From: Marsupella aquatica
Taxonomy: Eukaryota > Plantae > Marchantiophyta
Length of the DNA: 64,000 nucleotides
Assembly: GCA_973895155.1 (NCBI GenBank)
Contig: OZ316899.1
Span: 3,803,455 to 3,867,454, forward strand
Direction of reading: 5' to 3'
In this document: piece by piece, positions 1-64,000 of the stretch
How the letters are laid out: every line of letters begins with the position of its first letter
Numbering within the stretch: position 1 is the first letter of the stretch
Made by a program: the position numbers and the translations under genes
The notes under the pieces: model-generated
Databases searched by the model: none
Told to the model about the DNA's origin: nothing
The model's input: only the letters and a program-made list of their open reading frames with translations

Positions 1-369
1 CGGAGTGGAACTCACAGAACACAACTCAACAGATCTCAATAGACAACAACCAACCTCAATGACCCGAGGCTCAAGTCTTAAGTAGCATCGGAAACCCAAC
101 CATCTAGCCTGAGTCAGCTGCCATCAGTGAGGCTCATCCAAACTCCAAGCCTGGTGACTCACCTAAACACCAAACCTGGTGACGACGAGTCACCCAATCA
201 CCAAACCTCAATCCATCCAACCAAGCAGCCCCTCCGAGTCAGCATGCACGCAACCCAACCGAGAGGCCTTGCCCATCATCCCCTATAAAAGCCATTCCTG
301 AGCCAAAACATTTTGACACGACAACGCACAGTTTACCCGAGGAGCCCCTAACTTCTTGTCCTTGTGACA
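1..369 (+). repeat. Probable 3' part of an LTR (solo or 3' LTR)
   Basis: TATA-like CCTATAAAAGCC at about 282-293; ends ...TTGTGACA at 369; no TGG primer-binding site follows. The partner end is outside the window. Confidence 0.35.
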
Positions 370-1581
370 ACGTCCTGAAGGAATCACTGGCGGTCATGCA
401 TCTGAGTAAATTACTCACTCTGCCTTGGTCTGTGATGGGTAATTGTAATGTGCAAGCAAACAGTAAAACTTTTCCTTGCACGAGAAAAAAAATCCTATAT
501 GACCCCTATTTTTATACATGCAACTGCCTCGCTATCAACTCCCTGGTTGGTAGTATCACTTTTGGGGACTCCCTTTTTGCTAGCAAGCTCGCTAGCAATC
601 TGGATTCTTTAAAAAACACCAAAAATGTAAAAGGCACCAAAAGCCAACTGAAATTTGGAACCATCATTTTCTCGTTATCAAAATCTCTATGGTGCGTCCC
701 ATGGCTCCCTACACCCAAGAAACCCCCTGCACAAGCCGATTCCTATAGGTTTTGCTCTTGGCGAGGCCGGTTCCGCGGCTTAGCGGCATGGGACGCTGCT
801 AACCTCACTACTAACATTTTACACACATATACTGGACAGATCCTTCATTGGGTCATGAGATACGTAGTTGGCCTATTTTATGCCTTCCCTTCTCTTCCTC
901 TCGTGGTCTTCCTTTAGGTATGTTTGGATTCCGTCGCCGGAATGATCCCCAACTGGCTTGGGTAAGCCGCTAAGACCTCTCTCAGCTTGACACGTCCAAC
1001 TCTTACTACCTCGCTTACTCCCTTCTCTTGGTTGATGTGGACAATCTTCAAACAAGTTAATGCAACACACAAATAGCAAAATGACTCCTTCTGACTGAGT
1101 TACACCATGCATTTTCCATACAAACAGTACTTCTCATACACAAGATCTGCAAACTAAACCGTAAGGCCAACTCTATTCATCTCTTAGGCATGAGGAAACA
1201 TGAATATACACAAGTGTCACAGTATAACTAACCGAGAGCTTCTTTTACTACTTGATTCTAGCCCTGCTAGTGCACTAAAAACTTGCTAAGGAAGAAGGCC
1301 CTGAACTCCCCGTTGTTCAAGTACTTATCCTTGCAGTGGATCCGTCTAATTCCTTGCAGCGTAAGCCTAATCTATCCTAACTGTAATCTACCTATGTACA
1401 GCAAGGCAGAAGCACAAGTGTTGCTCTTACCAGTGGATCCGCAATCCCACTAATCTAAGTGTCAGGGCCGTCTCTTGGTCCTGATCCTAAGTCTAAACTT
1501 GGAGATTTGAGCCCGCCCTGCCCACTCACGCCTCCTCCCTCCACGTCCACCCTCCTTAAAAGGAGCGGCCCTCCACCACCA

Positions 1582-3822
1582 TCATGGTAGCGGTGGCTGA
1601 TCCTCAATGGACGCCCCCAACGCTTCCTCCGCAGCCACTGTCGTAGGTCCGTCTTCTGACAAATTACCTACCCCAGACCGAGTCAACTCTCCATCGGCCT
1701 GACTGGGTCCACCCTCGGCTTCAGCCTCAGCATCGGCCACAGCCTCCAATACGGCTACAGCCTCCCGGGCATGCTCTAGTGGTGGATCTGGTACCCCGGC
1801 TTCATCACTGATTGTCCTGGCCTCGGTTTTGCTATCCTCGCCTTCTAGGATAGTTGGATCCTCTGCCGTGACCTTGCCTGAGGTTGGTGCCGGGTTCTCC
1901 TCCGTGGTCACGACGGCTTGAGAAGCCATGTTACTCCCTGACCCATAAGGTTTTTGCTTCTTCTTCTTCCCTGTTTTGGCAGCTGGTCCCTTCCCCTTGC
2001 CACTTACTTCTGGCACCGGTGCGAGTGTCGCGGCTTGTCCTTTGGCCAGTACTACCCCTGGCAACTTGGTTGCCCCACTTGGAGTTGGAACTAATGAAGC
2101 CAAGCACTTAAATACTGCGGCTTGTTTCTTCAGCCACTCTGTTTGGTTGTCGGCCCGCCGCTGTAAGTTCTCCATCTTCCTCGTGCTTCCTTCCAACTCC
2201 TCCTGCGTTTTGTCCAGGTCCTTTCGCGCCTCCTCCAACTCCTTCTGGGCTTCCTCCAATTCCTTTTGGGCTTCCTCCAATCCCTTCTTTAAGGTAGCCC
2301 TCTCCTCCTGGGTTGCTCTCAACTCCTTGTCGAGCTCCGTCACAACCTTAGACTCCATCTTGTTCATCTTGGCATAAGTCTGATCAAGCTGGTCGTCTTT
2401 CTCACGCAGGTTGGCCTTGAAGCTGGCCATCAAGGATGCAAGCTCCTACTGCAGCACAATAATCCCTTGATAGGATCTCCCTAACTCGGCCTCCTTCTGC
2501 TCAAGGGCTCCACGGATATCCTCAAGCTCCCCCTTCAACGCCCTCTCCCTCCTTTGGGTCTCCGCCATGGCCTGATTGTTGGTTGCTATGTGGGCCTCCT
2601 CTGCGTCCCTCAGCTCTCGCTTCCGCTTCTCCCTTTCCTTGACCGTATCGGCCAACTCCCTTGGGTCCGAGTCAATTTATCCTTGATAATCTAATTATCA
2701 GACTGAGCGGTATCCAGTTGCCCCTGCATGATGTTTAGCTCATGCCGCTTAATCCGCAGCTCATCTTGGGCTTTTTTGGCCGCCTTCAAGTCCTCTGCCT
2801 CGGCTTCCTTCTCTCTAGCTAAGCCGTCAGATGACCTTGTCCTTCTTTCTTCTCTCCAAAGCCACTGCTTCTTCCAATCGGTGTTTTTCCAACATCTCTC
2901 TCTGGAGAAAAGGTCCCTGCTCCAACTCCTCCCCAAAGATGTTGAGCGCAAGTTCTCCACACATCTCCCCATACTCCATGGCTCTTTCTTTAGCATAGGT
3001 GGAGTGAGTAGTAGTCATCGGCATCAACCACCGCGGCCTTTGTTCCCAAGCCGCCTTCCTTATTTCTTCTATCGTGGCTGGAGGGCTGCCCCGTCTTTCT
3101 GCAAGCCGCCGGATGTCCTCTGGCCATTCTCCCCCAGGTAAATCCTTCTCCCTAGCTAGGGCTGCCTCCTCTGCTTTCCTGAGTTGCTCTTGAACCTCAT
3201 GTGCCATCTGTTTTATCCCGTCAAAGCTCAGGGGAGCGACATCTGGTGGGGGAGACTCTGAGCTGCTCTGCTGGGTGGGGTCCCCTTGAACTACTCTTGG
3301 AAGTGTGGGGATGAAACGGCCACAATTCCTTACTCCTGGGACATGATGGTCCAACCCGTAGCCAGAGTCATTATTGCCGTAGTCCTCCACCACCTCCTCC
3401 CCGGCTTGGACTACTGATTCCCCCCGCTGCTCTCCTTGTCTTGCTGTGAACACGGCCTCCTGCCGATCATAACTCATAGGTCCTAGTTCCTCCTCTAGCT
3501 TCCAGGCTGTCTTCTCCCTTTGTTTACCGCAAATAGGAGCTTTAGGCTGCTCTTCCTTGGCTTCGGGACTTGAGGCTCCTACATACATTCGAACCCCCGG
3601 CTCGTGTTCCGGCCTCCTTCTTTCCTTGGCTCCGGTAAAGGGGTTTTCCCTCATGAGTCGGCTTAGGCCAACTTTTGGGGCAGTGTCCTGTACCGGTGCC
3701 AGTGCCATTGCCGTTGCCATTGCCGTTCTCTTCTCCTTCTCCAACAATTTCAGCAGATTCTGCATGCCTGGTTGCTGCATCGGCAAGTCTTCTATCCTCT
3801 GCCTAAACACCTGCTCGATCAT
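1582..3822 (-). pseudogene. Gypsy 3' accessory ORF, long coiled-coil C-terminal part (frameshifted pieces 2827-3822, 2691-2996, 2446-2655, 1582-2433)
   Basis: Consecutive minus-strand ORFs rich in E/K/R/L/A heptads; same position as the coiled-coil ORFs at 49194-49862 in element C. Confidence 0.6.
2191..2290 (-). repeat. 21-bp coding tandem repeat (heptads LEEAQKE), about 5 copies
   Basis: Units such as CTCCAACTCCTTCTGGGCTTC / CTCCAATTCCTTTTGGGCTTC at 21-bp period. Confidence 0.85.
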
Positions 3823-3985
3823 AGGACTGTTGGGATGGTTGGGTTTCTCTGTTGCCGGCCTCTATTCCGGAACCTCCTCGGTGCCCTTGCCTGCAGGGGA
3901 AGTACCGGGGCAAAGATCTGACTCCAGGCATACCGGCACACGCTTCCCTTGCCGATCACCTGTTGTTCCTCCTTCAAGATCTTCT

Positions 3986-4849
3986 TCAGTTGGGTGAGGA
4001 GGTATCCGTTGTAATCCCGGCTTGGGTCTGGGCTCTCCGCCAGGTAGACCTTGCCTTGCCAATCTTTGGCCTCGGCAAGTTACAATGCATGGTTACCCAC
4101 AAGAAATTGATCATCTCTCCGATGTGCGGGTTGGTGCAGGTGTTCCAAAAGAAGCCATTCTTTGTTGCTGGCCCTGGGAACGACCAGAACTCCTTGTTAG
4201 GCAAGGTCTTCCTCGTCTCAACTTTGGTCTTATTGCCTATTGGCAAGCCAAACGCTTTGGCAATCACCCGGGGAGTGAGATAGAAATCCTCCGCATACAC
4301 CCTTGTGGAATTGCTCTGAGGCTCCCATGATCCCACAAATTCTAATAAGTCTGAATCCGGCACCTCCGGCTTCAGCCATGGTAATTTCACAAAGGCTTCC
4401 AAGCCGGATCCGGCCATCAAGCCCTGGTACTTCCGAGTCTGCATAGCCGTAAAGCATGCATCCTCTTCACGTGCAAAGTGTAATTGCACTTCCTTGAGGA
4501 GGATTGCCGCCCAGCCTTTCCAGGTATCATCCCTCGTTGGAACGACATTGATGGGGTTGACCTCCTCTTCTTCGGCTTCTTCCTGCCTCCTGCTTCCCTG
4601 CTCGGCTGGCTTCCTTGGTGCCGCCAACCTCGTTCTCTTTGTAGGGGTGGCCTCTTCATTGTTGGCCCCTTTCCTCTTCATAGCGGCTGCCGTGGATGTT
4701 TCTTTGAGCACGGTTGCCTTCGTCCACCCCTCTGTGTACCCTTCAACTCCCAGTGTATGTTGTTGCAATGGTTGATGGCTTCCCAGATGCCGACGACTCT
4801 GTTCTCGCAAAATAGGAGGTCGTTTAGCTTGTTGCCAGTAGGTGTCCAC
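3986..4849 (-). pseudogene. Gypsy 3' accessory ORF, N-terminal domain (Athila ORF1/plant-mobile-domain-like)
   Basis: GLEAFVKLPW...LLEFV...LTPRVIAKAFGLPIG aligns with GFEHLASLPW...MMEFI...LDEARLKMIFGLPEG of ORF 49881-50882. It is frameshifted into the downstream ORFs. Confidence 0.6.
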
Positions 4850-5419
4850 AGGAATTCAGTCTTGATGAGTTCTCCTCCTAAGAAGGCAAACTTTTGTAGC
4901 TCCATAGTCGAGCGAGCTTCTGCCGTTCTCGAGCTGCTCTTTCTGATTCTTCATCCTTGTAGGTCCCAATGTACTCAGTTGCCCGTTCGAACAGGCATCC
5001 CCAAAAATGAGCAGCTTGATTGACATTGCTCATACCCTTCTTGAGTTGATAGTCGGTATCTGCTCCCGCCCAGAGTGTTTGCCTAAGCAGCTGACAGTAG
5101 TTGGCTTCACGTAGTCGTCTGCTTAGTTTGTGCTTGCAAAATGAGCCACCATTCCTTGCGATTGGTCCTTACCCCCCTCCTGCCTGGTCTTCCTTCCCGT
5201 TGGTTACCCATAGTTGCCGGCACTTAGCGCGCCCTAACCCTAATTGTGTTTCCTCCGGCGTCCTTACTTCCGGCCTCGGCTCGGGTTCCATAGTCACCCT
5301 TAATTGTTTATATTTTCCTTGTTTTTGTTACTATACTAATGTGTTTCCAGGGTACACTCCTGATTTTACCATTTAAATTGGCCTAGTGATTCCTGGCTAG
5401 GCATCACAATCTCCTGTTT

Positions 5420-5951
5420 GCTCGCAACATAGAATACCTCGTTCGTGACTTCATTAAGTTATTTGAAGGATTTCAGTGATGGAGCACAGATTGAAGTTGG
5501 TATGGTGGGAACTGCTTGAGCGAATCTAGAGTTTTGGACTTTGCAGTTTGTTGCTGATGCTTTTAGCTGTCCTGCTGAAGGAGACAACTTACACTCATGC
5601 CAAGGAGAGATTGCAAGACCTTATTTTTCTGGAACTTGAAACGTTCGCCATGGATGGAAAATGGGCCAGTGTATTGATTATACCCTCAAAATCATTCTAG
5701 AATTTTTGGTTCCAATTCTCCATCCCATTCAACCGCATATGATACTTGTGTCACTTGCCAATACTATTGTGGCAAGTTGGAAGGGAGTTGCTGAGATAAA
5801 TTGGGCCTTATTGATAAGACAGGTTTTTATCTCAAGTGAAAAAGGTGAAAATGGACAAGTTTACTACTCTCCCTGCTTATCTCAGTCAATTGTACTTTCA
5901 TGGGAATTGTCTACTTCCAAGCAAACAAGAGGAGCGGATCAGGCTACTTGA
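5420..5951 (+). pseudogene. Degenerate Gypsy accessory ORF of the same family as 3986-4849, opposite strand (element F)
   Basis: WTLQFVADAFSCPAEG...ILEFLVPILHPIQPH...LANTIVASWKG...INWALLI resembles the I.K.FGLP.G / EFL..L.P motifs; contains stops. Confidence 0.45.
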
Positions 5952-6614
5952 TGAGTTTGATCTCAGTGAATCAGGAAATGAGGATACTGAAGGAGAAGAT
6001 GCTGATGAAGCTTAACCACAGATCACACCCCCTATCTGTCCAAAGACTTCCCCTCTTGCTTATAGAAAACCACCTGTGGAACCCAGAAGTACATCTTCAC
6101 CAATTTCTGATAACCCTTTGTCCCCTTTTGAAGATCTCAATCAGGATAGAAGAATTTACACACCCCTCAATTCTAATATTGATGAGTATACATCCAAACC
6201 AGTGGGGACATCCCCACCTTCTGCACCTGTAGTTGACATATCTGTCCCTATTGCTCTTTGATCACCTATAGTTCCAACTCAGAATTTATCCATAAACTGC
6301 TTGATTCCTTCTATGAGATCCCGTAAGAGACCCTACCTGTTCAGTAAACCAACAGCTGATGAACTGAGAGATAATTTAATCAGAAAATTGTTGATAAGTT
6401 AAGCAGCCTATTAATCTGTGAGCCTGAGGAGATAATTGACTTTGTTGAGAAGTTAAGGTTATCCTCTGTAACTATGCCTGAACCTAGTAGTTCAGATTCT
6501 CCATACTCTCCAAGTCAAGGTCCTACTCAATTTTGTTCAGAGATGGTAGAGCTATAATAACCCATACCATCTGCCTCCAATACAAAGGTTACAAATGATG
6601 TTGAATTTGAACCG

Positions 6615-7547
6615 ATGGAGGAGAATGACACATCGCCCAGGTTAGAACTTCAACATACACTATCTACTTCTCTAGGTACTTCTGTTGAACACTATATTGC
6701 CCTTGTCAATAAGATGACCGACATGTTGGAATGTGACGAGAGACACCTAATTGACGTCCGAGATGATCTTCTGAACAAGACTACAGCTCTACTCACGCGA
6801 GATCATCATCAGGAATATTGTGAAGATCTAGTCCATAGACTTACACATATATTCGGGTGCAACACTAAACAAGTCTATTTTGCAGTCCGTTATCACACTT
6901 TAGCATTTGGCTCTCTCATTTATTATTCTTCCCCTCCTTCTAGTCATTCACCCACCTCACCTTACAGCCCTTCCAACCAACCATACCACCTTTATCCAAA
7001 ATGGATGAAATCTGGACAGAAGCTTAATATTTTTGCCCTATTCTTGTTGTCATAATCCTGGTTGGACACATTGTGCTGGAGAATGGAGATCTGGGTTTGG
7101 CTTATTTTGGAAACTTACCTGCCTTCGCCTTGGAATTCATCATCAACTTTCTAAGGCAAACTAACAAAAGATATCAAGTTAACCATGGTGGTCTTCTAGA
7201 GGAGCCTTATGTTGTTCAACAATTTATTACACCGGCTGCTGAGAGACAGGATCTGGAACAACATTACTTCACAACGGTTGGCTGATTACACCCTAAAGTG
7301 GCAAGAACTGTTACCTAATGTTACTCCACTTCTATCGCTTGCCAAGGACTCCGACACCTTCATCAACAAGTTTCTCCGGAACTATCATGCCACTTGTTGT
7401 AGTTATGATTTGATTGGCATCTACATGCAAGCTAGTAAGGTGAACACTATGTTCCACACGAGACTACTCCCTGTTTTAAACGCTGAACGACAAATTAGGT
7501 CTCTCCCTTTTGCTCAACATGATACTCAGGTTATGAATTTCATTTGA
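6615..7547 (+). pseudogene. Degenerate coding remnant of unknown function within retroelement F
   Basis: Overlapping frameshifted ORFs 6615-7055, 7073-7285 and 7209-7547; no recognised motif. Confidence 0.3.
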
Positions 7548-8380
7548 CAAGTGATTCAAATAGAGACATTCAGGAATTTTCAACCACTAGACTAGACAAC
7601 ACTGCTTCAAGAAGACTGACCTACTCCACCATTCAACTCAAGATCAGCTAATGCGTGCAATTTTTTTTAAGTAGTCAGAGTGGATAGAAAAGTCTCATAA
7701 TTTTCCAAGAGGTAGCCCTTACACAATAGAACCTACCCTGAAAGTAATAACTCAAACCCACATGTCGTTTAGAAGTTATTAAAATTTTGGTTTTGCTGTA
7801 GCATAAATGTGCAATGGCGCAACAACACTACTACTCTAAGGCGCAACAGCGCTTTTGACACTTAATTTGTTTTTGGAAAGGTGCATTTTTTATCCAATAG
7901 CACTTTTCTCTGATTTTATTAAGGTACTTAGACACCTCAAAAAAGTCTAAGATTTTGCCAGCATGTAGCATGTACGTAAATCTTCCACCTAAAAAAGTTT
8001 TCATCTCATTCTGACTTTTATTTTAGAATTAAAATTCAGACAAAGTTGCTATTTGTTAGTTTTACCGCAAAAACACAATGACACTTTTACTCCAGTAAAC
8101 ACTCGAGATAACTTTTGATCAGTTTTTGATCCCAGGAGAATTCTAGTGAACCTTGAGTACTCCTGTAGCATATTTTGATACTTTTATTTTAGTTCAGGAC
8201 CCTCAAGATATGGAAAGGCATGTCCTTTCAATATCTCGTTTCCCTTTGGTTCCTGCTAGCCTATATGTAATTGAGTTTCTGTCACTTTTTGTGTGAGGAA
8301 ATTATGTAAGCCTATTGCTGTAGATTGCAGCACAAGGAGCTTCACTTTGTGGAGAAAGACTCTATCTGGATTAGAGTAAT

Positions 8381-9863
8381 AGTTGCAGAATTCGACTACC
8401 TTAACACTTAGCTTCGGCGTCACTGACTCCGACATCGAGCTCCCTTATGGTCCAGGCCCGGATAGACCATCCGGGGAGGACTTAGCATGGGGAAACTTGT
8501 GGGCAATGAGACGTGGCACTAGTGAGGCAAGGGGCCAAGCTAGGGACACACACTAAGGACTTGGACTAGCCTATGGCTGGTCGGGTCAAGGGGAAATGGG
8601 CCGAGCTCAAGGATGGCCGTCCGGACCTCAGATGGACTTTGAGTTCTGAGGGCTTGAGAGTGAGCTCCTCTTGGGCCCAAGGCCAATGGAGTTGACGCCA
8701 TTGGCAACGGACGCTTGGGGCGCAAGTTGTGGCCCGATCCGGGTTGGGCCGGTCGGGGGCCCTGAGCGGCGATCAGACCTGAGGGCCTAGGCATGAGCAC
8801 TGGGTCGGCCCGGTCACAACGGGCTAAGGCACTCCGCTTGCGGATGCCTATCAAGAAAGTTATGGGCGTTGCCAGTTGGTGGCGCGCCCATTATGCGCGA
8901 TGGGATCCGGGTTGGGGGCCAAATGTTTAGGGACCAAAGTTGGTCCAAGGGTGGCAGATCTCCAGAAGCATATATGAGGGGAGTGGTGTCTCCCTGGGGG
9001 CTAAGGCCGAGCCGAAGTCGTGAGCCGCGGTGGTCGCGACACTAAGGGAAACCGCCAAACGGAAATGGCAATATCTTCCCAACGAGAAGTCCGTTGGAGG
9101 ACTTCTTGGGTGAGTTGGAAAGCTCTTGAGGAGGGCTACGTCCTCCTGAGCTCAGCTGGGTCTGGGGGTGCCGTGGATTCTCGTGGTTTGTGGGTGTTAG
9201 CTCGCCCGCTTGCCAAATCCTGCCGAACAGCAGCCAAACCGCGTTCAGTCTCCCAAGGGAGCTTGCGTTGGGGAGGCAAGGCCAAGTAGGTGTGGAGGCT
9301 GAGTTCCAAGGGTCATCGGCCCCTAGACCACCAGTGGGGAAAACCGGGAGCGGTTGCTAGAGTTGGGGCCGTTCTGGTCCCGGCGTCTTGGGACAAGCTT
9401 TAGGACAAGCTACGCTATTTGGGCCATGAGCATGTCCTGAGGTTAGGGCGGTCAGTTGGTGATGGATAGGTACGAGGGGGAACCCGGGCCGCGCCCAAGG
9501 AAGAAGCTGTTCTGGACGAACAGTGGGCGTGGGTTCTAGTTCCGGCTTATGGCATCAGGAGGATCTATCGCTGACCTATTTACCAACGTCTGTTGAGCTT
9601 GAGTTAGGATGCTAGACTTGGCGAGTTCTAGATCCTGAAGGGTTACTTACCGAGGTGCTTGGTTGCTTGTGCAGATAGGGAGCACCGTTGAGTAGCGATC
9701 GTGTTAGAGAGCAAGTGCGGCTTCGTATGGGTGGGGCCGCTGGCGGTGCAAAGGGGCACTAGGTTGCTTGCTTGAGGTATTCTGTGGAGGCGTTCGGGCA
9801 CCAAGGGCACTTAGGCGTGAGTGCTGGGATTAGTGAGGGCGCTGGGTGGCGAAGTCCACCACT
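8381..9863 (-). mobile_element. Solo-LTR-like repeat family B, copy 1 (1483 bp), AGT...ACT termini
   Basis: Inverted relative to the copies at 12199-13656 and 26271-27755. 5-bp TSD GTAAT at 8376-8380 and 9864-9868. Confidence 0.85.
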
Positions 9864-9929
9864 GTAATTTAATGCAAATAATTTCTTCTCCCTTCCTTGC
9901 ATCTGGATGCTTTAGAATTCAGAGCAAAG

Positions 9930-10585
9930 AAGTAAAACTTTGTAAGATGTTGAATCTTTGGAATGTGTAGAAGTAGATTCCTTAATTGGTGAGATCTACA
10001 TAATTCTAAAAGTTCTTGATGCATAGTTATTGACGTTACCTTGCTTGAGCACGGGATGCTAAGAAGGATTACTTACCAATAACTTATGACTTCAAATTTG
10101 ATGATGATAGTGTCTCTTATTCATGACACAAAGTATCAAATGGATACAGACGTGACTGATTACTAGTCTCCACTAAGTACCTTGGAAGGAAAAGTTGAGA
10201 CATGTTGACGGCATTTTAGTAATCATCCTAGTACAATAAGCCTTTCCAAAAATATTTCTCATGGATATAGCACCTAAATCACATCAAATGAAGTTATTTT
10301 GAGGAGTAACCTTGGTTGTTTCCTAGCTCTCTCATCATACCTTGATATTTCATTGTGTTTTGTTAATTGTTTCCATTTTGTTATTTTATTTACAATGTTA
10401 AACAAACATTCAAAACTATGTCTTGCTGAGCAATCATAGTAAAAGGCTCAAAATTGTGTTTTTGTCACCTTACTCATTCAAAAGTGCTAAACAATAGAAA
10501 ATCATTCCTTACATGTTCTTCTATGGGAATGAATACCGTGTTTTGGACCTTAAATTTTAATTTATGTTCCTAGTGTGATACTACA
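9930..10585 (+). repeat. 3' end of an LTR (element F), related to the 3' end of solo LTR G
   Basis: Shares ACGGGATGCTAAG, GAATACCGTG-TT-GGA-CCTTAAA and terminal ...ACTACA with 22720-23300; ends in CA at the junction with a LINE RT. Confidence 0.6.
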
Positions 10586-11125
10586 AACATCCCCATGTCA
10601 TCCGCAAATAATTTGTAGCAGATTGTGAGATCATGTGTGATCTGCAGACCACTTAGTCTACCATCCGCCAACTGTGCATCAAGAAAGTTCATGAGTGGCT
10701 ACATGGAAATGACAAACAACAACGGTGACAATGGGCAACCCTGTCTAACCCCGCGCTTAAGCTTCAATGTGTTTGATAGGAGTCCGTTCACCACAGCATG
10801 TAAAGAAGCTTGAGCCAACAATGCTCTCACCAGCATGATGAAGCTTTTGCTAATCCCTAGCAGATGCATGCATTCCCATAATTATATATTCATGCAAAAC
10901 TCAGTCAAAAGCCTTCTCAAAGTCTAGCTTCAGGAACAATGCCTCTCTTCTCCTATTGTGTACCCAATCATAGGTAAGCCAAGCTAAGGATATATTTTCT
11001 AGGATATGTCGACCAGGTATAATACATGTCTGTTGCGGGTTGATAATCATCTGCAAGATTGGTTTAACTGCAAGGCAAGGATCTTTGCAATTAGCTTGAA
11101 TATAGTATTTTACATTGTCAATGGA
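10586..11125 (-). pseudogene. L1-type LINE reverse transcriptase fragment
   Basis: Minus-strand motifs KLIAKILA, LKLDFEKAFD, RGVRQGCPLSP (10723-10743) and LFADD (10597-10608). Cut on both sides by LTR insertions. Confidence 0.9.
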
Positions 11126-11580
11126 TGTCAGACCCTTGCTTATGAGCTAATAAGCCTTATTGTACTAAAAGCTTGCACTTGATAGCTCTTTATCACCACG
11201 AACTACGGGAGGGACGCTCCATAAGAAGGAACTACCTCTATTTCCATTAAGCCTTTGCTTCTCCTTGAGACTGTGCAGATGTATTTGGTTTCCGTCACCA
11301 GAAATGGATATTCTTTGGTTTCCACCGCTGGAAATGTCCCCCTACCCGGCAAGACAACTAATCTAGGTCTCCCTTTCCCAAAGAGAAGACTTCTGGACTC
11401 ACAACAATCATATGAGCAACATGCTAGACCACAAGGGCCTCAAGATTTCAGATGAGTGCACATCAACAATTTCTTTCCCAGAAACGCGCTGAAATTTCAT
11501 AAGAATTTCAAAGGAAGTACATGGGTAGGTTGTCACTAAATACTTTAGCTTCTTCAACTCCTACTACTTAACACTATAGG
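11126..11580 (-). repeat. Terminal fragment of LTR family D
   Basis: Inverted, highly similar copy of 30915-31376; starts TGTCAGACCC, the reverse complement of the LTR end. Confidence 0.85.
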
Positions 11581-11998
11581 TAGTATTAAAGTGTATGGTG
11601 CTATCTAGATTTATATGTTTCATATGTATACTAGATACGAGCCGATAGGGTTCAATTCATGTTTGTGAGGAATAGTTATCCCTTTTTGAGGTATTGAAAG
11701 GTTCTCTTTCAATGTTGAGCCTTGGAGAGGGGAGCTCATGTGGTGGCTATGGTGGCTGAGAGCTCCTTCTATGTAGCGTGGATTCCTTGACTGCAAGTGC
11801 ATTGGCTTGACATACGTGTGTGATCGGATCAGACGGGATTGAATGTGTGTTGTTGGCGTCGATCGCTATTCGGATTCTATCAAAGATTATTGTGGGTTTT
11901 GGACATGTGTGGACATGAGTTCCACTTGTATTCCATTCTCTCGTGTTTGTGATGTGGCGGTGTGACTATTTTTGGATGTATGTGACAAGCAATGTATT

Positions 11999-14463
11999 TG
12001 TGTAATGATGTGTATGCGCACAACAAGGAAGATCCTTGATGCAGGGTATTGGTGGCCAACACTTCATAAGGATGTAAGTCTTTTTGTGAGGGGATGTGAC
12101 CCTTGCCAAAGGACAGATAAACCAGCTCACTCAAGGCATCACCCTCTTACCACCATTTTACCTCTTGCACCTTTTGAGAAATGGGGTATAGATTTCATAG
12201 TGCCCTCACCAATCCCAGCACCCACGCCTAAGTGCCCTTGGTGCCCAAATGTCTCCACGGAATACCTCAAGCAAGCAACCTAGTGCCCCTTGTACCGCCT
12301 GGGGCCCATATGAAGCCGAGCTTGCTCTCTAACATGATCGCTGCTCAATGGTCCTCACTGTCTGCACAAGCAACCAAGCATCTTGGTATGTAACTCTTCA
12401 CAATCTAGAGCTCACAAGTCTAGCATCCTAACTCAAGCTCAACAGACATTGATAAGTAGGTCAGTGATAGGTTCTCCAATACCATAAGCCAAAACCAAAG
12501 CCAACACCCTTTGTTCATCCAGAATAGCTCCTTCCTTGGATATAGCCTGGGTTCCCCCTCGTACCTATCCATCACCAATTGACCACCCTGTCCCTAGGAC
12601 ATGCTCATGGCCCAAATAGCGTAGCTTGTCCTAAAGCTTGTCCCAACATGCCGGGACCAAAATTGCCCTGACTCTAGCAACCGCCTCTTGGTTCTTGCCC
12701 AACTGATGGTCTAGGGGCCAAGTTCCCTTGGTACTCAACCTCCACGCCTACTTGGCCTTGCCTCCCCAACGCAACCTTCCTTGAGAGACTGAACGGGGCT
12801 TGGCTACTATTTTGGCAGGATTTGGCAAGCGGGCAAGATAGCCGCAAACCCCAAGAACCTATGGCACCCATAGACCCAGATAAGCTCAAGAGGATGTAGC
12901 CCTCCTTGAGATCTTTCCAACCCACCCAAGAAGTCCTCCAACGGACTTCTCATTGGGAAGTTATCGCCATTTCCGTTTGGCATTTTTCCTTAATGCCGCA
13001 ACCGCCGCGGCTCACGACTTCATCTCGCCCTTAGTCCCTAGGGAGACACCACTCCCCTCATATATGCTTGTGGATACCTGCCACCCCTGGACCAACTTTG
13101 GTCCCCAAATTTTAGCCTCCCACATGGACCCCAACCCGCATGTTTGGGAGCGCCACCAACTGACAATACCCTTAACTTTCTAGTTAGGCATCCGCAAGCG
13201 GAGTGCCTTAGCCCATTGTGATTGGGCCAACCCAGTGCTCACGCCTAGGCCCTCAAATCCCATTTTTGCCTAGGGCACCAAATTGGCCAAACCCGGATCG
13301 TGCCATAACTCGCGCCCCAAGCGTCCATTGCCCATGGAGTCAACTCCATTGGCCTTGGGCCCAAGAGGAGCTCTCACTCAAGTCCTCAGAACTCAAAGTC
13401 TGTCTGGGGGTCCGGATGGTCAACCTTGAGCCCGACCCTTTTCCCTTTGACCCAACCAACCCTCAGCTAGTCTAAGTCCATAGTGTGTGTCACCAAATTA
13501 TCGTCTTGCCATCGCCTGTGTCACGCCCCATTTCCCGCAAGTCTCACCATGCTAAGTCCTCCCCGGATGGCCTATCCAGGCTTGGACCATAGGGGAGCTC
13601 AACGTCGGAGTCAGCGACGCCAGAGTTAAGTGTTAAGGTAGTCGAGCTCCGCGACTCCAAGTCTAGAAGGAATCGATACATCCTTCTTGCAACTGATTAT
13701 ACTACTAAGTGGGTAGAGGCCAGACCAGCAAGCAAGGACAATGCTCTCACAGTAGCAAGGTTCATGCATCAGCAGATTTTTACCAGATTTTGGGCCACCT
13801 CTAGAGTTGGTTAGTGATAGGGTCACTCACTTCTTGAATGAGGTCGTGGAGGAGCTCACTAATCAGTACTTGATTAAGCATAGGAAGACCACGCCCTATC
13901 ACCCCAAGGCTAATGAGATGACTAAGAGAGCTAATGGGATCATTGGCAAGATCTTGAACAAAACCGTGGTGGTACACAAGACTAATTGGGATGACAAATT
14001 ATACTCAGTTGTGTACTCCTACAACCTTGCTTTCAAGGCCACAACAGGCCATAGTCCTTTCTACCTAGTTTTTGGACAACACTCATTTGTACCTGTTGAG
14101 TTTTAAGTGCCTACTTTAAGGGTGATTGTGGAGGAGAGAATGGAGGCTGACCAAAGTCTGATGGAGAGGGCTTACCAGCTGGAGGAGTTGGAGGAAATCA
14201 GGGAAGAGGCAAGCAAGCAATTGAAGAAACATCATGACAATAAGTTGAAGAAGCCGACTTCTTTACTTGCTGGACAGTTGGTATTACTCTATGATAGTAG
14301 GTATGCTCATTTTCCAGGCAAGTTGCATACTCAATGGTCGGGTTCTTATGTTGTTCACCAGGTTTATGCTAATGGGTCAATTCAGCTTGCTACTCTTGAA
14401 GGAGAGGTGTTCCCTACTAGAGTGCACCATGATCGATTGAAGCAATACTATAATCAGGAATAA
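11999..14463 (+). pseudogene. Gypsy integrase (DDE), interrupted by solo LTR B copy 2, with frameshift and stop
   Basis: ORFs 11972-12283, 13807-14106 and 14107-14463 align with the integrase in 52075-53895. Confidence 0.9.
12199..13656 (+). mobile_element. Repeat family B, copy 2, left junction deleted
   Basis: Colinear with 26271-27755; ends GCGACT. About 20 bp of the repeat start and a few integrase codons after GIDFI are missing. Confidence 0.85.
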
Positions 14464-15691
14464 GTGTGTTTGTGGGGACGTTGCACACTTAAGTAGGGGG
14501 CTATGTGGAAAGGCTCAATAGAGACTTGATTAGGAAATGTGTCAGTTTTTTGCTTTGGAGGAATAGTACTAACATAGTTTTAGTGGTTAGAGGAGTTGTT
14601 AGATTTAGGGTAACTTAATAACTAGGGAAGTGGAGTAGGGAAATAAATTGAGAGAGAAGACATGTTACTCTAGGAAGTATTAAGAGTTGAGTAAGTTATT
14701 TGGTGAGGCCGAAAAGAAGTTATGATAGTCGGCAAGTCGGGCCGAAGGAATGACCGATATTTTCAAGAAATATGTTGTGCTAAGACTAACACTATAGGTG
14801 CTAGGTAGTCCCTAGATCACACATAAAAGTTATGAAGTCAAGTGAGGTCTTAACCTAGGATTTCTGAGTATTTTGGCAAAACTTAAAGTTACCAAATAGC
14901 GGGTCCTGGGAAAAATAGCTGATGGGGAAATGTAAGGTTACAAGTTAGGAAATGGGTTAAATTTGGTCACCTCTATCCCTAGAAACTTGTGGGAGAACTT
15001 GGTTATCTTTGGTTACTTTTTGGGAGCATCTCAAAGTTGAGAAGAATTTTGGAAAACATAAGAATTAACCCTATTTACCTAATTTTAGAAAATTGGTTAT
15101 AAAGTGTTGTTTAGATCTTATTAAACCAATACATAGTCCTATGTCCATAGAATCTATGGAACTACTCAGAAGTCCTTTTGGACTCATGGGTGAGTTTTGG
15201 AGGCGGTCCAAAATGGCCAAGGAATGTTGTTATTTCCAACAAAAACCAGAATTTTTTCTAAGTATAAACTACGTCAACGGCGACCACGATTTAAGCATGA
15301 GACCGGGGAGAAGCAAGCACGAGGTCAGCTACACCATAAGAGGTATTCTATGTTGCGAGCAAACAGGAGTTTTGCTAGCGAGGCACACATGCTAGCGAGG
15401 CAACTTTCTGGGTACCATCACGGTAGCTGAGGGGGATTCCAAAGTAAGATTGTGGATTGTTTTATTCTGAAACAGTTATGACAAAGGGAAAACCAGATAC
15501 TTGAACATCCACAACCCATAAACTTGAGATCTTTACAACCTCAACTGAATGATGAGGCATCATCAATCTCAACAAAACTAGTTTAAAACCCTTTCACAAT
15601 CCACCTTTAATTAAACTCTGTATTGACATACATGTTCTAGAATGAGATTCCATCCAAAATTGATCATTAGTCATTGAGAATCCTTGGATTT

Positions 15692-18600
15692 CTAATCATC
15701 TGAGGAATTACTAGGATCGCTACTCGACTCCCTATCAGCCGCCTCAGCTGAATTGTCAACATACTGTGCGACAGTACCAGCCTCATCATCTATGAACTAA
15801 GGGCAATAAAGGGCTTTTCGAGCACCCCTCACTGACCGCAGACCTTTCCCCTCCCAAGTCAAAACAACGGGCGCTTCATCAACCTCCTTTGCAGACTTTT
15901 TAGCATAGCAAGAAAGAGAAAATCCCTTCTTAGGGGTCACAAGAAAATTATCATCAATTTCTTTTTGAAGACGGAATGTCTCCTCCGAAAACCAATCCGA
16001 AAGCCTATCACTGAAGAAATCACCAGCATCGGATCAATACTACGCATCCAAAAATTCTAGAAATAACAGAAAAACACCAAATAGGGGGTTCTACATTAAA
16101 GGCCAAGTACTTTACTCCAGGTCAAATTCATCCTTCTTGTCTGAAGGTCCGCCATGATCATCTCTTGGGATGGTGAACTCATCGTCTGATCCTTCATCAT
16201 TAGGGTCCTCTTTCTTCTGACCTGCGGCCCCTTTCAACTTCTGGGCATGTCTATCCAACACATTTGCCAGATTTTTTGAGCACACGGATGAAGAATGTCT
16301 CTATCTTCAACCCCTACAACAAATCTCCCTGCGTATTCCCCAGCGGCAAAAGCACTTCCATCTCCAATAGTCCAATCAATGACAATGTCCTTTGGCAAAG
16401 TAAGGATCTCTATTATGGCTTGCATGAACCCAACTGACAATCTATTGGAACCTGCAAAAGCCGCCCTAGGACTAGGATCAGTTTTCGGGTAGCAATCACT
16501 CAGCATCAATTTATGACGGGCATCCTCAAAAGAAGTCAGTGGAACATATCCAGTATGTTTTGGGACTTTTGCTGAGAATTCCACCTTGCAGAAGATATCC
16601 ATTATGAGAGTAACTACTTGAATTGAAAACAAGAATTTGTCAAAAATGGGTACTTTTGGTTAGCGAGCTCGCTAGTCAAAATTGCACGTGATAAACGAGG
16701 AATTTAATAGAATATCTTACCTCTATATCCATATTCGCCTAATACAAAGGAGATGAAAGCAAAACCAAATACTGCCAAACATGTTTTAATTTGTTCTTCT
16801 ACTCAACGGCATAATTTTTGTCTCATATGGTTCTAGTTAGAGCTATGAAGAACTGCAACATAACCATCATCGGCAAGCATCGGACGCTTGACTCCAAAGA
16901 AATAATATGGTAATTTCTCACTCCAAACATTCCACTTCTGGACCTCCCAATCTATGACACTCATTCTATGACCCATGGGAAGGAAAATGAAACCCAAGTG
17001 AGCACCAATCCCAGAGTATGGTTTGCCGTTGATTATCACTGGATTTGGGCGTTCGCTCGATTTTCTCATCGCAGACAACCACTGATCTGCATTGCCCATC
17101 CAAGGAGGTCTTACTTTCCCCTGGCTAATTGAGTTTTCAGTTTTGGTCAGATTGCTTAAATTTTCCAAGCAATGTCTCTCATTGTCCTTCTTAAGCCCGC
17201 ACATTCGTGCTACTCCTTGAGCGACGCATGCTTCCTCCTCATTAGAGTCAAAGAGAATTTGCACATTGCACTTCCTCTTTAAACGCTTGATTGAACCAAG
17301 GTCTACAACAGATTTTGTTGTGACCTCAACATCAGGAGACTTGAGTTCTTTGCCATCATCCGCCCCACTCTTCAAAGTCCCGGAGGCAACAAGCCTTTGT
17401 CTTCTCTGAAAAACATGTTCATGTCAGACAGGTCACTCAGACAAAATTACTCCAAGTGAAGTATGAAAATGAGAGGAGAAAAGGACTTACTTTGCTTGCT
17501 AGACAAGATTGAACCATCTTTAGACAAGTCCTTCACTGGCACCTTCCAAGGTCTCCTCGACCAACTCCGGTCGACGATGGCGGCCACACCAAGAACAACT
17601 TTCTCCATTGCCTCACATCCGCCAGCCTCTGCTTCTGCAAGAGCTAATTTGGACTCCGTAATGTAAGACTTGGGTATCAAGCCTTGATTTATCATATGAA
17701 AGGCTGCCTTCTCTGCAGTGTCAAATGGCACTGCCCATTTGTCTGATTCTAAATACCATGGACAATGGAGGATTTCTCATTCACTAATCTTCCTCGGAGC
17801 CTCCACTCCCTCACATGGATACATTGAGTACTCTCCATATTTAACAGAGGTTGGATCCTCTTTCACCCCTGCTATCCAAGGCAAGAAGCAAGCAGGATAG
17901 GACCACCAATAAGTTTTGTCAGCAACTTCTCTATCCACAAAAAAAATGATACGTATATCTCTTTGCCCTCCTCCAAAAAAGTGAGATGTCAATCTTCTCA
18001 CCCGACTTTGGTGGCCAAATCTGCTAGAAAAAATGAGTTTTCACTCTCGTTTGGAAATCTCCAAAGTCCTCTATGTCAAGGATCAGCAATGGCTTTGTCT
18101 TCTCAGACAAAGTAAGGATCCTCACATCTGGAACAATTGGGATCAACTCTGAAATAATCTCAGACATAAGTGAAGAACAAATTGACACCTGCTCCCATAC
18201 AGCCCATCGACAAAGCCAAAGTTTTGTTTTGCTATCAGAGAATTGATCGGGGTGGAAGTACTTCTTGCGAAGCTCAGGTCTGCATTGTGCCTCAAGGAGT
18301 ACACATCTAAGTTGGGGTGTCAATAAAGAGACACCAATAAATAGTCTTGCACAATCGAAACCACACAACACATTCCCCCTAACTTCCTTTATCGTTTGTT
18401 GTTGGGCCTCCTTCCTCTCGTGTTTGCAGTAGTTGTGCATCTCAACACACTTTTGGAAAAAGTCACCAAACTCAGGATTCAGAAGAGGTCCAATCTTTGG
18501 CACCTTCACATTCCAATTTTCTAGTTGTTCCTTCATCATGTCTCTCATAGCCATGTCTTGCGCAGCTTTAGAAAGCGGTTCTCCTTGTGCTTCTTTCAAC

Positions 18601-19650
18601 TGGAACTTCTTCTTCAAATCTTCAGTATGCGTTGCAATATTAGCAGTAGACAGGATGTATGTGCAAGCATTGACTGAGTGTCATGTTCTTCAAATACCAA
18701 GCCGGTTTCCTGATATTTGCCATCTTCTACTCGAAAAGTTTGTAGTTGTCTGCATCAATGATGTCTTTGTATACAGAAAGATCATTGCTGAGCACCTTCT
18801 GGACACGCTCGATCAGCTTCAAGCACCCACAAATTCTCAATGTGACATTGAGTCAACCTGAATCAAAGAAATAGGTCAACGAGATCACTAACAGGAGGAA
18901 CAAAAAGAAGTTATCTTTCAATTGAGTGCTTGAGGGAATCAAAACAAACCTATTCAATGCATGCATGGCCGACTCAATCTGCACAAATGAGTTCTTGTCA
19001 CCCTTGAAAATTTGGCAAACAACTCAAGGATGGTACTTGAGATCATGTGGATTCTTGTCTACAAGCTGCATCCACGAGTAGAGACAATGCTTTCCATAAA
19101 AAACACAAAACATTTTGTCTTTCAAATTTTTGAAAGCCTCGTGAGAATCATATTCCCTCTCAAATTCATCATCGCATTCTGAAGAATCCACATGTCATCC
19201 CACGACTCTTGAATTACATTGTTGCACATCTGGACACGGCCCTCTTTGTTTGTCATTTGAACGTAAAATCGAGGAGCATACTTGATGTATCCCTACATCC
19301 AAAATTAAGTCTTGAGGGTCTCAATCGCAGTCGAGTTTGTCTACAAGGACCAAACTATTTGCATATTTTGCATTCTACAAAGCAAAATCCTCGGAGGAGC
19401 GAGAGGGAATCCAAATTCATCAACTCCAAAAGGGAAAAGATGTCGATTGATGACAGCAGAATAGGGTTCTAAAGCGCCTGGTTGAAACGTTGGATTCACA
19501 ACATCCACTTGGTTATCTTTGGTCTCTTTAGTGTTTTCAAACCTGCCTCGAGCGCCTTGTTTGCAGTTTACCTTGTCTCCCTTCGGCTTGACTCGACTGA
19601 CTTGATGATCCTATTGATGAGAAGCTCTCGGGTGAAGACAATGGCTCCAT
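15692..19650 (-). pseudogene. Spliced gene: ParB/Srx-like N-terminus, helical middle, beta-class N6/N4 DNA methyltransferase fold, conserved C-terminal domain (copy 1)
   Basis: KMFCVFYGKHCLYSW (ParB DGxHR-like); LTLPKDIVIDWTIGDGSAFAAGEYAGRFVVGVED (motif I region of the permuted MTases); four GT-AG introns shared with copy 2; several stops and frameshifts. Confidence 0.75.
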
Positions 19651-20585
19651 TAGCAGGCCCATAACGTGATAAGGGTATGAACACCTTCAAGGAGGAGGAC
19701 GACACGCTTTGAGAATGAAAAGAAACCCTCAGAACCTGAGAATCAATTGTCCAGTCAAGGACAAAATTATACCTGCCTCTATTGCTTTCACCTGAATGCA
19801 TGACCCGGTTGCAAAAAGAGATACAGATATTCTGTACGATGCTCATCACAATCATTTTTATCACAATCATTTTTCAGACACCGTTAGGGATACATGTACT
19901 TCCAAAAATATGATCAACCAAACTCACGACTGAAGCAAAAGAATCAAATAACATAGAGAGAGGTGTCCTTTACTCCATCGTATCGTTGACATCTAGGTAC
20001 CCGTTGACCAATTCTAATGGATTTACGGTCATAATGGACACATTTGAGAAACTATTTTTGCTAGCAACATCTAGCCAAAAATTGGTTGTTAATTCCACCA
20101 GGTCATGGAGGGTGTTTTATACATTTTTGAACCATTTTACGTGGTTGTTTGAGCTAGCAATCTCGCTAGCTTTACCATTCCTTAAATAGTTGCATATAAG
20201 ACAAAATAATGGTCAGGTAACGAATAGATGGGTCATTTATTAAATAAAGATGTTTAGCCAAATCCCTAGATGAGAACGTTTTCCCATAGGCCTCATTCAT
20301 AATTGGGTGTACCTTGTAGGAACCACTTTCATGACTCAAAAACATGTTTTTTAAATAGTGAAAAATGACTTTTGTAACATGGAAAAAGCTTCATCATGAT
20401 TTTATGTCAAGACATTTAAGTCTAATTTTTTCACAAGACTATTACATGGTGTAACCTACCTCACCATGTAGATAAATCAAGTTTTCAACTGTTTTAAGGG
20501 ATCCTATTATTGATGGCCCTAAATAAGCCAAAATTATTGATTATTTTTGTCCTGTACATAAAGGTTTAGTGTGTGTCAATATTTG

Positions 20586-23300
20586 TGTAACACAATGATT
20601 TTTTGCAAAATCACTTCAAGATAGAAATAAGAAGCCAAGTATCACAATTAATTACTTTTTGGTGTTTTAAACGCTTAAGTTAACTCTACATGAGAAAGTG
20701 TGAAGGACGCTTTTGAGAGGCGACCCAAAGGAGAGAAAAAAATGAAGGATGCTTTTGAGCGATGTTGGGGGAATCTTTAGTTTTTGGGAAGCACCAAGCT
20801 CTTGTTTTTCCAATCCTGGAAGAAACCTTTCCAAAGTACGCATTTTCTCACCTCACATTACCCTTGCGATCTCCTTAGTCGATCAATTTCCCTCACCATT
20901 ATCCTCTAAAATATCTCTCACAGTCTTTGTCCCATTTTACAATGAGCGGCTTCCTCACACTAAGCCTCGAATTGGCCTATTTTCTTTCCACATAACTTAC
21001 TTCCCAAGTCAAGTCATGGATTGTAATTTCCAATGAATCCTACAATTGAATAAATCAATTATAGAAAATAAAGACTATGATCTTAAGATTTACCATAGAT
21101 GATATAATCACATGCTCTAGCATCCTAAGCATAACATTGTATCTTTCATCTTCATATTTTCTAACTAAAACATCTCTACAATCAACCTTCTTACGACATA
21201 CCACTCTAATGTCAATAGATGAAGGAAAATATGACACATTATTAGGAAGCCTATTCAAATCTAACTCCGGTGCATTTACGGGTTGTCTATTAAAATCCAT
21301 CTAATATAAAATAAAAATAGTTACATTCCATTCATTTCCATAAACAACAATCGGGTATACAAATGGTGCATTGCTATTCATAACTGTTTTCATTAACTCA
21401 AACCCAAAATGATAAAGAAGATGTATTCTCATGGTATGCTTGCTAAGACAATGAATTCTAATTAAGAAAAGATTGACAAATAGCACAGCAGGTGGGGGAT
21501 AAACTCTAGGTACTTCATTTATCATATTATTTATTACAAGCACACTAAATTGATCTCAAGACTAATAAACATAAAATATAAAATAGTTTTAAGGTCAACA
21601 ATCAAGTTAGTACCCAAACATGGATGTAAATAACAAACAAGACATGTGCACAAGAGGAGAAGAGTTCCTTATAGTGTTGCGAGTCCAACATGATAGATCA
21701 AACAATGCAAATGAGGAGAGTGTGTTCATCTTCACTTTATTTATAGTGCCCCTTTGTGCTTTCCAAGAGGGCATGGATCGATGCCTTGACCCTTGGATGG
21801 AAGCCAAGTGGCAAGCATCAAGCACCTATAAGTGTGCTAGTACTATTCATAGTTGGTGGAACTACTATGCATAATTGGTGGAATTATTACGCGTAATTGG
21901 TAGAACTACTATATGTAATTGGTGGAACTACTATGTGTAGTTGGTGGAACTACTATGCGTAATTGGTGGAATTACTATGCATAGTTGGTAAAATTACTAT
22001 GAGTAATTGATGAAACTAATGTGTACCATTATAGAATGTACACACTGCATATAGAATGTAATATATATGCTCTAATTTAGTACTACTATGAAGCTTTTAA
22101 GTAAAACTCTTTTCATATAAACTCAAATAACACAGTATAGATTCTAGCCTTCTAAAGGGAATCTCCATGACAACGACGACCCAAAGGCAACTCTCCAAAG
22201 ATGGTTTACGACTCCAGATTTATAGACTTGATGTATTTATTTAAAAATCTTCCCAACCTTAGTTTAATATGAAATCTTGATAGGGTTGTTTATTATAGTT
22301 CAACCTATTACCCTGCAAAATTTCAACCTTTTTAGACATCATTTATTGATATTTCAACTTTACTTAGTATAGGTAATTGTTATAAATGTGTAAAACTGTA
22401 TTTACCCATCCAAACTTAGAATTAACTAGATTTTTACTTTTTAGACATGAAGAGACATGTCTCTTCATTTTTCCAATCAATACATTAGCTAGACCCTATG
22501 TTGAATACCTACATATAGTTTACATTTTTTACCTCTTATTAGGAAGTGTTGTTATTGCAAGTTTGCTTAGGCAAACTCTATTTCTTTGCAAGTTAGGGTT
22601 GGCAAGATTTCTAGTGTTTGTATTAAGGAGTCTCCCTTTTTCCCTGGACCTTGGTGTCGTTGCACCACCCCAAGTAAAGTGTTAATGAAAGTTTTCTACA
22701 TGTTTTGAAAACTTGAGTCAACAGATTCCGTCATGTCGGTGACTTGACCTCGTCTTTAAACTTTTGGTGTTATGCTATTTTGAAAGAGGATTGTTTGGGA
22801 ACGGGATGCTAAGATTCTCTCATCATATAGACATTGATTTTATTTGTGAATGATGTTGCGGACATTCATTTCTCATAGTACCGCCCAGATGTTGAAGTGG
22901 TAGTCTATTAGTCATTTCCCAAGTATCACTTAGGAAGAAAAGAAAATGCGTATTGATGACACTTTAATATGATTCTCTAGTATACATACTGAATCCTGAA
23001 ATGAGTGATGGATTCCTCATTGCAATTATTTACATATGGAATTATGAAGAAAAGGAACCTTGACATATGTCAACCTCTTTCTTCATACCCTGAAAGAATG
23101 ATTTTTACTTAAATTGTGTTTGTTATTTGAATCATTTTCATTATTTTATAATTTAGAATTATAGAGCTTATGAGTAAAAGCTCTCAAAATCACTCAAAAT
23201 ACACTAAATTAGTCATTTCACTCCTATTTGTTCTTTACAGAAACGAATACCGTGTTTGGAAACCTTAAAGTCTACTTTTGGTTCTTCATGGCAAACTACA
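20586..23300 (+). mobile_element. Solo LTR G (2715 bp) inserted in the MULE intergenic region
   Basis: TGTAACAC...ACTACA with 5-bp TSD ATTTG (20581-20585, 23301-23305). Its length accounts for the intergenic size difference between the two MULE units. Confidence 0.85.
21841..22014. repeat. 22-bp minisatellite, about 8 copies
   Basis: Consensus ACTACTATGCGTAATTGGTGGA, head-to-tail with no spacers. Confidence 0.95.
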
Positions 23301-26270
23301 ATTTGAGTTTTGAAATATAAGACTATTCTATTAGTATGCATGCTTTGGTAAAATTTCATTGTCTAAAATGCATTTTTTAGAGTCCTTTCGAATCCTTAAT
23401 AATGTGACATGTTGCGTGACAAGTCCTTTAAATTTATCAATCTTTGAAGGACATATAAGGAAAGCTTCAAAGTCTCAAATGCTAGATAGTTTAATGAATG
23501 TTACCAACCTACAGGATATTTATTAAGTATAGTACATCAAATTTTCTATATCATCTCATTACACCCTACAAATGATATCCTAAAGCATAATAAACTATGG
23601 TTACTTTTGAGTGTGACGTTCCTTTTGGGTGCTCCAATTGTGAATGAGGCCAATATGTATATTGGGAACTAGGAGGACGACATATCTCACAATTGAGGCT
23701 TGTTGCAGATTCTCATACTCAAAACTGTAGACATGTCTTCTCTAGAATCGAAGGTTGTGATTGAGAGAATGAAGACGGGTGATCTCTGTGAAGGAGTTTT
23801 TCCTGTTATCAAGGTTTGGGCTTTTGGAAGATGATTTCTCCTGGAAGTTGTTCCTTCTTTATTCTAGGAATGGGTCCAGAAATCACAAGTTGCCGGATAA
23901 TGGTTCAGGAATATTGCCAGACAGAGTTTGGGACCTGAAATGTGGTTCAGTTGTAGAGATAGTCTCATGTAAGGATGACATTCCACATATCAATGTTTTA
24001 GATCCAAACTCGCCGACTCCACCGACGTTAGCTGTACCCAAAATTAGCGACATCTCCCCTAAGAGTGTGGGTCGGGATCTCTCTTCTACATCAACGAAGT
24101 CTTCTACGAAAGCCCTCTTTGAAGCTGTGAGTCAGAATGAGTTTCAGTCTAAGCCAGTTCTATATAGAGTAAGTGCATATGATGTCTTCCTCAATATTAC
24201 TGGGTCAAGCAAGTTGGCAAATTTCCAGAGGGGAAACAATTGGAAGGAGATCCAAGTACACACTTTGCCCACTTCATACAATGGGAACTGCATTTTTGAG
24301 CTTCCTCCAGTCGAAGGTCAATTTCATTGAGGATATGGTCTTCAGGGCATGGATAGGGATAATGATGGCTACCCTTGGACGAGTCTTGTCACAACTTCAG
24401 CGAATCTCAAACCCTGCAACCACTGGTCTGTGTCGAAAGCAAGATGTGCGGGTGTCCTTGAATGTCAAAATCTGGTATGTAGAAAGTTGAAGCACACCGG
24501 TTCCAAAAATGGCTCTTCCTTCTGAGGAAAGGGACAATTTACTGAGTCGTTCTATCTTGGTGAGTTTGTGGAGGAAGGACGGTTGGTGTGTGGATTCTGT
24601 GAGGAGCGGCCTCTTTGCATCCGACAATGTCCGGCTAGACTTTTGTACGTCTATTTTAAGCCGTCTTTAGAGGCAAATGTTGCAAAGCATATGTCTCGAT
24701 TGGCTGTTCACATGGGTTTCCACAACCACGTTGTTTGGAAAGGAAAATCTTGATTGGCACAAAAAAAGGCGGAGGAGATTGTTTCTGGTGTTCACATAGT
24801 AAATCTTGTGAGTACGCCAGGGTGTGTGCTTAACAAGTCTCTTGGAAACCTGGTTTCTCTTCTGCATCCAGAGTCTTCTTTGGAATTGTCTAAAGAAGAA
24901 GAGAGAGAGATTTGGGAGTCAATGAAGGTTGTGTCTACTGTTGAGAAATTCCAGGCCATATTCCGGAGCGTGAAAATGGATAACCCAAAAAAAGGTGAGT
25001 TGGACTTGCTTTGTGAGATGCAAGCCTGGAATAATTTTCCTTTCGTTTAGAGGTACCTTTTCCCTAGCCAGGGGAGCAACATTGATCGGGCTCATGTCTT
25101 CAAAATGAGTACAAATGGCCCAAGTTTGGGTGTTGATATTCTCAGGCAAATGAGGAGTGGAGGTGTCCTGGAAGGCGCATGGGTTAGTTTTGATGTGATG
25201 CGGCGAATTAGCATTGGGTGGCTGACATTGAGTGCCCATGTGTACGACCATAATTACAAGTCCATTTGTACCATCTTCACTTGTGAGCTCCGTGCGAAGG
25301 ACTCCTTCTCCCTCAAAACCGCATGGAGACATATGATTGAAGTTGCCTCTCATCATGACGTTCATGACCTGGTCATTGGAGGATTTATTGCTGATACTGC
25401 CGAGGCTGGATGGATCGTCGTGCAAATTTTATTTTTTTGGAGTCCGTCACCCTGAGAAGGAGCACAATGACGCCTTTCACTTTTCTCAATCTCTTTGTAG
25501 GCACACATTGGAGGGTATTCATGAAGATTGACATTGGGAGCACTATAAAATATGGGAAAGGCTGAGAACAGCACCAACATATGTCCAAGCATATCGAGTG
25601 GCCAATGAAATACATCGTTGGTGGAAGGAAGGAAACTGCTATGCTAGGAAATTGAAGTCCCTCCAAGGATGGATTTCTTGGTGGATAGTGAGATGGAGAC
25701 AGTGGGGGAACTTCATCCGCGTAGTAAGTGACATACTTCCTATCTCTTTGATGTCCTTGTTTTTTGGCTAGCGATCTTGATAGTATATCATGTACGTTTT
25801 TGACGGGACTTTTTTACACAGACGCAAACCGCAATGGAGTCAATCCTGATTGCCAAATTGTACTCCTCGCATGCATCCATAAAATCCTGCCAAATGAAGA
25901 AACTAGTGGCCTTGATTGAAGCATGCAAGGTGGACGAGAATTGTGTTGCAGGGCAAATTGCTGCCTTTACAGCCTACACTGAAGGTGTTCACAGAGGCCA
26001 AGGGCCGACCATTTTTGAGTTAGCATATAGGAACGCCGATGCTATGGGATCAATGGATGCTTACAAAAGGGCAGCAAATCTTTTGCTTTAGTCATCAGCT
26101 AAGTATGAATTCTATGGAACAAGACCATTACATGGGGATATCTAAACAACATTGACAAAGAGGAAAGGGAAAGCTTCAGCTACAATCCACGAGAACGACT
26201 CCCATAGACATGACAAAGTGTCACGCACAACAGCTTCTCCTTCAAGTCTAAAAAGGCGTAATCTTTATCC

Positions 26271-27755
26271 AGTGGTGGACCTTGCCACCCAGCGCCCTCA
26301 CCAATCCCAACACTCACGCCTAAGTGCCCCTAGTGCCCGAACACCTCCACGGAATACCTCGAGCAAGCACCCTAGTGCCCCTTGCACCACCAACGGCCCC
26401 TCCCATACAAAGCCGCACTTGCTCACCTACACGACCGCTGCTCAACGGTCCTCGTTGTCTGCACAAGCAACCAAGCACCTCGATAAGTAACCCTTCAGGA
26501 TCTAGAACTTGCCAAGTCTAGCATCCTAACTCAAGCTCAATAGACATTGGTAAATAGGTCAGCGATAGGTCCTCCCGATGCCATAATCCGGAACCAGAAC
26601 CCACGCCCACTGTTTGTCCAGAACAACTCTTTCTTTGGGTGCAGCCCGGGTTCCCCCTCGTACCTATCCATCACCAACTGACCGCCCTGACCTCAGGACA
26701 TGCTCATGGCCCAAATAGCGTAGCTTGTCCTCAAGCTTGTCCCGACAGGCTAGGACCAGAATGGCCCCGTCTCTAGCAACCAACTCCCGATTTGCCTCAT
26801 TGACGGTCTAGGGATCGAGCACTCTTGGAACTCAACTTCCACACCTACTTGGCCTTGCCTCCCCAACGTAAGCTCCCTTGGGAGACTGAACGCGGCTTGG
26901 CTGCTGTTCGGCAGGATTTGGCAAGCGGGCGAGTTAACACCTGCAAACCTCGAGATACCATGGTGCCCCCAGACCCATATGAACTCAGGAGGGCATAGCC
27001 TTCCTTGAGAGCTTTCCAATGCACCCAAGAAGTCCTCAAATGGACTTCCCGTTGGGAAGATATCGCCGTTTCCGTTTGGCGATTTCCCTTAGTGTCACGA
27101 CCGCCGCGGCTCACAACTTCGGCTCGCCCTTAGTCCCCAGGGAGACACCACTCACCTCATATATGCTTCTGGAGACCTGCCACCCTCGGACCAGCTTTGG
27201 TCCCTAAACATTTGGCCCCCAACCCGGATCCTATCGCGCATAATGGGCGCGCACCAACTGGCAATGCCCATAATTCTCTCGTTAGGCATCCGCAAGCGGA
27301 GTGCCTTAGCCCGTTGTGATTGGGCCGACCCAATGCTCATGCCTAGGCCCTCAGGTCTCATTGCCGCTCGGGGCCCCCCGATCGGCCCAACCCGGATCAG
27401 GCCATAACTTGCGCCCCAAGCTACCGTTGCCCATGGCGTCAACTCCATGGGCCTTGGGCCCAAGAGGAGCTCACACCCAAGTCCTCAGAACTCAAAGTCC
27501 ATCCGGAGGTCCAAACGGTCGTCCTTGAGCCTTGCCCATTTCCCCTTGACCCGACCAGCTCTCAGCTAGCCCAAGTCCTTAGTGTGTGTCACCAGCTTGG
27601 CTCCTTGCCTTCGCTAGCGCCATGTCTCGTCGCTCACAAGTCTCCCCATTCTAAGTCCTCCCCGGATGGCCTATCCGGGCCTGGACCGTAAGGGAGCTCG
27701 GCGTCGAAGTCAGCGACGCTGGAGCTAAGTGTTAAGGTAGTCGAGTTCTGCAACT
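26271..27755 (+). mobile_element. Repeat family B, copy 3 (1485 bp), inserted in the MULE transposase
   Basis: AGTGGTGG...GCAACT; flanks TATCC | ATCC (4-bp match, or 5-bp TATCC sharing the terminal T). Confidence 0.9.
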
Positions 27756-27960
27756 ATCCTGAATTCCGTTGCGTCAATGCTTCAGAGACTTTTGGGGATC
27801 CAAAAATAGCAAGGAACACAACTTTTGGGACCCCTGTCGGAGTTCCCTCTCCTCGAGTTACCATATTTCAAATGACAATGGTGATGATGCGAGTCGTAAT
27901 TCAGATGATATCGACTAGACGGGGACTCAACCTGGCATCCTAAGCGGAGCAGGAGAGGTG

Positions 27961-30900
27961 TGTGAGCCGCTCAATTAGTGGGTTAAATTAGTTTTAGGTT
28001 AGATTTTTTCTTTTTTGTTCTAAGTAAGCATATTATGCCTGTAAATGAGTGAGAAGTAGAAGTGAAACTGAAGTAAACTCTCTTCAGTAAAGCAGAGTAA
28101 GAAAGTTTCATTAGTTTAAACCACGGTTAACTTAATAGTGGATTAGTGGATTAGATAGGTAATCAGATCCTTAGAGTTTGTAATTTAGGCTGAGATTTTT
28201 TCTGAAGGTTCTAGGCAGGCCCTGGAGAACCCTTGTAAAAGTGCAAGTCATTTTGACCGTTCAATTAGAAGCTATTTACAATGGAACAAAACTTAAAATA
28301 GCCAACTTGCAGGACCTAGGGAAAATATCCAGAGAGCAACAAATGTATTTTGAAGGCTAGCCATGGTGTTACTATACCTAACACTATCCCTTAGAATTAC
28401 TAACCCTAGTTTTGGACTTATAGATACTTTTTGGGAGTGGTCCGAATTCTGTAAAAGTAGCTATGAATTATGACGGATTGCAGACTTTGAACAATTATAG
28501 GAAAGCTAAGTTTAGTTATATATTCATTCTAAGAATTGTTTTAGGAAGCCCTAGGGCTAGGAAAGCCAGGAGTATGTTTATAATAGTTTTGTTTGTTATG
28601 AGTGAGTTTTGAGCTATAGGCGAAGATGGCTAATGTTAAATGCCATAAGTAGCACTTAAAGGGAGACTTAAAGGGAGGAATGTTCTTTGTGCATACAAAG
28701 GGGTAATTCAGCTGCGTAGAGAAACGTGGTGGACTCATTTACATATGTAAAGGGCAGGGTTACAATGTAAAAGAGCTAGCTAAGGCCAGGTGTCCAGCCC
28801 AGAATTCAATAGGACAAAAATCAAAGTGAAATTGAAGGGAGAATGGAGCCCAACGCTACAGCTGAATGGAGAGCCAATACTCCACCAAATCAAGTAAGAA
28901 GAACTGGGCTGGAATGCTGGGCTTAAGGAGAATCAGAAGACCTGAACTAGAAGAGAAAATTCTGGAGCACGAATTAAAGGAGGAGATAGAAGGGAAAGCA
29001 AAGGCTGGAAGGGAAATTAATAGAGAAGATTGAAATTTCTGAATCAAAGAGAATATTTTACAGAAAGGAGAAGTCATCGACTGCTAACAAGGGGGCTCTT
29101 CAGGGGAAATCAACTTGCACCTTCTATAGGGGAACTTCGAGGTGGCAACCGTGGACAGCTAGAAGACCATTTCCTCAGCTAGGGCGATTGACAAGAAATC
29201 TGAGTTGTGGCCCCTAACTTCAGGAATTGAATGCAGGATCAAGTCCATAGATAGATTTCTGAAATTAGAATGGCTGCTCTTTGGACTCACAAATTGAATG
29301 CTACCAAGGTCAACCGACAATCGATAGAAGAACACATGGAAGGGAGATATTTTTGTGAGAATGAAGGGCTGGTTTGAACGGAAGCACTGGCCAGACTTCC
29401 TTCAAATAAGCCATGACCCCTTCAAACGAGATCAGTTCTCTAAGTCCTAGCTTAGTTCTCTCCTTGCTCCAAACTGGATCAAGCAGTCGACTCTACCATA
29501 GATTGGAAGCATTCATTCTCCTATTTCCACAAGTTCTTTCTCTCCGCTCACCCATGCACTTACTATCAAGACCAGGGGACTTACAGGAGTACTGAGCCTT
29601 TACGTTTGTAGTCTCACGGGGTTACTATTTGGCTTTGTACACCTGAGTTTACACAGGCAGGGTCAGGCAAACCAAGTTTACACAAGTACCTAAGCCTTGA
29701 GATAAGGCTGACACTAGTTTAAAGTGATGATATTGATGGGTTCTGCTGAAACCTGAATAACTCGCTCAGTTTAGACTCAATTGAAGTACTTTTAAATGCA
29801 TTGGAAAGCTATTGACGGTGGCTAGAGGCTGGCACAAGCTAGGAGGATTGGGAGTTCATTAAGATTCTCCTGGAAATCAGGTTCTATAACAGTTTGATTT
29901 TGCTGGCTACTTGAGAGGTTTCGATCGTGGTTACGCTCTAAAAGTCAAGTGGGACTACAATCAAAGTGCATGGCTGATCCCAGAGTTCCTGATCCAAGAG
30001 GGCTGCCTGATCAGCATTTTCCTCCCCTGGTCCACAAGGCTAAGTTCACCTTGTGGAGTAAGCATGGGAGAACACATGCTGGCCCCAACATTTGGCTGGC
30101 CCAATACCTAGCTTGCTCAAAGGTGGACAAGAGGGGCAGAAGTTCAAATCTGAGGGCTTTCACCAAGGTGTACCTCAAGCATTTCAGAGAGGACAACCAG
30201 ATTACCAAGCCACTTACTAGTACGGTAAGGAAGTACCATGCTTGGGTCATTCGCAAGGCCCTAATCGGATGGGTGAGGCCTGGAGAAGGGCTCTTTCATG
30301 TCAAGGGGACCTAGGCTGATTCTGTAGTCCAGGAATGAGGTGGTTAAGGAGTGGAGCCCTTAAAGCCAACATGAAGGGTACCTAAGGACCTGAGTTACAT
30401 GGAGACTTTGGAGGAACTTGGAGGGCCATTGGAAGTTGATCCCTCTACTATTTTTAGAGCTATTTGGTAGATAGGGATGACTGTACTTTGGAGGCTGACT
30501 TAGTCCCTGATTTGGAGGGATAGGACAGCCAAGTCAGGAGGTGAGGTGGACCTGAAGGAAGGGCTGAAATCAAGGAGTTGATTTAGGCTTTCAAAAGGTC
30601 ACCAACTAGCTCATTAGTTAGGTAAGACAAACAAGTGAGTTAGTGAGATAGTTAGGAGGATAAGTAAGGATCTTTGACCCCCTTGAAAGGTGGGCTGGTC
30701 TTTTTTTAGTGGTGAGTCACTTGCTGGCCTTTGGGTGGTTTTGGACTTTGTGATGAGTTGGAGCCAAGCAAGGAGTACTTCAGTTGGTGTGAGTTACTTT
30801 GTGTGGGTCCAAGTATGGAGAATCAAGGAGTAGCACTAAGAGACCTTAGGGGAACTAAGGTAGATGTTCTAGGGGTACTAGAACTCAAGTGTATGCCTTG

Positions 30901-31376
30901 AGGCTTGAAAGGACCATAGTGTTAAGTAGTAGGAGTTGAAGAAGCCAAAGTATAGCAAGTAGGTAGTGACAACCTACCCATGTACTTCCTTTGAAATTCT
31001 TATGAAATTTCAGCGCGTTTATGGGAAAGAAATTGTTGATGTGCACTCATCTGAAATCTTGAGGCCCTTGTGGTCTAGCATGTTGCTTATATGATCTTTG
31101 TTAGTCCATAAGTCTTTTCTTTGGGTAGGGGAGACCTAGATTAATTGTCTTGCCGGGTAGGGGGACATTTCCAATGGTGGAAACCAAAGAATACTCATTT
31201 CTGGTGACGGAAACCAACTACATCTGCACAGTCTCAAGGAGAAGCAAAGGCTTAATGGAAATAGAGGTAGTTCCTTCTTATGGAGCATCCCTCCCGTAGT
31301 TCCTGGTGATAAAGAGCTATCAATTGCAAGCTTTTAGTACAATAAGGCTTATTAGCTCAAAAACAAGGGTCTAACA
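27961..31376 (+). mobile_element. Solo-LTR-like element D (3416 bp) with degenerate internal coding sequence
   Basis: TGTGAGCC...GGTCTAACA with 5-bp TSD AGGTG (27956-27960, 31377-31381). Removal restores the transposase frame AGEVLDLFATD. Confidence 0.9.
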
Positions 31377-32996
31377 AGGTGTTGGACCTGTTTGCAACGG
31401 ATCGGTTGAACAAAGTGTTTTTGGAAGAGATGAATGTCGCAATCTCATCAAGGAGACTGGATGTAAATCCGCGCAAGCAGGAATCGTTGGAGTCGCCATT
31501 CATGGGTTGCAATTATCGCCTCCACACTGCCAGTTGTTGTACTTTTGTCCAAACAATAAGTGTCACAAGAGCCGAGGACGCATAACTCTAGCTCAACTTC
31601 CCCCCCCCCCACCCAAGTCGCTCAAGGTTCAACGTGGGACTTGTTGTGCCCATCCCGAGATAGATTTCCTGCTCAGATTAGGATTCCAGATCAGTGGACT
31701 GTCCTATGTTGATGCAAAAGAAGTTGGGGAGTTCTCCTCCCCCAACCAGGTTGACCTACAAATTTATGTTAACTCATTCCTGGAACGAATTGATCTAACT
31801 AATGTAGACCGTTGGTTGAAAACCCAGAATGGTAAGGGTGCATGATTGCGTTTCAGCAAAACTCTAGAGTTACTCAAGCACATCATTTCTGCAACACAAG
31901 AGTACATGAGAGTTATTGGAAATGAGAAGGTAAGCACCAAAAATGGATGGGGTTGGCGATACTTGATCGCCACTCATGAGACTGATTCACAAGTTCCGCA
32001 CACATATTGGGTGCAAATTTGTTGTTTCTCTTTGTGTTCCTGTGAAGACTTTTATAAGAGGCATACACGAGGGAAACCGTACATGTATGTCTTGTAAACA
32101 TCTGTTTTGGGTGTATTTAAACAAGTTTTCACTCAATCTAGAAAGGGACGACCTTGTCAAACAGCGAATTCTGACTGTTGGCAAAGTGAGGAGTTGAATT
32201 CCGTTACAGATTTGGGGACTAGTCGTTTATTGGAGTTGCTAATTTTAGATTGGTGGAAGAGGATTCCTTGAGGTATGGATTTGACAAATACCAATATGTT
32301 TTGAACTTTAAGAAATAAATTGTTTGACTTGTCTCCAATTCCCTGGGAATATGGTTTACAAGTTTTTCACTCTGATTCTCTGTATGGCCAAACTCATGTT
32401 CTAGTTCAACTGGTTCCTTCTTTTGTAATGCTTTAGAACCTGAGTCAATATCCTGAATGTTAGCAAGGTTCTATAAAAAAATAGTTTATAGGGTTTTGGG
32501 TTCTGTATTTTAGGCTAGCAATCTCGCTAGTCTGTGAAACTCTCCAAATGAGATACAATTTTCAAATTTGAGAGAAGATACAATACAAAGTACTAAACAA
32601 CCTTCAAGTTCTAGGCTGGGAAATGAGTTTAGTGTAGTGGTTATAGTCCTCCTCTATTGACTACATATTCTAAACTTAAACCTGTAACAGATTAAACTTG
32701 GCGACTAGGATCTGTATGGTTGAAATTGGAATGATTGAAATGATGTCAGTATTATACTAGCGGTCTCGCTAGTCTAATAAGGGTCAATGTTTGTCTCTCT
32801 AAGAAGAGACGTGTTCAAAGATAAAGCGGTGCAGAAGATGGAACGAAAGAGGCAAAGTCTTGTCGTTTGGGTCATCCATGGACAAAATAGACAAGACAGA
32901 ATCACATGAACTTTATTTCAAATACATATTGAGAGTACATGTGATGCTTTTGTCAACAGGGAAGAGGTCCGTAAACCCTACAAATTGAGTCTCTTC

Positions 32997-33903
32997 TCAG
33001 GAGGTGGCGGCCTTGTAAGCATCAGAGTCTATGTCTAACTCAAAATCGTAATCCGGAGAGGCAAGGCAATCCTTGGTCCAGTAGTCATGGATCTCCCATT
33101 CAATCCAGTACTGCTCCTCTTCTGCAAGCCTCTTCCTCTTCGCTGTGGCCTCGCATTGTATCACATCTACCTTTGGCTTTGTTGGAGACTTCATTGGTTG
33201 ACCTGACTTTGGTGGCGAGGGTGTTCGCCTCAACAATAATGAAGTTCCAATAGATGGATCTTTCTGAACAAGTGCAATTAGGACACTGCTACCCGCGGAG
33301 ACCTTGCAAGTGTTTGCATTGGCTTGACGCTTTGGCGAAGAGTCATCTTCCAGAGGGCCATCTGTCGCCGGGTTGTAACGCCGGACCTCAAGTTGCCATT
33401 TACTATTAGGAGGATTTGTTGGAACTCCAAACATTTCTCTGTACTTAAAATAACAGAACACTGATCAAAAATGAACTCCACTAGTGAAATGCAAAGCGTT
33501 TCCAGACTGAAAAAGATCAAATGCCTTCACGGAGAGTTCTTGGCTGGAATAACATTCAATGCCATAGCAAAGAGACTCATACCCAAACTTGAGTTGAGTG
33601 AGCGTTGAGGACTTGCAATACTAAGAGACAGTGTCGAAGACTTTGTAGGTTCCAAATCTGCAAGTAAAGACGACCTTGAGACAGAGGAAATGATTGGGAG
33701 AACGCTTCCAAAGACTGGAGGTTTTGGGGTGACAGGCTTTGCTTAAGTGGAGGGTTTGCCTTGGGTTTGGAATGGTACTTCTCCCGTTCACTCGCATGTG
33801 ACATGATTTGGTTCCAAACGGCCTTAATCATCCGTGACTCATCACTAATGAAACACGGATTCTGGTCACACGGGTTATGAGCTGGATGTTTCCGTTTGTG
33901 CAT
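32997..33903 (-). pseudogene. Unknown gene remnant
   Basis: Adjacent ORFs 33577-33903, 33278-33520 and 32997-33461 on one strand; no recognised motif. Confidence 0.3.
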
Positions 33904-34739
33904 TGTCTAGGGTGGGATATTTCCCATGTGGGAGCCCGTACCTCATGTGAGTGACCCAAAGTGTGAGCGCGATTGGACTAGCATTTTTGCTGGCCTGAAG
34001 CAAATGTCCTTCTTAGTGATCTGAGATGGAGGTGAAAACAGGTGGCAGGAGTTGTCGAGTAAAAATTGGTCCTAAATTTTGGTCCTAGTACATTCAGGTG
34101 ACGAGAACATGCTCAAGTTTCACCATTTCCTTGTCCTTTTTGGATGGACAAAAGGTGTCTTCATGCTAGCGAGGAATTTTCCGAACCTGATTTTGGGCCC
34201 CAATAAAAGGGGAAAACTTGCCTATGCGAGCAAAAATTCTACAGTTTGCTCGCACGTTACAATTACCCACACCATAAGGGTCAATCCCTGGGCCCTCAGC
34301 TTACGTAATCCCGGAAACACGTGCGCCCGCTTGATGGGTATTTTTTATCCATTTCCTTCTAATAATTATAAGTCAATTAGAACCAACCAACCCCACAACT
34401 TTATACAAAAATGGGTTTATAAGGAAGAAGGGTATTTCCAAAATAGTGGCATATTAACTCAGCCGAACGGGTCCTATAATGTATGTGACACGCGTCATTG
34501 TATAAGGGGTCCACATGGCAAGGTCTCATTGGAACACGTGGCAATGACTTATGTTTCCAAAGTTTGGGGTGTGCCTATCCTAAGGTATAATAGTTTTGGG
34601 GGTTAGGGATCGAGGGGGGTAAGTTTAGTAGAGGCAAACGGGTTCAAGATATTTTTGGGGTTTTGACCACCCCATCAATCCCCTCCCATCCCCGCTAGAG
34701 AACCCTGTTCGAACCCTCATTTGGAAGAGTTTAGGGTTG

Positions 34740-35619
34740 TTTAGGGTTTCTCATACCCTGCTTACGCAATTCCCGCCGGGATTCCTGCCTTTGAGCCCAC
34801 CTTTGATCCTGCCTTTGGTGCTTGCGTGGGTGCTTGTCGATTGCTCATGCCCCTTTGTCTGCCATAGCTACCGTCCCTTGCGGTGCCCCCCGTTGTTGCC
34901 TTGTTGAAGCTTGTTGTTGTTGAGCTCCCAGTCAAGCTCCAACATTACTTGTCTGCCATCACAATCACCACTGTTGCACAAACTGTACCCACAACGCACT
35001 TTGGTAAGCTTTCATCGGGGCTTTCGTTCTCTTTCTCGTACCTCTTCTTGCATCCTGCTTTCTTGATTTTTGCATCCGTTTGCCCTTCCATTTGCTTGAA
35101 TGTGTGTTGCAATGCTAGGTTGCGCTGCCTCCCCGGCTGCCTCACAATCCAAGGAACTTAGAAGCCCGCTTAGAAGTCCATACTTGCATAGCTTGCCCGA
35201 TAGGTTGGATCAAGAAGTAATGGAAACATTGATGTGTTTTGGGATGTTTTTACAGATGTGTGCCAGAGCTTGCTTGTCTTTGCTTAGCATAGCCAGTCGG
35301 GGAGCAAGTTGACACGTTCTGGTCCCAACATTCTGCAGACAGAGCGGAAGGCGGAGCGGGGATCTAGGGCCGTGGGAGTTGAAGCGGGAGCGAGAGCAGA
35401 ACCAGGAGAGGAACCAGGAGAGGAACCAGGAGAGGAACCAGGAGTTGAAGAAGAGAAGTGGACATTACACCCCGCATTGGACACCCGACTTGACATTGGC
35501 CTTTCTTGCCTTTGGCAAACTCTAAAATTGCTCCTAGTTGTTCCTTGCGGCCTGGCTTGCAGCTCTTCAGCCCTTTGGTAAGCTTCTGATCTCGAATCCG
35601 AATCTTCATGACATTCCAT
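34740..35619 (-). pseudogene. Unknown gene remnant with low-complexity PGSS repeat and Cys-rich segment
   Basis: The frame of ORF 35284-35619 appears to continue past stops (KVRCGYSLCNSGDCDG); 12-bp repeat at 35399-35444. Confidence 0.3.
35399..35444. repeat. 12-bp tandem repeat GAACCAGGAGAG, about 4 copies
   Basis: Directly visible. Confidence 0.95.
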
Positions 35620-35934
35620 GTGCTAGTAAGAACTACATAAGTCGATGTCGTGTTGTCTGGTCAATGTATGCTGACAGTCAGGCTTATGATTCTTGAACTT
35701 ATTTGTGAACGTGATAGGGAATCCATGAATGTGACATTATTGGCTTTTGTAATCCAAGTGTGGGTCCCAGGATTTTGCGGAAGAAGTGGGGACAAGACCT
35801 AGCCATAAACTTCCAAAGTTTAAGGAAGACCAAGAAGCTAGCGGGGAAGCAAGTCTAGAAGGAAGACGAGTACTGGGGTAAAATCTTAACTTATCTTATT
35901 GCTTCTGCATTAGAACATTGTCTTTGAGGGTTTT

Positions 35935-36255
35935 CACCGTGACAGCAAATAGCAAACAGATCTACTGTTACGAGCAAAAATTTACTGTTACGAGCAAACT
36001 ATACAATCTAAAAATATGTCATTAAAGTCACAATTTTCAAAATAATTTAAAACATGACAATGTTTTGCTAGTGTAAGGCAATACTATTACTAGCTCCGGG
36101 CGCTAGCCAAAAAAAATCGACTCACAAAAAAAATTTAATATTTTTCCCCCCCAAAAATTCCAAATTAACAAAAAAACAAATTCCAAAAAAAATTCCAAAA
36201 TTTTTACCACCCGTTTGCTGTTACGAGTAACTGTTTGCTATTTGCTGTCACGGTG
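35935..36255. mobile_element. 321-bp MITE with 25-bp perfect TIRs
   Basis: CACCGTGACAGCAAATAGCAAACAG (35935-35959) and its reverse complement (36231-36255); TTT on both flanks (3-bp TSD candidate); A-rich interior. Confidence 0.9.
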
Positions 36256-36523
36256 TTTATACCCTTGTCTTCTAGAGCATTCACTTTCCGCTAGCAGTCG
36301 GGCCATTTGTCTAGCATAGTTGTTTTGGTTTACTAGACATGGACATGGACAATCATTGGTGACATACTGGAATTCCTGGCAGGGAGCTCAAAGACACTGC
36401 ATACTTTGAAGGTCGTCGGTTGCTGTATGGGTGGCGCTTCAGATTAATTGCCACTGCCATCAATTTGAGGTGGAGCTTGTTTGCGAGTAAGACACTTGTA
36501 GTTGTAGTTGTAGTTGATAGGTT

Positions 36524-37310
36524 TTGGTTCTATGGTTTCATCACTTTTTGTGGCTGACATGTGTGCATATATTGCAAGTGGAGCCGGTGGAGTTATCTGT
36601 ACAATTTGACAGATTTTGCTGGCTACATTGCTGGATGAGCACAGGGACGAGCACTGGGACAAGCACAGTGAGTGCCCCAGTCATATTATCGCTGAAGTTC
36701 ATCAATTTCATGAATGTATACCTGCAGGTTGCATTTCTTGTTAGAATGAAGCCCTACCTTACTTTCCTAATGTCAATAATTCCTTGCAGGGGAAGCTCTT
36801 TGAAGTTGTGCAGTCTGCATTATGTGGGGTTGGTGAGACTGTAGTTGGCAAAAATGGTAACTACCCAAAGCCATTATGTAGGTCTCCTATATGAGAAGGC
36901 AGTCAGGTTGCGCACTAAGCTACAAGACTTAGGCATGATTAGAGGGAAAGACCCTCTTGCAATTTATTTTGGCTCTAACCGTCCAACTTTGCTCACGCAA
37001 CGTTCAGCCTGGGCAGATGTTTTGGAGCCAACTTCAATCTATGATGTTAGAGTGTACTAGGGATGGCACCGAGTACATCGTTTTTGCAGGTTGCATCCAT
37101 CCTCTTGACAAGAGGTGTCCAGCATGTGATGTCCAACAAGATGCAGATGTCAAAGTCCGTGAGAATTTTCTTAGATTGTGCTCTTGGCAGGTATGCCAAC
37201 TTTGGAATAGTGACCCGGTTGTGTTAGAATTAGTGGAGCGTGTTCCGCCACGAGTGTGTCTAGCCAAATCACTGGCGGAATGTCAATGTGGAAACAGAGT
37301 AGTTGATTAG
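36524..37310 (+). pseudogene. Unknown gene remnant
   Basis: Frame 36524-37060 has a single internal stop and overlaps the Cys-rich ORF 36957-37310; true frame uncertain. Confidence 0.25.
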
Positions 37311-38429
37311 GTTTTTGTCTAGCGATTGTGGTAGAATTTTGTACTTAGCCTCATGGATAGGCAATTTTGTATGAAGCATTGTGATTCTTGCACACGCTTC
37401 TAAGTTTTGTTTAAATATCTCAACAACATATAAGTTTGTACATGGCAGCATTGATGAAAATGCTCTGAGTTTCTCAAATGTAGAAACGATGATGATCAAT
37501 CCACATACTTTCTGTTGAACAGAAGGTAGGGCACCAAATGCGCCCAATACAGATTGATATGCTTGTGGGCTGAATTGGACAAACATTTACAAACTGGGTA
37601 TGATTGTCTTGCAGTGGGGACTATCCACAACCGTATGCACTTGAAGAACAACGATAATAGTATACCAGGTGTATGCTCAGATTTCTTAACGGTAGTGCTT
37701 GTGGTCATTGTTGCACAGGGGGTGCACAGGTAATTAATTCTCATTTAGTAATTTCATTTGTCATTCACGCATTGTCTTTTTGTTCTAGATGCAAGACTCG
37801 TTTGCAGGGCCAATCAAATTCAAGGAGACCACTGGGGAAGTGACGTCCCTAGTGGAGACTATTGGAATTCATTGCCAGCAGTCTAACGCTCCTTGGAGGA
37901 GAGCGCAGGTTGCCTGTGAGGGGGGGCCTTGGACTTTGCACCCAATGGCATGAGAGAATAGAGCCGAGTCCATCAGGGTTTGGGTGGTCCGGGATTCTTA
38001 CTTGGTTCCGCTGGTGTTGTCGAGTCAGGAACAAGTCAGTCTAGAAGAAACAAGTCAATCACAGGCCACAATACAATCTTGGAGGAGAGAGATTGGAGTG
38101 ATGGGCCTAGCCCCAACTGCACATGGACCAAGCACATTTTTGGGACAAGCTTATTGGGACAAGCTTTTATGGCCATGTGCAGATCCCATACTTTCTTGTG
38201 CTTACGCAGAATCTGGAGTCTTTGCATGCAAAGGGTAAGTCCCTTCCCACCCAAAAGGAGAAAGCTGTAAGGATCTTACACAAGCCATCCCCACGAGAAA
38301 TGGCCGGGATGGGGCAAGGCCCTCGTGGGATTGGCCCAATGGATGCGGTCTCCAGGAGTGTTAATTTAGGTCTGTTTCACTACAATCAATTCTGATCTTC
38401 CTTTCAAATTTGTTGGGTAAGCAAAAACC

Positions 38430-39236
38430 ATGAATTCAGACAGATCCAACCACTTCACGGACTTCAACTCACATGAGGAATTTTCCTGTTTTGAACAGGC
38501 AATGTTGGAGAACCACCAATATCTCCCATGGATAGAACCTCATCATTATGGCAGAGGAGCCCTCTTGGAAGAGCTGAGGAGGCTTGATTCCAGCCTTGTT
38601 ATGCATATCATTGGCATCATTTGTAAGCCATGAGACTTGAATTTATATCACTTTTTTCTTGATGAAGATGTGCGGATGATTTACATCCGTTGGGATCGAT
38701 ATTGTAGTTACAGTAGAAGTATTATTTTACTCCTACTCAAGACAGGTGTCGTGAAGAAACTAATCCTTCACTGTTGTCATGTAGTTGATGACAATCCGTT
38801 GTATGAACCACACTTCTATGCATCCAATAGACAGGCAGCGTTTGATGAGATCCAGGATGTCATTGACAACCTCTTGGATCCTCTTGGCACTGAATTTTTT
38901 GTGGACACCGGTGGGAAATTGTATTCCTACCGGACGAGGCAAATGCCCCCCCGTCCTGTCTGTAGGTTTTTCCCTATTGTTTTTTACTGTGGTCTTTGGA
39001 CCATTTTAATGGCAAATGGGGAGGTGTGTATGTGCTGCACCCGTGCCTGCTGTGACATTCCATCACGCAGATATTCTGTTGCAGTAGTTCATCCCGTTAG
39101 CGCGGAAGTTGAATTTCATTGGCTGTTTGCTTATTCTCATAGGGTGAATCATGTACCCCTTTGGCCTCTCAGAAAGGTTGAAAGAAGGCAACCACACTAT
39201 GAAGATACTGATTGGGAGAGTGATGGCGATGATTAG
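38430..39236 (+). pseudogene. Intronless orphan ORF, 268 codons with one internal TGA; weak F-box-like segment
   Basis: ORFs 38430-38633 and 38637-39236 are in the same frame; RLDSSLVMHIIGIICKP*DL resembles an F-box only loosely; acidic tail. Confidence 0.45.
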
Positions 39237-39568
39237 TGGAAACAAGACACTTTTTTGCGGATTTAGTCTTAGCCAGGGTATGTCAACCTGGGGTCATTCT
39301 TCACCAAACAAACATGAGTATGTTTGTTAGTAGTAAAAGCCACTTTTGGATTGTGAGGTCAAGGTATTGATGAAGGAGTCCTTTTTTTGTCAATCATGGA
39401 AGGCTTTGGAATGTTTATATATTGGGTACAGACTTGGTTACAAGTCCGTGGTGTATTGTTAGTATGTATATACTGGATGACAAGAGGTGGGAGGTGTTGA
39501 TGGTTTTCTGTATTATGAAATCTTTGCAGGGCTATGAGTGGTGCTTAGGGAATCAGAGGTGTTAGAGG

Positions 39569-42250
39569 ATGCCGTCTGCCCAGATATTTGAAGTAGACAC
39601 AGCGTCTGGGGATTGAGTCCCTGTGTCATCTTATAGTTACAAGGATGGGGAAACATTTGCAGATGCCAAGAAGAAGTTGGGTACACAGTTTGATTATGAC
39701 ATCCAATTTATTGATGCCAGTCTTGTCTGTAGAATGCTAGAGAAATGGGAGAAGGTCAATCGGCTGGAAGATTGTGGCGGAAAGATCATTGTCATCCGCA
39801 AGATCACCAACGACCCACCAAATGATCCTGTCCGTAATGGGCCTACTGGGGCGCCACAAGTTCTATTGAGCAGCAATGCCTCTAATGGACCGACATGGCC
39901 AGAGAGTCAAGAATGGATTCATTTTCCCATTACTGAAGAACCTCAGATTCAGGTAGGGACCCAAGTAGAACAGGCAGAACCTGACATCCTAGCCGGGATC
40001 CAGGTAGAACAGGTAGAACAGGAAGAACAGGAAGAACCACATGTTGTTGCGGCACCAGTGCAAGAGGCTGACCCCCACGTTAGGTTTGAGTCAGAATTAA
40101 TGACAAAAGATGTCAAAAGAATCTGGTTGTCAAATGTGAAAAAATTGAAGAGTCACATGGAGTTCATTAAATGTGGTCACCACAAATGGAGGGCCAGCAC
40201 ATGGGACAAAGACAACCGGGTCCGTGGGCAACTTGAATGTTTAGAGTGTGACACTCGTGAGGATGGGTGCTCCAAGGGATTGATGGATAGGACTACCATT
40301 AGTAATGCCTTCACCAACTACAAGAGCAAGCACTTGCGTTTAGCAAAGCATGCATCTCGCGTGGCAGAGACCAGGGGTGAGTGAGTTGACACTAAGGAGA
40401 TTGCCAGGAGGGCTGAAGCAAATACATTGACTGACAGAGCCACAATTGAGCAACATTTGAAAATTGTGGAGAAGGCCAATGAGTCACAAAGAGTCTTGGT
40501 TGGGCGGGAGACGTTTACAGTCATAGGTGATCAGGAGATGGAGCCCTTGCAGCTTCCAAAATTCAAAATTCTTTGCAACTTTTGTATAGACACTCTTACA
40601 TTGGTCCCAAAACAACACAATTTGGAATCCAACCTTCAAACCCGTATTGACAGTGTCATGTTACTTATGTGGCAAGAAGTCAAAAGCCTGCGAGAGGTGA
40701 TCCTGTATTGTCAAGACGACCGGGAAGACCCCGTACTGCAGATGGGAGGGATGTGAAACAAAGGACAATCAATGGGTTTTTGACCCGGAGGTCAAATCCA
40801 AGTGCCTCGAGCAGTTCAGATAGAGGTACCATTGAACCCTTTTCATTGCTGTGTTGGGGACTATGGCGTGATGTGGTCCAAGTTGGTGGTCAGACTAGGC
40901 CAATCAAGGGAATGTTACATGATCCCTTAAGAAATGGAGCAGCGTGGTCCACAGAGCCTGCCGTGAACCAAGAGGTCTTCTGTGTGGATAGTGGTAAGCT
41001 TTGTACCATCATTGGTACATTTAGACATTATGACTGTAGTAGGGTATCAGATGAGGGGCTTGGCTTTGAAGACTTGACATGTGAGAAGTGTTTTAGCATT
41101 ACCACGGAAGAGGACTTTAGAGCACAAGTGCGTAGAGAGTTCAAGGCGCCTGAGAAAAGAGGGACAAGAGGGACTAGTAAGGGTTGTTGGATAGGTTACT
41201 TAACAGTTCCTGAGCTACACATTCAAGCTAGAACGTACAAGAAATGGATCTTGACTATGCAAAGAATAGAGAGAATGCTTTTACATAAAGTGCTAATGAT
41301 GAAGAGTCAGGTCCCGCGTATCAATGAAGTGTGTCTTCACTATCAAGAGCCAAATAAAATGGCAGTATTCAAGTTTTGCCAATCCATAGTTTTGGCACAT
41401 AAAAATGGTGCATTTGGTCGAAGAGGTGCTCTATGGGATATGTTATCAAACATAGCTTCTAACCTAAACAAGAGCAAGGAGGGATATAGGTTTAAGCCAG
41501 GAACAAAGCTTTTGTGCCAGACACTATTCTTGCATGGTGGTCGGCACGTTGTTGATTGCCTTGCGAGTAATGGAATAGGCCCTAGTCTAAACACCCTGCA
41601 ACGTGACAGGCAAGGTATGATAGTATTTTGAGTTGGTGTCCATGTTGAGCAGTTCCAGTTTATTGCTGAGGTGTACTAACAAATCAAAACTCGACTACAT
41701 ATCAGGGCCTATTCCCTGCTATTTGGCAGAGGACGAAACCTGTGTAAAGCGAACAGTCAGGTGCTTTGTTCTTCCTTTCTCTCTTGGGTAATGAAGGTCT
41801 GCCATTCTGTCATTTGAAATTACAGAGTTATGTGTGAGCACTGAATGTAAGGGCACTTCTGCCGTTGCTTGCAGATGGTTGCCAAAACATGATACACTCA
41901 TTGGGTTTTGTGGTCGCAAAGTCAACCATGAATGTAAGGTCGGCCTGGAGGTACCAGTGGGGGAGGGAGAAGGTGGCTTCAACAACATTGTTGACGCTTT
42001 TGGTAATTCCGTTGTAGGGCATCAGGCAAGGTGTATCATAGTGAGTCCCCTGACTGAAGGGTTTCCTCACTTGTGTGTTGTGGCCAGTACGACATGCAAT
42101 ACGTTTGATGCTGCTTGGGTTAGAAGTGGGTGGGTGGAAGTAGAGGACTTGCGGACTACTCATTGCCTTGAGAAAGTGGGTCCTATCTTGGGGCATGCAA
42201 GTGATGGAGATTCTTGAAGGAGGAAGCTCATGTTGCAAGATTATGTAGGG
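39569..42250 (+). pseudogene. P-element/THAP9-like DDE transposase, 3'-truncated, with N-terminal Zn fingers
   Basis: LFLHGG...GPSLNTLQR; CYLAEDETCVK (41726-41740); intron 41761-41874 joins VR|WLPKHDTLIGFCG; GPILGHASDGDS*RRKLM (42191-42230). N-terminal CxxC...H motifs (CLEC...KHL, CNFC...). Confidence 0.65.
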
Positions 42251-42653
42251 AGAGGGATAGCAGGGGGTTTGTACCATGCAAGGAAACAGGAGAAATTGCT
42301 AGCGACATGATCTTTTGTTAGCGAGGGATATGTCATTTTTTGAATGGCATATTTAGTGCCTAGAAATGGGCCTAGAAAGGATTTCACACAACCAAACTAA
42401 GCACTTGTCAAAACTTTCATAATGCACATGGGTTGTAAGCGAGGGCGCTAGCCTTCCATCATACACAAAACTGATCAAAACAAGATAACCAATAAAGATT
42501 ATACTCAAGTTACAGACATTTCCCACTCATCAAAATTGGCTGCCTCGATTACTTTATTGAATCTGAGAGTAAGTTCTCCAGAATGGCTAAAGAGATCAAG
42601 CTTATTCTGCTGCTTCCCATTCAGGGGACACACAAGCAGAATCAAACTTCACA

Positions 42654-45600
42654 CTAATTTGTGGAATGACTTTCATCTGATTCCAAATCATTCCTACTAC
42701 TACTACTGATGTCCTCACTGCTAAACTCCCTATCAGTTGACTCAGCAGACTCGTCCACATATCTCTTCACATGACCCGCCTCAACATCCATGAAAGGAAG
42801 GCTGTACAAATTCCTCCGAGCGCCACGATCTGACCTCCAACCTTTTCCTTCCCAAGTCATAACAAAAGTCTCATCTGCTTCAATTGCAGACTTCTCCGCA
42901 TAACAAGGTAGAGTGAATGATTTCTTAGGCGAGAAGAGAAAAGTGCCCTCAATTTCCTTTCGGAGCCAAAATCTCTCCTCCGAGAACCAATCTACACGCC
43001 GATCACTGTAAGAAGAAAAATCAGCAGCCGATTAATTCAAGGTGGAAAAAACTGACTTAACTTTCTAAACACAGTTGGATTTGGTATGAGACAAGATAAG
43101 TACATTACTCCAGGTCAAATTCATCGTGGTCATCTTTCCCATCCGGAGCAGGAACTTTTGTTCTTCCACCACTCAATCCGGCAAGAGTAAACTCGTCATC
43201 TGAATCCTCGTCCTCCAATGACTCAATACCCATCCCGACAGTGATGTCTTCAATTTTCTTATGACGATCCAGAACCAACTTCAACGACTCCTGCGCAGCA
43301 TCATGGAGAAATTCCCTATCCTCAACCCCTACTACAAACCTCCCGGAGAGTTCCCCCGCTCGGAATGAACTTCCATCTCCAACATTCCAATCTAGCACAA
43401 TGTCTCTTGGCTTTGTCAAAAGCTCCATCACCGCCTGCATGGATCCAACAGATAATCGACAAGACCCTGCAAAAGCTAACTCAGTCCTGACATTGATTTT
43501 CGGGTAACAAAGACTGAGTAACTTCTTATGAGATGCATCCTCGGATGTTGCCATGGGGATGTACTTCGGGTCCTTGGGGATCTTCCCATCAAATTCAGTT
43601 TGACAAAACACATCCAGATTGAGATTGCAAACCTGGAAAAGCAAAAAATATGTCAAATATTGAGGTTGTGAAGGCCAGCGACCTCGCTGGCAAAAAACAC
43701 CTATAATTTAAACCAAAAACTCTTGACATCTCACCTCAACATCAATGTCTGGCATCCACATTGGGCTACTCAACAAAACATGGTACTGGCGAAGATGTTT
43801 GAATTTATTCTTCTGCTCAATGGTAGCAAAAATCTGCTTCATGTGGTTAAATTCTCCACTATGGAGAACAACCACATATCCATCATCGGACAACCTGGGT
43901 CTCATGACTCCGAAGAAGTAATAAGGAAGTTTCTCCATCCAAACATTCCATTCTGGCACCTTCACATCAGTAACACGAGGCCTTAGTCCTGTAGGAAGAG
44001 CAATGAACCCAAGATGGGCACTGGTACCAGTGTAAGGCTTGCCATTGATTCTTAGGGGATTTGGATGTTCTGAAGAACTCAAAATCTCACTCAGCCAGCA
44101 ATCCCCCTCCCCCATCCATGAAGGTTGAACTTTCTTCAAAGCAATTGAGTCTGCTGTGAAACGTAAATTACTCTTGGCAAAGAAATGTCGATTCCCATCC
44201 AGTTGAAGTCCACGTATCCTCATCACACCCTCACTGATCGACCCTTCCTCGTCTTCTGAATCTAATAGCACTTGAACTTTTCTCTTCTTCTTAAGCTTAT
44301 CACCAATTGGTTTTGTCACAATCTCAAAATCTGGAGATTCAGGTTCAATGGGATCCTGTCGCCCACGATTCTGCACGGTCTGGACACTCTCTGAACCAGT
44401 CGACCTTCTCTTTTTTGGAAAACAAAAGAGAACCAAAAACCTCAGAAAATGAGAATTTGCAAAGAAAGGGCTAAACATTAGAAGCCGATTGAGAGTTAGG
44501 ACGATGAGGACACTTACTTCTCCTGCCGGAAACCTGAGAGGTCTCTTTTGACACCTCCTTCACAACATCCTTCTTCAATTTTTTGGAACGGCTTCTATCA
44601 ACAATTGGTGCAACACCAAGGCAAGCCTGCTCCATCGCCTCACACCCGGCCTGCACTGCTTTGAGGCTGGGCATTTTTGATTCAGAAATATAAAACTCTG
44701 GGACTAACCCATGATTTATCTTCTGCAAAGCAAGCTTCTCTGTCCCATCAAATGTCAGAGACCAATTCTTTGAATCTAAGTACCATGGACAGTGTAAAAC
44801 CTCCCATTCACTCATCTTCCGGAGTGGCTCAACGTCCTCACAAGGGTACATTGAGTAGTCGCCACATTTTTGATTTCCTAAATTGTCAGTCACGTATTCG
44901 GCCCACTGGGAGAAACACGCGGGGTAACACCACCAGAATGCTCGATTGGCCACCTCCCGGTCAACAAAAAATTGGTATACATATCTTTTTGCCCTTCTCC
45001 GAAATGCGACAGTATCTATCTTTTCCCCTACTTTTGGGGCCCAAATGCTCTTGAAAAACCTGGATTTAACTCGCTGCAAAAAGTCCTCAAACTCACCACT
45101 AATATCAAGAACAAGTGATGCCTTGTTCTTCTCTGAGGCTGAAAGAACTCAAGATTCAAGGACACTTAGAATCAGTTCTGAAACAGCTTCGGACAAAAGA
45201 GATCTAGCAATCAACTCTACTTGTTCCCACGTAGCCCACCTGTGCAGCCAGAGTTTAGTCTCACTATCTGAGAATTGCCCAGGATGAAAATATTGCTTCC
45301 GTAGCTCGGGCTTGCACTGCGCTTCAAGTAGATTGCAACAAAGCAGTGGGCTGAGAGATGTTACCCCGGTAAAAAGCCTCGCTCGATCAAGACCACATGA
45401 GACATTGCCTCTCCCTTTATCATCAGTCCTTTGTACTTCCTTCTGTTCTTTTTCATAGTAGTTGTGCATCTCCACACATTTTTGAAAGAAATCCCCGAAT
45501 TCGGGATTGAGAAGAGGAGCAATTTTTGGAACTTTAACATTACAATCAGATAGTTGCTCCTTCATCATTTCTCGTAGAGCAGTGTCCTTCGCAGCTTTTG

Positions 45601-46692
45601 ACAAAGGTTCTCCAAGATCCTCCTTGAGAGAAAACTTCTTCTGCAAATCTGTAGTCTGGGAAGCTATATTTGCAGCTGATAGAATGTAAATACAAGCATC
45701 CAGGGTCATATGTTTTGAATACCAGGAGGGTTTCTTCACATTTTGCATCTTTTGTTGGAACAACTTGAAATTGTCTGCATCAATCAAATCCTCGTAGACC
45801 GACAAGTCCGTGTTCAGTATCTTCTAGACACGATCTGCTTCCAGGACCCATGAATTCTCAACGTGGCATTGAGTGAGCCTGCCAATGAACAAAAGTATCA
45901 AAGATGTTTCGAGTACAAATCAGAGATAAGAAAACCCAAAATGTGAAGTGACAGACAGCATTGAATCAATCAGAACAGATCCGATGCTCACCGGTTCAGG
46001 GTATGCATTGCAGATTCAATCTGCACAAACGTGTCTTTCTCCCCTTTGAAAATCTTGGTGACAACACGAGGATGATATTTGATATCATGTGGGTTCTCGA
46101 TGGCCAGCAGATTCCACGAGTACAAACAATGATTACCATAAAAAATGTGAAACATTTTGTCCTTCAATATAGCAAAGTCTGGATGAGAATCGCACTCTCT
46201 CTCAAAATCTTTGTTCTACAACGCCCATATCAGATCCCAACCCATTTGAATGTTGTCATTGATGAACTGAACCTCACCATTCTCGTTCGTCATCTGAACG
46301 TAAAACCTGGGCGCGTCCTCAATGTAACCCTGAGCTCAAAACTCATTCTTGAGCATTTCGATTGCATTGGAATCAGTCTACAACGACCTGACAAGCTGCA
46401 TGTTTCGCATCCTACACAGTGGAATTCGAGGGGGAACAAGGGGATACCCAAATTTGTTTGGCCCAAAGTGGTAGAGGTGACGGTTGATCACCACGGAGAA
46501 CGGTTCCGACTTAGAAGACTCCATCGGTGGTGGCAAAATCTCCATTGGATCAACAAGTTTCCTTCAACGAGGTGTCTTCAAACCCGAAGCTAGTGCCTTG
46601 TTGGTAGTCAAAGACCTTGTCTCTCGACGCTGAGAAGCTGCAGACTGTGAAGCTTGAGAAGAGATAGACTCTGGTGATGCAAAATTTGCCAT
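42654..46692 (-). pseudogene. Spliced gene: ParB/Srx-like plus beta-class N6/N4 methyltransferase fold plus C-terminal domain (copy 2)
   Basis: RIPLCRMRNMQLVRSL...FYVQ...KMFHIFYGNHCLYSW; RLSDDGYVVVLHS; LLTKPRDIVLDWNVGDGSSFRAGELSGRFVVGVEDREFLHDAAQESL. Same four intron positions as copy 1; several TAG/TGA stops. Confidence 0.8.
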
Positions 46693-46764
46693 TGGCTGAT
46701 AAAGAAAATGGAAGGGAGTAACACACGAACAAAGCGTTGCAACGAGTACGGTGACTTCTAATTG

Positions 46765-46901
46765 GTATCCAAAGTCAGATTAGAGGGAGTATCCAAAGTC
46801 TCATTCGAGAGAGTATCCAAAGTAAAGCGAAGGACAACGACCGAGATTAGCAAAGGACCAAGCTGGGAATCCAAAGTTGGATTAGAGGGAGAATCCTAAG
46901 T
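46765..46901. repeat. 24-bp-period array of G(T/A)ATCCAAAGT, 5 cores, upstream of the ParB-MTase gene
   Basis: Cores at 46765, 46789, 46813, 46867 and 46891. Confidence 0.8.
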
Positions 46902-47879
46902 AATCCACATACTGTGAACTGCGTATCTGACATTGACAGGGAATAATCCAACGTCCCTCACAGATGGCAATAAAAAATGCAAGTCTCTTTTAAACAGCAT
47001 CGGTTGAAGTTGGAACGTCATGAATACGCTGAGCAACTAGAATAACCGTAATATTCAGCATTAACCCCCATGCGACGTTCCCTTTAGAGGTTGTTAACGG
47101 GAAACTATCAATTTTAATGTTGACCAACCTTCTATTTTACCGTTGGGTTTTCGTTGGGAAAGACTTATGAGTAAACCATACCCATATATTTCTGGGTCAT
47201 TACAGTTTGAGATTTTAGCCAGCGAGATCGCTATCCAAATGGACATCAGATTTTCAACGGTAATATATTAATACAAAAGAATGTAAACCCTAAATTTTAA
47301 GCGTTTCTGATTCTTATTTAATTTTTAGGGACTCTAAATGCCTTTCCCCAAACCAACATTTGTCTAAAGAAAGTATAAACATTAAAGATGTTAGATGGAA
47401 AATATATTTTCAGTCGTTGTTTCTTGGTCATCCATTATGGGTAGCGAGATTGCTAGCTTAACTAGGGTATTGAATAAGACAACAAAATATTAGGGATATT
47501 GACCTTTACTACATCAAAGAGATAAGATGAATATTGGTGATTTTTGCTAGCAACATCACTGACCTTATAACTAGGGTTTATTTGACAACTTTATGTATTA
47601 GTCATTGACTCAATGGATCCTCTAGAACCGTCTGGATTTTTGCAGGCGAGATCGCTGGCAATACATTCTTTCTGAGTTGAAGGTTTTGGTTTGTGAAGTT
47701 TGACAAAAAGTAGCCTTTAAAATTAATCTTCTATATTTCCTTTGTATTTTCCCCAAAATGAAGGGCTTGACAAAATATTCCTTTATATCGTACCCTACAG
47801 GTCCCTAAATGGTCTCTAAATAGTCTCTAAATGATCTCTCTATATAGAATATGACATGTATAGTGGTTAATCAACAATA

Positions 47880-48404
47880 TCTCCAGATGGTGCTCGAAAG
47901 GATGAATTCATTCCAAGAAGTCTTGATGGAGGAAGAGTTTGGGAGGTCAAGTCTGGAGATATTGTTGAGCTTGTTTCCGGAAAGGATGAAGATCCTGAGT
48001 CATTTGCAGATGTTCCAGGGATCCCTTTCCATGGACAGAATTCTAAGATGATTCATGAACGGGTTTTTGTGGACCTGGACCCTCTAGAGTCTATAGGAAT
48101 TAATAATGAGGTGTCGGTGATGGGGTCAACAATTGTGGTGGACAATTTGAAGGAGGAGGTGGTTGAACCTAAGGCTGTGGGTTCTGATAGATTGACCAAA
48201 GTCTACAGAATTGGTGCATTTGAAGCATTCTTGAAGATTACTGGGGCCAGTGAGCTTCCTAGATTCAGAAGAGATGTTTCATGGGTTGATTTCCAAGTTG
48301 ACCGGCTTCCCACAAGTTACAATGGAGACAAGGTCTATGAGCTTCCTCCGGTGGAATCTAGATTTGGTCAAGGGCAAGGGCTTCTAGACATGGACCGTGA
48401 TAAT
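47880..48404 (+). pseudogene. 5' part of the MULE transposase, copy 2
   Basis: RVWEVKSGDIVELVS and LPTSYNGDKVYELPPVES...MDRDN match RVWDLKCGSVVEIVS and LPTSYNGNCIFELPPVEG...MDRDN of copy 1. Confidence 0.85.
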
Positions 48405-48800
48405 TGTCACGTCGTCAGCCTAGGCCTTAACCCGGGCTTTGGCTTAGACAGGCACATCCTTCGTCAAAATGAGGGTTCGGGCAGGGAGGGATGCACGGAA
48501 TGCACCTAACTCACGTAAACTAGCGCTAAGTACGCCTATGGTCATATACAGACACCTCCTAGGTATGGTTTGTGTTCCACCGCTGGAACGTACCTCAGTC
48601 GATAGCAGGATCAACCCCGGCTTACGGGGTTCTAAGCCTTCGTGTTGTCCACCTTTGATCCAGATTCGATGGTATCCAGATTCGATGGCCCAGCTCCGCA
48701 CTCGCCCGATGAGCTTAGTCCTACACCCTCCCCTTGGTACTCTTTCACTCCCAGAGGTCGGGACTCCCCGCACATACCGCGGATGTCCAACACTGAGACA
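48405..48800 (-). repeat. 3' LTR of element C (396 bp)
   Basis: TGTCAC...GAGACA; on the minus strand it is directly preceded by a polypurine tract (plus strand AAATCCCCCCCCTTGCCTCT from 48801). Confidence 0.9.
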
Positions 48801-49193
48801 AAATCCCCCCCCTTGCCTCTACCGAGGGGTGCACTAAATACTAAGGGCCGAGGAACGGAGTGCCCTTGCGCCCAAAGATTCGCTCACTAAGCTGGCTGTC
48901 AGGCTGGAAAACGGCTTGTCTTATTAGAAGATCCTAATCTACGCAGGTTGTACAGCATGGCAGTGCTGCGCTAACTAGGGCAGGTGCTTGTCCCTATAGC
49001 CTAATTGAGCTATTCCTAACTCTACTCTAATCCTACTCCGCCGCTAGTGCCTGGCACGCTTGCCAGAGCCGCCTGAGTGGGAACGGCTATCCCGCTACCT
49101 TCTGAGCCTGTTGACGTCTTGCTTGAGTAGCTGGACCTGGTCCAGCAGAGATTCGTTTTCCCGCTTCGCCGCGTCTGCCTCTTCCGCGGCCTC

Positions 49194-49862
49194 CTAGCAT
49201 GCCTCCTCCAGTTGTTGGGTGTCGCTCGTCAGCTTGTCCACCAACTGGGCCTGTATTGTGGCTTCTCCTTGAAGCCGTGCCACCTCTACCTTGAGGGCAT
49301 CAATCTTGGCTGTGTCCCGCTGAGACCTGGAGTCAGCTTCCTCTAGATCCTTTTGCCAACTGACGGCTTGCCCCTGCAAACCGTCAATCTTGGTACGGAG
49401 CCGCGCAATCTTGACATCCTTTCCAAGCCCGACCTGTACTGCCAACGCTGCTTGGGCTCTAGCCTCGGCGACCTGGTCCTCCATGGCCGTTACCTAAGGC
49501 CGTAGTTGCTGGAGTTCAGCCTCCAGGGTTGCCACTTCGTCCTTCAGGTAGGCAGACTCAACCCAATATCGCTCTATTCTCTACGCGGTCTCTGCCTGCG
49601 CATGTCCTACCCTTACTGCCGCAATCAACTCCTGGTTGAAGAAGTAGGCCACCCTCCAGGCCATGTATTCCCCGGTGTCCCAAGAGATCTGTTGCGAGAA
49701 ATCTCCCAACAACCCATTCAAAAATGTGCCCGACGCAAAGAGTTCTGGATGGTCTAGACTGTGTCCTTTGGGATTCGGGCACGGGCAGACTCCAACCCGT
49801 GCGGGAGTAGGAGTGGACACATCCAGCCCTTGAGGTAAGTCGGTCAAAGGGGCTGGTTCCAC
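49194..49862 (-). pseudogene. Coiled-coil accessory ORF pieces of element C
   Basis: ORFs 49581-49862, 49558-49782 and 49194-49484; heptad-rich. Confidence 0.55.
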
Positions 49863-49880
49863 TAGAGGTGGGTGGTTCTC

Positions 49881-50882
49881 CTACACAACCGCGGGGGGTG
49901 GAGGAATCTCCCCGGCTACCGTGGCATCTGCTTCAGGTACGGCTTCATCCGGCCCGGCTTCGATGGCATTGTCCCGATTGATCGCGTCTAAGGTCGCAAT
50001 AACGTCAATGGGTATGCCTGGCGGGGCGGCAATGGCGGGTTGCGGGGCCGGGGTAGCAGGACTTGCAGCTGCCAGACTTCGGGCCTCGGGCTGCGGTCGC
50101 CTTACCTGGGCTGGGAACACCCATTTTGGCGGGGTCAGCTCGGGCTCATTGAGACGCGGGAGGCTTCGGCGGTCAAAACGAGCATACCACTCGAGGATGA
50201 TTTCGACGTGGCTAGCAAAGTATGCCCTCCCACCAAGGTACAAAGTCTTCCTTCTGCGCTCCATCTCCTCGTGGAACTTCTTGACGAAGAAGGACGCCCA
50301 CTTCCTGGGCCGATAGTTCTCCACCTGGATGACCTGAGTGGCCGATATTTCTCCTCTAGGTTCCATCATGTGGAGGGCATACCGCTGGAACTCTAGGCGT
50401 TCTACTACCTCCGGGATGAGGCACATCCTCATTAAGAACCCATTGTCCACTACCCCTTCGGCCGGGAAGCTAGATGACTGGTATTTAGCTCCCTTGCCCC
50501 CAGGAGCCCGCGACTCTACCCGGTTTATCCCCTCGGGTAAGCCAAAAATCATCTTCAGACGTGCCTCATCGAGACACATCACTCTCCCGTGTGCTCGGGT
50601 TTGTTGACGGGCCTCGTCAAAGTTTTGAATGAACTCCATCATATCTTGCCCATAATACCTGCTCCCGTTCCAAGGGAGAGAGGCGAGGTGCTCAAACCCC
50701 TGGGTCTTCAGATAGCATGCATGCTTGGGGTGGAGGATGTTCTTGTGAACGTTGTCCCCCATGCGATGCATGGTCAGTTTGGCTACCGCAACCGTGGCCA
50801 AAGGCAACCCGGATACGGCTGCGGGCTCCTTCCTCTTCCTACCCCAAGACTGATTCCCGGGGTGACTAGAAGAAGGGGACAT
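49881..50882 (-). CDS. Gypsy 3' accessory protein (Athila ORF1/plant-mobile-domain-like)
   Basis: 333-aa ORF homologous to 3986-4849 and 5420-5951. Confidence 0.65.
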   Translation of the reverse strand: MSPSSSHPGNQSWGRKRKEPAAVSGLPLATVAVAKLTMHRMGDNVHKNILHPKHACYLKTQGFEHLASLPWNGSRYYGQDMMEFIQNFDEARQQTRAHGRVMCLDEARLKMIFGLPEGINRVESRAPGGKGAKYQSSSFPAEGVVDNGFLMRMCLIPEVVERLEFQRYALHMMEPRGEISATQVIQVENYRPRKWASFFVKKFHEEMERRRKTLYLGGRAYFASHVEIILEWYARFDRRSLPRLNEPELTPPKWVFPAQVRRPQPEARSLAAASPATPAPQPAIAAPPGIPIDVIATLDAINRDNAIEAGPDEAVPEADATVAGEIPPPPAVV

Positions 50883-52074
50883 CTCTCCATCCTATCGGTC
50901 AGGTGGTGGTAGCGCGACTGCCGTGAGTATTGGTGCCGGGGCCGCTAGTGTTACCGTGTTGTCCCCTTGGGCTTGCTGGGGTGGTGTGGGGTTGTTCGTA
51001 CCCCGCGGTCGTCGATTCAGAGGAGGGTGAGCCTCCTCGTCTTTGGAGCTTATATGTACCGCATTCACCACCTATCGTACTTGGAGAGGTGGTGGAACCG
51101 GTGGCGGGGACCGGCTTGGCTAAGACCGAGGAGGTATAGGTGCGGGTACGGGTACGGGTACGGGTTGGCCGACACTAGTCGTTGATGGTAGAGTTGCCAT
51201 GAAGTTCTGCAAGTGCCAGTGGAGGTTTTCCGACGCAAGTGAAGATGGTCTTGTCGACCGGGTAGTGTTGAACTCGCCATTGATGATAGCCTGGACCCGA
51301 GCGGGGATGTGGTCGAAGTGGTGCCTTTGTAAGTCGATCGTGCTCGGAATATTGAAGACCTCGTCCGGAAGCCAAAGCAGTGCCTCCCAGAAGCCGATGT
51401 ATTTGCCTTCGTCGAAGAAGTACCCTGATACCTCTTCGGGTCGGTAAAGCTCACTCTGGGACGGGTACTCAAAGTTAAGGAGATAGTGGTGTCATCCTGC
51501 TAGGCGGATGGCTCTCTCATATTCATGTTCGATCTCGTATCGGCGCGGGTTGGCATGTTTCAATGAGTCGGCCAAGTGTCCTCCGATAGACAAGAACTGA
51601 GTCTAGAATTGTATGGCCGAATTGGAAAGGATCGTGTGCGACATTCAAAGGAGATAGTAGGTGACTAAGGAAAAGCGAGAGAGCTAGGATCAAAGCTGGC
51701 GCGTGGACTGGAGAGCTTGGTGCATTGCAAAGGATCGGCCCCCTTTTTATACCCTGAGAGCTCGTCGATCGCCCGACACCTCCTTGTCGCTTATAGGTCA
51801 AGCCTTTTGCTTGTAGTGTACCGGCCCCTTCTCCAGTCCGGGTCAGCTTGTGTCAGTGGCCGCCTCCCGGAGTTCGTTATACGGACCCGAGGGAGGGGGA
51901 AAAAGGGCCCATTACACGTTCGCAACCCGGGCGTGTGAATGGTGACCCGCCGCCAGTGCAAACATGGATTCCCCTTATTGACTAATGATTTCCTACTCAT
52001 AATGGCTACCTAAGTACTATCGTTATGCTAATAATAATGGCCTAAGATACCCCTAATGCGTGTGCTAAGCATGG

Positions 52075-53895
52075 TTAGACCAAATTACTCATTACCCACC
52101 GTACCGGCAGCGTCACTAGCTCCCTGCTTAATTGTGAAGCGTCCTCGCGAACATCACTCTCGGCGTCGTCATCTTGATGGTGGTACTTCTTCACACGATC
52201 GTAACTGACTCGCGTGGGTAGTAAATTGTTGGCGTACGTTGCGAGTTCCAAAGATCCGTTAGGGTAGATCTGATTGACTAGGAAAGGCCCTAACCAACGG
52301 GTATGAAGCTTCCCCGGAAACTGCATGTACCTACTATCGTACAGCAGGACTAGATTGCCTATCACGACGTCAACCTTCCGTAGTCCTTTGTCGTGCTGCT
52401 TCTTGGAAGCTACCTGCTGCTTGACGACGTGTTGAGCTGCCCGTAGCCGTGCTTCTTCTAATGCTTCAATCTGATAAGCTCTGTCCGATGAACTTTCAGC
52501 TTCGGGTAAGCGATCCCGAATGCTTACCCGGGGAGTGTGGACTTCGAACTCAACGGGCACCAACGAATGTTGGCCGAACATGAGAAAGTACGGGCTATGA
52601 CTCATAGTAGTCTTGTAAGCCAGATTATACGAATACACCGCTGCGTACAACTTGTCATCCCAATCCATTTTGTGCGTGGCTACTGTCTTGTTGAGGATCT
52701 TCCCGATGATACCATTGGCCCTTTCTGTCAGCCCGTTGGCTTTAGGATGATACGGGGTAGTCTTGCGGTGCTTGACTAGGTAACGCTCCGTAAGCTGGGC
52801 TACGGTATCATTGAGGAAGTGTGTTCCACGGTCGCTTACTAACTCCAAGGGCGGCCCGAACCGGGTGAAGATCTGCTCGTATAAGAACCTGGTGGTGGTT
52901 GCAGCATCGTCCTTTACCGTAGCCCGTGCTTTGACCCACTTGGTGGAGTAATCTATAGCTAGCAGCATGTACCTGCATCTTCGTCGTCGGGTAACGGGAG
53001 TGAACCGTCCGATATAATCGATACCCCACTTTTCAAAAGGTGCCAAGGGGAGCACGGATGTGAGAGGGTGATGATGAGATCGTCGTGGGGACCCAGCCCG
53101 CTGACACAGGTCACAGCCCTTGATGAAACGTTGTATATCCTGATGCAACGTAGGCCACCAATACCCTGAATCCAGAATCTTTTGGGCTGTCGTGATAGCC
53201 GCGAAATGACCTCCAGCTTCTTCTTCATGCAAGGCCCGTATAACGTTGAGCGTCTCCTTGTACTCTAAGCAGCGTCGTAGCTTCCCATTAACGCCTTCCT
53301 TATGTAGGTGACCTTGTATCATAGCGTACGGCCCGGCCTTCCGTAAAAACACAGCGGCGGCCTCCTGATTGATGCCGTCGGGGATGCGGCCTGTCAAGAG
53401 GAAGGTGATTATTGAGCCGTACCACGTAGGCGCTCCCGCCCCTACGTGGAACAACTCCTTGTCCGGAAAAGTATCATTAATTGGCTGATCGACTGGTACG
53501 CCGTCCAGCTTTGAAAAGAAGTCGGCGTTGAGATGTGCTTTTCCTGGCCGAACCCGAACTTCATAGTTAAATTCCTGGAGAAGTAGCATCCACCGGGCTA
53601 TCCGTCTTGTCACATCCGCTTTGTTGACCATGTACTTCAGGCTATCATGATCCGTGTGGAATATGACCTTGTATCCGAGCAGGTAGTGTCGGAAATTTTT
53701 ACATGAGTAGATTATTCCCAGAGCTTCTCGATCAGTGGGAGAATAATTTTTTTTGGCTGTGAATAGTTGACGGCTAGCGAAGTAGATGGGGTGGTCACGT
53801 CCGTCCTCATCAAGCTGACTGAGTACAGACCCGATACAGAACCCTGACACATCGACGTACACATGGAACTCCTTATTCCAGTCCGGGGTGACCAT
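52075..53895 (-). CDS. Gypsy pol: RNase H plus integrase (open, 606 aa)
   Basis: FHVYVDVSG...REALGIIYSCKNFRHYLLG; HHCC Zn finger; WGIDYIG, SDRGTHF, NGLTERANG; WLGPF motif; no chromodomain seen. Confidence 0.97.
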   Translation of the reverse strand: MVTPDWNKEFHVYVDVSGFCIGSVLSQLDEDGRDHPIYFASRQLFTAKKNYSPTDREALGIIYSCKNFRHYLLGYKVIFHTDHDSLKYMVNKADVTRRIARWMLLLQEFNYEVRVRPGKAHLNADFFSKLDGVPVDQPINDTFPDKELFHVGAGAPTWYGSIITFLLTGRIPDGINQEAAAVFLRKAGPYAMIQGHLHKEGVNGKLRRCLEYKETLNVIRALHEEEAGGHFAAITTAQKILDSGYWWPTLHQDIQRFIKGCDLCQRAGSPRRSHHHPLTSVLPLAPFEKWGIDYIGRFTPVTRRRRCRYMLLAIDYSTKWVKARATVKDDAATTTRFLYEQIFTRFGPPLELVSDRGTHFLNDTVAQLTERYLVKHRKTTPYHPKANGLTERANGIIGKILNKTVATHKMDWDDKLYAAVYSYNLAYKTTMSHSPYFLMFGQHSLVPVEFEVHTPRVSIRDRLPEAESSSDRAYQIEALEEARLRAAQHVVKQQVASKKQHDKGLRKVDVVIGNLVLLYDSRYMQFPGKLHTRWLGPFLVNQIYPNGSLELATYANNLLPTRVSYDRVKKYHHQDDDAESDVREDASQLSRELVTLPVRWVMSNLV

Positions 53896-53913
53896 GATAG
53901 ATGCGGTGGTGAG

Positions 53914-54174
53914 TCATTTACGGAGTTCTTCGAAAGAAATCCGTCTCCTAGGTGTCTCCTCGATCACCGCGTCCTTCTTCATCATCTCAGTTAAGGGTAA
54001 CGCAATTTTAGCAAAATCTTTAATGAACCGACGATAATACCCTACATGGCCCAAAAAGGATCGTACCGCTTTTTGATCTACAGGAAACACCACCGCCATC
54101 CAAGCCGCGACCTTCTCTTGGTCCACTCGATACCCCGTTTGGACACACGATGCCCGAGTAACACTCCTTCCTCT
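53914..54174 (-). pseudogene. Gypsy reverse transcriptase C-terminal segment, interrupted by the CACTA
   Basis: VRSFLGHVGYYRRFIKDFAKIALPL. Joining to 63966-64000 gives LKLHPTKCFFGVEEGVLLGHRVSKRGI. Confidence 0.92.
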
Positions 54175-54229
54175 CACTAGTACATTTTAGGGCCATTATC
54201 CAAAAGCTATTCCGTGGGATCCCTTCGGA

Positions 54230-54740
54230 AACTTCATTTCGAAAAAAACAAGTATCCGACGCAACTCGCTTCGCAATATCCCATCCAATCCTCATGGGAC
54301 ATCAACCATCGGACTTACTTCAGACTTTCCGTTGACAATGCCGACGGACTTTCCGATTCCAACCCATTCGCAAACCTGCACATCTGATCTACTACGTATC
54401 GGACACCAACAAACAGACCCCGTCTCAAAACGACGATTGTCCGATAGTAATCGTATGGGATAGTTTCATATTTTTTGCTACGTACATTGCGATGCGTGTA
54501 GTATCGGAGTTTACGATATGTTTAGTATCGGAGTTTGCCTTTGGAGAATTATCGGATGTTGCGTTAGACCTAGTAACGGATAGTGCGATGTAATGAGGTT
54601 TGGAAAATCCAACGACTTTGCCATCGGACACATTGTTTTGATGTTTTGGTTTTGTTAGAGGGGTCCGATGCGGAAAGTATCGGATATTGCGAAGGGGATT
54701 GAAACAGAAGGACCGATGAAGGTACAAACGGACATCATAA
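54230..54740. repeat. Left subterminal TCCGAT/ATCGGA repeat field of the CACTA
   Basis: More than ten copies in both orientations; the same motif also clusters at 56270-56390 and 57640-57800. Confidence 0.85.
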
Positions 54741-55478
54741 CGGATGGCTTTGTTACAATAGCTAGGGTTTCATGGGTGGTTATTGGGGTTTGAGAACATC
54801 AACCAATATATTAGGGTCCAAAGGAGGCTCAAAACATGTGGTCAAAATCTCATATTAAAAAAGGGGATGACCCCAATATGTACAAAATGGAATGGGCCTA
54901 CCTAGTAGACCCATCTCGGCGACTGTTTGCTCCATGGGAACACCTAAATGGAGCACTAAGTAGAGACTACACTCCATGGCACCTGCTAAGATCTAATCAA
55001 AGCTACTGGACCTACCTACACGGCACTAACCTCTAAAAAGGTGTGTTCCGTCCCTTCTTCTTCTTGTGGCGAGAGCAAAGGTGGGGAACAGGTGCGGGAT
55101 CCACAACCGGTGGAGCCACCTGCTGACCAGATGGTGGGTCTAATCCTATCCTACCCCCTGACCCACTAGATGCACCGCTAGGCACGGTAGAAGTCCCACC
55201 AACCCCTGACACAGCAGAGTGAAAGGAGGCCTCGCCCCCCCGGCAGACCTACTAGAGTGATGAGAGGCTGTAGCTGCAGATGATGCATGTGGCCCATGCC
55301 GTGCTGTACTGCCACCTGACTCACGAGATGGCGCTAGACCCCTAGAGCCACCATCATCCAAGTCACCACTGCCTCTACAAGGGGGGCTAGGTGCAGCAGA
55401 TACTCCTTGACGAGGGGGGTTAGGTGCAGAGCATACTCCTGAGCGATGGTGTGGGCCTGCACCACCTCTACTACCCCC

Positions 55479-57516
55479 TCAAGGCCCCGGCCTCGCAGCC
55501 CGCGATGCTCCCCGTAACTGATGAGAGCTCACACCATCAACAACATGTGACCCACCTCCCCTCCCTCCCAATGTGAGGGTAACATGAGGTATCTGGGCAG
55601 TAGGGGCAACTCTAGGAACAGTCTGGGAAACTATAGGAACAGCCCGGGAAACTCTAGGAACAGTCGCGGTAGCTCTAGGCTCCCTCTGTAACCCTGCCTC
55701 GGATCCAGAGTACTCATCATCTGACTCCCCAGACCCCTCCTCCTCCTCCTGCACATTACAATTAATTAAAGTAAGGAACTTGGTCAAAACTCTACAAATG
55801 TAGCACTGCTCTAGCTAAGCAAAACATTGTCCCAACTTAGGTAGGGGGAGGGAACAAAATTTACCTCTCCCAGCTCATCCTCAATTTGTCGCTTTAGAGC
55901 ACGGGGTCCATCCCTTGCTGCTAGTTCCCTCTCTTTTGGATCAATGGGACGACCATACTCTCTCTCCTGACATTTCAAAAATTAAAAGACCACATCAGCA
56001 CAATAAATTTAGTTTCAACCATAAAATCCACTCCCTATACCAAACTTCTCCCTCTCAAAACTCTATGCCTTATATACAACTTCTATAACTTACTTAACCC
56101 CTAGCAAATACTCTAAACCCTAAAAAAATCACAAGTGAAGTCAAGAAGGGGTCCATTCCGGAATTTTCATGCAAGTCAAGCATCCCTATCCTATGCAATC
56201 AAAAAACCGTAAACCCTACCCGTTTTAAACAAAATAAACCCAAATTCACTCAAAATATACGCGTTCCGATGCAGCATCCGATGTGGATTCTATCGGACTG
56301 ATATCGGACCCCTCATCCGCCAAATTAGAATGCTACTATGTCCGATGTGGGTTCCGATGCGGGTTACAACGAACAACCATCGGACTTAACAGGCCCGAGA
56401 GCAAAAAATGGGGGATCAAAACGTGATAAAGCAAAACGGGACAACCAAAATGTTCACTCTTTGCAAGAGAAGTCAGGTGGTCAGGGAGAGGAGTAAGGGA
56501 GGAGGGAGCTAGGAGGGAGGAGGGAGGAGCCACTTACAAACTCGGCCTTCAATCGATTGGAGCCGCCTTGCCCCATCCGGTGAGTCACAATGGGCCTCTC
56601 TTCTACTCGCTTCAATGCTGCTATGATGTTTGTAGGAGGTTTTTGAAGTCTTGCTGCTTGAGCTGCCCACTGTCGAAGGTTCAGTTGGAGGGGGGCCATG
56701 TCAATATCCTCCCAGACAGCTCGCTTTTCTTCTGCAATCCTGATTTCGTTGTCCCAATGTCGTCTCTTTAGCCAGGCTCGAACAGAGAGCTCCTCCTCAA
56801 GCCAAGCTGTCCATGCATCCTGGGGAATCACATCTGGACACTGGTGCTCCCTGACCACCTCTGCATCTATTGGCAAATCAGTAAGGTAATCCCTCATCTT
56901 CTCCCGCACATGATTCCTTGCATCTGAAACAGAGGCTGAAATTCGATTGTTTAGAAATCTGTCTTCAAGGTGGGCTCCGTTCTTGAATCTTTCTTTGATC
57001 TGCTCCCAAACCCTGGTCCTCTCCTCCTTTGTTTTCTTACCCCAGTAGTCTAGCGGCCCAAAATTTGCCCTCACAACCTGCAAGAATTGGCTGCGGAACA
57101 AATTGTAGCTCCTGGGCATTGGAGCCCCACCTGAATTGATAGCCAGCTCAGGTTGCAGAGCCCTCTCAGCCTCCCTTCGCCTTTGCTCCTCAACTCGCAG
57201 CCTCTCTGCCTCCCTAGCTTCTCTTCGAAGCTTTTTCTCCCTTTTCCAAGGAGAGAGAGCCTCCTCACCATTTGCCCTAGCCCTCTCCGCCTCTTTTCTC
57301 TTCTTCCTCGCCTCTTTCTCTGCTGCAAGGCCTGCTGCAGTAGCCTTCTCTGCCTCACCTTTTGAGGAGCAAAACCTGAAGCACCGGGACTACTCTTGCT
57401 GCATCCTCCACTGAAAGCCCTGCCTTGGCCACAAACAACTCCCTCATTATCTCCTCATATGGCCGGGATGGCCCAGCCCCGTCTCCCCCATCACCTGATC
57501 CTCCTTCCCTCACCAT
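55479..57516 (-). pseudogene. TnpA/Ptta-like (Transposase_24-like) gene, spliced and frameshifted
   Basis: RVWEQIKERF...CPDVIPQDAW...THRMGQGG; probable start MVREGGSG at 57516; transcribed away from Tnp2. Confidence 0.55.
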
Positions 57517-58524
57517 CTCTCCTTCTTCCCGAGCTCCTCCCCTCTCGGCCTTAGAAAATTTTCTGAAATGACTGATGTGCAAAGGAAGCCCCGTAGTGTG
57601 CGCCTTTGCAAGCGCATCGGGATTTACGGATTTCAAATTTTGAATAAAGTCCGATTGTTTCTGCTTTGGAATGTCCGTAGCGTACAATATCGAATGTCAA
57701 ATTGGACCTTCCGATACGTGTTGCATCGGACCCCTCCTCCGGCTTGTTATTCCTCACTTTTACAAAGTGTGATACGTTGGAAACGGTATCGGACCCCTCG
57801 TGTAATGTTATCGGATAGGGGTTATGTAGGGGTTATGTGGGGGTCATGTAGGTGTATGTGGGAAGGACGGGTTGTATTAACATTAATTAATCATCATGTA
57901 TGTTTGAATCAGGTTTTATAGGGCCATACATGTAGACACATACCGCAGGGGGTTGGCAATGGTGTCGTGGATGTGATATATCGACCTTCCTGCAATTTTG
58001 GGGTTTGTACCTGAATCCAGATTTTTTTGTGATATACTTTGGTTATCCATGTTCAATTTGCTAATATTCGTCTTTGGGTTTGATGTGCAGTACCTTGGTT
58101 TTGAAGGGGTGGTTAGGTTTTTGTAGGGTGTTAGCTAGGTAGGTTATTTTGCAATGACTATGCACAGTGTGAGACCGCGCATCCAAAAGGTATGATGCCC
58201 CATCCATTTATTCCTTGATCCTTTAGGCTATTTCAGGTTTGGCATGCAAGTTTTTATCATATGTGCTTGAGCTTGTTCTCAGCAATTGTAGATCACGCAT
58301 GCTCATTATGAAAATGTCCACCTTGTAGAGATTTTGGATATCCCCACACTTTGTGTGTAGAGAATACGGCCTAGTAGGCACGGTAGAGCGCGGGTACCAT
58401 TGAGGTATGGCAAGTGTTGTATATATGCATGTCTCTCATTCAATTGTTTTTCTAGACATAAATATTTGTCTTGCTGGTTTTTTCTTTCATCCAACATATT
58501 GTCATGGTTGTATGATATATGTAG

Positions 58525-58758
58525 ATGTCTGCTTTCGATAGTTCCACGTCGGATTCAGACTCAGACACGAGCTCGTCTGAGGAGGAGGTTCCTCCACCCC
58601 CTCCTCCAGACCAAGCTCGTGCTCGGCCACTAGGGTCCATACCTTGTTGGTGTGTGAGATGTAAGGGACTTGTGGTTCGACATGCCTGGGAGACTTGTGA
58701 GCACATTGAGAACTATGGTCGCCACGAGGGTGATACACCAGGTTATTTGCCTAGCCAG
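58525..58758 (+). CDS. Exon 1: transposase-associated Zn-binding domain
   Basis: CWCVRCKG...TCEHIENYG resembles the CPCxxC...HL..xG N-terminal domain of Tnp2; phase-0 donor CAG|GTAATA at 58758/58759. Confidence 0.7.
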
Positions 58759-58883
58759 GTAATAAATACGTCCCTCCTTCATTCCATGAAATTCCAATAA
58801 TTAGTCCACAAATGCTAAATTACTTTGCATCTAAACAACAATTCATGTATTGATTTGTGTCAAATCATTGTTTGTTGAAATAG

Positions 58884-59828
58884 GTGCCTCGTAGACCCCC
58901 ACCTTGTCTGGTTGATAATGCTATGTGGTTGGAAGGGTTGCTAGCAAGGGCTAGGGAGTTGCTTGCATCTCCCCTTGCCCATCCACCTCTTAGTCCCCCT
59001 GCTCCTATCCCCACACATGCGCATGTAGACAAGGATGCACCGGTCTCTCGACCCGAGGAAATGGATACTAGGGTCCTACGTACACGTTCACGGTCTCGCA
59101 GACGTAGACGACAATATGAACCGGTGGAGCAGGTAGAGAATCGAGAGGAGGTGTTACGTAGTGATCGACCACCCGGAAATGGAGATTATATTTGTGTTGA
59201 GGGCCGGTTTGGACTATCTTATCTCACTGGTAGGGCTGCTGATGTTTGGAAGGACTTTTCTCCTAGTCTCTTCAAATTTCCAGATTTCATTCATACTGAT
59301 GAACCAGTTGACATATGGGGTCGGCCTTGGATAGTGAAGGCGTCCTCTATTGGTGCTGATATAGGATATGGTCTATATGCTTTGGAGGACATTGTGGTCC
59401 CTCCAAAGCCATGGAGACGTGGATATGACGGAGAGCACCTTTTCCCTTACATTGGGGCTGTATATAATGCAAAGAGTTGGAAGACTTTGTTGCGTCAGCA
59501 CCCAAGCTGGGGGGTGTATGCCTTGAGGATGGACTCAGACCCAGATGAGGTTTTGACTAGGCCGTGGCATTGTAGGATGATTGATGGTGACCCTATTCGG
59601 AATGGTAATTTAGCAGGGTACATCAATAGTACAATGGGTAGAGGTAGAGATTTTGAGGCTAATGTAGAGTGGATCCAAATTTTTGGCCCTCCTAGAGATC
59701 TGTATTTTGTGAAACATATGGATGACCATATCATGACAGTAGCCATTAGGACTATTAGAGCCGGTGAGGAGATATTGTGTGAGTATGAGTGGGACGCCCC
59801 AAAATTGTCCCTATGTTGTCGTCCATGA
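58884..59828 (+). CDS. SET-domain protein exon inside the CACTA (open, 314 codons)
   Basis: VKASSIG..GYGLYALEDI, FPYIG, GNLAGYINST, VAIRTIRAGEEILCEYEW follow the SET motif order; acceptor TAG|GTG at 58883/58884 is in frame with exon 1. Confidence 0.85.
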   Translation: MPRRPPPCLVDNAMWLEGLLARARELLASPLAHPPLSPPAPIPTHAHVDKDAPVSRPEEMDTRVLRTRSRSRRRRRQYEPVEQVENREEVLRSDRPPGNGDYICVEGRFGLSYLTGRAADVWKDFSPSLFKFPDFIHTDEPVDIWGRPWIVKASSIGADIGYGLYALEDIVVPPKPWRRGYDGEHLFPYIGAVYNAKSWKTLLRQHPSWGVYALRMDSDPDEVLTRPWHCRMIDGDPIRNGNLAGYINSTMGRGRDFEANVEWIQIFGPPRDLYFVKHMDDHIMTVAIRTIRAGEEILCEYEWDAPKLSLCCRP

Positions 59829-59886
59829 TAGTATGTTGGACTTACATGCATGTAAATCTTACATTGAATTAATGAGATTCATGATG

Positions 59887-59890
<4 letters not shown>

Positions 59891-59918
<28 letters not shown>
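59891..59918. repeat. (AT)14 microsatellite
   Basis: Directly visible. Confidence 0.98.
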
Positions 59919-59920
<2 letters not shown>

Positions 59921-59972
59921 ATGATTGTAATGAGATTTATGTTAATGAGATTGCATTGATGTTGTATGATAG

Positions 59973-62900
59973 AACCAATATGTACAATCTGATATTGGGG
60001 TCATATCACGAGCTATGCGACAACACATTGTTGAGGCCATGGTGGCCAACCATGGGCATGATGGAGGGATGCAAGAGGATGATGTACAACATGAGGGTGA
60101 TAATCCTACTCAAGCACATCTGGATGAGGAGAGGGCCATGGATGAGCTCATGGACCAATTTTATGATGATGATGTTGATATTGGTATGGAGGATATGGGT
60201 ACAACTGATGACAACACCACTCATCCACAACCTTCTAGGGGGGGACAGAACAAGGATTGGGAGGAGGCTCAACGTCATGCTTGTACTCGCATATTTGAGG
60301 GTAGCACCTTATCTCGGCTGTCCGCAGTAATGTTGTTGCTGAATGTGCAGCAAAGACATGGGGTCAACAACCTACTTTTGGATGATGTTTTTTGTACCTT
60401 GCATGATCGTATTTTGCCACCAGGCAATACCATGCCAGCCTCTTGGAAGGAGGCAAAACAAGTGTTGAAGTCCATTGGCCTCAAGTATGTAGTGATACAT
60501 GCATGTGTGAATGATTGCATTCTTTTTAGGGGGGAGCATGAGAATGCAACTGCATGTCCTAAGTGTGAGAAGCCGCGCTACCGTGATGACATGTTGACAG
60601 GGAAGGTGCCTCAAAAGGTTATGCGATACTTTCCTCTCATCCCCCGATTGCAACATCAGTACCGTTGTGCAGAGTTAGCTGAGTACATGGTATGGCACTC
60701 AAAGAATTGTTCTGATATGGCTACGAACTCTAGTGCCATGCGGATGATGGTTGACTCTCCTGCCAATCGATTTGTTGAGGGCAGATGGGGGGAGTTCAGC
60801 ACTGAACCATGACATGTTCGCCTTGGCTTGGCAGCTGATGGTATCAGCCCTTTTGCATTGGCGGGTAAAGCAAAACCATATTCAGTATGGCCAGTAGTTT
60901 TGACTAACTACAATATCCCTCCATGGATGGCCATGAAGAAAGGTCATTTATTGCTCTCCATGATCATCCCGGGTCCTAAGCAAGTAAAAAAGATTGACAT
61001 CTACTTGCAACCATTGATTGATGAGCTTTTGCAACTGTGGAGAGGAGTGGATTGTTATGATGGACGTCGCAATACAGGAGGTGTACCTCGTGTGTTTACC
61101 CTCAAGGCCATCCTTATGTGGACCATGCATGACCTACCAGGTATGACCTGGTAAACCTTAGCTTATTTCCTTGATGTACGACCTTAAATTTAGTGTGCAT
61201 TAACCTTAATTATTTCATAATTGGCTGGTTGTATATGGGCTTGGTACAGGGTTTGGGTATATCTCTGGATTGCAAACATCAGGCTATCGAGCTTGCCCTT
61301 CATGCGGACCGGATTTAGAGGGAGTGGCAAGACGCAAGTCAAGTACTTTGCGTAAGATAGTTTACATTGGTCATACCAAATATCTTCCAGCAGACCATCC
61401 TTGGAGGAGTGATCATTTCTTGTATGACACTGATGAGGGCCAACCTGATACTCGTCCTCAACCTCAGCGAAAGGATCCAACATATTGGAGAGAGGTATGG
61501 GAGAGAGTTCAAGACCCTGATGATCCATTACAGTTTCTCCGATGTGGCATGACCCGTTTATCTGCATTGTCATAGTTGCCATATTGGTCAAAGATGCCCA
61601 TTAATCACTTGTTGGATGCAATGCACATTGAGGGAAATGTGGGGAGATCATTGATTTGTCATCTATATGGGGAGAAGAACCACAACTGGAGAGAAAGTTG
61701 TGAGGAGATGGGGATGCATGGTCTTTTGGGTTTTTGGCCATCTTTGGACCCCCCTGGTGATCCCCCTAGCATCCATCCTCCTTGGGTTTTGACCAGGGCA
61801 GAGTGCATAGAGTTTTGCAGACGGATTGGGTCAATGAGGTTTCCCATAGGTTATGGTGCCAATCTTCGTAAGGCATTTGGGGGGGATGATTCTTCAAAAT
61901 GGCCATCGTACCTGAAAACACATGATTATCATCGGTTACTAGAACATGTCATTCCAGTTGCAATTATTGGATTGGGTAGTGAGGAACTTTGTGATGCTCT
62001 TTGGTCATTGGGCAAGTTTTTGAGATGGGTATGTCAGAAGGAGTTACCAGAGGATGACATTGCTGCGATGGAGATATTTGGAGTAGAGATTGTTTGCAAG
62101 TTGGAGAAGGCACTTCCACCCTCATTCTTTGATGGTCAGGTTCATTTCCTCATACATTTAGTGCGCGAGGTAGCAATTGCAGGCCCGGTACATTGTCGAT
62201 GGATGTATTGGGTAGAGCATTATATGGGGGTGATGAAGTCATATGTCTCTAATCGGGCTAGGGTGGAAGGTAGCATTGCAGAGCGTCATCTTGGAGCAGA
62301 GAGTATGTTTGATTGTACAAACATAGTTGCCACACTAGATCCAAGGACACCTAGGGGATGGATAGATGAGGTGACACGAAAGGCAGACTATGAGGATGAT
62401 AGACTCACTGGGGCATCAGGAGAGCGTGGCTTAGGCTCAGCAGAGCGTTTGCAACTTACAACATTTATGTTGTATAACTCACCAGAGGTTGTAGGGGAGT
62501 GGACAACATTTTATGAGGAGGAGAAGCAAAATAGTCGACGGCCACGGTTGTTTCCCAAGTTTCATCCATACATGAAATCAAAGTTGTTAGAAGTGGATGC
62601 CTTGGTGGGTACCGGAGACAGTATATTACATTACCCACAAGTGACTGATAAGCTTCGTACCTTGGTTCATGGTCCATTGCTTAAAGTCACGACTCGGACA
62701 GCAATGTGGTCAAAGGGGAGGCATTTCCGTGTGGAATGACTTGATGAGAAGAGAGCAGCTACACAAGATTGTGGGGTGATGGGTTGGTTCACCCAGGATT
62801 CCCAGAGTAGCACGTCGGACATGAACCCCATTCGCTCCACCGTGGCCCATTATGGGAAGATTGATGAGATCCTGACAGTGAAGTACCATGCACATACTAC

Positions 62901-63207
62901 TTTGGAGGAGGTGGTATTTAAGTGCAAATGGTTCAAGATGAATCTTGTAGGCAACAATCGAACATGTGAAGATGATGCATGCGGATTTACCCGTTTGAAG
63001 ACATCTGCAAATAGTGTCATTAGTTCCAATTGAAGGTCCTCAGATCCCTTTGCCTTCCCACATCACCTTGAGCAGTGCTTTTACCTACCCTATCCAAAGG
63101 ACCTCCAATTGCCATATATCCCTAGATCAAGGTCTATAGTCCAAGAGAGACCCAATGTTGTTGTAGTGGAAGACAACGACATCCCCGACCCTCCACAAGC
63201 TAGTTAG
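59973..63207 (+). pseudogene. CACTA Tnp2/TnpD-like transposase (Transposase_21, DUF4218, DUF4216-like regions)
   Basis: IHACVNDCILF...CPKC, RYFPLIPRL, LGLAADGISPF, WPVVLTNYNIPPW, HDLPG, LDAMHIEGNV, FFDGQVHFLIHL, GPVHCRWMYWVEHYMGVMK, FKCKWF. Intron 61141-61249; four in-frame stops (60810, 61573, 62737, 63031) and no frameshift. Confidence 0.95.
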
Positions 63208-63419
63208 TACATTTTGTATGTAGCTAGGGCCCCCCGCAACCACACCACCTTCATGTTTTTTTTAATCGGCAATATAAAAGTTGGCATCATTACTTCTTTA
63301 ATTGTCATGGTATGCACATGCCCAAAATCTCTTGGTTATATATAGAAGCGACCTTACCTTATATACCCTTCCTAAGAACCCCCCCCCGCCTTATGTCCCA
63401 TTGACCGTCCCATGAAAAA

Positions 63420-63900
63420 ACCATCGGATTTCCATCGAACCTTCTAAAAACAAAAACCAGACTTTCCGATACTCCCAACTACGGACTATTCCATATAAAA
63501 CCCATCGGACACACATTTTTGATCCTCTCCACAACGGACGCCTTTTCCTCCTTTGTTGATGAGGTATCCGATCCAACATCCGACGGACAATGTCCGACAT
63601 AACCTTTTACGCACAAACTATGCAATCCTAAATCCAACGGACACAAACATCCGATGCATTCCGTGACGGTCCTAGTCCGATACAACTACCAACGCAAACA
63701 TCTTGCGATGCATTAAGGTTTAGATGTATTATGCGGTCATTGCGACATAGTTTTCGATATGTTTATTGTCGGACAATGTCCGATAGTAATAAGATGGGAC
63801 AACGTATGCGATGGGCTTTACATTGGAATGTGGAGGTCCGATGGGATCAGGATCGGAAAATACGTTGCGGGGCACATCGGATATTGTCCGAAGTGTTCGG
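63420..63900. repeat. Right subterminal TCCGAT/ATCGGA repeat field of the CACTA
   Basis: More than ten copies, mirroring the left field. Confidence 0.85.
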
Positions 63901-64000
63901 AATCGAATGGGTGAAGTTTGGCTCGAAAGGAGTATCAAAAAACCGCCAAAAATGTACTGGTGTCTACCCCAAAAAAACATTTGGTGGGATGTAGCTTGAG

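What the first reader, a model, noticed from the sequence alone, without database searches (positions are those of the whole stretch)
58525..59828. CACTA transposon carrying a SET-domain (lysine methyltransferase-like) exon
Seen: inside a fully delimited CACTA (TIRs, TSD, host RT frame restored on removal), an uninterrupted 314-codon exon has all SET motifs in order, including the GxG loop and the terminal Tyr (GEEILCEYEW). NHS is replaced by NST and there is no post-SET CxCxxxxC. It is joined in phase 0 to the Tnp2-type Zn-binding exon, so the SET domain would gain a transposase-derived module. Established: SETMAR is a SET-mariner fusion in primates; chlorovirus vSET methylates host H3K27; maize TnpA alters Spm methylation. 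Inference: a transposon-encoded histone or protein methyltransferase for self-regulation or anti-silencing. Caveat: the lack of stops is not significant by itself, since the Tnp2 stop rate predicts only about one.
Basis: partly seen in the sequence, partly recalled or inferred. Interest (0 to 1): 0.86.

Follow-up and report, generated by a model that had tools for sequence, protein, structure and literature searches.

The report
Liverwort CACTA transposon with SET gene
A family of cut-and-paste (CACTA) transposons in liverworts carries its own conserved gene for a SET-domain, lysine-methyltransferase-like protein inside the transposase gene; transposon-borne SET genes are known elsewhere, but I found no report of this arrangement in a land plant.

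Summary
A complete CACTA element lies at 54175-63962, with 14-nt inverted ends (13/14 matching), a TCT target duplication, and a host gypsy RT frame that is restored when the element is removed. Inside it, a 314-codon exon (58884-59828) passes Pfam's SET threshold. Its model has a confident SET fold, and 263 solved SET methyltransferases match it. GxG, YxG, Asn and the catalytic Tyr are present; NHS is NST, and there is no post-SET.

It is not a recent host-gene capture. The order Zn-module exon, SET exon, Tnp2 recurs in all nine loci with enough flank, including Calypogeia fissa and Riccia sorocarpa. SET and Tnp2 identities co-vary, and SET-core dN/dS is 0.17-0.29. No non-transposon relative was found.

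Phase-0 splice sites joining exon 1 to SET are conserved, and one Riccia copy has both in a single intronless ORF. The Tnp2 coding frame starts exactly at a conserved acceptor, so exon 1 is probably shared by alternative splicing. No RNA evidence was obtained.

This copy is decayed, with three stops in Tnp2. Activity and substrate are untested.

SET genes are already known in HarbingerS, MuDR, Helitron and Plavaka elements, so this is a new variant of a known kind. The scan noted seven more copies in this genome.

The parts
54172..54174 (.). left copy of the 3-bp target-site duplication (TCT)
   Evidence: TCT on both sides of the element
54175..54188 (+). left terminal inverted repeat CACTAGTACATTTT
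   Evidence: 13/14 identical to the reverse complement of 63949-63962. The C. fissa element L001 begins with CACTACTACATTAT at the homologous place.
54300..54700 (.). left subterminal cluster of the short repeat ATCGGAC / GTATCGGA, in both orientations
55338..57504 (-). second conserved gene of the element, on the opposite strand, with several exons; candidate TnpA-like protein
   Evidence: tblastx blocks match the 532-aa gene of C. fissa locus L001; open exon; weak language-model lead to Transposase_24. No Pfam hit.
57648..57815 (.). internal cluster of the same ATCGGAC repeat, between the two divergent genes (possible promoter region)
   Evidence: (I3, I22)
58525..58758 (+). exon 1: Ser/Asp-rich start, Pro run, then the Cys/His module CWCVRCKG...CEHIENYGRHEG; phase-0 donor CAG|gtaata
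   Evidence: dN/dS 0.09-0.20. The module is modelled as a knuckle plus helix at pLDDT about 86 in the Riccia intronless homologue.
58759..58883 (+). 125-nt intron, gt...ag
   Evidence: same donor and acceptor in W, L001, L005 and L006. The C. fissa gene model P0001 uses this junction.
58884..59828 (+). SET exon: 314 codons plus stop. It has a helix and a basic stretch RVLRTRSRSRRRRRQY (aa 63-78) in a loosely conserved linker, then the SET core at aa 95-307.
59364..59372 (+). GxG loop (G161-Y-G163), cofactor-binding motif I
   Evidence: G161 at 90% or more, G163 invariant; one search aligns it to GRG of LegAS4
59625..59633 (+). N248-S249-T250 in place of the canonical NHS
   Evidence: Ser249 is conserved at 90% or more across the family. 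LegAS4 has NFS at this place.
59784..59786 (+). Tyr301, the C-terminal catalytic tyrosine of the SET motif (GEEILCEYEW)
59829..59972 (+). AT-rich spacer with a (TA)n run. Inferred to be the 3' end of the SET message and, for the transposase message, the rest of the first intron.
   Evidence: inference
59973..63173 (+). Tnp2 transposase exons (Transposase_21, DUF4218, DUF4216). The frame opens exactly at atag|AACCAA. In this copy it is broken by stops at 60810, 61573 and 62737.
63420..63890 (.). right subterminal cluster of the ATCGGAC repeat
63949..63962 (-). right terminal inverted repeat (reverse complement CACCAGTACATTTT)
63963..63965 (.). right copy of the TSD (TCT)

Best explanation
Shown. 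The SET exon is an integral, long-kept accessory gene of a clade of Tnp2-type CACTA transposons in liverworts. It lies in what would be the first intron of the transposase gene. It is spliced in phase 0 to exon 1, giving a protein of about 390 residues: a Cys/His module, a loosely conserved basic linker, then a SET core. It ends just after the catalytic Tyr.

Inferred, fairly strongly. The transposase reading frame also needs an upstream phase-0 exon. Exon 1 is therefore probably shared, and one promoter gives either the SET protein or the transposase by alternative splicing. Maize En/Spm makes TnpA and TnpD from one transcript in the same way.

Inferred, weaker. The SET protein is an active lysine methyltransferase. 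The shared N-terminal module would bring it to the same DNA or partner as the transposase, so that it modifies chromatin, or a transposition protein, at the element's own copies. It could counter host silencing or tune the element's activity; neither the direction nor the substrate is known.

This copy. The window's element is old and decayed. Its transposase is broken, and it carries CpG-to-TpG changes.
For: SET fold:
- Pfam SET is above the gathering score.
- The AF2 model has pLDDT above 90 over aa 100-305.
- Foldseek gives 263 PDB matches at E<=1e-3; every listed match is a SET lysine methyltransferase, and LegAS4 is the top one.
- Swiss-Prot and ESM Atlas searches agree.

Family-wide conservation:
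- G163, G191, Y194, D234 and N260 are invariant across 38 sequences that share as little as 25% identity with the window's protein. Y301, E296, S249 and N242 are conserved at 90% or more.
- dN/dS is 0.24-0.34 for the whole SET exon and 0.17-0.29 for the core, at dS 0.37-2.1.

Linkage to Tnp2:
- The order exon 1, SET, Tnp2 is present in the window, C. fissa L001, R. sorocarpa L002 and L003, and metagenome/SRA loci L004, L006, L007, L010 and L011.
- A further contig without DNA has Transposase_21 downstream of its SET gene.
- SET-core and Tnp2 pairwise identities co-vary, r 0.83.

No host parent:
- An exhaustive phmmer of 1.84 billion representatives gave only 87 hits. Every named one among the 30 looked up is from one of two liverworts.

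Joining of exon 1 to SET:
- CAG|gt and atag|GTG are conserved in W, L001, L005 and L006.
- Riccia L002 has the module and SET in one 468-codon ORF.

Shared exon:
- The Tnp2 frame opens exactly at atag|AACCA in W, L001 and L006.
- The peptide NQ[YF]V..D..V..RA is conserved, with synonymous changes, upstream of the first Met. That Met is absent in L006.
- The canonical Tnp2 homologue P0140 carries its Zn module (PF13963) directly before the homologous region.

NST need not abolish activity:
- LegAS4/RomA have NFS at that place and are active H3K14 methyltransferases (abstracts listed: 10.64898/2026.05.29.728679, PMC10653858).
Against: - No RNA evidence. The only runs that hold the sequence behaved like genomic DNA: contigs run straight through the intron, and there are no joints at 58758/58884 or 58758/59973.
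- The His of NHS matters in some SET enzymes. From my own knowledge, SUV39H1 H324 mutants are inactive, so a Ser there could mean weak or no activity.
- Homology of exon 1 to the canonical Tnp2 N-terminal domain is not statistically established.
- W and L001 have an in-frame Met 14 codons after the acceptor, and the C. fissa annotation starts its Tnp2 model there (P0128). A separate Tnp2 start is therefore not excluded.
- No substrate or targeting data exist.
- This copy's transposase is dead, so nothing can be said about expression from this locus.
Confidence: 0.6

Rival explanations
1. The SET domain is kept as a non-catalytic module (pseudo-enzyme). It would act as a binding or scaffolding partner of the transposition machinery or of histone tails, not as a methyltransferase.
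For: The canonical NHS is NS[ST] throughout the family. There is no post-SET. The Pfam score is only just above threshold and covers only the C-terminal half of the model.
Against: GxG, YxG, Asn248 (present in most members), Asn260 and the catalytic Tyr301 are conserved over deep divergence, which is what an active site under selection looks like. All of these align in register with LegAS4, an active enzyme that also lacks the His. Many active SET enzymes lack a post-SET (own knowledge, for example SETD8 and the viral vSET).
Confidence: 0.2
2. Two independent genes lie side by side. The exon 1 plus SET gene has its own promoter and terminator, and the transposase is transcribed and translated separately from a start just downstream of 59973. 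No exon is shared.
For: W and L001 have a Met 14 codons into the Tnp2 frame, and the C. fissa annotation models two genes (P0001, P0128). No RNA data show a shared exon.
Against: The Tnp2 frame opens exactly at a conserved pyrimidine-tract/AG acceptor in three loci. The 14 codons before the Met are conserved as protein with synonymous changes, and the Met is Ile in L006. Without exon 1, this Tnp2 would lack the N-terminal Cys/His module that the canonical Tnp2 homologue P0140 carries before the homologous region.
Confidence: 0.25
3. SET and transposase are made as one fusion protein, SETMAR-like, by splicing from the tail of the SET exon into the Tnp2 exon.
For: The Riccia gene model P0049 joins the SET tail to the Tnp2 acceptor. 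L001 has a good GTGAGG donor three codons before the SET stop.
Against: W and L006 have no phase-0 GT donor after the catalytic Tyr. Nearly all 38 aligned family members stop within about 15 residues of the Tyr motif. P0049 comes from a copy with a frameshift inside SET, so the model is probably a predictor's bridge.
Confidence: 0.07
4. A recent transduplication (Pack-CACTA style): a fragment of a host SET gene picked up by this one element, with no function for the transposon.
For: Gene-fragment capture by CACTA elements is common in plants (own knowledge). The intact ORF in this single copy is not significant on its own.
Against: The same gene sits in the same place in elements that share only 31-47% SET identity, in two liverwort classes. 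dN/dS is well below 1. No non-transposon relative came up at E<1e-3 among 1.84 billion representatives. The gene has a complete domain with its own conserved splice sites.
Confidence: 0.02

Closest known systems
Plavaka (CACTA/EnSpm-superfamily) elements of red algae with accessory gene PAG2 (bioRxiv 10.1101/2025.02.11.637652)
   Same: A DNA transposon of the same superfamily that stably carries a SET-domain accessory gene beside the transposase. [quoted passage not shown]
   Different: PAG2 fuses an N6-adenine DNA methylase domain (PF01555) to SET and is part of a three-gene cassette. Here SET stands alone behind a small Cys/His module, sits inside the transposase gene's first intron, and apparently shares its first exon. 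The host is a land plant, and the transposase is the plant Tnp2 type (Transposase_21/DUF4218/DUF4216).
HarbingerS and MuDR families of oomycetes, and Helitrons, that carry SET genes (Kojima & Jurka 2014 Repbase Reports, as cited in PMC12730594; also cited in 10.1101/2025.02.11.637652)
   Same: Transposon-borne SET-domain lysine-methyltransferase-like genes, so the general idea is already described.
   Different: Different transposon superfamilies and hosts. I found no report of a shared-exon arrangement. Sequence relatedness of those SETs to this family was not tested, because no sequences were available to the tools.
Maize En/Spm (the founding CACTA element): TnpA and TnpD from one transcript by alternative splicing (own knowledge)
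   Same: Same superfamily. One promoter and a shared first exon give two proteins with different jobs. Subterminal short repeats lie at both ends and near the promoter.
   Different: In En/Spm the second product is the DNA-binding TnpA. Here the alternative product is a SET-domain protein, and a separate TnpA-like candidate is encoded on the opposite strand.
Legionella effectors LegAS4/RomA (PDB 5czy, 8swi)
   Same: Best sequence-profile match (E 0.007) and best structural match (E 6e-7). They share the loss of the His in NHS (NFS there, NS[ST] here) and the lack of a post-SET Zn cluster. They are active histone H3K14 methyltransferases.
   Different: Identity is only about 21%. LegAS4/RomA carry ankyrin repeats and are secreted bacterial effectors. 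The similarity is too weak to claim common descent beyond the SET superfamily.
SETMAR (primate SET-mariner fusion)
   Same: A SET domain and a DNA-transposase gene in one locus, linked by splicing.
   Different: SETMAR is a host gene that captured a transposase. Here an active-type transposon family carries the SET, and SET and transposase are alternative products, not one polypeptide.
VANDAL (MuDR) VANC anti-silencing proteins of Arabidopsis (cited in PMC12730594)
   Same: A transposon-encoded accessory protein thought or shown to act on the element's own epigenetic state.
   Different: VANC is not an enzyme of the SET type. The mechanism here is unknown.

Membership tests
SET-domain lysine methyltransferase superfamily (PF00856) | Profile match above the curated threshold | tested here: met
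   26.4 bits against a gathering score of 22.4, E 9.5e-6, but only model positions 43-104
SET-domain lysine methyltransferase superfamily (PF00856) | SET fold (beta-rich fold shared with solved SET domains) | tested here: met
   The AF2 core has pLDDT above 90. Foldseek gives 263 PDB matches at E<=1e-3, and the listed ones are all SET enzymes. TM normalised by the target is 0.5-0.7 for single-domain SETD8 and MLL1 chains.
SET-domain lysine methyltransferase superfamily (PF00856) | Cofactor and catalytic motifs: GxG, YxG, NH(S/x)C, C-terminal Tyr | tested here: inconclusive
   GxG, YxG, Asn248 and Tyr301 are present and conserved. The His is replaced by Ser throughout the family. LegAS4 also lacks the His and is active.
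SET-domain lysine methyltransferase superfamily (PF00856) | Methyl transfer from S-adenosylmethionine to lysine | not testable with these tools
   needs a biochemical assay
SUV39/SET2/EZH-type SETs with flanking Zn clusters | post-SET CxCxxxxC (and pre-SET/AWS/CXC) cysteine clusters | tested here: not met
   The protein ends 13 residues after Tyr301. The tail is DAPKLSLCCRP, and there is no cysteine cluster before the core.
CACTA / En-Spm DNA transposons | Terminal inverted repeats beginning CACTA/CACTG | tested here: met
   Left end CACTAGTACATTTT; right end CACCAGTACATTTT, with one mismatch in the fourth base
CACTA / En-Spm DNA transposons | 3-bp target-site duplication | tested here: met
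   TCT/TCT, and the host RT frame is restored on removal
CACTA / En-Spm DNA transposons | Tnp2/TnpD-type transposase | tested here: met
   Transposase_21 E 2.8e-32, DUF4218 E 3.3e-28, weak DUF4216. In this copy it is interrupted by three stops.
CACTA / En-Spm DNA transposons | Subterminal short repeats in both orientations | tested here: met
   ATCGGAC-type 8-mers cluster at 54.3-54.7 and 63.4-63.9 kb, with two internal clusters
Pack-CACTA / transduplicated host gene fragment | A closely similar host parent gene, with the fragment confined to one or a few young copies | tested here: not met
   No non-transposon relative at E<1e-3. The gene is present in all nine loci examined, down to 31% identity.
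Plavaka PAG2-type accessory gene | N6-adenine DNA methylase domain fused to SET | tested here: not met
   Only SET is found in the 314-aa exon and nothing in exon 1
SETMAR-like SET-transposase fusion protein | SET and transposase in one polypeptide | tested here: not met
   There is a stop at 59826-59828 and no phase-0 donor after Tyr301 in W and L006
Tnp2 N-terminal 'Transposase-associated' domain (PF13963), for exon 1 | Profile similarity to PF13963 | tested here: inconclusive
   1 of 9 homologues at E 0.056. hhalign to P0140 aligns CxCxxC...EH..G in register but only at E 0.22.

The most novel reading that the evidence does not exclude
Liverwort CACTA transposons make, from one promoter and one shared first exon, both their transposase and a chromatin writer. 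The writer would carry the same N-terminal targeting module, so each element marks its own chromatin (or its own transposase) with lysine methylation. That would be a self-targeted, transposon-encoded histone-code enzyme in a land plant. Together with the DNA-methyltransferase-bearing MULE and gypsy elements noted elsewhere in this genome, it would be part of a wider set of epigenetic enzymes carried by transposons.
Probability: 0.3. Interest if true: 0.8.

Novelty: new variant of a known kind. Interest (0 to 1): 0.6.

Why it matters
Transposon-borne SET genes have been catalogued in oomycetes, in Helitrons and in red algae. As far as I could find in the searched papers, none has been tested for function, and none was reported from a land-plant CACTA element.

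This family offers several things for such a test:
- a compact enzyme core of about 210 residues;
- clear natural variation, and many copies;
- a defined arrangement (SET exon inside the transposase's first intron, with a shared first exon) that makes a specific, testable prediction about targeting.

Liverworts include genetically tractable species. If a tractable species carries the family, one could ask directly whether a transposon uses histone or protein methylation to escape silencing or to limit itself.

There is also an annotation point. These genes are currently filed as ordinary 'SET domain-containing protein' host genes in the C. fissa and R. sorocarpa annotations. That would inflate counts of host chromatin modifiers.

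Tried and rejected
1. My first TIR scan required [CT]AGTG at the right end and missed the true end CTGGTG. The exact CACTACAA at 63161-63168 turned out to be Tnp2 coding sequence conserved with C. fissa. The ends were then found from the subterminal repeats and the broken RT.

2. RNA support: the four runs that hold the sequence gave contigs that run through the intron, with no splice joints. They behave as genomic DNA, and the single read-laying run is spent.

3. A profile search with the 38-sequence alignment reached no further SET families, so the origin of this SET within the superfamily stays open.

4. The right end of the C. fissa element L001 could not be located.

5. Pfam on exon 1, and on the minus-strand ORF, gave nothing usable.

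6. The second structure model (Riccia intronless protein) gave only a knuckle plus helix for the N-terminal module and a disordered linker, with no confident contact to SET. It did not identify the module's fold family.

7. Substrate specificity cannot be read from the fold matches. SETD8, MLL1, G9a/GLP, SUV39 and LegAS4 all score alike.
Full report
**What is at the coordinates.** The + strand holds a 78-codon exon (58525-58758) that ends in CAG|gtaataa. A 125-nt intron follows, ending in atag. Then comes an uninterrupted 314-codon frame, 58884-59828. Pfam scores the 314-residue product as SET (PF00856, E 9.5e-6, 26.4 bits against a gathering score of 22.4), on the C-terminal half of the model. 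Downstream on the same strand lie Tnp2 pieces: Transposase_21 (E 2.8e-32), DUF4218 (E 3.3e-28) and a weak DUF4216.

They are G161-Y-G163, Y189-I-G191 with Y194, GNLAGYIN248-S-T250, N260 and GEEILCEY301EW. The protein stops 13 residues after Tyr301 and has no cysteine cluster.

- My first scan missed the right end because it reads CTGGTG, not TAGTG.
- The subterminal ATCGGA-type repeats and a broken gypsy RT pointed to the true ends.
- The left end is CACTAGTACATTTT at 54175. The right end, read as reverse complement, is CACCAGTACATTTT and ends at 63962 (13/14 identical).
- TCT lies on both sides. After removal of the element and one TCT, the minus-strand RT reads LKLHPTKCFFGV|EEGVLLGH across the site.
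- The element is 9,788 bp long.
- ATCGGAC/GTATCGGA 8-mers cluster at both ends, at 56.26-56.38 kb, and between the two divergent genes at 57.65-57.81 kb.
- A second, multi-exon gene on the minus strand (about 55338-57504) is conserved with a 532-aa gene of the C. fissa element. It has no Pfam match, and only a weak language-model lead to Transposase_24, the TnpA family.

**It is a SET fold.**
- An AlphaFold2 model built on 38 homologues has mean pLDDT 80.6, and above 90 over residues 100-305.
- Foldseek against the PDB returns 263 matches at E<=1e-3. The listed ones are all SET lysine methyltransferases, headed by LegAS4, SETD8, MLL1, GLP/G9a, Clr4 and SUV39H2.
- Swiss-Prot models and the ESM Atlas agree.
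- A profile of the family against PDB sequences finds LegAS4/RomA best (E 0.007). GxG, YxG, GN..YIN, PN and the C-terminal Tyr all align in register.
- LegAS4 has NFS where this family has NS[ST] and canonical SETs have NHS. RomA and LegAS4 are active H3K14 methyltransferases (abstracts). Loss of the His therefore does not by itself mean an inactive enzyme.

**It is not a one-off capture.**
- The best homologue (59% identity) is a Calypogeia fissa protein whose gene model joins an exon-1-like peptide to the SET exon at the same junction.
- An exhaustive phmmer of 1.84 billion representatives gives only 87 hits at E<1e-3. Of the 30 clusters looked up, every named member is from C. fissa or Riccia sorocarpa. 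The rest are unnamed metagenome or SRA contigs. No canonical host SET family came up.
- In every locus with enough flank, the order is Cys/His exon, SET, Tnp2 on one strand. These loci are the window, C. fissa L001, R. sorocarpa L002 and L003, and metagenome/SRA contigs L004, L006, L007, L010 and L011. One further contig without DNA also has Transposase_21 downstream of its SET gene.
- Pairwise identities of the SET core (0.31-0.72) run parallel to those of Tnp2 (0.33-0.83), with r 0.83. The pairs are not independent. This is what is expected if the two have travelled together since the clade began.
- Five residues are invariant and sixteen more are conserved at 90% or higher, among them the GxG glycines, Ser249, Asn260 and Tyr301.
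- Nei-Gojobori dN/dS values: SET exon 0.24-0.34; SET core 0.17-0.29; N-terminal linker 0.29-0.56; exon 1 0.09-0.20; Tnp2 pieces 0.09-0.14.
- Earlier notes of this scan list seven more SET-bearing CACTA copies in the same genome. I did not check them. The laid DNA contigs show summed depths over the SET exon of the same order as over Tnp2, which is only a rough sign that most copies carry it.

**How the gene is built.**
- The phase-0 donor after exon 1 and the atag|GTG acceptor are conserved in the window, L001, L005 and L006.
- In Riccia locus L002, the Cys/His module and SET lie in one 468-codon ORF with no intron. This shows independently that they belong to one protein.
- The Tnp2 frame opens exactly at a pyrimidine-rich atag|AACCA acceptor in the window (59973), L001 and L006.
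- The 14 codons before the first Met are conserved as protein with several synonymous changes, and that Met is Ile in L006. The transposase coding sequence therefore very probably begins in an upstream phase-0 exon.
- The only candidate is exon 1. The SET exon ends in a stop, and in the window and L006 it offers no phase-0 GT after the catalytic Tyr.
- A canonical Tnp2 homologue (P0140) has its Pfam Transpos_assoc module directly before the region homologous to 59973-60809. hhalign puts the window's CWCVRCKG...EHIENYG in register with its CPCRKCRN...EHLMIHG, though only at E 0.22.
- The simplest reading is that an ancestral Tnp2 gene acquired a SET exon with its own stop in its first intron. 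Exon 1 would now feed either product.
- It is inference. The sequencing runs I could lay behaved like genomic DNA and gave no splice joints.
- L001 has a good donor three codons before the SET stop, and a Riccia gene model (P0049) fuses SET to Tnp2. That feature is not conserved, and P0049 comes from a frameshifted copy.

**State of this copy.** Tnp2 has in-frame stops at 60810 (TGA, where relatives have CGA/CAT), 61573 (TAG, against AAG/GAG) and 62737 (TGA, against CGC/CGT). Other copies in the laid contigs read C where the window has T at CpG sites inside SET: 59635, 59701 and 59814. This is an old copy decaying by CpG-to-TpG changes.

**What it most likely does.** Shown: the family encodes a conserved protein under purifying selection, with a SET fold and a largely intact active-site signature. 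A flexible basic linker (RVLRTRSRSRRRRRQY, possibly a nuclear signal) tethers it to a small Cys/His module, modelled as a knuckle plus helix at pLDDT about 86. Inferred: it is an active lysine methyltransferase, and the module it shares with the transposase brings it to the element or to the transposition complex. Whether it writes an activating mark, a protective mark or a self-limiting mark, or methylates a protein of the element, cannot be told from sequence. The fold matches do not discriminate between specificities.

**Comparison with what is known.**
- Transposon-borne SET genes are already described: HarbingerS and MuDR families of oomycetes (cited in PMC12730594), Helitrons, and PAG2 (N6-adenine methylase plus SET) of red-algal Plavaka elements, which belong to the CACTA/EnSpm superfamily (10.1101/2025.02.11.637652).
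- Six full-text searches found no report of a SET gene in a land-plant CACTA element, or of the shared-exon arrangement.
- I therefore rate this as a new variant of a known kind, not a new kind.
The En/Spm TnpA/TnpD alternative splicing is the closer parallel for the gene structure.

**Verdict.** Interest is moderate to high for transposon and plant-epigenetics specialists.

Noticed in passing
window 60810-60812, 61573-61575, 62737-62739: There are three in-frame stops in this copy's Tnp2 where the C. fissa and metagenome relatives have sense codons. At two of them the relatives have Arg CGN codons, one of them CGA. The transposase of this copy is a pseudogene.
   Followed up: yes
window 59635, 59701, 59814 (and 62737): The window has T where other copies in public DNA runs have C, always in a CpG context (ACG>ATG, CCG>CTG, CGT>TGT). 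This fits deamination of methylated cytosine in a silenced copy.
   Followed up: partly
window 55338-57504, minus strand: A second multi-exon gene inside the element runs divergently from the SET/Tnp2 unit. It is conserved with a 532-aa C. fissa gene, is rich in Lys/Arg/Glu, and has no Pfam hit. There is only a weak lead to Transposase_24 (TnpA-like).
   Followed up: partly
window 56265-56380 and 57648-57815: Internal clusters of the subterminal repeat ATCGGAC/GTATCGGA. One lies between the two divergent genes, where a shared promoter would sit. This recalls TnpA-binding sites over the En/Spm promoter.
   Followed up: partly
window 58313-58425: A block just upstream of exon 1 is conserved with C. 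fissa L001 9632-9744 in a tblastx comparison. It could be a 5' UTR or promoter element.
   Followed up: no
window 52075-54174 and 63966-64000, minus strand: The host of the insertion is a Ty3/gypsy element (606-aa integrase/RNase H ORF and an RT fragment). Its RT also carries its own frameshift about 40 codons downstream of the insertion site.
   Followed up: partly
L001 11146 (C. fissa); L003 (R. sorocarpa, protein P0049): Some copies have a usable donor just before the SET stop, and one annotated Riccia protein is a SET-Tnp2 fusion model. Another (P0094) joins the Cys/His module and half a SET to Tnp2. These are probably predictor artefacts on decayed copies, but a fusion isoform in some lineages is not excluded.
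   Followed up: partly
L002 16473-19574 (R. sorocarpa): A 977-aa Peptidase_C48 (ULP-like protease) gene lies on the opposite strand about 3 kb beyond the last Tnp2 piece found in a SET-bearing Riccia element. ULP domains are a known passenger of plant MULE/CACTA elements.
   Followed up: no
window 15692-32197 and 42654-48404 (earlier notes s1-329078, s1-328996): Other first-stage notes report MULEs with a ParB plus N4/N6 DNA-methylase gene in this same window, and a gypsy element with a C5 methyltransferase nearby. The red-algal Plavaka cassette combines ParB-like, N6-methylase and SET modules, so the parallel may be worth a joint look.
   Followed up: no
window 59890-59916: A (TA)n microsatellite lies in the 144-nt spacer between the SET stop and the Tnp2 acceptor. 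Contigs of the public runs break there.
   Followed up: no
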